DNA from: Podarcis gaigeae
Lineage: Eukaryota
DNA: 64,000 nt
Direction: 5' to 3' (one strand)
Assembly: GCA_964106915.2 (NCBI GenBank)
Contig: OZ066916.1
Notes under the pieces: generated by a model
Seen by the model: only the letters and a program-made list of their open reading frames with translations
Databases searched by the model: none
Told to the model about the DNA's origin: nothing
Shown here: positions 1-64,000 of the stretch, piece after piece
Position numbering within the stretch: position 1 is the first letter of the stretch
How the letters are laid out: every line of letters starts with the position of its first letter
Translations under genes and position numbers: made by a program

Positions 1-384
1 CAATAAAATGTGCACTGATCACAACTGACCCTGGCACCCACAGATTCAGTGGCAGAGTAGATGAGCCCAACAGGCGCATGAGCTAGTCAGGATTCTCCCT
101 CATGTGGAGAAGCTCTAAACATGTAAGCTGGTGCACATAGAGGGCTCCATCACACTCTTTACCAAATGGGTGGCTGCCATGAATGCTCAGGATTAGCAAT
201 ACAAAACCCACTGCAAGTCTTCAGTCTCCCAGCTGCCACTGCCTTAATGCAGACTACAAACAAATCAAATCTGCAAGTGATCTTCACAATTGAAGCTAAT
301 GAGTTCTTCCATTAAAACAAGCCTCACAGCTCAGAAAAAAAGTGAAATAGGATAATGAGGAACATACAGTAATTCCACACACAA

Positions 385-522
385 TTGCTCAAATCAGTAG
401 AACATGAGACTCTCAATCTCAGGGTTGTGGGTTAATGTCCCACATCGGTCAAAAGATTTCTGCATTGCAGGGGATTGGGCTTGATGGCCCTGTGGTCTCT
501 TCCAACTCTGCAGGTCTATGAA
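385..522 (+). mobile_element. tRNA-Lys(CTT)-derived SINE with CR1-like tail (lacertid Squam2/POM-type), degenerate
   Basis: GTAGAACATGAGACTCTCAATCTCAGGGTTGTGGG head followed by CTGCATTGCAGGGG...TTCCAACTCT tail. Confidence 0.75.
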
Positions 523-2165
523 TGCAGGTCTATCTATCACACACACCATTTTGGAAAAATAGCTTGTGGTTCTCAGGACTAATCTCTAGGGGGCACAATC
601 TTACTATTCCATGAAGTCTACAGCACTCTTTAAAAACAAGGCAAGAGAAGTAGTGTAGTTGGAAAGACCCTTGAATTTAAACTAAGATCATTTTTGAAGG
701 CTGCTGCAAAAGGCTGAAAACTCATACACTACATTGTTGCAGACATCTGGTCTGACGGGCTTGTTGACCCTCAGCAATGCAAAAAAGCGACATGAACACT
801 ACAACTGATGATCACAGCAATCTGGCGCATTAAACACTTTATCTGGCCAGCTGATCCCGACCCATTGTTTCAATAAACCTGAAAAGGGCTGACCATGTAC
901 CCAGCACAATATGTCATTCAGTGTTTACTGCAATCAACCTGACTAAGACAAATATTTCTTCCTGTGCACAGGCGGGCAAGTCAGACAAATGCATTCAGCA
1001 AGTGATGACGTGATAGTAAGTGGAGATTAACTAGGCAATGAAAACACTATCTGTTTACAACTACGCATCAGCTCCCTGGCCACAGAACACTTGTTTGTTC
1101 AAAGGAGAGAGATTAAAATCATGAAGTCTGGGGAGGGAAGGGATTACATACACCAATACAGAACTGCCAGCCTGAAAAAAAGAAGTGAAATTATTGAGCC
1201 TGAGTTCCAGTTACACGTATCTTTTGGTTGTCCATTCATGATAACAGTGACCTGTGAAGTATTCTCCCATGTACTAACAGTGCACTCGATCTGCAGAGTG
1301 TGAATCTTTATACAGCTAACATGGCACCATTCATGCACAAGAGAGAGGGAAATGGCAAGTTTTGCAGGATCCCAAAGCTTTGCAGAAGGCCAAAAGACAA
1401 ATCTGAATACAAAACATGAGGGGAAGAGGTGTGGGTAGGAAAGAAATCCAAACAAGAAATCCAAATAGTGAGGACTGTCCATACTCGGTGGGCATGGAAT
1501 ACTGACTGGCTGCTGGAGTGGGGGAATGGATTGGAGTCTCAGAAGGGGCATAGCTGGCTGGCCAGCTTCCTGAAATTTAACTCAACTAGCTAGGACTACA
1601 ACACTACCAAGGGAAAGAGCCAAAGGAGTCATTCCATTAGCAGAAGATGGCTTGGATCCAATGGAGGATTCAGAAAATGGAAGTGGGGAAAGGTAGTTCT
1701 CAAGTCTTGGAAATAACCCCACAAAATAAACTAAGCTGCAAACAAAACTAAACAAAGAGCTGGCTAGGATGTTTCTGCAGAGGAAGAGGCTTCCCTTTTC
1801 AATACCTATGATCAGTGAGAGAGCCCTCTTCCCCTTCTTTGCCAGAAAAGTGTTGCAGATTCATAGATTTGCAACATAAATCAGAAACTGAATAAGGCCC
1901 TTAATCCAAACCAGTGGGGTAAGGGGTGCATGTAGGGTTAGGGAGAGCGCTTGTCTATGGCCACCTACTGAGTTCATGCCTGAGGGTATTTTTCAACCAC
2001 AGACTTCGCAGGTGACACCCCTAGCTATTCAGTAAGGTAAGCTGCAGTAGAGATCTACCCCCAGATTTCACACGATGACAAGAGGCATAAAAGCAAGATG
2101 ACTCACAGTTGGCAACGTGAAGGCCCAAGTGTCCTCAGAACAGAACAAGGCTACATAGTCATTGA

Positions 2166-2167
<2 letters not shown>

Positions 2168-2213
<46 letters not shown>
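2168..2213. repeat. (ATT)n microsatellite
   Basis: Direct inspection. Confidence 0.95.
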
Positions 2214-4915
2214 CATGGGAGCCTGCCCAGACTACTGACTTTAAATTAACGCTTGTCAAAGGAGGCAACCCCATCCAAGTGCGGTAGGGAAGGGGGCGGA
2301 AATGCACAAAGGCTCTGCAGCAAGCAAGGTGGGCGTTTTCAAAGCTCTCTTGTACTTGCGAAGGCAGGCCCCGAGGCCTGCTGAAAGAAAGATGTAGTTC
2401 AACATTGGCAAGTATGCTGTGAGAAGCTGGCAGGAGGTCCAACTCAATAACGCAATGGATCAGATGACACAAGCATGGCCCAGAAAATCTTTATGAAGTT
2501 GGATACAAGCAGTGACATTCAATGCTAGTCCTACTCAGAAGAAGATAATGGCCAGAACTAACATAGGGTCACTAATTTCAAGGCAACTGCTCCAAGCAGG
2601 ACTTAGTTGAATGCAACTCAGTGATATATATTTTATCCTGGTGTTTATAAAATACACCTATATTCCTACCCATCCAGGCAAATACCTCATTCACAGGTTA
2701 AATCACTACTTTCTGAAGTCAATGAGCAACCCAAGTAGCAGAAGTCTATTCTTTCTAATACACCACCACTCCCAGTATTTTTTCCATGGCATGGAAAGGC
2801 ATTCAAACTGGCATCTTGCCCCTCCCAATGGGAAAGGCCTACTTTCCAGGGAAGCAGGAAGGCAGTGGAGATACTTTCCAGGCTCTTTCTTCACTGTTTG
2901 CTTCATTAGCTGTATTTGACCAGATTTAGATCAGTGGTGAGCCACATGCAGTCCCCAGCCTAATTTTATTTGAGTACCAAGAAGGGAGAAAGGGGCTGGC
3001 GGAGGGAGAGATAAAAGGGGGTGTTCCAGCCCCACCCACTGCCAGTGTGCAAAAGGATACCGTTATAAAAAGGCTCCCCATTTTTGCCTTAGAGATGAAT
3101 GAAGTGTGAGAGCAGACCTCACAGATGTATCTCATTTTTCTCTCTACACTACTCCAGAAGAATCTTGCTTTTTATGCAGGACATCCCTTCCTGCCTCACT
3201 TTATCTACTTCATAATTATTACTCCTCTGGGATGCAAAATGCAATGTCTGCCCCTTTCCCAGATCCCTAAAGTCAGCACCAAATTCTCACTGAGCTGTTG
3301 TGGGGACAAGCTGACTACGGCAGAAAACATACTAAGCGTACATCTGTTTCCACTACTAAATAAAACCACAGCTTATGAAAGTGTGCATTCATAAGAATAC
3401 ACAACAAGAGATGCCCCAATTCCAGAAAGAAATCATTATTCACAATGCAACATTTGGAAACGTTCTTTGAACTTTTGTGAGAAGGTAACGGACAGAACCC
3501 CAGGTTTAATCAGTCTTGTTCTAGATGCCTTCCATGCTTTAATAATCTGCCAATTTAGCTCCACTGGGCAGGTTTTTAAACAGAATGCGAAACCCAGAAG
3601 TAATGCTTAGCACAAGCCTTTGCAAGCAATTGCCAGTAAGCTTGTAAGTTAGAATTTGGAAAATGCTTTGCTTATCTCATTTTTCGCCCTGCCCTATTAG
3701 GTTTACAGATTCCTGTAAGTACAGCTTTACCAATGTATACAGGCAAAACCAGAACAATGGAATAAATGTATGTACATCAAAAATATTGGCTCAGCATTGT
3801 TTACAGGGATCTACAGGAAGCTAAAGCAAATGAGGAAAGCATAAAAGCCCTGAGAAGGAAAACTTTGGCATTAAGGATTTCTCTCTGAACAGAGAGAATG
3901 AGAGGGTAAGCAAACATTTATCCTTCTTTGTAAACCTTATGACAAAAGAAGCCCCAAGCCATCCACAAACACACAATGGGAATTTTCAATAGCATTAGCC
4001 TTCACCTGCTCAGAGACTTATGCAGATGACTTAGTGCTATGCCCTTCCTCTCCTCCATACGAAGAGTTCTTCCCAAGCATGAAGCAAGGGGCGACCCAGG
4101 AGGAATGGGGCATCCCCAATACATCATGTGGCTACGTAGAAGTGCTTGTCAGTTCTGTCTAGGCCAAAGACGTCTTTGCTATCACCACCTGAAAGAGGCC
4201 ACTGAATCTTGCTATTATGAGAAGCATCCCTGTGTCAGCTTTTTCTTATTTGCTGCAGGAGAGAAGGCTGGAATGTGAAAGAGCAAGTGATATGAACAGA
4301 GCAAAAAGGTCACATTTACTCCATGTATGCAGCAAACAAAACTGAGTCAATATGCATAATACTCTAAGCTGGGGTAGCCCAGTAGCTAAGAAACTGAGCT
4401 TAAGAAGTCCCTGGTTCAAATTTTGGAACAATTAGGCCAGCCACTATCTCTCAGCCTCCCTTCCATAGTACAAGGGATAACGATGCCAGATTACCTTACA
4501 GCAGCCTTCCACAACCTGCAGTCGCTAATGGGATCTGCAGTCAAATAACACTGGAGTGATTTTGCAGTGTTCAGGTGCACCAGCCAGTTGCCTAGACAGT
4601 TAAGGCTACAGCATGTTATGTGCTGCATGTATTGTAAGCATCTATCTTCACAGATTTAAATGATTATGCTCCAGCAGACTGGAAGGCAGTCCTAACCTCC
4701 AGGCACACTTCTTTTTTTGTAAGCTGATACGCTATATAGATAAACAACAACAACAACACAGAAGCCCCTATTAGGACTCTCAACATGGCAGCTCCACAGC
4801 CAAATCCTTGAACTTGCTAAAATTTTCTTCCTTAGTTACAAAAGAAGCATTTGAACCCAAACGGCACATGGTTTATAGCAGATAATGGGAAGTAAAACTA
4901 GCAATTCAGACATAC

Positions 4916-5008
4916 CTTTCCTGCATCAACGAGATCAGCTATTTCGTCCAGATAAGGGCCGCTTGGTGCAAAAAATGCCCACCGGTAATGAACCCCTTTA
5001 CAAAGATG
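4916..5008 (-). CDS. RTN4IP1: RTN4IP1 coding exon 8 ([31 protein letters not shown])
   Basis: TACAG acceptor, AAG|GTATG donor, 93 nt. Confidence 0.96.
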
Positions 5009-6670
5009 CTGTAACAGACAGACAGCACAAGTTTAGATCATGACTGACATTAAAGAGCAGGTGAAAAAACAGCACACTGGAAAGGAATTGCTCACATACA
5101 GCAAATGGGTAGGAAGCTAAAGCATTTGATTTTGTTAACAGACCTTGAAAGTTTTTGAACCGAACGTCATTCCAGTCCGTAACATGCCATCCGCTACACC
5201 AAGCCTGTCCATGTTGACCAAGAAGGGTGTTATCAAGGAGACATAGGTGGCTCCTGACCATTTTTTGAGGAAATCAGGAGCCCATTTTTCAGTAGATCCA
5301 CCAACATTATCTAAGATAAAATCAAAGCTAGGGAGATAAAACAGGAAGAAAATGAATTGGAACAATTTCCTTTCTCTCCCAAAGAACACACCATGTCCCG
5401 GCCATGATGGTATCAATCAATTACATAACATAAGCTATCTAAGCATGTTTACTCAGAAAGAAGTTCAAAAGCTTTCATGTGCAAATGCTTTACATTACAT
5501 ACACATGTCTTTATATGTAAGTCATTAATAGTCTGGGCAGGGCAATTCGAGCCCCCAGTGTTAGGATGTGGTGGGTTCCCTGTATGTCTCCACCTGCAGG
5601 TCTCCCACCATAAGATCCTGCTGTGCTCACAGTGGGGATTTCAGACAGGCTCCTGCTGGGGATCTTCCTGCTGGTAGAAAACCCCCAAACAGGGTGGAAT
5701 AGGAGAGGGCAGAGCTATGTGTTTGCGGGAGGGGAATTATTGGTTTGTTTTGGTTCTTTTTTTCATTAAGTACTTTGTGTTCTTATGTTGTATTTTTATG
5801 TAGTGAACCGCCCTGTGATCTTTGGATGAAGGGCAATATACAAATTTAATTGATAATGATAATAATAATAATAATAATGATGATGATGATGATGATGTTG
5901 GCCATGGATCCACTGGATCCTAAGTGAGTCCAGCAGGCAGAGAGGGGCCAGATCCTGACCTGGCAAAGCAAATACCACCTTCTGTCCTGGCTGCTGTGAG
6001 CAGCAAGGCTTCAGATACAGTGATGGCTCCACCTCTGGATTCGACCCACTTGATCCCTGTACGGATTGCTCACTAAGTTACCAGCACAGAAGACTCAGGT
6101 GCAGGCGACCTGCTCAAACCCACCCGAAAATTTAGCAGCCAACTTGGGGTTGTGCACATTCACCATGCACACCCATGATTTAGCCCATACATACAGCGGT
6201 AACGTTTTCAGCTGTTCTTCCACACTTCCAGATTTGTAGTCGATCACATCATCTGCTCCGAGACGTTTCACGAGTTCACTGGCATCTTGGGAACAAACTG
6301 CTGTCACATGAGCACCCCAGGCTTTCATTAGCTGAACGAGAAGACACAGTACAAAAAGAACACAGCAGCTGACTAGACTTGCTTTCAGCAGATTGCACAC
6401 AACTACCGCCCTTCTCTAACTCAAATTTGTATTTCTTCTCAACAGCGCCCGACTTACGGCACCTTAAGCAAGGACAAAATTCCCCCACCCCTTATATTTA
6501 TTTTCACAGTAATTCATTTTGGTACAGCTGGGTTTGTATGGATCTTCTCAGTAGGTACCTGTATAAATTATAAGATGATTAGTATTATTAGTGTTATTAA
6601 TAATCATAGAATCATAGAATTGTAAAGTTGGAAGGAGATCCCAAGGGTCATCTAGTCCAACCCCCTATGA

Positions 6671-6726
<56 letters not shown>

Positions 6727-9700
6727 ATTATCATCACCACCATCATCATTTGAATCGCCTCCCCCCACTCAGCACCCCATGGAGGAGAACTGCCTACACA
6801 CCCCTAAATCTGGCGCTGCTTATCAATGGCAAGCTGTTCTGTGCATGAAAGGAGGAACTTTCTGACAGTAAGATCTATTTGAGAGTGGAGCAGATTCCCT
6901 CACGAGGTGTTAAACTCTCCTTCATTGGAGGTTTTTAAGCACAGGTTGAATGGCTATCTGATTTGGATACTTTAGATGAGATTCCAGCACTGCAGGGGGT
7001 GGGACTAGGTGACCCTTGGGATCACTTCCAACTCTACAGTTCTAGGAAAAAGACACCCAACCAGCCACTGCTGGGACTATCTTGCGTCCTCTGCCTGCCC
7101 CCCGCCCCTGAATCCGGTTACAGTGGTACCTCGGATTACAAACACCTCAGGCTGCAAACACTTCGGGTTACAGACTCCGCTAACCTGGAAGTAGTACCTT
7201 GGGTTAAGAACTTTACCTCAGGATGAGAACAGAAATTGCACGGCGGCAGCGGGAGGCCCCATTAGCTAAAGTGGTACCTCAGGTTAAGAACAGTTTCAGG
7301 TTAAGAGCAGACCTCCGGAACGAATTAAGGTCTTCACCAGAGGTACCACTGTACTTCCATCTGGTAGTAAGATGGCCAAACTTGAGAATCAGAAGCTGTC
7401 AGATTCTGTTCTGAGGGAGCTGGGTCCATAACCGCCTGATGCCTTTCAAGTGAGAAGGCTCACCTGGTTTCACCTGTGGCGTTTTTACATTAAGAACAAA
7501 GAAAGAGCTTTCTTGGATTACACCACCAAATCCATCTAAGTTTAAATGTTTCCGACAAAAGGCAACAAAGCAGGTTGTAACAGTAACTGCCCACCCCAGT
7601 TTGTTCTTAAGAAAAAGGGCTGGTATCCAACAAATGCGTCCCACTTGCACAATGGAACTCCCTGAGTACTCACCAAATTTCCTCTGGAGGGTTACTGTCC
7701 CCCAGACCCTCATTTTTCCTACCCAAATAAAAAGCTCAGTTTGACTTTCAGAATTTAGTTTCGTTACAATATACAGACAGATGGTACTCATATTTTATAC
7801 CTAGATACTTTTAAATCACATTTTTTAAAATGTCAGCTCTGGAAGGAGATTCTATTTGATATTTTAATTGCATGTAATTCAATATTGCATAAAAGACTGC
7901 TTTTCTGTGATTTCCAAAGAGTGGAATGGGGCCCCTCTAAGACAACACAGAGTAGATCAGCAAAGGGCAAAATCTACCACAGGACTTTCAAGGGATCTTT
8001 AGGAACTAGAAAGGACCAATATATACAACAGATTTCAAGCTGAATTCAAAACCCTGGTGGTTTGGGAACAGGGCTGCCTGTCCCCATATGTGCCTGTGAT
8101 ACAGTAAAATTCTCATCAGAGGGCCTTATCTGGCTTCCTCAACCATCCGAGAGATAGCAGGTAGCCTTTTTAGTGGAAGCACTCTAACGGAACCCAAGTG
8201 TCATCATTGCATTTCCACTTTCTAGGGCCTTTATCTAGGTCTGATCTGTTTTATCTTGGGTGTGCACCAGTCACAAAATTAAGTTCAGATCCTAATTTGG
8301 TGCTTCATGAAGCCGTCAGCCTTGCCAAGTCCAGCTGAGACAGAGCAAGGGTTTTGTTTCCCCTTTCATTCACTCTTGAGAAATTAAACAAGACGATATT
8401 TTTTTCCCATTTTGAGAGAACTGAATGGGTCTTTTAGGCATAGTATCCAACAAGAGTACGTTGAGCCTGCAAATAGGTCCTGGGAGATTTCTTCTCTCGG
8501 TACCTTTAACATTTGATTCTTCTTTCTTTCTTAATAATGAAAAATCTGTAACTTTTTTACACATGCAAGTGATGGACCAGGAGCAAAAATGGGTGCAGCA
8601 ACAAATGCTAATTTACTCACAAATCCATCTCTACCCTTCATCTATGCAAGCAAGAAGCATTGTCACAGTTCAAAAGCACATTCTAGATAGGAAAAAGCAC
8701 TTAACTAATCAGTACTGTTATCTCACCATTCCAAGATTATGAGGGGTGGGGGATGATGTTCTTAGTCACTCATTGCAGAGAATTTTAATCTAAGCTTTCC
8801 CAAAATATCAGCCAAGGTAGTTAGTTGTAACATATTTACCTGTATAGCAAAGGTACCTACTCCACCTGCTGCACCAAAGATCAATACTCTGTGAAGCGAA
8901 AAGAATTCCAGGTAATGAGGCATTTCTATACCCCAGCAATTCAAAGGTGTTAAATTGATTGTCTTTGTTGTGAAAATTTATTTCTAAATAGTTCTGCCTA
9001 TATAGGGCAAAGCCAAAGGAAAAATAAAGGTAAACTGGAGGGCGATAGATAATAAATAGCTCCTAAGCTAGTTTTTAAAAATCATACTAAAGCCGAAGGA
9101 GAAACTTTTCATTTAACTATGACATTTTCTTGTGTATGACATAATGGCATTTTCCCCTTCCCTCTTGGTCCCTAGGCTCTTTAGAACCCTTTAACTTCTG
9201 AGACCACCTGAAGACACCTTACTTTCAGGTGTGTTCTCTTATCGTAAGATCTACACCAGTTCTGCTGTCACTCTCCTCTAGACTCACTAGTGATGTTACT
9301 AACCCCAGACCTTCCCCAAAGTGCCTACTGGCTCCTTGCCTCTTCCCACTCTGGGCAAAACCCCAGCCCAAGAGCTCCTTCACCCAAACCACAACGTGTT
9401 AAGTCCAACACACTTCAACATGCACGATAATCAAGGAACCGCTCGCAGTAGTTTATATAATGTGGAAACCTATCTCACTTATTAAGTGACTGTGGCCCTC
9501 ACACTGTTGTTGGACAACACATAAGCCCTGCCCATTAGTCCTGAGGGTTGGGGCTGTTGGAGCTGGGAATCCAACAGCATTTGAAGAGCCACTGGCTTCC
9601 CACCTTTGCTCTACATGAAACTCCTGCTTACAGAACAAATGGTAACTTACCTCTTATTGCTGCAATTATCCTGATTTAGCCCCCCAGCGAGGTGAATGGC

Positions 9701-12700
9701 AGACCATGCTGTTAGACCAGCATAAGGTAAGGAAGCTGCTTGAGTGTGGCTGAGACATCTGGGCTTTCTAGAGATCTGCAGAAAGGGAGGAAAACAGACA
9801 TGTATTCAAGAACCGGAAAGATTTTGCTATTTAGCATTGTAAAAAAGAAAGGATTGCCAAGGTTCTGCAGCCCAGATGATGATGATTCAATACAAATTTC
9901 AGATGCTGAGGGACAGCTTCGGGTTGCTGCAAACACATCATTTGCCCCTACATAAACATATAAAAATGTAAGAAAAGGAAATACTTGTATAATTTAAAGA
10001 ACAAACAAAACAGAACTGTATACATGTGTCTATTTTGCCACATGCACATGGCTGGTAGCTGAAATGCTGGGAAAAACAGGCAATCACACATTTTTCACAC
10101 AGTACCATGCATCCTTCCCCCCTGCAGATGTGTACACATGTGAGAAACATGCCATATCTGAAGTGTTGCTTCTGCATATGGATAATCAAAATTCATAAAG
10201 ACTGGAATACTATTTGACAGGGTAGCTCCAGCCTTTTGAATAAGAGGTCACCTGGTTGACTGTAGCAAGTAAGCATTACCCACACACATGGGTCCTTTCT
10301 TTCTTCACACTGCAGCAACACACTGCACTATATATTCAGAAATCGGACCCTGAAAACTCATTGCTGCCATACAGCAGCTGCAAGTTCAAGCTCACTGTCC
10401 TCCCACCCACTGGCAAAGGGTTGAGATTATGGTTCAGTGCTTTGTTTTGCAAGCAGGGAAAATAAAACATTGTGCAATTGTAGCCATCACTCATCTGCCT
10501 TCCTCCCTGTCACCTTACCTCCCGTTCAATGTTAAATTTAGGGAAGAGACAGATCTGCTACAGCATAGTTCAGATCAAAGTGGAGATTTCTGACTCTTCC
10601 TTTAACAGGAAAAAAATATTCTAAGACAAAATGCAAAAACAACCCCATCCATTTTAGAAGCTGCACAGAAACATTTCATCTCAAATTAAATACTTTGCTT
10701 CGTTACCTCATTTCCACTTGCCAGAACAAACTCTGACAAAGTGCCTTGTTTCCAGGGAGGAACTGCTGCCCATACCTGGGGAAAAAAGAAGTCCAAAACT
10801 CAAGCATAGTCCAAAGCTTTTCATGGTTTAGCAGAATTTCTAATCCTTAAAAATATTATGTATCAAATTAAGAACATAATAAGAGCCTGCTGGATCCGGA
10901 AAATTGCCCATCTAGTCCAGCTTCCTGTTCTCACAGTGGCCAACCAGGTGCCTATGGGAAGCCTGAAAGAAGGCCAGAGTACAATCACAGCTGTAATCCC
11001 AAGCAACATGTATTCAGAGGCACGCTACTTTGCAGGACATGTTGGGAGAATAAAAGGCTAAGGACTAAACCATACACAAATCCGGAGTGAAGTCCCTAAA
11101 ATGGTTGGATGGCCTCTTTCCAGCAACTCCTGCAGCCAAGCTGGTGCCAAACATATTGCTCCAAACACACTGCCCAGGCTTCCACCCCAGAGAGGTCACT
11201 TTGGTGCTGCTAACACAGGAGGCAGCAGCTACAAGTTCCTGGTCTCTGCAGCCACCACCGCAGCTGCTGTGATTCTCCAGAGGTTTGACTTTACCCCCAG
11301 AGGCGCACTCCATCATCTACTGAGACAAATGGATGCCAGCAAAACAGTGGAATTGCAACATAACTTCCAACATGGTATTACTCAAGTTGGCACCTCTGTA
11401 TGCAGCTTATGTACAGGATTATCCAACTTTTGCCTTACTGGAACTCCCAACACCTTAGAACTGCAGAAGAGGCAAAACAAGGAGTCCAAGAAAGAGGCAC
11501 CATTTGTAACTTCTGGTTTGGCAGTGCACAACTGAAGCAGAACATGCACACTGAGGTAATGTTTCTACTGAGAGTGAGGATTTATAAATCCACTTAGAGT
11601 AACTCCCATTCCTTCCTTGCTCATCCTTACCTCATCTCCAGGTTTGAAATATTTCACGTCTAGTCCACACTCCATCACAACTCCAGAAACATCCCGACCA
11701 AGTGTGAGAGGGAATTCACTGCCTGTGTTTGTGATGTGCAACGGATCCCGCTTCATCCTTATAGCAGCAGCTCCATAACCGCCTGCCAAGCAAACAGAGA
11801 ACAGTTGTCGCTGGTTTACACCGTTCAATTTCCTATGCTCAAAGAAGCCCTGCTCTGCATTAAACAGCAGTGTTGGACCTAAGTCCTATCCTAGGACTTA
11901 GGAGACAAGAGTTCAAATTCCCACTCAATCAGGAAGCTCAATGGATGACATTGGGCCGGTTGCTATCTCTCGGCCTAACCTACCTCACAGGATTGTTGTG
12001 AGGAAAAGGTGGAGGGGGGAGAACAGTGTGCACCACCTTAAGCTCCTTGGAGGAAAAGTAGGGTTTGAACACCCCATTTTGCAGCCTTCCTGCTGGCTAC
12101 TCACTAATGGCCCTCCTGCCTTCCTGCTGGGAAGCCAGTTCAGCCAGGTGAGCTTGATACAGCAGGGACTCCTTAACCTAATCCAACCCTCTCCCTCCAG
12201 CCCAGCATTCAGGGGAGAGAAGCACTGGATTGCTATGTCGGTCTTCATTTTTGTTGCAGCAGAGTAACAAATTGAAACATGATTGAATGCAGAGCATCTT
12301 ATCCAATGGTAGTCAAACTCACAGAAGACCCATTGACATTAATGAGCAGGACTAATCTATGCCCTGTAATTTCAATGGGTCTGCTCTGAGTAAAGCTCAG
12401 GTGGATACAGCCCAGAGTAAGACACATCTAAGCCCACTGATTTCAGTGAATTTAGGCACCATTAATTCTGCATATGGTAGAAACATTTGTAGGCCTAAAT
12501 CATGCCTCAATATATGCGTTAAGCTTTATGGTGCTATTTTAATTAGATTTATTTGGGTGGATTTTGTTTTGTTTTTTGGCCTGTTTTTTCTATAAGACAG
12601 TCATACCCAACCAGAATAGGGCCAATGAAATCAAACTGAATAAGGCTAAAAAGGCTATTAGGAGCACTGAATATGAAATGCAGTATTTCACACAACTAAT

Positions 12701-13206
12701 GCAGACCATATAATATTTAACATCACACTCAACAAACACCAAGGTATGAAAATATAAGTAATTATAAATAATATCCATACAGCTCATTTTATGAGTTCAA
12801 ATCGGTTTACAGTTTAATCCAAATTATTAATCCTTACTACCAATCTGCGGAATAGGTAAATATTAATGGTATTAACTGTGAGATGCAATGTATATAGGCA
12901 CTTACTTCGCATGTTAACATCTATGGGATTTAAGCTTGCAGCATGGACTTTAATAATCACTTCATTAGGAAAGTTGATTAAAGGGAACATCATGTTATTT
13001 GTGAATCGCAGCACATCATTCTTTCCGTAACGGTCAATCACCCAGGATGGCATCGTCGTACATCTTTGGTAGGAGACGTGTAAGTTTCTACACGGAAGCT
13101 GCTGGATTAAACTTTTTCCCATCCCAAGGCAGGTAACACCCAAGCCAGGGCAGTGCAATAAGCTACTGAACACTTTCCTACTAAACGTGTGTCCTTTTAG
13201 CAACAT
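4916..13206 (-). CDS. RTN4IP1: Reticulon-4-interacting protein 1, mitochondrial NAD(P)H quinone oxidoreductase (MDR family); multi-exon gene, 3'-partial (8 coding exons, 370 codons in window; final exon outside window)
   Basis: Exons 12906-13206, 11631-11782, 10707-10775, 9651-9775, 8840-8888, 6195-6331, 5144-5327, 4916-5008 all have GT-AG boundaries and join in frame; motifs [26 protein letters not shown] (nucleotide binding), YRWAFF; head-to-head synteny with QRSL1. Confidence 0.97.
5144..5327 (-). CDS. RTN4IP1: RTN4IP1 coding exon 7 ([10 protein letters not shown]...SKTFK)
   Basis: CCTAG acceptor, AAG|GTCTG donor, 184 nt. Confidence 0.95.
5850..5897. repeat. (TAA)n/(TGA)n microsatellite at the end of an L2-like 3' tail (similar tails at about 22595-22660 and 56455-56520)
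   Basis: GTGAACCGCCC...GATGAAGGGC...AAATTTAAT motif precedes the repeat. Confidence 0.75.
6195..6331 (-). CDS. RTN4IP1: RTN4IP1 coding exon 6 ([14 protein letters not shown]...LKTLPL)
   Basis: TTCAG acceptor, GTATGT donor, 137 nt. Confidence 0.96.
6603..7045. mobile_element. Two oppositely oriented CR1-type 3' ends (6603-6667 minus; about 6845-7045 plus) flanking a (TTA)n tract
   Basis: ATCATAGAATCATAGAA tail and CCTTCCAAC-type stem sequences; degenerate C-terminal coding remnant in the plus copy. Confidence 0.75.
7121..7351. mobile_element. Tc1/mariner (Tigger-like) MITE
   Basis: TIR CAGTGGTACCTC/GAGGTACCACTG, TA on both sides. Confidence 0.92.
8840..8888 (-). CDS. RTN4IP1: RTN4IP1 coding exon 5 ([16 protein letters not shown])
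   Basis: CACAG acceptor, CAG|GTAAA donor, 49 nt; Rossmann glycine motif. Confidence 0.96.
9651..9775 (-). CDS. RTN4IP1: RTN4IP1 coding exon 4 ([27 protein letters not shown]...NKR)
   Basis: TGCAG acceptor, AG|GTAAG donor, 125 nt. Confidence 0.96.
10707..10775 (-). CDS. RTN4IP1: RTN4IP1 coding exon 3 ([23 protein letters not shown])
   Basis: Polypyrimidine-CAG acceptor, GAG|GTAAC donor, 69 nt; not in ORF track. Confidence 0.96.
11631..11782 (-). CDS. RTN4IP1: RTN4IP1 coding exon 2 (SGYGAAAI...FKPGDE)
   Basis: CAG acceptor, GAG|GTAAG donor, 152 nt. Confidence 0.96.
11865..12065 (+). mobile_element. CORE/MIR-like squamate SINE (Squam3-like); weaker copies near 4370-4500 and 29520-29700
   Basis: B box GTTCAAATTCC and CTCGGCCTAACCTACCTCACAGGATTGTTGTGAGG core. 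Confidence 0.7.
12906..13206 (-). CDS. RTN4IP1: RTN4IP1 coding exon 1 (MLLKG...NPIDVNMR, includes mitochondrial presequence)
   Basis: ATG at 13206; donor A|GTAAG; 301 nt, phase 1. Confidence 0.93.
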
Positions 13207-13599
13207 GACTGCAAAAGCAAAAGGAATATATATGGCTTGAATGCTGTGCTCTTTAATGGATATGCCTCAAACACGCACTTTCTTACAAAGCAGGCCAGTC
13301 AATTCTGATCTGAAATGCACATTTCTAAACTTTGTATTTTCTTTTTCTTTTTTAAAAAGACAATTCTGACGTTTCTCTTTTCTTCCCAAAAAGAAAAGAC
13401 AGGGAGAGACAGAGAGAATGGAAAAACCCAACTTTTCCTGTTACACCTCCATTCCTCACTGGGTTTCGCAAGAATCTGAGGTATACAGGAAGTAAAACAC
13501 AGCAGGGTTTTTCGTTTGGAAATGTCAATTATGCGCCAGCCCCTAGTGAGACTATCAAGTCCTGAGGCTGGCGACCCCTTCCCCCTAGATATAAGCAGT

Positions 13600-14110
13600 C
13601 CTTAATGTCCTAAATTCCAGAATCTCTCCCTCCCACCCGCCTCTCTCGCCTTTCCTCCAGGAAGACCTGGCCGCGTGAGCAAAACAAGCTCTCTTTTAGC
13701 CTGCCCAGCGTCTCCTTCAGGCGGGCGCCCTGTGTTCCCGGTCACCCAATTGACACAGCTTCCCGCGGCCTGACCGCCCCCCAACCAATAGGAACACAAC
13801 ATCATTTCAACCCCGAAAGTCTGAGCCAATCAGAAGCGCCGATGTTAGAACGCGTTATTCAAGATGGCAGCGCCCATGAACTCGTTCGCAAACTACCGGT
13901 AACAGGAGCTACTAATACGGGTGAAGTTTCGCGAGGTCACTAGATTATTTTTATTCCGGATCGGTAGAGAAAATGCTGCGAGCTTCGCTTCGAGAGGTGA
14001 GGCGACGCTGGGATTGGCTGCTTCCCCCCACCCCCCGCACCGCTGCCGTGGACGGAGGAAGCTATTCGCCCCTCTCTTCCCAGGCTTCATCTTCCTACTC
14101 GATTCTCTCT
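13600..14110. promoter_or_regulatory. CpG-rich bidirectional promoter of RTN4IP1/QRSL1
   Basis: Main non-repeat CpG-dense segment in the window, between divergent ATGs 767 bp apart; CCAAT at 13746, 13785, 13826; YY1-like CAAGATGGCAGC at 13860; TTTCGCGAG at 13927; GC box near 13720. Confidence 0.85.
13973..13996 (+). CDS. QRSL1: QRSL1 coding exon 1 (MLRASLRE)
   Basis: AAAATGC start, GAG|GTGAG donor, 24 nt; matches the vertebrate QRSL1 N-terminus pattern. Confidence 0.9.
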
Positions 14111-17100
14111 TTAGGCAGAGTTCCCTCTTAGCGGGTGGGCATTGCTTGCTTTTCGACAGCAATTCGGTTCCTGCTGCAGGAAAGACAGTCAACCCACGAA
14201 GCGCTTCCATTTATTGCATTTTTATGCTATGGAAAGCTTCACCTGTCGGATTTCTGCCTGCTGCGTACATGAAACATCAGCAAAACGTGATTAAAAGCAA
14301 GGCAATCATGAATGTGATTTTGTTTATATACCAAGGTCAGTTCGCAGGTGGAAATTCAAGTGACAGATATTTCCAGCCCTGAAACAGTTAATAATGCCTG
14401 CTAAAAGAGAGCTGTTTTGTCCAGTTTTCCATAAGTGAATCCTACATTCCACCACCTCCAGTCCTACGGCAGCGATGGGGCAGGGGCACTCTAGCAGAAT
14501 TTCCCTGAGAAATCTCTACAGAAATAGCATGAATTTTCTGCCCAACAAAACTCAATCATTTGCATTTCAGGCTTTAAAAAAATCTTAATTTGACAATAAA
14601 GAACTTTTATTTACTGACTGTACAGTCTATTAAGCATATTTTCCTTTCCTTTTAATTTTATTTCTAGCTGCTGGTAAACATACATGTTCATAATTGTATT
14701 TTTAAAATACAATTATATTTTTTAAATTCCAAGCATGTCAAAACAATAACAGCACACATTGGTTACCTATATACGATCAGTGCAACTCAATGCACACTTA
14801 GAAGAAATAAGGCCACGCAGTGGGGCACTTTTCAGTATACATGTATAGATAGGATTGCACTGTTCAAATATACATAATTTCTTTCTGATATTTTTTAAAA
14901 AATTAGTGAACTTAACACCAGTGTATTGATAGTGTACCACCCTTGGCAAATATAGAGGTATCTAGTAACAACAAGCTACCCCACATGCTAGCCTGTTTGG
15001 CTGCTATGTGGGTTGCTATGCAAGACCTTCTAATCAACTGTAATCACAAAACCAGAATTTGCCTGTCTGTAATTGATTCCCACCCAAAACTACTGGCAAT
15101 GTGGAAGAACCCTAATTGAGGAGATTGTGCATGACACCTCCAGGCTGGTATAGGTAAAGAGCCTAAACCTGGGGACTTGCAAAGGAACAGAAAGCATTTG
15201 GAATCACTGCCAGAGGAAACACAACCAGTGGTAGATCTTTCCATGGGCAGAGCTGGGGAGCGCTGTGGTGGATGTAGGCCCACTATTGGGCAGGGTGACT
15301 AACTCTTTGTTCAGGTATCTGATTTGTTCCTTGCCTTTTTGGCCCCCAAGATCTGGGACCAATTTTGGTGATGGCAAAAATAAAATTAAAAATAAAGTAG
15401 ACTAACTGCTGGGGTGGCTATAATGTAAAATATGAAGTGATTACCTAACAAAGCATCTACAGATAATAGTATTGAGAAATCATTTGTGACCTCATTACTC
15501 ACCTGTTTGGTAAACCAACTCCAATATTACTCCACATTTAGTTCACATCTTGAGGCCATTTTATACAATTGCACATTTTAATAGTTATATTTCACATAAT
15601 ATTCTTGTGTTATTGCTTGTTCAATCAAAGGTAGTGTAAGTACAGACAAAGTAGAGAAGTTGCTTTGAAAACCAAGTAGACATAGTTCTTTAAAGCTTAC
15701 TCTTGAAATTCTGCTAAAAATAGAAAATTTTGATGTTTCAGATATCTATAGCACTCAAGGAAGGCCAAGTGAGTCCAACAGAGCTGTGTCAGAAATGCCT
15801 CTCCTTAATAAAAGCTACCAGATTTCTTAATGCTTATATCACTGTAGCAGAAGACACAGCATTAAAACAGGCTGAGGCATCGGAGAAGAGATACAGGCAA
15901 GGTAATTTCTGCTGAACAATTGTTCTTCCTTAAAGTATGTTGGCTGTGATCCTTACACTTTCTGCCCAGAATATTTGTTTACTCGTATTGGGGCGGGGGG
16001 AATACTTCACTGTATTTCTGTGGTGTTAGTTAGGCCTTATTTGCACATTACATTAAACTATAGTTAAAATAAATTATGGTATAATATGAACAAGCATTCA
16101 GGGCTGCCCCACCCATGAGGCAAAGTGAGGTGACCACTTCAGGTGGCTGGATCCACAGGGGGAGTAGATCCTGATATATTTATTTCTCCCTTGTTCCTGA
16201 TATAGATTTCCACTTACCCCTTCTTCACGGGTGGAGATGGGGGTGGCCAGGTGCCAGAATGTCTTGGGCTGGCCCTGCTTGCACTGTTTCAGACCAGGTT
16301 TGGATCTAGCAGCTCTTGGGCCAGCTCAATCCCACCCGCTATCTGTCCTTGGAATGCCCATTAAAGCACTACTCAGGCCAGAGACCTACTTAGACTTGTA
16401 GGCAAAACAATAGCAGGCATTTCATTAAAAGTGCCCCAGGCAGAAAAAATGATGTTGGTGGGTCCTATGACTCTGAAACCTAGTACAGCATTTGGATTTC
16501 TGCATCCTCTGTCGTTAAAAAAGAAAAAAGTCTAGCCATTATGGTTAAAGAAAGTAGCTCATATCTTACCTCATTTACAAAATGCCTTTCTTGTTGTGAC
16601 GGGAGGGTTGCTGAAAATGTTGTAGAGCAAATTAGAACTGAGGGCAATTTCTAATGGTAAACCAAAAAGTGAGAATTGATGCACCCAATCCTACACTCTA
16701 TTGACCATAGCAGCAGTTCACTTTTCTGAAAACAAGACCCATAATGCATGTTATTTTGCTCTGGTATTGGCACTAATGCATTGGCATGTGAGGACAGCCC
16801 CACTGCTGCTTCTGTGCTCTGTGGCCAAGCTGCTCACATTCCTAAGTGCTACACCATAGCTGCAGCACTACTGACCTAGCACTATCCACAGTTGTGCTAG
16901 GGGGGAAGGGGTAGCAAGAACAAAAGGTTTAGGAGACTGAGAGACAACTGTGTGTTTTTTTTTCACACCTTTTCCAAATCTGCTGGCACAGCAGGTCTAG
17001 CAGTTCAGACAACATGTCAAAAATTATTTAGACCAACCTCAATCTTTAAATAAGGCTGTGTGCATGATGCACTGATTGAAATAATCTTCACACTGTAATC

Positions 17101-20100
17101 CGTAATATAGGTCAGATATTGGGGGATTTGGATGGAATTCCTTTTGCAGTGAAAGACAACTTCAGCACAACTGGAATCGAAACAACATGTGCATCCAAGA
17201 TGCTAAAAGGTAAAGTAGCATTTTTAAGATAAGCTGACAACTTTGAGCTCTGCTCCTCAATCTATTAAGGATATGGATAGGAGTACTGTGGTTCTGTCTT
17301 AAATGGATTCATTCTTTTGTAGATAACTATGAGTAGATGTATTGGATCAGAGGTTTTCAACCTTTTTGAGTCCACAGCTCCCTGGACCAACAACATTCTT
17401 TCTGCGGCACCCCTGTGGGGCTCAGAAGCCCAGTTATGTCACTCTTTACCTGCAGAGCTGGCAGCCTCTCGCCCCTTTTCAAACACCCTCCCTTGTGGAG
17501 TGTTCCCTCAAGCTCCTCTCCTCTCCCCTGTCCTTGGGAGTCCTCCAGGCAGCAGCCGCCACTGCCCCTGGTCTCTGAGCTACCAGGTGTAAACCTCTTC
17601 AGATACCAATGTTGCACAGACACCAAAACAAAGACTCTAATCTTCAAGTCCACAGGCACTGACTAGTTCCACTGATTTCATTGATTCACTTGAATATTTT
17701 TAGAGCCTTGGTACCTCCCTGTCTTCACTTTGAAACTTGGGTAGTCTCAATAACAGTTTGCAGTTTAGTAAAGAGGTATGATGAATTCATAGAATCATAG
17801 AGTTGGAAGAGACCACAAGGGCCATCGAGTCCAACCCCCTGCCAAGCAGGAAACACCATCAGAGCACTCCTGACATATGGTTGTCAAGCCTCTGCTTAAA
17901 GACCTCCAAAGAAGGAGACTCCACCACACTCCTTGGCAGCAAATTCCACTGTCGAACAGCTCTTACTGTCAGGAAGTTCTTCCTAATGTTTAGGTGGAAT
18001 CTTCTTTCTTGTAGTTTGGATCCATTGCTCCGTGTCCGCTTCTCTGGAGCGGCAGAAAACAACCTTTCTCCCTCCTCTATGTTACATCCTTTTATATATT
18101 TGAACATGGCTATCATATCACCCCTTAACCTCCTCTTCTCCAGGCTAAACATGCCCAGCTCCCTTAGCCGTTCCTCATAAGTCATAGTTTCCAGGCCTTT
18201 GACCATTTTTGGTTGCCCTCCTCTGGACACGTTCCAGTTTGTCAGTGTCCTTCTTGAACTGTGGTGCCCAGAACTGGACACAGTACTCCAGATGAGGTCT
18301 GACTAGAGCAGAATACAGTGGCACTATTACTTCCCTTGATCTAGATGCTATACTCCTATTGATGCAGCCCAGAATTGCATTGGCTTTTTTAGCTGCCGCG
18401 TCACACTGTTGGCTCATGTCAAGTTTGTGGTAAACCAAGACTCCTAGATCCTTTTCACATTGAAAATGGGCAGAAAAATGCTGGCACAGTACATGTCTTA
18501 TTACTTGCTGGTTATCTTACTGGATTATTGCCAATATGTATGAAACCCTAAATTCTTCTACTATTAGTAGAGCACATCATTGTATAGGCTTTGAAAGGGG
18601 TACTAGAACCCTTCTGTATTATTAGTTGGGCAGCAGAACTCAGTATTTGTGGAACAAGTAATAAAGAGAGGGGAGATGTCAAGGTTGCCAAGACACGCTG
18701 CAGTTTTGAGAAGAGAATCTTCTCTCAGGCAACTATGATAGCAAACATCTAATCTTATTGAGGTAGTTTCCTGAAACAAGTTAAAAGTGCACCCCCATAA
18801 TACAAAACAATGAAATACCTGTGGTAGTCATATTCTCAGTAGGAATCCATGTAAACGGGGACTAATGGTAATATACATGGCATACTCATTAAAAAAACCA
18901 ACCTCACTAATATAAAACAATTCATCCAATCCAGTCTTTGTTTTTCAGGTTATATCCCCCCTTACAATGCAACTGTAGTTCAAAAATTGCTGGATCAAGG
19001 AGCTGTGCTTCTTGGAAAAACAAACTTAGATGAATTTGCCATGGGGTAAGCCAAGTTAAATATTTTTATGCTGTTGGGTGCCTGATGTGTTGCTTCACTT
19101 CTGTTTAACTACAGATGCAAGACTGCCTATCTTGATGCTTGGCTGAGAACATCATGTGGTGCTAAAGCTCTGGCTGCTCAGTTTTCCTCCTGCTTCTGAG
19201 ATTTTAGCAGACATTGGCCACATGGTTTCAAGCCTATCTTTGCAACCATATAAATTGGGTCACATGCTTCAGAGATGAAATTTATTACACCCTGCAAATA
19301 CATAGAAACATGGAAAATTGCCTTATACCAGGTCAGGCCATTGGTTCATCTAACTCAATATTTTCACACCAGTCTTCCCTTAACAGACACCCTCTAGATT
19401 CTTTGGACTACAGCTCCCATCATTCCTGATCATTGGTCATGCTGGCTGAGGCTGATGGGAGATGATGTTCCAAAACCTCTGGTGGGTAGCAGACTGGAGA
19501 AGGTTGGCCTATACTGACAGGTGGCAGCTCTCCAACTTTTCAAACAGAGATTTCCCAATGGGGTGAAACTTTCCAGAGTCTATAGGAGAGCTTCAGGTTG
19601 TTCACCCTGTGTGAACCAATCAAATTTAGGAGTGTCAACCGATTTATTTTTTGGTTCTGTTTCAGAGCAAAGGATTTCATATGTACTTGGAAAGAGAGAC
19701 AAAAAAGTTGTTAAATCTGTAGCTGAATTGATAAGCTTCAGGGGGCGTTCAACTAAGTTTTACTCAGAGTAGAGCCATTAAAACAATGGACCTAGCTTTT
19801 TTTGGGAGGGGTATTGGGTTGTTGTTTTCATTTTTATTATTTGTTTTTATTTTTATTATTTTTTTATTATGATTTTCTCATCTTAGCTCTGGAAGTACAG
19901 ATGGGGCATTTGGACCGGTTAGAAACCCCTGGAGTTACTCACGACAGTACAGAGAAAAGTGTGTGCAGAAACCCAGTGCTCAAAATGAAGACACCAGCTG
20001 GTTGATAACAGGAGGAAGCTCTGGAGGCAGTGCTGCTGCCGTATCGTCTTTCACATGCTTCACGTAAGAGGCTTTTTTAGAACAGCTTAATTAAAAGCAT

Positions 20101-23100
20101 CATAATGCAACTTCATAATATTTGCTGAGTGCCAACAAGGGCCTAAGTGCTGTTCATACCCAAGGGCCTAGGAGCAACCTGGTCCCTGATTAGATCCCTT
20201 ACTGTCAAATCTATATAGATAAGGCAGGACTTGGTAGAGGAGTACTGAGGACAGTGTAAAGTCCCCTTTTATGTCCAAAAGGTTGACTTAAGCCATGTCA
20301 TTCTAGACAAATTTCCATCCTCTCAGTGTGGGCATTTCGTATTGCTTGGAAAGGATTTATTGTGGCAATAAAGAAGAAAGGATGTTGCCAATATCCTCTG
20401 AACCTCCTCTCTTTGACAAGTGTTGTTTCCAGCAACTCAGGCACACAAAAAAAGGAGAAGGAATTTCGATTCAATGAAATCTACAGCATCTCCTCCCTTA
20501 CAATAAAACACCTTTTCATCCCAGGCTTTTGTGTTGACATCACTGTGGGCTAATAATTCATATAGAGTAGGATTTTCAGACTAACATTCTTCCGATCCTC
20601 GGTTTATTCTACATTTCATAGCTGTGCTGATACCAGTGCTTTATGTTTCTTTCTGTTTTGTGAAGAAATATAGTTTCGAAAAAGTTTAAAACGCAAGCCA
20701 GCTTTGAAGTCCTATTTGTCTTCATGAGAAAAATCTAAGTGGATTTTTAACTCTCCAATTTTCATAGAAGCATAGAAGAGTTTTGAAGGGACCATGAGGG
20801 ATCTTTCTCCCAATGTGGGGCTCAAACCCACGACCCTGAGATTAAGAGTCTCATGCTCTACTGACTAGGCTATCCCTCAGGGTGAAAGAATAGTTTTTCA
20901 GATTGCTTAATTTTAGCTGAATAGAGCCACTCTGTGTTTATTCTAAAAGGTAGAGTGTTTATTTGAATAATAATATTTTAATATTTAATTCAGAAATTTA
21001 TGCAACAATACACTTTTTAGTCAGGAAAATGTCTTTCTAAGCCTTGTTGCTATATATCCGTGGTTCCCAACGTGGGGCAATTTGATTTTTAAGGGGGGCA
21101 ATTCGAGAATGAGTGAATGGTCTTTTAGGCTTCCCTTTTTGAATAATAAGAATATATGGGGGGGGCACGGGGAGCATCAGGATTTTAGAGATGCTTAGGT
21201 GGGGCATGGCCAAAAAAAGGTTGGTAACCACTGCTATATATTTATAGCTCACTCTTCTTTCAAGGAAGTCAGCACCATAAGACTCCCAAGTGATCTCCCA
21301 TCAAGGTGCTTCTGAGAACTAAATCCCCTTGAGCCATATAACGTACCTTCAGATGACTTTGGTCTGCTCCTGATCTGGAAATGGTCTCTGTACTTAGACT
21401 GCATGAGAGAGGAAAGTCTGCTGAAACTCCATGAAGGAACACAATGCAAAAACTGCACCCTTTGAATTTCTTCCTGGCAAGCATATATTCCAGATAAAAC
21501 ACAGCCCTTTCAGACGAGGCACTTCACAGGCTGGCAGCAGTAATAGTAATCTGTATGTTGCTCTTAGACCAAGCAGTTTACGTATTGTGGTTAATTGCAT
21601 GTGCATTTCTTCATTGGAAAAGTGTTAGAAGTGATTGGTAGGTCATGATGCCTTGTTTCTGTAAAAAACAAAGACAGCCTGGGGAAGACATGCAATGGCT
21701 TCCCGGATTCCCATAGGCATCTGCTTGGCCCCTGTGAGAACAGGATGGTAGACTGGATGGGCCTTTGGTCTGATCCAACCAGGCTCTTATGTTCTTGCAG
21801 AGCAAATTGGGATGTGATGTCCTGACTGCCGTTATTATTATTTTTTTCAACCATAGGGCTCTGGGATCTGATACAGGAGGATCCACCAGAAACCCAGCTT
21901 CTCATTGTGGAGTGGTTGGCTTGAAGCCAACGTATGGCCTGGTTTCCCGTCACGGTCTTATTCCGCTGGTGAACTCTATGGATGTGCCGGGCATCTTTGC
22001 CAGATGTGTGGACGATGCAGCCACCGTGTTGGGTATAATGATTACACCTGTCTCCCTAGGGAATTCTGTCAAAGCTAGTTTGGCTCAAGGATTCTCTTTT
22101 CTTTCCTGTAGCTCATGAGTCTTTCTGCTTTGTTTCAGGGGCACTCAGTGGCCATGATCCAAAAGATTCAACCACCGTGCAGGACCCCGTCCACCCATTT
22201 CCGCTGCCCAATTTGACAGATGTGAAGGATGTTTGCATAGGCATACCAAAGGTAACTGGTATGTAAATAGCCACTTGGAGGGGGGAAATAAACACCAAAA
22301 TTAAATGTTAGTGAATTCCTATTGCCTATGACTGACATAGGTCATTAAAACATTTCTCTTTAACCAGGCCTTTGGCTGGTTAACATTGGTTTTCCTCTTA
22401 AATGTGTTTGTGGGAGTGGGGTTGGTTACTGGTTTGTTTTGGATCTTGTTCTTGGTTTTGCGATAATTTTTTATTGGAACTTTTCAACATACAATAAAAA
22501 ACAAACTAATCTAATTAAAAATAAAAAACAAAACGAGAAAAAGGGGGAAGCATAATGTTTTCATTGTGTATTTTGTGTTCTCATTTTTTATTTTTATATT
22601 GTGAACCGCCCAGCGATTTTCAGATGAAAGGCAGTATAAAAATTTAAATAATAATAATAATAAGTCAATCTGCAGAACACAATCAGTGTTGAAGAACAAT
22701 GGTACTGTATGTCTTATTCGACATTCATTAATCAGAATGAAAATATGCTTTAGGAAACGCTCTCTTTGGGCTTCCTCAGAACTGTCAGGAACAAGAAGTA
22801 CTCACTGAATGCCTGTCACACATACACTTTGAAAGAATCATTATATTTAATTATTCAACCAAAGTCTTCAAGGTGTTCTTCTAAGTTGACATGTGCACTC
22901 GCATTTCGAGATGCTTGAGGAATTTGGAGGATGTGAATTCCAAAAGTGGACTCCCCTGAGCTGCTAGTGTAAAGACTGGAACTAGGACTAATGTAAGGAC
23001 TGGAACATTCACTTCAGAATCGACACTCGCCCAATTCCACGGGGCAGGCTGAGTGTTGGAAAAATAGGCACAGACAACCAGGAACAGCTAGGAAGCATGG

Positions 23101-26100
23101 CTCCTGCCACACTTGTTGTAAATGGATATGCAAGTGCCCCTCCCTGAAAGCAATGATAGGAGTTGACATGCCACCCCCTTCAGAAAGATTATATTTTTTT
23201 AAAAGGCAGCTGCTCTTATGGGGGCAGCCTCCCTTGGGAGTAGGGAGGGAATGACACACCATTGCAGCTCATCACTCCCAAGGCAATTATGTATCCACCT
23301 TTAAAATAATATGTGAAGAGGGATTTTTGCCTTCTGAAGTTATTTGCACATGTTCCTCATTTTGGGTTATACACACGATTCCCCACCCTTTCCTTTGTGG
23401 ATGTCCTGTATTTTTCGCTCCATAAAACGCACCTGACTGTTAGACGCACCTAGTTTTTAGAAGGGGAATGCAATAAAAAAATATATATTTTTAAAGGGAG
23501 CGCTGAGCAGAGCCTGTATGCATCCCAGGCGCTGCTCAGCACTCCCTTGCACGAGCCGCGTGGAGCGTGTGTGGGGCGCTTGCAGGCTTTTCCCCAGGAG
23601 GGAGAAGAGCCCCCAAGAGCTGCACACAGGCTCCATGCAGCTAGTGAAAGGGATGCAGCCCTTGGGGGCTTTTGTGGGAGGTGGGGGAAGGGCCTGAGGG
23701 GCTGCCCTCTGTCCCTTCCCCCACCTTCCACAAAAGCCAGCAAGAGCCGTGCACCCTTTAAAGAGCGTGCAGCTTTTGCATGCTTTTCTATGAGGAGGCA
23801 GAAGGGACTGACCTGGCCAGTCAGTCCCTTCTCCTTCCTAAGGGAAAAGCCCCCAAGAGTGGCGCGCTCTTTAAAGGGTGTGTGGCTCCTGCGGGCTTTT
23901 CTACGAGGAGGGAGAAGGGACTGACACGGCCAGTCAGTCCCTTCTCCCTCCTGGGGAAAAGCTGGCAAGAGCCGCGTAGAGTGTGTGTGCGGCTCTTGGG
24001 GGCTTTTCCCGCCTGCAATCACTCCATAAGATGCACACACATTTCCCCTTACTTTTTAGGAGGGAAAAAGTGCATCTTATGGAGCAAAAAACAGGGTACT
24101 TTGATTCCCCCCCCCCCAGTGAGATGGTTTTTTTAGAGAACTAAATTCATAACATCCAGACCAAAACTCATAGTTGACCAATCTGACTTACTGCCAAAGA
24201 CTGCACTAAAAATAAGAGAAAAAGAACTACGCACACTCTGAAAGAAAGAAGTGTTGAATTACAATGTGATCTTTGCCATATCTGCTCAGAAATAGGTTCT
24301 GCGAAATTCAAAGAGGCTTCCTCTCAGGTAACGGGGTTAAGACTGCAGCCTTAATCACCACGGTGCAGCCTGCTTGTTAACTCATTGCCGGGAAATAGTG
24401 AAAACTTATAGCTCCTTCTGTTGAAAAAGAGCCTAGCTAAATCAAGGGGGAAAGCTGAAATGGCAAAGATTATTCACTATATACCAGCTGTTATTAGTAT
24501 TATAGATGGTAATATTTTTCACAGTTATTTAAAATGGTTACACCACTAAGAATGTTGTTCTGATTTGCAGAAACATTTTCACAATAGCCATTAATGGAAA
24601 CTGCTGGAACCAGGTCATCCCTGAATGCAGAACTGGGCCTTATTTGCAATCATTGCCCACCATTTAGTTTAATATGTCATGTTGTTACAAAATCTACCTC
24701 TATTATTTATATTAGCCTAAAGTCCTCCATCTGCACTGGGGCTTGTGGAAAGTCCTGTCAGGTCTTGGTCCTCCTTTTGCCAATGAGCTCCCCGTCAGTC
24801 ATTCTATCCTAGCTCATCATTTTGGTTCCCTGGGCTTTATGACTCAGCTCATTCCAGCCATTCCCAATTACCTTAGAAAGACAGGCTGGCCTCTGAAGCA
24901 AGCTGCAGTTTGGCACTGAATCTATAACTAAAACCAAACACATGCCATCCTAGCTGCCTGCTAAAGGAAGTATTCAATAATAATTTTTTTGAAAAGGACA
25001 AATTTTCACTTGGGAGTTTAACATGCTACAAATACTTGATAATTCTGGCTCAGCTAAGAACTGTGAAGATGCACATAAAGTTGTTGGTGCAGAGGGTTAT
25101 GCTTTTCACCCTCTCCCTTCTCTAGGAATACAACGTACCAGGATTGTCTAGTCAAACTCTGGCCGTGTGGTCCAAGGCAGCCGACCTCTTTGAGAAAGCT
25201 GGCGCCAAAGTGATTGATGTCAGACTCCCGCACACCTGTTACTCCATTGTCTGCTACCATGTGCTGTGTGCGGCAGAAGTAGCATCGAACATGGCCCGAT
25301 TTGATGGCCTGGAGTACGGTAAGGCTTCTTTCCAACAAGTGTCATGTAAATTAGATAAATTCATTGCCCTCAAAAGGTTATGCCCAAAAAGGCCTTACTA
25401 ACGAGAACAACTAGGGTATAATATTATAAATTATTCCTGTTCTTTAAGGCGCAGCCTATGAGCTGTGCAAGCCCTGCTGTCAGATTTGTTTCTAGTCTGC
25501 TTCTTCCAGTCATTATTGCTCCTGAACCTTTCTCTGTTGCTTACTGTGGCTGCAAGCCTTCACAGCACTGGCCTGCATCTTTCTATATGATCTACATAAT
25601 TTGTAGAATTGTAGTACACAACTGGAACACTAGCAGCTACTACAAACATCCAGTGTGCAAATCAGGTGGGAGTTTTTAATGTGGTGGAGAGGTGTTTTGT
25701 CTGTGTGTGAGAGAGAGGGAGATGAGGGGGTGGGACTAGTCCTCCCCACAGTATGATTGAGCAATGCCGGTCCACTTTATACATTTGCCATAACCCACTA
25801 ATGACTATACATTGATTTAATAAATCTAAACTAGAAATAAGTTCAATCCGAATGCATTTCGAATGGGAATGTGTTTCTGTGGTTAAAATCACACCTTTCA
25901 AAAGAGGAGTGTTTTTTTCTGCAAAAACATTACCTAGGACAATCACGTATGCTTTCCTCTGCTTTCCCCAACCCCTTCCTCTCCTCTCTTTGTCCATTCT
26001 GCCCAAACAGAGTAGTGAAACTTTCACCTTTGAAGGTAGGGGTTGGCTGACCCATGGCTAGGACTCACACACCCAGCAAGGTCAGGCAGCTGCCTATAGC

Positions 26101-29100
26101 GCATGTTCCACCCAACCAAGCATCAACCGTAGTATACCTCCTCCTGAAGTTTGAGATACCAACAGAAATAATAATTAAAAAGTGGACTGATTACTGTGGA
26201 TGTGTGTGAATGGTGTGCTACTTCTGGGAGAAAGGAAAGCACAGCAGCAGGAGGACTGATACACAAACCCTGGAGCTGATTGTAGGCTTGCTGGTTATTT
26301 GGTTTGCAGAGTGGCAAAGTATATGAAAATCACTAGTCTCTAAATTTGGCAGGCAGACAATGTCTCCACAGAACAAGGTTAGGGAAGGAAGCAACAGATC
26401 AGTTCTCAGAGGCGACCTGTTTTTGAACCGAATGCCCTGTTCCAGCGTAAACACAGGGATAATTTATTTGTAACTGGGAAGCAGTTCAAAGAGTGATGAT
26501 CTGAAAGGAAGTTGGTTGAGCCCTGCTAACCTGCCCCCAACAAGTTTCAGCCATAGTAAGCTGCAAGGCAGACAGTTCTGCATTAAAAACTAGAGCCAAG
26601 TACAGTAACGTAAAACAAATATTATCTTTAAGTCATTTGTCTGCTTACGTACACCTGCTTGTGAGTCTCAATTCACAGCATGTCCCTAGTTGATTAAATG
26701 CAGATCCATTAATTATGTCAGAGAAATGTGCAGCCTGCCACAATATGAACCAGCATATCTGATGTGCTTTTTAATTACAGAAAGATTATGTCTCTGCCAA
26801 AGCCTTTTTAGCACTGTGGAATGTCTCTTATTAGTTGCAGTGAGGTCTGCTGGTGGCCAAAATTTCTGTATTATTTCTGTGAGCATGTTTTTATTATGAC
26901 AGAAGTGTTGTCTCAGCTGTGTCCTTGGAAGAGTGCTCTGCAGGACAAAGTACATGCATTGTTCAGCTCAATTGTTCTTCTGCACTCAGGGTCAACTGAT
27001 GAGGGAATACAATGTTATTGAAATACCTCTGCACTTCCTGGTCAGAGACAATGGCTCCTGTTCAGTATCACCCTCCCTGTACTTTCCAGTGTACTTTTTA
27101 AGTGCCAAGTCAGTTGAAATATTGTACTTCAACACATTGACTCTCAAATGCCTGTTCCCAGCATTTTTATCAGGAAAAGAATAACAAAGCTGAACAAGTC
27201 CTGCCCCTTTTTCAAAACGTTTGTGTCAAAATATATTGCGAAACATATAAGCCTGCTGAAATCTGCAGCCACTTCATTGTGTCCTTTCCAAATCTTAGAT
27301 AATATATTCTAAATCAATATGAATTATTGGATATTATCAGATGAACCCCCTGACAGGGCATAAGTACCCTTGACGTACTCTGTATTATTCTTGCTAGATT
27401 GAAAATGTGTTTGCCTTAGGGCTGGGTTGAAACAGAACTTCACAGTCCCATTCACCAATCTGAAATGAGGCTTCCACTTTCAGAAGTTTTGAAGGAGGTT
27501 CCAAAGAGGGAGTAAACTGCTCGCTCAGATTAACAATAGTAGGAGCTCCAAGGGTGAAGCTGCAGGAAAAGAAGCACCTGCATGGTTCCAAGTTGTAGAA
27601 CTCCAGTTCCTATCAGCCCCAGCTAGCATGACTGCTGAGCAGGGATGATGGGAATTGTAGTCCAGCAACATCTGGCAATCCTCAAGGTCCACCTTCCTGA
27701 CTTAGGCGATGTGCAAGCGGTGGCTGCAATAGCATCTCCACGCCCTTTGCTTTCCTGCCATGTGCTCAAGCGCAGCCCTACTGCACACGCCCTTCCAGAA
27801 TGAGGACAATTTTATAAAGGAAAGTTTGCTTTCATTCCGAATCGGCTTTATTGATCCTCAGAGGATCTAATCAGACAGTGCCAAATCTAACTGGCTGTTT
27901 TGTGGCATAATACTGTCGTGTTCGCAACACAATCCCTGATATTCAGGGAACGTGTGAGGAAGAAAAGGTGCGGGGAGGAGTGAACAAAAACCTGGCACTA
28001 AAGCAGCTGCTCCGAGGGGCAGCTGGCAGCAAGAAAATTGGTACAAACAATGTAAAATTTTGGAAGGTTTTTTTGGGTGAGGGAGCATTCAAGGCCTCCC
28101 AGTTATCCCTCTTCATGCTAAAAATGTTCAACCAAGACCATTCAACTTGTCCCAAGTCAAATAGCTACTTGTGGTGGCTGCTGCTGCTGCTGAAACCCAC
28201 GTGATTTGTTTAGCTTCCTGGCCCATGAATAAACAGCACCTGACATTTAGCTGTGTGCAACAGCAGCAAATAAACCTCGGATATATTTGTACAGCGGGAC
28301 GCAGATGGCGCTGTGGGTTAAAGCCTCAGCGCCTAGGACTTGCCGATCGAAAGGTCGGCGGTTCGAATCCCTGCGGCGGGGTGCGCTCCCGTCGTTCGGT
28401 CCCAGCGCCTGCCAACCTAGCAGTTCGAAAGCACCCCCGGGTGCAAGTAGATAAATAGGGACCGCTTACCAGCGGGAAGGTAAACGGCGTTTCTGTGTGC
28501 GGCTCTGGCTCGCCAGAGCAGCGATGTCACGCTGGCCACGTGACCCGGAAGTGTCTCCAGACAGCGCTGGCCCCCGGCCTCTTGAGTGAGATGGGCGCAC
28601 AACCCCAGAGTCTGTCAAGACTGGCCCGTACGGGCAGGGGTACCTTTACCTTTACCTTTACCTATATTTGTACAGCACAGTAATTTCTATTGTTTATTCA
28701 TGAGGTGACTTTGAATGGTTTAAGATGCATTTCCAAATCACTGATGACTTTTAATTTTAGGGCACCGCAGCAGCGCTGACAAGTCCACCGAAGCCTTGTA
28801 TGCAGCCACGCGCCGGGAAGGCTTTAATGATGTTGTAAGGGGAAGAATTCTATCAGGAAACTACTTCTTGCTAAAACAGTAAGTTCAGCACATTTGAAAG
28901 CTCAAATTTACAAAGCTAGCATTTTATTTGTGGTTCAGTTAAGGGTGAAATTACTCATGTGGACAGATTTTTCCATGCAGTTAAGACAATATTATTATTG
29001 CTGATGCTGCTATAGCTGTAATATACAGCAAAACACTATTTCCTAAAATTATGACAATCTACTAAGCGTTTTCTTGTTTTCTATTCTCTCCTATGTGCCC

Positions 29101-32100
29101 TTTTAACCAGGGGCTTATTTTAAATAATCAGAAGTGAAAACCTCAACTTTTTGTGCATGTGTTAACTATAAAGCCTTTCCCCCCTTGGTCTCGTGTTTTG
29201 GATTAGAGAAACCTGGGTTCAAATGTCAGCTAAGGTGGGAACTATCATAGGTGACTCACCCTCTTGCAGGTCCATTTGAATGATTTCATGGAAGCAACCC
29301 AGACAGTTGAGTTAAATTCCCAAGAAAGCTATTTTGTTCTTACTATAAAACAGTATCCTGGCCAACTGGGGTGAAAGAGCTGACCAAAGAAGCAGATGTG
29401 AACAGTGGGCGACCAGAAGCCCAGAGGTCTAATACCTTCAGATGGGTAAATGTTCTAGATGTTTCTTAAGATCATGGGGCATTTACAAAACAGGCCTTAT
29501 AAGCACAATTTGTGCAACCCTATGCTGGTGTGATGCACTGGATAGATTGGCGAGACCTAGTCAGATTCCTGTTCAGCCATGATGGTCCCTGGATGGCTTT
29601 GGGCTAGTGGCTGTCTGTCAGCTTTGCTTACTCTACAGGACATTTACAAGGATAAAGTGAGATGACCCTATGCACATGCTTGGAGGAGATTGGTGGTGAC
29701 AATAAAATGCGCAAGCTCTGAGCAACCAGGTGGAATTAAAGGCAGCTGTGAGTTAGGTGGAAGAAATGACCAAAGAGAAATCCCAATTTGAGTTAAGATG
29801 CCCAATGTGTGCTTAGATGGAGGGAAGAAAATCAAAGCAATAGCTAAAGTTATTCAGATTGGGGCCCATGTCAGCTCATCATACCATACCAATCTTGTTT
29901 TGAAAACCTTCAAGAAAAAAGGAAATTACAACTTTTCTGGATAGCCTGTTGCCAAACTGCTTTGCAGTAAAGAAGAGCATTTTGCCAAATATTTTAACCC
30001 TAGTTCAACTCTTCCATCCTTTTGTGTCTTGCTCTTAGAGTGCACCACCTGCTATTACTGTATAATATCACAACACTTCAGCAACTGTTACTGCCATACA
30101 CGTTGGAGTTAATGATAGGCGCTTAAGATTATGCAGTTTAGGATTGTGTGAGCTGCTGATCTAAATGAATGATGCTGTGTTCCTAACTATGCAGGCATAC
30201 TTAGAAGCAAGTCCTGATGGACTGAGACTTAACATGTCTCACATGTCTTAAAATTGTAATTATGCAACTCTTTAGCCCATGATATCTGTCATGGTGTTCT
30301 GTTGCGCCAGAAGCGGTTTAGTCATGCTGGCCACATGACCTGGAAAGCTGTCTGTGGACAAATGCTGGCTCCCTCAGCCTGAAAGTAAGATGAGTGCCAC
30401 AACCCCATAGTCACCTTTGACTGGACTTAACTGTCCAGGGGTCCTTTACCTTTTATATGCCAGTAAAATCTGATGTACTCTCTTGCTTAATAAACTGTGA
30501 TCATCATTTCCACCCTTTTGTTGTTGTTTAGTCGTTTAGTCGTGTCCGACTCTTCGTGACCCCATGGACCACAGCACGCCAGGCACTTCTGTCTTCCACT
30601 GCCTCCCGCAGTTTGGTCAGACTCATGTTTGTAGCTTCGAAGACACTATCCAACCATCTCATCCTCTGTCGCCCCCTTCTCCTTGTGCCCTCCATCTTTC
30701 CCAACATCAGGGTCTTCTCCAGGGAGTCTTCTCTTCTCATGAGGTGGCCAAAGTATTGGAGCCTCAGCTTCACGATCTGTCCTTCCAGTGAGCACTCAGG
30801 GCTGATTTCCTTAAGAATGGATCGGTTTGTTCTTCTTGCAGTCCATGGGACTCTCAAGAGTCTCCTCCAGCACCATAATTCAAAAGCATCAATTCTTCGG
30901 CGATCTGCCTTCTTTATGGTCCAGCTCTCACTTCCATACATCACTACTGGGAAAACCATAGCTTTTACTATACGGACCTTTGTTGGCAAGGTGATGTCTC
31001 TACTTTTTAAGATGCTGTCTAGGTTTGTCATTGCTTTCCTCCCAAGAAGCAGGCGTCTCTTAATTTCGTGGCTGCTGTCACCATCTGCAGTGATCATGGA
31101 GCCCAAGAAAGTAAAATTTCTCACTGCCTCCATTTCTTCCCCTTCTATTTGCCAGGAGGTGATGGGACCAGTGGCCATGATCTTTGTTTTTTGATGTTGA
31201 GCTTCAGGCCATATTTTGCGCTCTCCTCTTTCACCCTCAATAAAAGGTTCTTTAATTCCTCCTCACTTTCTGCCATCAAGGTTGTGTCATCTGCATATCT
31301 GAGGTTGTTGATATTTCTTCCAGCGATCTTAATTCCGGCTTGCGATTCATCCAGCCCAGCCTTTTGCATGATGAATTCTGCATATAAGTTAAATAAGCAG
31401 GGAGACAATATACAGCCTTGTCGTACTCCTTTCCCAATTTTGAACCAATCAGTTGTTCCATATCCAGTTCTAACTGTAGCTTCTTGTCCCACATAGAGAT
31501 TTCTCAGGAGACAGATGAGGTGATCAGGCACTCCCATTTCTTTAAGAACTTGCCATAGTTTGCTGTGGTCGACACAGTCAAAGGCTTTTGCATAGTCAAT
31601 GAAGCAGAAGTAGATGTCTTTCTGGAACTCTCTGGCTTTCTCCATAATCCAGCGCATGTTTGCAATTTGGTCTCTGGTTCCTCTGCCTCTTCTAAATCCA
31701 GCTTGCACTTCTGGGAGTTCTCAGTCCACATACTGCTTGAGCCTTCCTTGTAGAATTTTAAGCATAACCTTGCTAGCGTGTGAAATGAGTGAAATTGTGC
31801 GGTAGTTGGAGCATTCTTTGGCACTGCCCTTCTTTGGGATTGGGGTGTAGACTGATCTTCTCCAATCCTCTGGCCACTGCTGAGTTTTCCAAACTTGCTG
31901 GCATATTGAGTGTGGCACCTTAACAGCATCATCTTTTAAAATTTTAAATAGTTCAGCTGGAATACCATCACTTCCACTGGCCTTGTTATTTGCAATGCTT
32001 TCTAAGGCACCCTAGTCTTGTTTAAATGCAACAGGGCAGAAAAGCAGGATCAGGAAAATGAATGGCTCTCTCTAGCTATGTAAAGATAGGTATGTTGAGG

Positions 32101-34677
32101 CAGATGACTTTAATCCAACCTTCTGATAATCCAGAAGGTGAGGGAGAAAAAAGCCACAAGCAGTAGCTGCACAGCACATATGAAAAGACAGCTGAGAGAC
32201 ACCCAATACTTGAATTTGAGGTCCAGTATTGCACTACCCCACGTTCACTAAACTGTTACTATGCATCTGCTGTTTGGTTAAATTATCCTTTTCTCATTTG
32301 TCAAGATTTTAAACATTAGCAATACAGTCGTACCTCGGAAGTCAAATGGAATCCCTTCTGGAAGTCCATTTGACTTCCAAAATGTTTGGAAACTAAGGCG
32401 TGGCTTCCGATTGGCTGTAGGAAGTTCCTGCAGCCAATTGGAAGCCACACCGGACGTTTGGGTTCCAAAGAACATTTGCAAATCAGAACACTCACTTCCG
32501 GGTTTGTGGCGTTCGGGAGCCAAAACATTTGACTCACAAGTAGTTTGTTAACCAAGGTTCAACTGTACTCTTCATTTCTAAGAGTAGCTAAGCACTGAAG
32601 TCAGATAGTCCTCTTATCTGAACAACTGAGGCCAGCGTTACAATGCTTTGACTTAATTGGTTTTCTTTAGCTGTAGACTCAGGGAGAAAAGATATCATCT
32701 TGTTTGCAATTTTTGCACACACATCCAAATGCTGCAATTGGCTAAAAGACTCAATGTCCTGTTGCTAGTTCTCACAAAATGTGTTTTCCCCTCTAGGAAC
32801 TATGAGAATTACTTCATCAAAGCCCAGAAAGTGAGAAGACTCATTGCCAATGATTTTGCAAAAGTCTTTCATTCTGGTGTCGATATTTTGCTCACTCCAA
32901 CAACTATGAGCCACACTGTACCATATGTGGAATTCATCAAAGAGGATAACAGAACCCGCAGCACCCAGGATGATATTTTTACTCAGGCTGCCAACATGGC
33001 TGGTGAGAACATCTGAGTGGTTCATATACTTATCTAATCTTAGTTGTTGCTTATTGAATTTGCCATTCCCAGACAGACATCTTCTTTGTGCAGCATTCCT
33101 GAAGGCTTCCCAGCAGTATGCAAAAATGGGGGGGAAACCCTGTACTGATCACCACTATTATAGGAAAGGTTTCTCTCCCCCCCCCCCCATCATTTTTAAA
33201 TAATAAAAAAAAGCATTATAATGTTATAGCATAATAATGTGCTTTCATGGTATTTCACTATTTAAAGGTTTTTTTAAAATAACAAATAGCAAGGAAAGTG
33301 TTTCTGCAGTAATTTAAAGCTATTTAAAATAATATATAGAGTAATAAAAGCACCTATTACAAAGGCTATGGTAAATGTGTGCTGAGCTATGGATTGACCT
33401 TCCTTGGTATGTCACTGCATATAGCAAAACCACTCTCTTAAAAGAAGAATAGCTCTAAGGCTACCTACATAGGTGTAGATTGTGCTGCTCTGAAAAAAAA
33501 GTCAGACTATATTGTTTGAGAAAAGGCAGAAGGACTACAAGGAAAAGACAATGACTGAATGACAGCATTGTGTGGATGCCCCAATAAAAAAACAACAGCA
33601 AACAAAGGGGAGGCAATTCTACTCATTGGAGGCTTTTAAGCAGAGGTTGGATGGGTATATGCCATGGGTGTTGAGATTCCAACTCTACAATTCTATGATT
33701 CTACTGCACTCCTGATGGGACACGGGTGGCGCTGTGGGTTAAACCACAGAGCCTAGGACTTGCCGATCAGAAGGTCGGCAATTCAAATCCCTGCGACGGG
33801 GCGAGCTCCCATTGCTCGGTCCCTGCTCCTGCCAACCTAGCAGTTCGAAAGCACCTCAAAGTGCAAGTAGATAAATAGGTACCGCTCCAGCGGGAAGGTA
33901 AACGGCGTTTCCGTGTGCTGCTCTGGTTCGCCAGAAGCTGCTTAGTCATGCTGGCCACATGACCCGGAAGCTGTACGCTGGCTCCCTCGGCCAATAAAGT
34001 GAGATGAGCGCTGCAACCCCAGAGTTGGTCACGACTGGACCTAATGGTCAGGGGTCCCTTTACCTTTTTAGGTAAAGGTAAATGGACCCCTGACCACTAG
34101 GTCCAGTCGTACGGCACTCCTAAAGTGGAGGCAAAAAGGTTCATTAATCTTGCTGCCTAGATAACTGCTCAAGAAGCCCAATCCATGTGGCCGAGTCTAT
34201 CTTGGATGCTTTTGAAAGTAGTCTGGAAAAAAGAGCCTATTAGAAATGGAAGATGTGTATGCCTTGTCCTTAGTTACAGCATGGGACAGTGAAATTGTGC
34301 TTTCTCCTCTTATACCTGTGCATTCTCCCCATTGAGGCTGGCAATATTACTGCTAGGAGAAGAAATAATGCCAAATTAATGCCTTGTGTATTGGTTTTTG
34401 TTTTACCATTGAATAGTGTGTGATTCTATCAAACGATGTAAATAATGATCTATTTTGTCTTTCAGGGCTACCAGCTGTAAATGTTCCTTCTGCACTTTCA
34501 GAGACAGGCTTACCAATTGGGCTGCAGTTTATTGGCCGCGCATTCCACGAGGAACAGCTTCTCACAGTTGCCAAATGGTTTGAAAAGCAAGTGCAGTTCC
34601 CTGTCTTAGAGCTACAAGGGATGATGAATCATCTTGACACTGTCTCTCACCAGGAGAAGTCAGCATTCTTTTCATGA
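13973..34677 (+). CDS. QRSL1: Glutamyl-tRNA(Gln) amidotransferase subunit A, mitochondrial (GatA, amidase family); complete, 11 coding exons, 1575 nt, 524 aa
   Basis: All exons GT-AG and in frame; amidase signature AVKDN (Lys), [21 protein letters not shown] (Ser-cisSer-Lys triad intact); [18 protein letters not shown] motifs. Confidence 0.98.
15742..15901 (+). CDS. QRSL1: QRSL1 coding exon 2 (ISIALKEGQ...KRYRQ)
   Basis: TTTCAG acceptor, G|GTAAT donor, 160 nt. Confidence 0.96.
16099..16277. mobile_element. Old hAT-like MITE
   Basis: CAGGGCTGCCC ... GGGCTGGCCCTG termini; partial 8-bp TSD. Confidence 0.5.
17111..17209 (+). CDS. QRSL1: QRSL1 coding exon 3 ([18 protein letters not shown]...SKMLK)
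   Basis: TAG acceptor, G|GTAAA donor, 99 nt; catalytic Lys. Confidence 0.96.
17788..18460 (-). mobile_element. CR1 LINE 3' fragment (ORF2 C-terminus + 3' UTR) in QRSL1 intron 3
   Basis: [19 protein letters not shown] and [12 protein letters not shown]-like motifs; (ATTCTATG)n-type tail; one frameshift. Confidence 0.95.
18949..19045 (+). CDS. QRSL1: QRSL1 coding exon 4 ([11 protein letters not shown]...[11 protein letters not shown])
   Basis: TTTTCAG acceptor, GG|GTAAG donor, 97 nt. Confidence 0.97.
19887..20063 (+). CDS. QRSL1: QRSL1 coding exon 5 ([15 protein letters not shown]...[17 protein letters not shown])
   Basis: CTTAG acceptor, AC|GTAAG donor, 177 nt. Confidence 0.97.
20763..20876 (-). 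mobile_element. tRNA-Lys(CTT)-derived SINE, internally deleted
   Basis: Reverse complement reads GTAGAGCATGAGACTCTTAATCTCAGGGTCGTGGG... then a CR1-type CTTCTATG tail. Confidence 0.8.
21058..21233. mobile_element. hAT MITE
   Basis: TIR CCGTGGTTCCCAAC/GTTGGTAACCACTG; exact 8-bp TSD CTATATAT. Confidence 0.88.
21857..22032 (+). CDS. QRSL1: QRSL1 coding exon 6 ([14 protein letters not shown]...AATVL)
   Basis: CATAG acceptor, G|GTATA donor, 176 nt; nucleophile Ser. Confidence 0.96.
22139..22251 (+). CDS. QRSL1: QRSL1 coding exon 7 ([13 protein letters not shown]...IGIPK)
   Basis: TTTCAG acceptor, AAG|GTAAC donor, 113 nt; 106-bp preceding intron. Confidence 0.94.
23406..24096. mobile_element. Tc2/pogo-like non-autonomous DNA transposon with GC-rich palindromic interior
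   Basis: Termini CTGTATTTTTCGCTCCATAAAACGCAC and GTGCATCTTATGGAGCAAAAAACAGGG-TA are inverted repeats. Confidence 0.8.
25126..25318 (+). CDS. QRSL1: QRSL1 coding exon 8 (EYNVPGLSS...[11 protein letters not shown])
   Basis: TCTAG acceptor, G|GTAAG donor, 193 nt. Confidence 0.97.
28296..28662 (+). mobile_element. Sauria SINE, full length, young
   Basis: tRNA-like A/B boxes (GTTCGAATCC), (ACCTTT)n tail, exact 14-bp TSD TATATTTGTACAGC at 28282-28295 and 28663-28676. Confidence 0.93.
28761..28878 (+). CDS. QRSL1: QRSL1 coding exon 9 ([22 protein letters not shown]...YFLLK)
   Basis: TTTTAG acceptor, CA|GTAAG donor, 118 nt. Confidence 0.96.
30301..30454 (+). mobile_element. Sauria SINE 3' half
   Basis: GTCATGCTGGCCACATGACC core and CCTTTACCTTTT tail. 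Confidence 0.85.
30517..32007 (-). mobile_element. 5'-truncated BovB LINE (RT half) in QRSL1 intron 9
   Basis: Near-identical to 36611-38108; (CAA)n tail; TSD CACCCT at 30511-30516 and 32008-32013; 1-nt frameshift in an A-run and one TGA. Confidence 0.95.
32325..32565. mobile_element. Tc1/mariner MITE
   Basis: TA-CAGTCGTACCTCGG ... CCAAGGTTCAACTG-TA. Confidence 0.8.
32797..33002 (+). CDS. QRSL1: QRSL1 coding exon 10 ([14 protein letters not shown]...TQAANMA)
   Basis: TCTAG acceptor, G|GTGAG donor, 206 nt. Confidence 0.97.
33717..34110 (+). mobile_element. Sauria SINE followed by an inverted copy of its own 3' tail
   Basis: Same family as 28296-28662; 34074-34110 is the reverse complement of the 3' tail starting at 34031; GCACTCCT repeats flank the whole unit. 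Confidence 0.9.
34466..34677 (+). CDS. QRSL1: QRSL1 coding exon 11 (GLPAVNVP...KSAFFS stop)
   Basis: TTTCAG acceptor, TGA at 34675-34677. Confidence 0.96.
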
Positions 34678-34798
34678 TGGGTTCAACTATGCAGTGGAAA
34701 AAAGATTGTGAAGAAGCTTTTAATATAGACCTGGTTTATAATCGGCTTCCAATTGCCATTTGATTTAGCCCAAGCTCAGTTCTGGCCAAAAGTAATGT

Positions 34799-34804
34799 AA
34801 TAAA
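34799..34804 (+). terminator. Candidate QRSL1 polyadenylation signal AATAAA (a more distal one at 35672-35677)
   Basis: First AATAAA after the stop codon, followed by a T-rich tract at about 34830-34847. Confidence 0.5.
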
Positions 34805-35383
34805 ATTACTAACATGCTAGCATGTTGAAAATTTTGTTTCTTCTTCTAGGAATCTTGATCACACTCAAGGAAAAACAAGTTATTACAGTGTGATAAAATG
34901 GTGTTTGCTTCCCATCTGAAAATGAATCGCCCTGAGTAGTACTGTCACATAAGTGTAAGAACTGTGTATACGAAGCCCAGCCATTAAGAAGGAAAACTTT
35001 AGGTCTTTATAATTTCATCTTACTGAAGAGGAGTTAACACCAATTACGAAGTTCAGCAGATAAAGATGGAACAAAGCAATCTCTCTGTGCCGCAAGTCTG
35101 AAACACTGTGGATGCACATCCCATTGATTTCTGTTAAATTTATTTCAAAGCATAAATGCTTAGGATCAGGCTGTAATTTTCTTATGAAGTATCTGCAGCT
35201 ATCCAGTCTGATACAGGAATCCTGATACCTGATAAGGAATCCTGTTAATTGTTTATGGAATCAGTTTTGTTTCTTCCATCTGACTTAGTTTTATGGCAGG
35301 GATGCAACAGTTTCTTTGAAACTGTTGTTGTAAACCAGCAAAACTCCTGGAAGGAAAGAGAACCACATGCTCCCTATTAACTT

Positions 35384-35447
35384 AGAATCATAGAGTTGGA
35401 AGAGACCACAAGGGCCATCGAGTCCAACCCCCTGCCAAGCAGGAAAC
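35384..35447 (-). mobile_element. Extremely truncated CR1 3' stub
   Basis: Identical to about 17791-17854; flanked by AACTT direct repeats. Confidence 0.85.
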
Positions 35448-36624
35448 TTCTGTGCAAGAACTCTCTAACCAGCTAGCACTGCATCACTGCATGCAAAGTT
35501 TATGTCTTCCAGATTGGCATGAAAGTCAAAGAGTGGGCCCCCAATTTTTTTTTTGGGGGGGGGGGAATGGTTGATAGGAAAGATTCTTGCAGAAAGTATG
35601 GAGGCTGCTGCTGTATGTAGTAACTGCAGGTGCACCAACTCAAGACACAGAGTTTATTGGGTTGGTTCATGAATAAAAGATTATGATGAACCCATTATCG
35701 TATCTACCTATTGAGCTAGCAGTCTTCCTAAAGACAGCATCCCATTTTGTACTAGTTGTCAGTTCAACTCTGGAAACAGATAAGCTCAGAGGGCCTTTTC
35801 AGGTATTTCATTTTGTAATGAAAAACCAATTGTCAAGCACAGGGCAGGAGTCATTTATTAATTGTCTAACATGTAAATTAGGGCGTTCACCCACAAAATA
35901 TACACAAGTGGTTAACTGGCAACTGGATTACCAATACGAAAAGGATATGATTTACACATGCATGCTTTGTAAGATAGCATTGTATTACATTTTGTTCACA
36001 GTAGTTGCTTCCTAAGCACAACGTATGATGTGCAGCCTCCTAAATGCTATTTATGCTTGTATTATTCCAAAAAGAGATTTGGTTGAATATGAGCGGATCA
36101 GCCCACCATGAAATTCACTAGGATGATGCTCTTGAGAAGATGGGCTAATTTGGTCATAGTGTAATACACTCAGCAGGTAAGGAAGCTGCTCCCAGAACTA
36201 TGTCTTCCAACCGACCTCCTTTACGTTGACGTAGCCATTTGTCCCTTCTGAATCTGATCAATATTAACACCAACACAAAGGCACTCTGAAACCTGGGAAC
36301 TATAGTTTCCAAAGTCAAGTTCAGAAAGTCTCCCAGTTTGTGTTAAGTGGGGTTTGCAGTCATTCAACCGTAATTCCATACCATCATGGAGAAAATAGGA
36401 GTAATTGCTCTACAACAAGGGAGGTTAACTTGGGAAAGGAAGTAGTATGGGCCACTTCCTTAACTCTAGGTAAATGTCAGCATTGTGTTATGCCTTTACT
36501 AGCCTCTCTGCCTAAAGTATTTAACAAGGTTAAGGACACAGAAGAACTGGATAAGGGCCATCAAGTGCCTAATTCACTGAAGAGTCTACTCTGAGTTGGA
36601 CTTAGTGAATGTTGTTGTTGTTGT

Positions 36625-39600
36625 TTAGTCGTTTAGTCGTGTCTGACTCTTCGTGACCCCATGGACCAGAGCACGCCAGGCACCTCTGTCCTCCACTGCC
36701 TCCCGCAGTTTGGTCAAACTCATGCTGGTAACCTCGAAAACACTATCCAACCATCTCGTCCTCTGCCGTCCCCTTCTCCTTGTGCCCTCCATCTTTCCCA
36801 ACATCAGGGTCTTCTCCAGGGAGTCTTCTCTTCTCATGAGGTGGCCAAAGTACTGGAGCCTCAGCTTCACAATCTGTCCTTCCAGTGAGCACTCAGGGTT
36901 GATTTCCTTCAGTATGGAGAGGTTTGATCTTCTTGCAGTCCATGGGACTCTCAAGAGTCTCCTCCAGCACCATAATTCAAAAGCATCAATTCTTCGGCGA
37001 TCAGCCTTCTTTATGGTCCAGCTCTCACTTCCATACATCACTACTGGGAAAACCATAGCTTTAACTATACGAACCTTTGTTGGCAAGGTGATGTCTCTAC
37101 TTCTCAAGATGCTGTCTAGGCCTGTCATTGCCCTTCTCCCAAGAAGCAGGCGTCTTTTAATTTCGTGGCTGCTGTCACCATCTGCAGTGATCATTGAGCC
37201 CAAGAAAGTAAAATCTCTCACTACCTCCATTTCTTCCCCTTCTATTTGCCAGGAGGTGATGGGACCAGTGGCCATGATCTTCGTTTTTTTGATGTTGAGC
37301 TTCAGACCATATTTTGCGCTCTCCTCTTTCACCCTCATTAAAAGGTTATTTAATTCCTCCTCACTTTCTGCCATCAAGGTTGTGTCATCTGCATATCTGA
37401 GGTTGTTGATATTTCTTCCGGCAATCTTAATTCCGGCTAGGGATTAATCCAGCCCAGCCTTTCGCATGATGAATTCTGCATATAAGTTAAATAAGCAGGG
37501 AGACAAAATACAGCCTTGTCGTACTCCTTTCCCAATTTTGAACCAATCAGTTGTTCCATATCCAGTTCTAACTGTAGCTTCTTGTCCCACATAGAGATTT
37601 CTCAGGAGACAGATGAGGTGATCAGGCACTCCCATTTCTTTAAGAACTTGCCATAGTTTGCTGTGGTCGACACAGTCAAAGGCTTTTGCATAGTCAATGA
37701 AGCAGAAGTAGATATCTTTCTGGAACTCTCTAGCTTTCTCCATAATCCAGCGCATGTTTGCAATTTGGTCTCTGGTTCCTCTGCCTCTTCTAAATCCAGC
37801 TTGCACTTCTGGGAGTTCTCAGTCCACATACTGCTTGAGCCTTCCTTGTAGAATTTTAAGCATAACCTTGCTAGCGTGTGAAATGAGTGCAATTGTGCGG
37901 TAGTTGGAGCATTCTTTGGCACTGCCCTTCTTTGGGATTGGGGTGTAGACTGATCTTCTCCAATCTTCTGGCCACTGCTGAGTTTTCCAAACTTGCTGGC
38001 ATATTGAGTGTAGCACCTTAACAGCATCATCTTTTAAAATTTTAAATAGTTCAGCTGGAATACCATCACTTCCACTGGCCTTGTTATTTGCAGTGCTTTC
38101 TAAGGCCCATTTGACTTCACTTTCCAGGATGTCTGGCTCAAGGTCAGCAACCACACTACCTGGGGTATACGAGACATCCATTTCTTTCTGGTATAATTCC
38201 TCTGTGTATTCTTGCCACCTCTTCTTGATGTCTTCTGCTTCTGTTAGGTCCTTTCCACTTTTGTCCTTTATTATGGAAATCTTTGTATGAAATGTTCCTT
38301 TCATATCTCCAATTTTCTTGAACAGATCTCTGGTTCTTCCCATTCTATTGCTTTCCTCTATTTCTTTGCATTGCTCGTTTAAGAAGGTCTTCTTGTCTCT
38401 CCTTGCTATTCTTTGGAAATCTGCATTCAATTTCCTGTATCTTTCACCATCTCCCTCGCATTTTGCTTGCCTTCTCTCCCCCGCTATTTGTAAGGCCTCA
38501 TTGGACAGCCACTTTGCTTTCTTGCATTTCCTTTTCGTTGGGATGGTTTTCATTGCTGCCTCCTGTATAATGTTACGAGCCTCCATCCATAGTTCTTCAG
38601 GCATTCTGTCCACCAAATCTAAATCCTTAAACCTGTTCCTCACTTCCACTGTGTATTCATAAGGGATTTGACTTAGATTGTATCTTACCGGCCCAGTGGT
38701 TTTTCCTACTTTCTTCAGTTTAAGCTTGAATTTTGCTATAAGAAGCTGATGATCTGAGCCACAGTCAGCTCCAGGTCTTGTTTTTGCTGACTGTATAGAG
38801 CTTCTCCATCTTTGGCTGCAGAGAATATAATCAATCTGATTTCGATGCTGCCCATCTGGTGATGTCCATGTGTAGAGTCGTCTCTTGTGTTGTTGGAAAA
38901 GCGTGTTTGTGATGACCAGCTTGTTCTCTTGACAGAACTCTATTAGCCTTTGCCCTGCTTCGTTTTGATCTCCAAGGCCAAACTTGCCAGTTGTTCCTTT
39001 TATCTCTTGACTCCCTACTTTAGCATTCCAATCCCCTATAATGAGAAGAACATCCTTCTTTGGTGTCACTTCTATAAGGTCTTGTAAGTCTTCATAGAAT
39101 TGGTCAATTTCAGTTTCTTCAGCACAAGTAGTTGGTGCATAAACTTGGATTACTGTGATGTTAAAAGGTCTGCCTTGGATTCGTATCGAGATCATTCTAT
39201 CATTTTTGAGATTGCATCCCAGTACAGCTTTCGCCACTCTTTTGTTTACTATGAGGGCCACTCCATTTCTTTTACGGGTTTCTTGCCCACAGTAGTAGAT
39301 ATGATGGTCATCTGAACTGAATTCACCCATTCCCGTCCATTTTAATTCACTGATGCCCAGGATGTCAATATTTATTCTTGCCATCTCATTTTTGACCACC
39401 TCCAACTTACCCAGGTTCATGGTTCTTACATTCCAGGTTCCTATGCAATATTTTTCTTTACAGCATTGGACTTTCCTTTCGCTTCCAGGCATATCCACAA
39501 CTGAGCGTCCTTTCGGCTTTGGCCCAGCCGCTTCATCAGCTCTGGATCTACTTGTACTTGCCCTCCGCTCTTCCCCAGTAGCATGTTGGACGCCTTCCGA

Positions 39601-39657
39601 CCTGAGGGGCTCATCTTCCAGCGTCATATCTTTTATATGCCTGTTGTCTTTGTCCAT
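36625..39657 (-). pseudogene. BovB ORF (about 1010 aa from first ATG) in a single frame with two premature stops (TGA 37819-37821, TAA 37444-37446)
   Basis: The three ORF-track fragments 37819-39726, 37444-37806 and 36625-37377 are in the same frame; no frameshift. Confidence 0.93.
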
Positions 39658-39708
39658 GGAGTTTTCTTGGCAGGGATACTGGAGTGGCTTGCCGGTTCCT
39701 CCTCCAGG

Positions 39709-39836
39709 TGGATCACATTTGGTCAAAACTCTCCACTATGACCTGTTCATCTTGGGTGCCCTGCTCGGCATAGTTCATAGCTTCTCTGAGTTCTTCAAGC
39801 CCCTTCGCCACGGCAAGGCAGTGATCCATGAAGGGG
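39709..39836 (-). ncRNA. Candidate HDV-like self-cleaving ribozyme at the BovB 5' end
   Basis: Manual fold: P1 CCCCUUC/GAAGGGG, P2 UGGAUCAC/GUGAUCCA, P3 GCC/GGC, L3 UUGCCGU, P4 AGAACUC/GAGUUUU, J4/2 GACCAAA, in HDV order. Confidence 0.6.
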
Positions 39837-41621
39837 ACTTAGTGAATACCATCCTGTAATTTTGCAAAAGTTCACTAACCATGGGTCAGTTGTAGTTAAT
39901 CATACGATCACAGAAATTATTCCATCCATGCAACATTCAGGATGGCTTGCCAGAATGTAAATGCCACCCAATAAAAATGTATTCATATGCAAAGAATACA
40001 ACAATAAAAGCGCACAAAATATAACAAATAAAATGTGCAACATTAACATCTGTCAGAAAGTCTGGACTTTAGGAATAAAATATCCTAAGATATAAAAAAA
40101 ATCAAGGAGCTGCATCCAAGTGTAGCATTTTGTAATTCTATGGAGGTCCTTGGAAATTCTAAATAGTGCTATGAAGTTCCAAAGTCTTTGGAGCATGGGT
40201 TTTTAAATTTTATTTTAAGGCAAGCCTTTTAAGCAGACATTTTGAGATAAGCAATTGTTCAGTTTGCATTCTGTGAAGAAGGATGAATATTTTCGTTTAG
40301 CCAAGTGAGAATATCAAAACAGGAAAGCTGCATTTGATCTAGTACTTTTCTATTTTGTCACTATAAAAATGGAGTGTTTTCCTTCCTCCTCCCACTCCTC
40401 CCCCACCTTTTCATTTTATTTCCTGCCCTAAATGAGCAAACCTGTTTTTCAAAGGTAAGATTCACCAATAGGCCATGAATACTTTAGATGCCTTTCAGAA
40501 ACAGGAAGAAAAATGGCTCTGGCTGCTGTAAACGGATATGCTGCTGTCAGGGAATGGAGATTTAGACGTCTGTAACCATAGCAATCTACAAGCTTATCTC
40601 ACAGAGGTGTGCAGAATTCCCTTTTTCCTGCCATTCTCCCACAGTTCATTAAACTGTCACCTGCGGGTTTCACTGAGCAAACTTATTAAGCAAATGTCAC
40701 ATTTCCATGCAGCCCAGCGCTTTTCAGAGTAGATGTGCTAATGAAATACTATACATATTTCAATTTCGTTTTACAAAAGCATGGGGGAGATTGCCCTTCA
40801 AACACTATTTCTCATCATGGCACAGGCCAATGTTGTTACCATTTCTGGATAAATTAACATTACAATAATGTAGTGGGGCTCTTTTGCTTACTTTCATAAT
40901 GACCCGGACGATCTGTTTTGTTGTTATTCTGGTATAGTTATTCTTTGCTAGGTTCTCGGCAATATAATTTTCAGTTGCCAAGTCAGCCTGGCAGGTAGCC
41001 AAACAATTTAAAGCCTTTTATTTTCATATAGTATTTTGAAAACAATTCCCGTGGCCTCTTCCACATAAGCATTTGTGTTTTCCTCTCCCACCTCCCTTTA
41101 ATTTATAGGTGTGAAGTAGACTCTGTGCATGAATAAAGAGCCCAAGTCCCTGCCCACAGCCCTGACCACAGACAATGGCCCACCTAATCCAGCCTCCTGT
41201 TCTCACAGTGGCCACCTGGATGTCAGGGGAAACCTGCAAGCAGGACCCGAGCTGTCACCCCTCCTGTGGTTTCCAGCAACTGGTTTTCAGAAGCATACGG
41301 CTGCCGACTCGAGGCAAAGCATAGCTATCATGGCTAGTAGCCAACTTTATATGCAATTTAAAGTTGCATATTGCTGGTCTCTGAGTTAATACTCATCAGC
41401 CTGCACTCCACAACCACCAAAGTAGCACAGTTCTTCTTCTTACAGCAGCACCAGTTACCAAACCCCAAACATACCAATGTGTTTTATTTCCATGTACTGC
41501 CACTCCTGCCGTTTAGCATTTATTTAGAGGGCTTAGAAGAGATGGATAAATAGGCCACGAACAGAGAAGTTAGTAAGAATGATACGACCACAGATATACA
41601 GTTCTCTCTTATCTCCTAGTG

Positions 41622-41869
41622 CATGGGGAGGCAAACCGGCCTGGGGGCCGGATCCAGCTCAATCGCCTTCTAAATCTGGCCCGTGGACGGTCCTGGAATT
41701 AGCGTGTTTTTACATGAGTAGAATGTGTGCTTTTATTTAAAATGCATCTCTGGGTTATTTGTGGGGCATAGGAATTTGTTCATTCCCCCCAAAAAAATAT
41801 AGTCTGGCCCCCCACAAGGTCTGAGGGACAGTGGACTGGCCCCCTGCTGAAAATGTTTGCTGACCCCTG
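41622..41869. mobile_element. hAT MITE
   Basis: Exact 8-bp TSD TCCTAGTG; CA...TG termini. Confidence 0.9.
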
Positions 41870-41928
41870 TCCTAGTGCATTCAGCTGGATGGAAGCCCTT
41901 TAGGAACACTTGAACAGAGTTGGCCTTG

Positions 41929-42430
41929 CTAGACAGCATCTTAAAAAGCAGAGACATCACCTTGCCAACAAAGGTCCGTATAGTTAAAGCTATGGTTATC
42001 CCAGGAGTGATGTATGGAAGTGAGAGCTGGACCATAAAGAAGGCTGATCGCTGAAGAATTGATGCTTTTGAATTATGGTGCTGGAGGAGACTCTTGAGAG
42101 TCCCATGGACTGCAAGAAGATCAAACCTATCCATTCTGAAGGAAATCAGCCCTGAGTGCTCACTGGAAGGACAGATCGTGAAGCTGAGGCTAGAATACTT
42201 TGGCCCCCTCATGAGAAGAGAAGACTCCCTGGAAAAGATCCTGATGTTGGGGAAGATTGAGGGCACAAGGAGAAGGGGGCGACAGAGGACGAGATGGTTG
42301 GACAGTGTTCTCAAAGCTACCAGCATGAGTTTGAGCAAACTGCGGGAGGCAGTGGAGGACAGGAGTGCCTGGCGTGCTCTGGTCCATGAAGTCACGAAGA
42401 GTCGGACACGACTAAACGACTAAACAACAA
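41929..42430 (+). mobile_element. BovB 3' fragment (about 500 bp)
   Basis: [15 protein letters not shown]...KSRTRLND C-terminus with one in-frame TGA, CAACAA tail; no clear TSD. Confidence 0.93.
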
Positions 42431-43258
42431 ATGTTTGCACTTAGCTCCTGGTGTGCTACCTTTTGTCACAGAGGTTCCATAGTTGCTTAGAAGCCTTTGA
42501 CAAACCTCCCCCCCCCCCCCGCTAAATATGTCATTGAGAAGATAGTGGCTGCTAGAAAATGTTACTTGAGAAGACAAATCTCTGGGAAACCTTGGATAGG
42601 GATCAAAACAATTCCCACTCTTTTACCAAGCAACCAGCCCTGCTTCAACAGGTACCCACACATTTTCCCCAAGGCCAAGGGACTGGTGGTTCTCTAGATG
42701 CTGCCGGACTACAGCTCCAATCATTCATGTCCTATTGGCGATGCTGGCTGGACCAGGTGGCAGATGAGAGCCAGCAACACCTTAAGGACCACAGTTTCCC
42801 CATCTGTGTCTTAGAGTAAAAGAAGCTTGAGAGAGGCACTTTCAGTCATGAGGGAGGGGAATGGCATGAGGAGAAGGGGATATAAAATGGGGGTGGGCAG
42901 ATTTCAGACCTGCAGGATCTACTACTCCTGAAATCCATCAACAAGAGCCAGGTGATAAAGAATCATAGAATCATAGAATGGATCAGCAGAGGTGGATTTA
43001 GAGGAGCGCAACCAACCAGTTCTGTCACACTTGGTATGAAGACTCAAGGGTGCCACAGGGGACACTGCAACTATGATTCAGAAAGGAGCAAGAGAGGTGG
43101 GGAGCACAGAATTTTGGCATCACAAAGGGCTCTGCTGAAATTTGAGACCCCAAGGTCCACCACTGGGATCAGGTAGGCAAGCATACACTCAGAACTGAGA
43201 AACATGGTGCCTCTGAGCACATGTGCAGACCAGGATTTGGGACTGATTCCAGATTCAA

Positions 43259-43260
<2 letters not shown>

Positions 43261-43297
<37 letters not shown>

Positions 43298-43577
43298 AAT
43301 ACCACCTTTATTGTCAATGTACAACCTGTGTACAATGAAATTAACCGAGCCTCCTTCCCCCCCCAAACACTCAATCCCATTGCACTCTGTGTGCTTGTCG
43401 CACAACACACCAACCCCGAAAGTCAGTTGCACTACATTATTTTCCGTTCAGCAGCCTAACAGCCCACGGATAGAAACTGTTTTTTAGCCTGTTGGTACGA
43501 CTGATTATACTTCTATATTTCCTGCCCGAGGGTAGAAGATTAAAGAGGTTCTGGCCGGGGTGTGAATCATCCTTCCA
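43261..43577 (-). mobile_element. Rex1/Babar-type LINE 3' fragment with (ATG)n tail
   Basis: 43574-43437 translates KDDSHPGQNLFNLLPSGRKYRSIISRTNRLKNSFYPWAVRLLNGK*; 3' UTR stem-loop then GACAATAAA and microsatellite tail. Confidence 0.85.
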
Positions 43578-43762
43578 CAAAAAAGTCCACTCCTGGTTGT
43601 CGACCCCCTTCCCTAATCATTCCTTTCAAATCACCCAGAGATCTACCTCCCAGCCACCTCTTATATAAAGCCCTTCTTTTTCTCTCCCATTTATATTCTG
43701 CTTCCAATTACAGCTTAAGTTTTTCATCTTTTTTTTTTTAATTTAAAAAGTAAAGCGAAGCA

Positions 43763-43983
43763 CAGTGGACACTCGGGTTGTGAACATGATCCGTGTGGGA
43801 TGCACGTTCGCAACCCGCAGAGTTTGCAACCCATGTCTGTGCACTCACGGGTTGCAATTTGGCACTTCTGCGAATGTGCAACCACCGAATCCTGGAAGTA
43901 ACCCATTCCCATACTTCCAGGTTTTGGCAGTCCGCAACCTGAAAAAACACAACCTGAAGCAGCTGTAACCCGAGGTATGACTG
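43763..43983. mobile_element. Tc1/mariner MITE
   Basis: CAGTGGACACTCGGGTT ... AACCCGAGGTATGACTG-TA; imperfect TIRs. Confidence 0.7.
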
Positions 43984-46574
43984 TATCACTAAACTACAGA
44001 TACTGGGTGGTATGCAACTTGGTTTTACTCAGATACACTGAAATTAAGGGCATTACCAAGGTAGGTCTATTAATTTCAATGGGTCTACTCTGAGCGAAAC
44101 TGTTCAATACCACATTTTTTAAAAGCTCCACCCTTGTTCGTTTGACCTTAGAAATTCCATTAATGGATTGCCATTTGTAGGAACACTTAGTGCTTAGTGA
44201 AATCTGATGGATTATAATAATAATAATATTTAGCCATAAACAAAGTACAGGATGCGTAGAGCAGGAGAACACATTCCAACCTTGACCTGAAAGAAACTGC
44301 ATGGGTCACACACTTCCTTGCTGCCTTCTTCCTGCCTGCCTGTTCTTCCTGGTATTACTGTTGTATATCCTCTTTTTCTATGAATGGAAATAAAAATATA
44401 ATTAAGGAAAATAAAAGGACGTACTTTGCCTTGCTGGATCAAAATAAATGTCCATTTCTTCCCCTACACTCTCTCCTACAGTGGCCAGCCAGGTAGGACT
44501 TAATTATTATCAAACCAGAACAAGAAAGGACTTCATCAACGGACAGTAGGAAGCCATACATGAAGCAATACTGTGGCCCTTTGTCAGGGGCAACTATTTT
44601 TTATTTTCTGTTTGCTGGAGAGTGGAAATAATTGTCTTGACTTTCAATCATATAAAATGTCTGCTTCTGTTGAACTGCAGTTACATAGCAAAACAAGTAG
44701 GAGCACGGGGAGTGTCTGCGTGACACACCTACACACTGCAGCCGACACACTATTGTGTCACAACACACAGTTGGGAAAGCTCTGGGCTAGAGTGGTGGGA
44801 GGGAGTTTCAGTGAATAGCTAACAACATTCTAAAACGAGCCACCAACATAATTTTAGTAATGAGGTGGTATTTTTCCCCAGGAACTTAGGAGCATGATTT
44901 AGGTTGGTGAAATGGTAAAAGGGGGGGAAGTTAAAGTCCTGAACTCGTTTTCCAGAACACACACACACAAACACACACAGACACGCAAACACACCTGGTT
45001 GGTTTGTTTTTTAAGAGAATGCCACAAGATCAATTCACTGATCTCCCACATCTTATCTACTATTAAGGCTTCAAAGTTAACCAGCTGGACAATTTTAGTT
45101 AAGTTCCAGTTCTCTTAAAAACAACATTTCCAAGAACCATAGCAGCACACAGTCCAGCTCAAACTGGCCTTTGACTGTTTACTCATGGGTACCACATGTA
45201 CTTCATTGTGTGCTTACAGAAGCGTACCTGGGTGCCCTTGGCAAGGAGCTGTACCAGCGCCACCCCCTCCCTGTCCCTTGCACCGTTGGCAAGGAGATGT
45301 ATTGGTGTGGAGAGGCATGATTTTTGCCCCACCCCGAGGCCTGTGCCTTTGGTGGAGGCCAACCTAACCAACTCCTAGGTAAGCTCCTGTGTGCTTACAG
45401 ACTTCTTAAATCTATGTACAGGTAGCAGACTGGACAGTCTCTATTAGTCAATAAATAGAATGCAATCTAAATAAATAATAGTAATTGCTATGTTCAGAAG
45501 GAATCTTTATTACAAACCAATCTCATAGTAGTTGGCAGTTTTCCTTTGTTATTTTACAGACTTGAGAGAGCACCACTGAACAAGGTATGCCATAAGTGGT
45601 GCTACAAACACAGTGCTATGCATTTAACTGAGAAGTGAGCAGAGGACTGAAACCGCCTCGGTGCCAGCAGCGGGACTTCCCAGGTGCCCCGCAAGGTCTA
45701 GGTTCTACCATCCTCCACTGACATCTCAGCAGAATGTGAGGATGAGAAAGAGACACTAAGGTGTTAAATGCTCTCCCACAGCCCCACCAACCTTTGCCTC
45801 ACCTCTGCCAGCCCCCACTGGCTTATTAACTTACAACCTGTCCAGTCTCTGGTTGTCAGCTTTCTCCTTCTTAGCCTCAGTGCTGCCCTTGTAGAACTCA
45901 GTAGGGAAGATGGGGACAAAACCAAATTACCTGGCTTCCCCCCTCATTGACTCCGGCTCCAGCTAATGTTGGCCTCCCTGCTTTCCACCCTACCAGTCCC
46001 AATGCTGAACCCCCCCCCCCCAATCTTTCCCATTGCTACTTGCATTATGAGAATAATGGAGTTAGATAAGGGGTTTTCTAGGCTGATATTGGGAGGCTAA
46101 CGGGACAGACAGGAAATGATGACTGGAGTGTTGCATTTTACCAAGGAACATTACATTGTGGGTGGATGCCAGTGATGCTTTGTAGAGCAGCCACTTGGGT
46201 TCCCATTTCTGGGGATTAGATTTACAGTGGGATCTTATTACAACACTGGTGACAGAACAGCACCCCTCCACTGGACCTGAGGGCTGCAGGGGGCACAGGG
46301 CAGAGCATGTGGCACCCATAGCTATCTCCTCCAGCACCTCATGTCCCCCCAAATCTCCTACCTGATATAGCAGCTTCACTCTGCCTAAGAGTAGGACTGG
46401 CCACACCTATAGTTTATAATCTTTTTTCAAACTGATTTTTTTTAATGGCACCAAGGCCAAATTTCAAATATTTGCACAAAATATGCACTAAGGCCCTTAG
46501 GCTTTCTGCTCTTAATTATCTTAGATAACTGACCATATAATGCAGCTGTTATTCATTTAGTTAATTAGTTTGTT

Positions 46575-47030
46575 TTTTATACTTAAATTCCACCTTTTCT
46601 CTAAGGAGCTCAAGTTAGCATACAGTGGTACCTCTGGTTACATACTTAATTCGTTCCGGCCATTCTTAACCTGAAACTGTTCTTAACCTGAAGCACCACT
46701 TTAGCTAATTGGGCCTCCTGCTGCTCCTGTGCTGCCGGAGCACGATTTCTATTCTCATCCTGAAGCAAAGTTCTTAACCCAAGGTACTATTTCTGGGTTA
46801 GCGGAGTCTGTAACCTGAAGTGTATGTAACCTGAAGCGTATGTAACCCCAGGTACCACTGTACTTAGTTCTCTTCACTCCACTTTATCCTCACAACAACC
46901 CTTTGAGGTAGGTCAGGCTGAGAGGCAGCAACTGGCCCAGGGTCACCCAGTGAGCTTCATGATCTAGTCGGGAACAGAACCCTGGTCTCCCAGGTGCTAA
47001 TATGACACTCTAACTATTAAACCACACTGG
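46575..47030 (-). mobile_element. CORE/MIR-like squamate SINE interrupted by a mariner MITE
   Basis: CCTCACAACAACCCT...GAGGTAGG core resumes after the MITE at 46623-46860. Confidence 0.7.
46623..46860. mobile_element. Tc1/mariner MITE, same family as 7121-7351 in opposite orientation
   Basis: TIR CAGTGGTACCT/AGGTACCACTG, TA TSD, internal TTCTTAACCTGA repeats. Confidence 0.92.
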
Positions 47031-49008
47031 CCCCTGTATGCTCACTCTGTTGCTTAAAGGGCTGTAACACCTTATATTACATTACCAGAGTATCCTTTTA
47101 TCATGACTGTTACCTAAGTGGTTTCAAAAGCCTGGGCACAATCCACTACCAATTTCTTGCCCACGAACCTGTTAAGACAACAAGGTGATCACAACCTCTT
47201 TGCATGCTTCTTAAATATGGAAGATAACTGTCCACAACAGTTCCAAAAACCCATAAAACACCAGTTCAGGTAAGCACTTGAGTTTCTGATGTTTATTTCG
47301 TTTTCCTGAAACACTCGCCTCTATTGCTTCATTTTGCTTATTCTAAGATAAAATCTGAGCCACCAGAAGTCAACATCACAAGCAGCTTTGACCTGGGATG
47401 GGTTGTAGAAGCCCATTTTTCCTTTTTGAATGGCAGCCACCAGAGCAGTTTATAGCAGACTGTTGCTCAAGGGAGACTCTCCTTTCCTGGGAGTGTGAAC
47501 AGGTTTTTCATGCTTAAGGGGCTCAATAAGCCTCTTTTCACAAGCTCTTATACCTCAACTGTCCAAAGATTGATATGTTAGAGAAACAAGCACATCCTTT
47601 GATCCTGGAGCAGACTATTTTACCCAAAAGAATGGAAATGAGATGCCAAACCTGCCTCTGAGATCCGGTTTAATGAGATGCCTTTGACATTACTCAGGTC
47701 TGCTTGGAATGCTACCAAATTACAGCCCCCTCTTTGCACATAACCGTCTTTGTCTGCTGAATGAACATCTTTTGCTTCACACAGGATAAGGAAATGCATC
47801 TAGTACAACACTGGCAACGGTTCCGGGAACAAATTCACAATATTCCTCTACTGACAGTCAAATTTGCAATTATGCTCAGTCCAACAGTTTGGATTTTAAA
47901 GATGCTTCAAAAAGATCAGCAGTCTGATCTCAAGCTATCATGATAATACTTAGCAGAGAGGTTTCCATAGTGCTGCAAAGAAATACAGTCTTTATTCCCA
48001 TACTGACTGGGGAAGCAGGAGGAGGCTTGCGGAGGAGAGATACTGGTTTGCCTAAATGTGCAACAAAGCACTTGGAAAAGACCAAGCTTTCTCAGCTCTG
48101 CCAACAGCAGCATCAGAAGCTGCTGAATTCAGCCAGATTCTTAAAACCCTCAGATGCCCTGAAAATACCATGGAAAGCAGTGCAGCTGTGAGTGTAGACC
48201 GGAGCCTACAGAACGGGGCGGGGAACTGACTGTAAAGGAGAAAATACCGGAATGCCTGGGCAACATGCTCCAGACAGAATGGAACCATTCAAGATGTGCA
48301 TTAGGCATGCTTGATTGACAAGATCATGGTGAGCGAGCTTCCCAAAACCACTCCACTTCTTTTCTAAGTTTGTTTGCATTGCTAGTGACGTCATGGCAGG
48401 CAGCGGGAAGGATACCTTCTGAACCATGACCTTCCTGATTCACAGCTCAGCCTTATAGCCACCCAAACCATTGTGTTTATTTTGTAAGGTACTGTTACAC
48501 TCGCCCTGTTTCTATGAGTGGGAGGAACTTCCAGGGGCCCCACGCTTGGTTTCTTTTCAAAGTCACAGGAGACTTACTGAGTTTTGTAATCCTAAATATA
48601 GAAATTCCTGCATTGCAGGGGGCTGAACTAGGTGGCCCTTGGGTCTCTTTCTAATTCTAAGATTCTATGATTCTGTGTTGAGCATAGGGGAAGGCAAACA
48701 GCTTAAAGCAGTGATAGGGAAGCCTATGTCCCTCTGGATGTTGTGGGACTAAAACTTCCATCGTGGTGACCAGCGGCCATGCTGGCTGGAGCTGATGGGA
48801 GGTGAAGTTTCACAACATCTGGAGGGCCAGTTTCCTCATCACTGGTTTAAGAACTCCAAGAGCAGAATCCATTGATTCATATCAGATCTTCAGATATAGG
48901 TGGGCCCCTTAAAGCCATTTTCCAGAACTAAAAGTAAACCTTCTGTCCCTTCCTGTTATTCTCTCTCCCCCACAACTCTTACCTTGTTTCCTTGGCTTCC
49001 CTTTAGAG

Positions 49009-49263
49009 CAGGGGGTCAGCAAACTTTTTCAGCAGGGGGCCGGTCCACTGTCCCTCAGACCTTGTGGGGGGCCAGACTATTTTGAAAAATAAAATAAAAA
49101 TGAATGAATTCCTATGCCCCACAAATAACCCAGAGATGCATTTTAAATAAAAGCACACATTCTACTCATGTAAAAACACGCTGATTCCTGGACCATCCAC
49201 GGGCCGGATTTAGAAGGCAATTGGGCTGGATCTGGCCCCGGGGCCTTAGTTTGCCTACCCATG
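49009..49263. mobile_element. hAT MITE, same family as 41622-41869, opposite orientation
   Basis: 8-bp TSD CTTTAGAG/CTTTAGGG; reverse-complement similarity to the 41.6-kb copy. Confidence 0.9.
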
Positions 49264-52200
49264 CTTTAGGGGCACACATGGAGACCTGGATAACATCAGC
49301 TGGGAGTCTGGTTGGTGGTGGGGAGCAGGCTTTTTTGTTTGTGTCAAAATGGCCCTCACTATCCAGAGATGTCTCCAGGTGTTTTCTAGCCTGTGTGAAC
49401 CTTTTACCTGTAATTCCCCTAACAAAAGGGGCACCTGGCAACTTTAATGCTGACTATTAAGGAAGTCTCTCCAGCAGCCCATCTGACTCCATTAACCCTC
49501 TCCTGTCTAAACTAACAAATTTATAGCAATGCATTTTGAGATTGCATAGTGTTCACCCATGAAGATCATTAGGACCGTGTACACACCATACATTTGAAGT
49601 ACATGGAAAACATATCCCTCCCCCCAAGAATCCTGGAAAAAATTGTTAAGGGTGCTCTGTGAACTATAATTTCCAAAATTATTGGATGGGGGAATAGGGA
49701 GAATTACTCTTTTGTGAGAGTACTCCAGCAGAGATTTCAAATCACAAAACATGCAACCAAGTATGGAAATGTAGGCTATTAGATATTTAAAATATGCCAT
49801 TTAAAGTGAGTTCCAAAACGTTCCCTTAAAAGGTTTCTTTCCAAAGTTTCCCTCTTCCCAAGCATAGGAAAATACAGCAATTTGCTAAGTTTAAAAATGG
49901 TATACTTACAAACCCTTTGAAGGTCAGATTCCTGTGTTTCAGAGAAGTTGCATGGGCAGTAAAACTTAGCTGACTTACAGTGTCCAAAGTTTTGGTATAG
50001 CAAGAATTGCTAACAAAGGCACCAGCTTCTCTGGAGGATTGAGGGAGCCCACACATGACATCACATCCTGACGCCATGCGCAGGGGGCCCTCTGAACATT
50101 GAGGGGACCCAGCCCTTTCCAAAAAAAAAAAGATCCAGGAGCCCACAGTGCCTCAGCCCCTGGCCAGGGCCTTTGATGGCTGGTGGGAGCCATGTTGAAC
50201 AACCAGCTCAAGCCTAGTTCCTCCCAAGGTGAAAGGAAGTGGATTTAGCTAAGCTTGGCAGGACAGCTTACTCTATGGTATTAACCCCTTCATGCATTTA
50301 TTAGACTTAAGTATGTTGGTTATATGAGGCAGGTTATCTCACTCTAAGCTGCTTGGATAAAGAATGGAATACAAATGCAGTTATAGTACTTTTTCTAACA
50401 TTATCAAAATACACTTATTTTGTACCTGTATGTAGCAAAACATGTTAAGTTTAGCGTAGCTTGACAAAACAGTTACCTAAGTTATGTTGGCAAAGTTTCA
50501 GATTCAAAAATCTTCTCTTTTTACAGGTCCAGTTAATAGATTTGTTATCAGGTGTTGCTATTGCTACAGCTCACCCCCATGGAAGAGTGAACCAATCTGG
50601 CTTCCCTTCCCCTGTCACACTTGAGTTGCAGGAACCAGGGAAAAGCAAGAGGCAATAACTCTGCCAAGACCTCCCAAGTGAAACTGGAAAAACACCTGAC
50701 AGGAATGAGGAACATAACAAGCTTTGCAAAGCCAGCTCACAGGCAGGTGAAACTAACTATTCTCAGCAATCACCAGATGGAAATTATTTGTGATCTTCAG
50801 GCAGGACTGCCAACTCCCAGAAATGGGTGGGATGTTTCACCAAAAGTCTTGGGGCGGCTTCACCTGTTACAAATGGATAATATACACCAATACCTTAATT
50901 CTACACAGAGTTGAGAACACCAATAGCTATTGAAATCAACAGACACACCTATGTTTGCATAGGATTGGACCACCTGTGTGTGCATGATGCTTATGCAATT
51001 GTGTTTGAAGAAACAGCAAACGTATCTTTCACAATATGTACAGAGGATGTAATAGGCACAAATCATTTGAAATATCCCAATAGAAATACAACAGTATAAA
51101 TTTTGTGGGTGATATCCTACAAAGTCATACCTAGAGTAGACCCAATGAAATAAATTGACTTGTAATGTAAGGATCTCAATGGGTCTACTCTGAATACTGT
51201 ATTACTTAGTCTACATTCACACTATACGTTTAAAGCACTATGATACCACTTTGAACAGCCAGCCCCACTCCTCCTGAATTAATTGGGAGGGAACTCAGGA
51301 AATTAACAGCCTTGTTTACTATTGTTGATGAGCCCCTGTTATGAAAAAGTGCCTTTCCAGATTATTCATAACTCCCTGGGGTTGAATTATCAATACATCT
51401 GTAGAATAGATTAAGGGAAAGCTGTCTAACCAGCTCCTCAACCTCCATGGCAGAATACTTTTTGACTCAAGTGAAAAAGGCCCTTAGTTTGCTGAACACA
51501 GTTAGTCACCTAATAGGACTAAAATCAGTCTGACTACAACTGGTATGCCATGTTCTTGTTCCGGTTGTAAAGCCACATTTAATGCAATGTGCAGTTGTAA
51601 CTAATGCATCGCATCACTAACTGAGGCTATAAACATTGCTGTTCAACAGAGAGGGGGCAGAGGTGCCTTCACTCTATGCTCAGTACCTGGTTTGTTCCCC
51701 CCTTCCCCCACTGAAGCTGTCATCTGTGCATGCGCAATGGCTGTCTCAAACATGCACGCCTCAACAAAACCACGGCTTACATATCTGAATCAAATGGAAG
51801 CTGGTTGAAGGGAAAGAAAATCCAACAGGAGTATTTCTCAAGAAGCTACAGGATATTTATGGATTGTGGGTAATACCACATGTATTCGGTTTCAGACACC
51901 AGCAGTGGGAGCGCATTGGAATGGTAATGTGTACACAATCTGAATGTCAAGCAACATATGACTATAAAGCAGCCATTAAAAATATTAGGGCAACAAACGT
52001 CCAGCTGCTTCTGTGTTTTGATTGCAAAAGGCACCTGTGACTGAACTTTGAGTTGACTTTCACATTTTTTTTTCTAGAAGTAATGGAGCATTCAAATGAG
52101 TCTCGTTTTTTTTTTAGGGTGGTGGGGAATGAAATTGGAATATTACTGAAGCTCCAGGAGCATCGCAGCTTTCAGTCCAAGTATGTTAACTGTTTCTGTT

Positions 52201-52407
52201 TTGTCTATTAGTACTTGGCAGCGGCCCAAGGAATGCAGTTGATCTGGGAACAGAGGAGAAGCATTTATATGGTGTAAAAGTGTAAACAGATTTAGCTTAA
52301 AAATAATGCATTTCTACAAAATTATTTAAAATTAATGTTATTACTTTCTCAGGTACCTGCCTTAAGAAGATTATAGTCTGCATGAAAGCAAGAATGTGAC
52401 AAGATTT

Positions 52408-52543
52408 TAGGCATGGCCAAACTCGGCCATTCAGATGTTTTGGGACTACAACTCCTATCATCCCTAGCTAAGAGGACCAGTGGTCAGGGGTGATGGGAAT
52501 TGTAGTCCCAAAACATCTGGAGGGCCGAGTTTGGCCATGCCTG
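52408..52543. mobile_element. Short palindromic hAT-like MITE; degenerate copies near 19370-19510, 27585-27700, 42650-42810, 48705-48845, 52700-52800
   Basis: Long inverted arms AGGCATGGCCAAACTCGGCC...GGACTACAA / TTGTAGTCC...GGCCGAGTTTGGCCATGCCT. Confidence 0.8.
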
Positions 52544-53364
52544 GATTAAGGCCTTTTGCCATTATGAAAGCGACAGAAAAGTGTGGCTTGGCACAATTTT
52601 CTCTAACCTCACCCACAGTTAAAGCGGAGTGAATGCTCAACAAACAGGTCATCTGGAAGCGGCCACAGTCTACCTCAGAGATGGGGGACTTGTGGCCCAC
52701 CAGGATGCTGGTTGGCTCCATCAGCCCCAGCCCATATGATCAATGATCATAGAGGGTAGGAGTTGCAGTCTAGCAACATCTGGAGGTCACCTATCTCTGA
52801 CATATAGCATTTGCACTGATCACATATGGGAATGGATACAGGCACAGCACAATACCACTGGTCATGGTCACAAAAAAATAATATTTTGCTGATTTAGCTT
52901 ACCATCCTTAAGAATATATGAAAAGAACAGAACACTCACTGAAACCAAGCACTTAGATTATGAAGCTTTTATGTAGATCTTGCAATAAACACAAAACTTT
53001 TTCTCTTATTACCATTTAATTCTGGCTGAGTACAATGTACCCAGTTTGGAATCCTGGAGAGCTGCTGTCAGTCAGTGCAGACAATAGTGATATAGATGGA
53101 CCAATAGTCTGACTCAGGGTAAGGCAGCTTCCTATGTTCCTACGTGTGTCATTCCCATCAGAGATTATGCAAACTGAAAAAACAACTGTATGTACCACAC
53201 AAAAGTCCCAATGGCCCAGAATAACCCAGTGTATGTGTACATCGTATGCATTTACAATACACCAAACATGGGAGAACTGTTTTTGCATTCAACAGATGTA
53301 AATAAATGCACTAAAGAAGCATTGCTGTCTGACCGGAAGCAATTCCAAAGTTCCTGTGAGATCC

Positions 53365-53367
<3 letters not shown>

Positions 53368-53418
<51 letters not shown>
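53368..53418. repeat. (CT)n microsatellite
   Basis: Direct inspection. Confidence 0.95.
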
Positions 53419-53421
<3 letters not shown>

Positions 53422-56400
53422 GGTGCCTCAATGCAAAATCTGCCATCATCACTCTACAAAGTTTTGGTACACTGTACAAACTTTCAAGCAGCTTTTAGAT
53501 TCCTGACACTTTCCTTGCTCACCAAGCAAAAGATATGAACTTTGTTCAATTACCTGATCAATATCAGGCAACAAAGACACGATTGTAAATACAAAACAGA
53601 AAAGCTATAACATAAGCAGCTCCCTGACTAGAATAAATGCATGGCAAGGCACTGGGCTTGAATCTGGCCTTTGCTGCATTAACCTAAATGATTATTTTCC
53701 ATTGTGTGACAATTCATCAAGGTCACTTAGCAACTAGCATTAGCATAATGAACTGTTAACTTGCACCTCTCTTTCCCTTCCCCAGTTTGTTCCAGCTGAA
53801 ATGTGTGCTGCTTACTCTCCATCCTGAACTAGTGAGATCATGTATTGCTCAAGGCCCAAACAAAGGTGATAGTGGAGATGTGTGAATGCACATCCACTCC
53901 TTAAAAAGTGTTGCTAGTAACAGCCAGTGGAGGAGGGTTCAGATCAGGACTGCGCCCCAACAGTTTAGCTCTTTTTTCTCTGTGCCATTTTCTCAATGAA
54001 AAGTTGGAAAAAATAGGGGTGCAAATTTGTCCCTCACCCTACCATTTTTCTGACCTGGATTACTCTTCCACCTAGCTAGGGCTAGACCTTGACCTTAGGG
54101 CCAAGTCCACAGTCCCAAACCAAGGCTCCTCTTCAGATGAGTACCCAGAGAGTGGCAGATTATTGGGAAAGCAGCAAGCAGGCCCCCACATTCTGTGCAT
54201 TGACTGACCTGGTCATGCAAGGGCCCACTGAGGCTGACATTCATCACTACAGCATATTTTTTCACTCATTTTTAAAAACTCTAGCCACAGGGGAACCAGC
54301 CAGGTATGGACATGTTTATAGGTGCTCATTTTATTATTTTTACTTCCAACAACAAACATGCTGCATATTCCAAAGTAAATGTGTTTAGCATCAGGGTAGC
54401 AGAAGCAAACTCCATTTTATTCCTGTACTCACAATGGTGCTGTGAGTTAAGTGAGTTTAAAATGACAAACTGCACATACTCAGAATATCATTTTTTTTAA
54501 AAACAAAATAGGGTTAGCAAACTGCTTGTTCATTTGCTCCCAACACATCAGGAATGTAGGAGCATGAAATGGCATCAGAAGAAATGGTAATTACATCCTT
54601 CATAACACAAGACAACATCAGCTCGGAAGGAATACATCTAGCTAGCTAAAGGGGGAGCCATGTCAGGCATTGCATCCAGGGTCTAAAATTGCCTTGTTGC
54701 ATCACTACCTCCACCTCTGCATGTTATTTGCAAAAGTTAAAATAAAGCAGGCGATGTGACTCCATCATCTCTGGCCCTCAATCTCTCCTGATCAGATATA
54801 TTCCTATGCAATTAGAGGAGGTTCTATTGAGGTTACATTGGCAAGAATATACATTGCTCCCCACCATTTTCAGTACATAAATAAAACTGCTTGCATGTTT
54901 CCAAAGATTAATCTTCTTGTAATAGTACACCTGTATGCTCGATCTTCAGTGCAATGCAAGCAAGATTTGCCTGCTACAAATTCACTGATCAGAAGCTGAT
55001 ATGCATAAGAGCAGCCCATTACATTAACCAGAAGCTGGAAAACAGCCGTTTCATTCTCCAAACATTACAAGCTATCCATGCTTGGTTTGTTTTTGTATCT
55101 TCATGCAGGAAGTTGTAATATTCAGAGCAGTCTCTCCTTTGGGTTGATGTTGATGGTGCTTGATGTGTGTGTTTCTTTGTTTCAAGACAGGAATTGTCTA
55201 ATATGCTGGCCAGAAAGTCCCAAACCCCAACAGTATTCAAAATAAGGAGGGGGAGGGGGGCAAGCATAAAAATGTATTCTCAAGAGAAACCCTGACCCCG
55301 TCATGTCCTGAGCAAACAGGTGTAACTCTTTCCAAAGTTGTTACACTGATACCTTTGTGCACTATCAATTATTCACATAGCAGGTCAATAATTAAAATAT
55401 CCCAGAATGGGCTTGTAAGAAAACAGCCTTTAGTGCAGTTTGAAATCTGGAAAGATATGCCATTGGTACCCAATTTAAAAACTAATTCAATGAAGGAAAA
55501 CATGAAAAATTATATGATGCAGAAGGAGGGATGCTTTGAACGAGTTCTATTTAAACAGTGGATGGATATACTGCAGTTGTGTAACTGCACACTTTCCTAA
55601 ATAAGTGCTGTATAAGTCCTATTAGGATGAAAGCAGCAAGGTTAAAAATTGCAGCCAAGTCAAAATGTTACCAGCCACTGCCAACCCCAGCAGAGTAGGC
55701 TCCACTGTGTGGAACTATTGAAAACGATGGGACATACAACTGTGAAGGCATGTATAGTATTTATTCCACTGTCAGTCTCCTAATACCTCCCCCAACCTCA
55801 ACTAAGCTAAGCTCTGCTGATAATACGGCAGAACTAACTTTAAATTTGAAGCCATCTGGAACAATCTATCTTTCCAGCCAGATGTGTAAGTGATCTATAT
55901 TTTACATTAATTCCTAGCATGGTGGATAACTGCAATTTATAGCAGCAGAGCAAAGGGCTTGACTTAGTGACATATTACAAAAGGAAATTAATTATAGATA
56001 ATAATTCCATAGCTTTCATTTCCATATATATTGAAGTGCTTTTGATCTTTTAGATGGAGGAAGTTCTCTGTTGTGGGAAGCAAAAGAATCACATTGCTCC
56101 CAGTGTGTGATAACATATTTTAGCACTCTTAATTATTAACATGAAATCCATTAAGAGTTAGTTAAGCCCAGACAGTATGTTGGCTGAACGAGTCACCAGA
56201 GAGTTAAAAACAAAGAAAGCTTTACAATACTTCTCACAGGTATTCCCCACCCCCACCTTCACCATGATCTGAAGAGGGAGTGGAGAAAAAAATAATATAA
56301 TGCATATAGAAAACCAGGTTGAGAGAGACTCTTATTATTTTCCCTGCCTAGATGGGTATAGCTTGATGTGAAAGTGAAACAGGACTTCTGCTAGTATGCT

Positions 56401-57727
56401 TTTATTATGTTTTTATTATGTTTTTATCATTGATGCTCTGTAATGTGTTTTTAATGTTGTACACCACCCTGGGATATTTTGATAAAGGGTGGTATATAAA
56501 TTAAAACAACAACAACAATAACGTGGCCATTGCCTTTGTGTGAGTCATACCTATTTGCTGATGTGGAATCAAACCAGTTTTGGCCTTGTGTGTGCATGCA
56601 TCAAAAACTGGGTAGAAACATCTTGGATGTGGCTGGAGTGAATAATTTTGGAAATTTAAAAGCACTGTTTTGAAGTCAGTGGGACTAGTCCCAGAAGCCA
56701 CAACTGCAGAATACTACACAGATTTTGGGGTCTCTTAGAATTCCCAAGCAACACGGGTTATGAGGCTGCTAGTAAATAACAAATTATAGTTTTATTGCCA
56801 TCCATGGGTGTTCTATCAACTACCAGCCCAGGAAAGCTTAGTGTTTCCTTACCAGCTGGGTCCAACAGTTAACACAGACACACTGACATTTCACAAAATA
56901 TGCATAGTCTAATGCCCCTGGAGGAATGCACACCTTTGCCTCCAAAGGAATCACTCCAAAGCACTCTTTAATCCATCTCCTTCTTGAACTGGAGCACAAG
57001 AAGCAGGGTGCTTTCAAATTATACTGGGGGAGGAAAATACTTGGGAAATGTTATGTATTGTAATGGAGGAAAAATGCCTTTTCAGAATTGACCATAGGGA
57101 TATTGGACTGAGCAGATAATTTGAGACTAGCCAAATAGTCCTGATTGGAAGAAAGGGAGAAATTCCATCCTACTGGGCCTGTTTCAGAACATTTCCAAAT
57201 ATCTCAAGAAACTTCACTTCAGATTGCTCACTTGGCTTCAGTCATCACTAACCATCATCCCTTGGGGTCACCTGCCAGGAATACGTTGAAGGGTTTGAGA
57301 GTGATCCCAGAAATACATGTAGTTGCAGCAGTCGTACCGCTGCCAAATGGACTCTATACAATTTTCCCTAGGCAAAGCCCATTGGCCAAATCCAAAAGCA
57401 AAGTCACAAGCCATACTGGGGTCAAAAGCAACGATCCAGGAAGCCAAGAGAACATAAAGTATGCCAGATGATGCAGAACAATCACTGGTTCTGCTAATTT
57501 ATCTGAAAGCGAAAGCCGGGGTATAAGCAGTTATTTATTGGTTAGTGATTCAGCATCTCCATTTGCAGAGTGAGGGACAGAAGTGTATTGGTTTGTTCTA
57601 GAGCGGAAGATCTCAGCCCATTATACTGAGACAAGAAGCAATTTACTCAAACATGTTTGTAAGCTGCCTTGAAGATCTTAATGGTGGAAAAGTAGAAAAT
57701 AAGCCTATTACAGTTAGTAAATTGATT

Positions 57728-57899
57728 GTAAAGGTAAAGGTAAAGGTACCCCTGACCATTAGGTCCAGTCGCGAATGACTCTGGGGTTGCACGCTCATCT
57801 TGCTCTATAGGCCGAGCGAGCCGGCATTTGTCCACAGACGGCTTCCGGGTCATGTGGCCAGCATGACTAAGCCGCTTTTGGCGAACCAGAACAGCGCAC
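57728..57899 (-). mobile_element. Sauria SINE 3' half
   Basis: (AAAGGT)n tail and GTCATGTGGCCAGCATGAC core. Confidence 0.88.
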
Positions 57900-58138
57900 T
57901 AAAATAAATGAATATTTTTATAAAATATAATCTGCCACCTCCAGTAAACAAAGAGTCATATTTATATCAACTGACTGATTGACCAAACCATTTAAAATGT
58001 CAAGTAGTTAAGAAAATAACAGCTTCGATCCTATGCATTGCTTGAAAGTAAGACTCAATTGTGTTCAAGTGGATTTACACCAGTAGGTATGCAGATCACA
58101 GCCTAACACCCTTTAATAGATCAAAGGCCCTTCTACTA

Positions 58139-58516
58139 AAAGGTAAAGGTAAAGGACCCCGGAGGGTTACGTCCAGTCAAAGGCGACTGGAGTTGCAGCA
58201 CTCATCTAACTTTCAGGCCAAGGGAGCCCCACAGACAGCTTTCCAGGTCATGTGGCCAACATGACTAAACCGCTTCTGGTGCAATGGAACACCATGATGG
58301 AAACCAGAGTGCATGGAAACGCCGTTTACCTTCCCGCCACAGTGGCACCTATTTATCTACTTGCACTGGTGTGCTTTCAAACTGCTAGGCAGGCAGGAGC
58401 TGGGACAGGAGCTGGGACAGGAGCTCACTCCGTTGTGCGGATTCGAACCACCAACCTTCTGATTGGCAAGCCCAAGAGGCTCAGTGGTTTAGACCACAGC
58501 GCCACTCACATCCGTT
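58139..58516 (-). mobile_element. Sauria SINE, full length, older subfamily
   Basis: (AAAGGT)n tail, B box, 13-bp TSD GGCCCTTCTACTA at 58126-58138 and 58517-58529; internal 12-bp tandem duplication. Confidence 0.92.
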
Positions 58517-60199
58517 GGCCCTTCTACTATTACAGCAAGAACAACAGCAAACAAAGCACCAATGGTAACTCAAATTGCATTCTTGCTGAATGTTACAGCT
58601 ACAAGAATACTGTGCCCATTTAATGCCAAAAGGATCTTGAATCACTGGAAAGAATTTTGAATGAGAAGAATTAGCCAGACTGAACAGGTTTATTTCAGTG
58701 TCTTTGGAAATGGTGTGTTAGCTTTCTTAAGTCATGTGTTGGTACCAATATCACTTTGTTCAGAACAGGATGTAGAACTGGAAAGACTGACATAATTAAG
58801 GATGTTTCCAGACGACCTGTTTACTGAGCATTCATCCTTATTTGTCTACACAAAGCTTGCAGGAAAGTTAGATGATGTCAGCTATTTATTGGAGCACTCA
58901 TTCTAATTTGTTTGCAAGGAGGCTATATGATGTTGTCTCAAGTGTATTAGCTCACTATTTCCAGCACATTCCCTTGTCATGTTCATTATCAGAAATAGTC
59001 TTATTTCATTATCATAAATAGTGGTGGTGAGACAGGTTGTGCAGGAACACCAAATCAACTTTAACCATGAACCTGAATTTGTGGGTGTGCGGTTGAATTC
59101 CTCCCACTCAAATGTAGTGATTGCCTAGATTCTAAGAAGCACCCTTTGATACCTTATGCACATTTAAAGCTAAAAGCTAACATTTGGACATCTAGGGGCA
59201 ATGTTTTCCAAATAATTGCAAATATAAATAGTAAAGAAGAAGACTAATTTAGTATAGTTTAATAGAGATGAAACTGTAGAAAAGACACTTAATGACATGT
59301 ACTGGAAGATATTTAATTTAATGATAGCAAAATAGATTACCTGTAAATTACTCTCAAGGGAGCAGTAACAGACAATAGATTGCTTAGGTCCTAAGCCCTA
59401 GGATAGAAAGCCTACAAAAATGAATTGCCCTTTTTATTTAAATAGTGCATGGTCTAGACAAAATGCAATGTAAGCATCCATCTCTAGCATAATTCTGCTC
59501 TCAATTATTCAAGGTAACACTTTGTTTCCATTAAGCCAATTATCACCAATGAAGAAATTAGGAGTGAACACTTGCTGACAGTATGATGCATTTACTGTTA
59601 TTATGAAGAGATAAATACCCTGTGGTTTGTCTACCTTCATCTGTCTTTTAAAAGGGAGGTGGTTTTGGCATTTCAGAAATGCAGTCATACTACCTTACAT
59701 TTGGCATTTAAAGTGTGAGTGAGTGCCCAAAGGGGAGAAATTAAGTTACATCTTCATAGTTAAACATTTGATTCATCACAACAAATGTGTTACACATCTT
59801 TCCCCCCTTCCCTATAATGCACCACAAAAAACGTTAGGTGAGAATTTCATTATTAAGGGAGCCATCCTGGGATTTCCCTGGGGGGCATTTGAGGGGGCTC
59901 TAGAGGCTGGAGATTTTCCACCAGCAAAGTGAAGCTCCGCCACTGCTAGAATGCCATCAGTGGTACCAGGAGAGAACATGGATCCCTGGGATTTCAAGTC
60001 CACTCTTTCCCCCCAACATGCCCCCCAAAATGGGCCCGGAGCTAGATCTGGAGTTCAGTGAGAGTCAGTGAGAGGAAGAAAAGGGAAAAGAGGCACCAGC
60101 ACTACTAGTCCCATTCTTCCTGGCCTTAGTGGGCTCACAAGTGGTGGTTCCTCTAACATGTTACTTCCAACCATCACCACCCCCACTTTAGGAATGCTC

Positions 60200-60650
60200 A
60201 GTTAGGCTGCAGTGCAGTCCTGTCTTCCTATGCACACTTACTTGGAGAAAGTCCCACTAAAATCAATGTGTTGTACTTCTGAGCAGACAAGCATAGCATT
60301 TGTGAATTCGTGGTTAACAAACCCATCCAAAGCACATTGATATGGGAGTAAGTATAGCCATGGTCAATGGTTCTTCCTCCATAGAAGTGAGCATCATTCT
60401 GCAGCCTAAGCTTGGAATGATATGTGCACTCATGTGACAGGCTTACACTGAGACTTACTTTTGAATCAACATGGATAGGATTGTTCTGTAAGACTGCAAC
60501 CCTAAATACATTTACGTGGTGGTAGGTCCTAATGAACACAGAGGAACTCACTTCAAACATCTTTAGGATTACATACTCCCTTGGAAGTAAACTCCATTGC
60601 ACACGGTTGAGCTTATTTCTGAGTAAACATACACAGGATTGTGCTGCAAG
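60200..60650. repeat. Tandem cluster of about 5 degenerate 80-90 bp imperfect-palindrome units of a dispersed repeat family
   Basis: Recurring CCTATGCA..TTAC..AGTAAGTCCCA..TCAATG..ACTTCTGAGTAAAC..AGGATTG pattern. Confidence 0.6.
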
Positions 60651-61417
60651 TGTCTTCACAACAGATCAAAAAGAACAGATCTTGGTAATCATCAGAGCTT
60701 GGTGTGAGAACATCTGCTGACATCTCACCAAGAGTATTTTCAAAAGAATGCTAAGAATGCTTCATCATAGTCTGGAATGCAACACTTTATAAATTGAATG
60801 TATATCCTAGCCAAAGTTGCTTTTTGCAGACCCAGGACATGGGTCACTTTTCAACTTGACCTAAGGACTGTTCCACACATGCATATTCTCCCCTCAATGT
60901 CTCTATCACCAAACAACTTGCAATCCAATCTATTAACTGCCTCCAGTAAAAGATGGTGTGTTTCAAATCAAGTCAAATGGGATGCAAGCTCATCTCTGCT
61001 TCATCTGTGACAGGTGCTTTCAATACAGAGAAGCCATCATCCCAGGCTGCATTCAAGGAACATGTGTCACCTAAGAGCTTCTGAAGGTAGTTTGCATACT
61101 GCACAGTACTATCCACATCGTATCACATTGTAGGTCTTCTGCTGGGAAAAGGATATTGCCTTGTCTCAGCATTCTTCCCCACCCAAGTGCCTTCATTCCT
61201 ACAGGAAATGCTGTGTCTGTGTTTTAAGTAGCAATTCTCACCAAACACATAAACTGCTATAGGGACTCATTTGCAAGGAAGTATCCAGAGTGAAAACTTT
61301 TATATAAGTTAAATCCAATTACCTCTGCAGTCAGTTAACCTGACTAGTGAGACTTGCATATGAGTTACTGTAGTGGTTTGTGTAACTGTGAGGTTTAGGT
61401 TGCTACCTAAAATAGTT

Positions 61418-61419
<2 letters not shown>

Positions 61420-61457
<38 letters not shown>

Positions 61458-61492
61458 CCCCCCCCCCCGTCTCTCTCTGTCTCTCTGTGTGT
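61420..61492. repeat. (CT)n + poly-C + (CT/GT) compound microsatellite
   Basis: Direct inspection. Confidence 0.9.
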
Positions 61493-64000
61493 GATTTTGA
61501 TATTATTTTATAGATTTTTCTCTAGGCTACACCTTGAGCTTTAGAAATAAGTGCTGCTTTATTTATTGGATCTGGCCCAATTCCCCACCCCTGGTGTAGG
61601 CAACAGAAGATGTACAAATGCTCTGATCTAGCACAATGCACATTCCTACGTTTTTCTGTCTGTTTCAAAATGCAACTTGGTTTAACTAAAAGTGAAGGGC
61701 TCTGATGGATCACCCCTGGTTGCTTCCATCACTGCAGTGGCACACCCCTCCATTTCTTGCAGGTGGGCTGGTAAGTGGTGGAATCATGGACACAGAAGGC
61801 AGGCAGGTGGGTGGTGCAGGTAAGCCGCATTATGATGCCAGTGTCACAAGGTAGCCTCATGGGTGACAATTGGGGAGATGTATTCTGCCGCTTGAGGTGC
61901 ATACCACATTCTGCCTGAACCTGCTTGCAGCTTATCCATTGTGGAGCTGTGCCTCTCAAGAGTAATATGTCTTTTAGTCTACAAAGGAAATCTGTTGAAG
62001 AGCAGGAGTGCCTGGACTTGCATAAGTGCTTGGCGTGGTAGAAGACCCCAGTTTCACAGCTTTCGCTTAGAGTTCTCAAATTATGACTCTTCAAAATTCA
62101 AAAAGGTGCTGAGTAACTGGGTTGGGCACTAAAGTGAAATGAGAGTTGTGTATGCTGCCAAGTCTTTTCAGGAACTGGTCCAAAAGATGCAGAGTCATGC
62201 CAGGCTCACTCTTGTGTCAGAAGATGCTTCCATTTTGTATATTTCCCTGTGCTGCAGTTGATTAGAATGCCAAGATGTTAATCAGACTATTGCTGATTTA
62301 AGCCTTTTGACTCTGGTACCTTCTGTCACCTAACGGCAACCTTCCATCAGGCCACTGATCAGAGGGAGGAAGGGGAAGGGGAAACAGGGCTGTTTCATCA
62401 CCTCTGTTGAGAGGACCAGCTTCCTTTGACTCTCTCCAACTGTCACCCACTGGCAGCTCCTTCATGAGCCTACTTGAACCTGTTTCCATCCCAACTGGTA
62501 ATTACAAGAACTGTAACTTGAAAAACTGGTGCATGAAGTTGCTTTTTCCTCTCTCCTCCCCATCCCCTTTTCCTTGTGTACTGTGTCTTTTAGATAGCAG
62601 CAAGACTATCTAACATGAGGTTGATGCCTAAGAAAGCAAGACTATCTAAATGAGAGTGCAGAAGGAGGAGTTGGCAGCCACCTGGCACCAGTGGTGCCAA
62701 AACAAGGTAGCACAATGTATTGTGCCGGTGCTGGTTGTAAGCAACAGAATGAATATGAGAACTTATCAGTGTGATGCTGTAGGTCTGTCAGGTGGTAATG
62801 TAGTAGGATGTTTGCTAAAAGAGAAAGGAAAAAAAGGAAACAAGTGACTGCCTGCGATAATCAAAACCAAAGTTTTCTATTTCCATGGCACAAGCAAACA
62901 CATAATTAAATGTGGTATTTATAAATTTATAAATATTTATAAGTATTTATAAATATCACATTTGTTTATAGAGGCTTGGGAAGTCCCCTTCCCACTAGTT
63001 TTAAGGGTCCTGAAAGTGCTACTTCTTACTTGCAACACTCCTGTTTCAAATGGACTTAATTTCTTCTATTTGCATGATATCGAAGAACCAACTGTGCAGC
63101 AGGTGGAATAATTTAACAAAGGAGCATCCATGTCAGCACACAAGCATTGAAGTTGCTTTGGGCAACCCATTCTAAGGCAGCCATGGTGTCCAAAGTGAGA
63201 CTGGCAATACATGCTTATGGGGGAGTAAGTCCTATTGAAAACAATGGGGCCTCCTTCTGAGAAGATGTGGAAAAGATTGCACTGTTAGCGGTTCTGTTGC
63301 CACTGAATTTCAGCCTAGTTCCATCACAGGAGTCAGAGAGTTTCTAACTCAAATGTTTTGCTCTTCAAAACCTTTTTAAAAATTAGAACAGGTGGAGTGC
63401 AGGGCTTCTGCTGAAAAGCTGGTTGACTATGCCAAGACACAAGATACAAAGTCCTTTTGTCTAAACGCCTGTGATTCGGCACTTCCACTGCTATTACAGT
63501 CGTTGCCTTCAGGGTCAAACAAGGAAGGAAACAGTTGTACTCTCAGATAAATGAAAAGGTTTCACAGAAACTCGTTACAGCAAATTTGATGGTTATCAAA
63601 GCAAGATTGTTCAAAGCAAGAGTTGGGTTGTTTCTCCCTCTTGTAGTTTCAATGGTCAGAATACCAAAAGGGCTTTCATGGATGGAAAACATGTACCAAA
63701 GGAAATAAAAGCTGAAGTCCATACAACTTTGAGGGATGACACAATGATGTAGTGGGGGCATTTGAAAGTGTCCTCCCCATGCTCAGTACAAATCTAACCT
63801 TTTCTGTTTGTCTCGGGCAAAACTAGTTTTGAAGTTTCCAGTTTGAATAAGCAAAAAACTGACTACTGAGGATACCTATTGGCTAACATGTGTAACATCA
63901 CCAACTCTCCTCCCCCCAATTCCTGGAACACTCTGATTGTTTTAAGAATATCTGGGTATTGTTGTTTTCAGTAAAGTGAAAGATGGAGGTATAAATTAAT

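Follow-up and report, generated by a model that had tools for sequence, protein, structure and literature searches.

An HDV-like ribozyme fold at the 5' end of a lacertid BovB retrotransposon

The first 128 nt of a full-length BovB LINE in Podarcis gaigeae contain, in order, all the elements of an HDV-like ribozyme (positions 39836-39709, minus strand, of the 64,000-nucleotide stretch of contig OZ066916.1, assembly GCA_964106915.2, that we analysed and here call the window). The presence of an HDV-like fold at this lacertid BovB 5' end, which had been proposed from the letters of the sequence, is confirmed, and its predicted cut, between 39837 and 39836, would fall at the first base of the element. 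We consider it quite probable that the fold cuts BovB RNA from a transcript running into the element, using C39722, and then shields the uncapped end of the product.

The element and the parts of the fold

The element is a BovB LINE of the RTE clade, 3,226 bp long, which lies on the minus strand from 39836 to 36611 between two copies of a 13-bp target-site duplication (TSD; 39847-39835 and 36610-36598), the last two bases of the 5' copy being common to the start of P1. It has the features by which BovB and the RTE clade are recognized, namely a single endonuclease and reverse transcriptase reading frame, a length of about 3.2 kb, a microsatellite tail, here (CAA)n at the 3' end (36611-36624), a TSD, and identity to Bov-B. 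The reading frame starts at 39657 and extends over 1010 codons (36625-39657, minus strand), with in-frame stops at codons 613 and 738; an endonuclease domain was detected in the full-length element, while the reverse transcriptase match came from a 96% identical fragment elsewhere in the window. At the protein level the identity is 95% to Podarcis muralis, 91% to Zootoca and 75-79% to bovine proteins, and the 5' end agrees with that of the published P. muralis Bov-B (PMC13295347). Judged by its sequence, this is a young but broken lacertid BovB.

The element lies antisense to an amidase gene (exons at about 19900-34677, plus strand), about 1.9 kb beyond the last coding exon, which ends near 34677; we take this gene to be QRSL1. 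A faint ADH_N match on the opposite strand from the amidase gene (12817-13206, minus) may be an exon of RTN4IP1, and no minus-strand gene reading into BovB was found in the window. Two 5'-truncated BovB copies, at 30518-32008 (minus) and 41929-42430 (plus), are 96% and 94% identical to the full-length copy, and a partial tRNA match at 20815-20872 (minus, 36.5 bits) is probably the head of a SINE.

The fold is a nested double pseudoknot that follows the order of the HDV class: P1, P2, P3, L3, P3', P1', P1.1', P4, J4/2 and P2'. The 5' strand of P1 (39836-39830), with C at +1, forms seven Watson-Crick pairs with 39806-39800. It is followed by the 5' strand of P2 (39828-39821), which forms 8 bp with 39716-39709, the 3' strand that ends the fold and was placed by both descriptor match and alignment; U39820 adds a pair with A39718. 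P3 is a helix of 3 bp (39819-39817 with 39809-39807) closing a 7-nt L3, in which U39816 and G39811 occupy the reverse wobble positions and G39814 pairs with C39799, next to the 3' strand of P1, to give a single-pair P1.1 adjoining U39798 opposite U39815. The long P4 arm and its loop (39797-39725) comprise an outer helix (39795-39788 with 39731-39725) and an inner helix (39781-39775 with 39741-39735), and J4/2 (39724-39717) carries an invariant C39722, a variable base at 39721, and A39720 and A39719. The strands and helix sizes given in the original prediction are all present at their positions, and they agree with the class in having a P1 of 6-7 bp, a P3 of 3 bp, U and G in L3, a P1.1 of 1-2 bp, and in J4/2 an invariant C followed by N-R-A.

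A single P1.1 pair beside a U-U mismatch is also found in the CPEB3 ribozyme, which differs in being a single-copy intronic locus with G at +1, a short P4 and a P1.1 pair of opposite polarity. The G at +1 of the HDV/CPEB3 subtype is absent from BovB, the first pair being C-G in all copies compared. The original prediction had entered this as a caveat, which carries little weight because ribozymes of trypanosomatid retroelements with C at +1 cleave (PMC4035085).

Covariation and the element boundary

To assess conservation of the fold we aligned six intact 5' ends, those of the window copy, Zootoca (L035), Pogona (L042), Varanus (L054), a metagenome copy (L016) and the fluke Paragonimus westermani (L039); a further sequence labelled as human gut metagenome (L019) was excluded from every comparison. 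The fluke element has 65% protein identity, shares the extended fold of the lizards with a 24-nt insert in its P4 loop, and lies on a contig that begins inside P2, after the 5' strand of P1. Within 25 core pairs we counted ten compensatory cells, against 0-2 when the partners were slid by 1-3 columns, and five pairs were cleanly compensatory, a pattern seen in 3% of the column pairs taken as background (binomial 8e-4); the copies are few and related, and one helix register was picked after viewing them, so that these statistics are indicative. All five clean pairs lie inside helices of the original prediction: two in P2 (Pogona), one in P3 (fluke) and two in P4 (Varanus and fluke).

Counting all pairs, the compensatory changes in P2, P3 and P4 come from the Zootoca, Pogona, Varanus and fluke copies. 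They fall in P2 at 39823 and 39822 (Pogona) and at 39821 (Paragonimus), and in P4 at 39791 (Varanus), 39789 (Paragonimus), 39795 and 39794; P3 is paired in 18 of 18 cells, with a change from G-C to A-U in Paragonimus. The covariation expected of every helix was thus seen in these three, whereas P1 and P1.1 showed no compensatory change among the BovB copies. P1 is paired in 34 of 35 cells, one wobble and one break each occurring in single copies, and P1.1 is G-C, with its neighbouring U-U, in all six; since both are nearly invariant, it is their complementarity alone that speaks for them. The L3 U and G are present in five copies, the decayed L016 having lost this pair.

The alignment also refines several details. 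The catalytic base had been given as either C39722 or C39721. The former is C in all six copies, and position 39721 is C, U or A, which makes C39722 the candidate and led us to reject C39721. At the top of P2, a U-pyrimidine pair was discarded (0 of 6 paired), while U39820 pairs with A39718 in all six copies and 39717 (C or U) is bulged, an arrangement that would give a canonical C-N-A-A J4/2. As for P4, the register first described also pairs in this subfamily, but the changes across species favour one in which 39793 is bulged. We considered and rejected the idea that G39793 and the 38-codon upstream ORF described below are private to the window copy; both belong to the main P. muralis subfamily.

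The predicted cut was said to coincide with the TSD boundary, with two shared bases. This is borne out by the 13-bp TSD of the window copy, whose boundary is ambiguous by those 2 nt, and by six other copies in which the TSD ends exactly before P1: Zootoca, Varanus, two rotifer-type elements (L037 and L038) and two published P. muralis copies. The Pogona copy has three extra T at the boundary, and no TSD was found for the P. raffonei copy (L055). Full-length copies do share this 5' end: among the first 103 rows of the alignment of published P. muralis copies longer than 3 kb, 89 reach the second base of P1, 4 begin within two further bases and 10 are shorter, in rows that are bounded by the authors' query and in which upstream extensions are therefore invisible. 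The site of the predicted cut and the TSD-defined first base of full-length copies would then be one and the same, the pattern looked for in 5' processing.

Ruminant-type copies and related RTE elements

A different picture emerges from ruminant-type BovB, represented in our tree by ten copies from metagenomes. An 18-nt deletion in these copies takes the 3' part of L3, P3', P1' and the P1.1 partner, so the dominant ruminant-type BovB cannot form the ribozyme and, on the evidence of these sequences, is an element that amplified without an intact one. The reading of the BovB 5' end as an HDV-like ribozyme is supported for the lizard copies, which are intact and covarying, but not for the dominant ruminant type. 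The deleted copies retain P3 5', the start of L3 and the 5' strand of P2, most of them with a U-A to C-G change, so that the compensatory P2 change given for ruminants in the original prediction is real. The sequence of P2, P4 and J4/2 persists despite the lost core, and in the youngest copies the P4 arm has lost another 2 nt.

Upstream, the ruminant-type copies carry extra sequence, which in the longest of them is a leader of 60-63% GC with 40-bp repeats and a CpG value of 0.46-0.61, compared with 0.22 in the reading frame (core deletion and GC/CpG-rich repeat leader at L001:240-345 and L003:1010-1500, and in L017, L018 and L023). This leader is probably a promoter. We built a tree from the part of the element that follows the ribozyme, with a midpoint root and a bootstrap that is not fully settled. 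The deleted copies group together in it (99/96), nested within a clade (100/99) in which P3' and P1' are still present in the basal members L016 and L034; this points to a single origin of the core deletion. L034 carries a SINE like those in bovine-type contigs, which we take to be Bov-tA, and we accordingly treat L034 as ruminant DNA. The simplest reading is that the ribozyme was intact when BovB entered ruminants and was later replaced by the promoter-like leader.

More distant RTE elements carry other self-cleaving RNAs at the same boundary. The rotifer-type elements L037 and L038 (56-59% protein identity) have exact 5' ends formed by a compact 78-nt HDV-like fold of different sequence, with C at +1 and a 2-bp P1.1 (L037:1298-1375; L038:1287-1364); the Rfam HDV model RF02682 spans both end to end (E 0.0027 for L038 and 0.055 for L037), below the gathering score. 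A tRNA gene (1191-1261) lies about 25 bp upstream of the L037 insertion. In the mite Dinothrombium tinctorium, an RTE with 49% protein identity (L043) has a twister-P1 at its TSD-defined 5' end (L043:931-1002; 61.8 bits, E 1.3e-11, just under the gathering score), and the TSD ends at the expected cut. The RTE of Adineta steineri (L040, 61% protein identity) differs in its 5' region, and within L040:900-1200 we found no descriptor or Rfam match and no TSD. That self-cleaving RNAs of different kinds occur at one boundary is the best indirect evidence for selection on cleavage. Viral contigs, scanned with both pattern and protein queries, gave no match, and genome contigs yielded only short BovB-like contigs without 5' ends. 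BovB-like contigs in bacterial genome assemblies (L044-L052) are most likely contamination with animal DNA.

Just downstream of the ribozyme lies a second, H-type pseudoknot (39707-39669, minus strand), which is situated in the segment common to BovB and Bov-A SINEs. It consists of a 6-bp helix (39707-39702 with 39684-39679) and a 4-bp helix (39693-39690 with 39672-39669), shows compensatory changes in Paragonimus, Anolis and rotifers, and is kept in the ribozyme-deleted ruminant-type copies. Its start (39701-39707) can also pair with 39829-39834 in the 5' strand of P1, extending P2 (minus strand); as a reading of the sequence, it is possible that this pairing is a switch that turns the ribozyme off once the downstream RNA has been made. 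Inside the ribozyme itself is an upstream ORF of 38 codons (39829-39713, minus strand), starting at +8. It has 12 codons in Zootoca, Pogona and Varanus, where its stop overlaps the bulged P4 base, and rotifer elements have an upstream ORF of 15 codons.

Mechanism, alternatives and significance

The sequence of events that we favour would begin with a host transcript, or one from an upstream start, reading into BovB, after which P1, P3, P1.1, P4 and P2 would fold co-transcriptionally and C39722, with Mg2+, would cleave between the flank and C+1. The resulting RNAs would all start at this base, without a cap, shielded at that end by the fold, and the end would be copied whenever reverse transcription is completed. 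The second pseudoknot, which lies 12 nt upstream of the start codon, may have a role in translation or in binding protein. The dominant ruminant-type lineage lost the ribozyme through the 18-nt deletion, and its GC/CpG-rich repeat leader, the probable promoter, took over the 5' end.

An alternative is that the fold is real and of ribozyme descent, yet in BovB it cleaves only slowly, if at all; the 5' end would then be set by an internal promoter, and the fold would be kept for RNA protection, for translation or for binding the protein encoded by the element. There is precedent in L1Tc, where promoter and ribozyme share the same 77 nt and downstream sequence inhibits cleavage (PMC3185411), and the persistence of P2, P4 and J4/2 in ruminant-type copies after loss of the core suggests that these parts may have a second role. 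Competing folds are also predicted for the BovB 5' end. The pseudoknot-free minimum pairs P3 and L3 with the P4 loop and lies 10 kcal/mol below the fold with P2, P3 and P4 forced, a gap about equal to what P1 would return, and the 5' strand of P1 has an alternative partner just downstream of P2; the predicted Pogona fold contains the P4 arm. We rejected minimum-energy folding as a test of the ribozyme, because the method cannot form pseudoknots. Against slow or absent cutting, lizards and the fluke have C39722, the L3 U and G and the P1.1 pair in common, save for the L3 pair lost in the decayed L016, and the exchange of unrelated ribozyme classes at this position argues for selection on cleavage. 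We think this alternative unlikely, although it is the most serious of those considered.

Far less probable is a compact active form, about 67 nt long and resembling that of rotifers, with a nearer P2 partner at 39777-39770 and a catalytic C near 39780. That segment can pair with the 5' strand of P2 in 40 of 48 cells, but it does so with an invariant central mismatch, many wobbles and zero compensatory change, and it leaves unpaired bases between P2 and P3, whereas with the far partner 46 of 48 cells are paired and three pairs are compensatory. For its mismatch and its want of compensation the near partner was rejected in favour of the far one.

Searches with structural descriptors bear on whether the pairing could have arisen by chance. 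An HDV descriptor, a check that had been suggested for this segment, matched this one site in 128 kb (the window on both strands) and nothing in 5.1 Mb of dinucleotide shuffles, and a looser one had no match in 7.7 Mb of shuffles and, across 283 kb of related loci, just three matches, all at RTE 5' ends; both were written with the element in view and are partly tuned, so these figures express rarity and are not probabilities. The search against Rfam 15 ribozyme families went the other way, with no match for the BovB form in the region, the whole window or the BovB 5' ends, probably because of the long P4. Chance pairing in a conserved 5' UTR is the least probable explanation of all, since the missing Rfam match and the ordinary pseudoknot-free folding of the region (z -1.06) are set against three results: shuffled sequence amounting to millions of bases gave no match, three helices covary, and the fit to the TSD boundary is exact.

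Ribozymes at the 5' ends of RTE-clade elements have been reported before (PMC5786205; PMC6765202; PMC8501958). As described in the first two reports, the HDV-like ones share with BovB the clade, the position, the fold class and a proposed excision from a host co-transcript, and the BovB form differs from those described there in its long P4 arm and the bulged top of its P2. Our literature search returned no paper that places a ribozyme in BovB or in another vertebrate RTE; an earlier mention in Ruminski 2011 is possible. The ribozymes of the trypanosomatid elements L1Tc, ingi and SIDER (PMC3185411, PMC4035085) resemble that of BovB in having C at +1 as the cut point, a single-pair P1.1 and a location at +1 of a TSD-flanked LINE, but they belong to another clade and measure 77 nt against 128 nt, and L1Tc has demonstrated promoter activity. 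Those of R2 (PMC3774820) share the double pseudoknot, a P1 of 6-7 bp, the L3 reverse wobble and the catalytic C. Among R2 ribozymes P4 differs greatly in length and can be long, and P2 mismatches are likewise variable (PMC3774820). Insertion of R2 is restricted to 28S rDNA and its J1/2 is often long, while BovB inserts widely and has a J1/2 of 1 nt. The twister variants of Perere-3, an RTE of Schistosoma mansoni (PMC8501958), likewise cleave next to the TSD and are transcribed from host promoters, an arrangement also shown by the mite element, but they are of an unrelated class and use flanking sequence, whereas the BovB fold lies wholly inside the element. Hence lizard BovB would be a further member of the known RTE 5' HDV-like ribozymes, and the loss in ruminants and the exchange of ribozyme classes may be the more surprising results.

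If cleavage occurs as proposed, HDV-like ribozymes would be present in hundreds of full-length copies per lizard genome; P. muralis has 435 Bov-B copies over 3 kb (PMC13295347). It would also account for the retention of the downstream pseudoknot, but not of the first 128 nt, in SINEs derived from BovB, the loss of a LINE ribozyme segment by SINEs having been proposed in general terms by Kojima (PMC5786205), and it may bear on UTR design for RTE-based gene insertion tools (PMC13708176). BovB is well known for moving from one species to another. A wider scenario, which we regard as possible but doubtful, is that BovB crosses species as a promoter-independent carrier of its ribozyme, that in ruminants one deletion lost the ribozyme and a host-adapted GC-rich promoter leader was gained before the largest expansion, and that the RTE 5' end is an exchangeable module (extended HDV, compact HDV, twister or promoter) whose ribozyme state favours horizontal transfer. 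The history of loss in ruminants is compatible with this idea and does not show it. With self-cleavage, BovB would gain a concrete route to making its RNA, and the existence of both intact and deleted 5' ends offers a ready-made comparison that makes one explanation of the frequent transfer of RTE elements testable.
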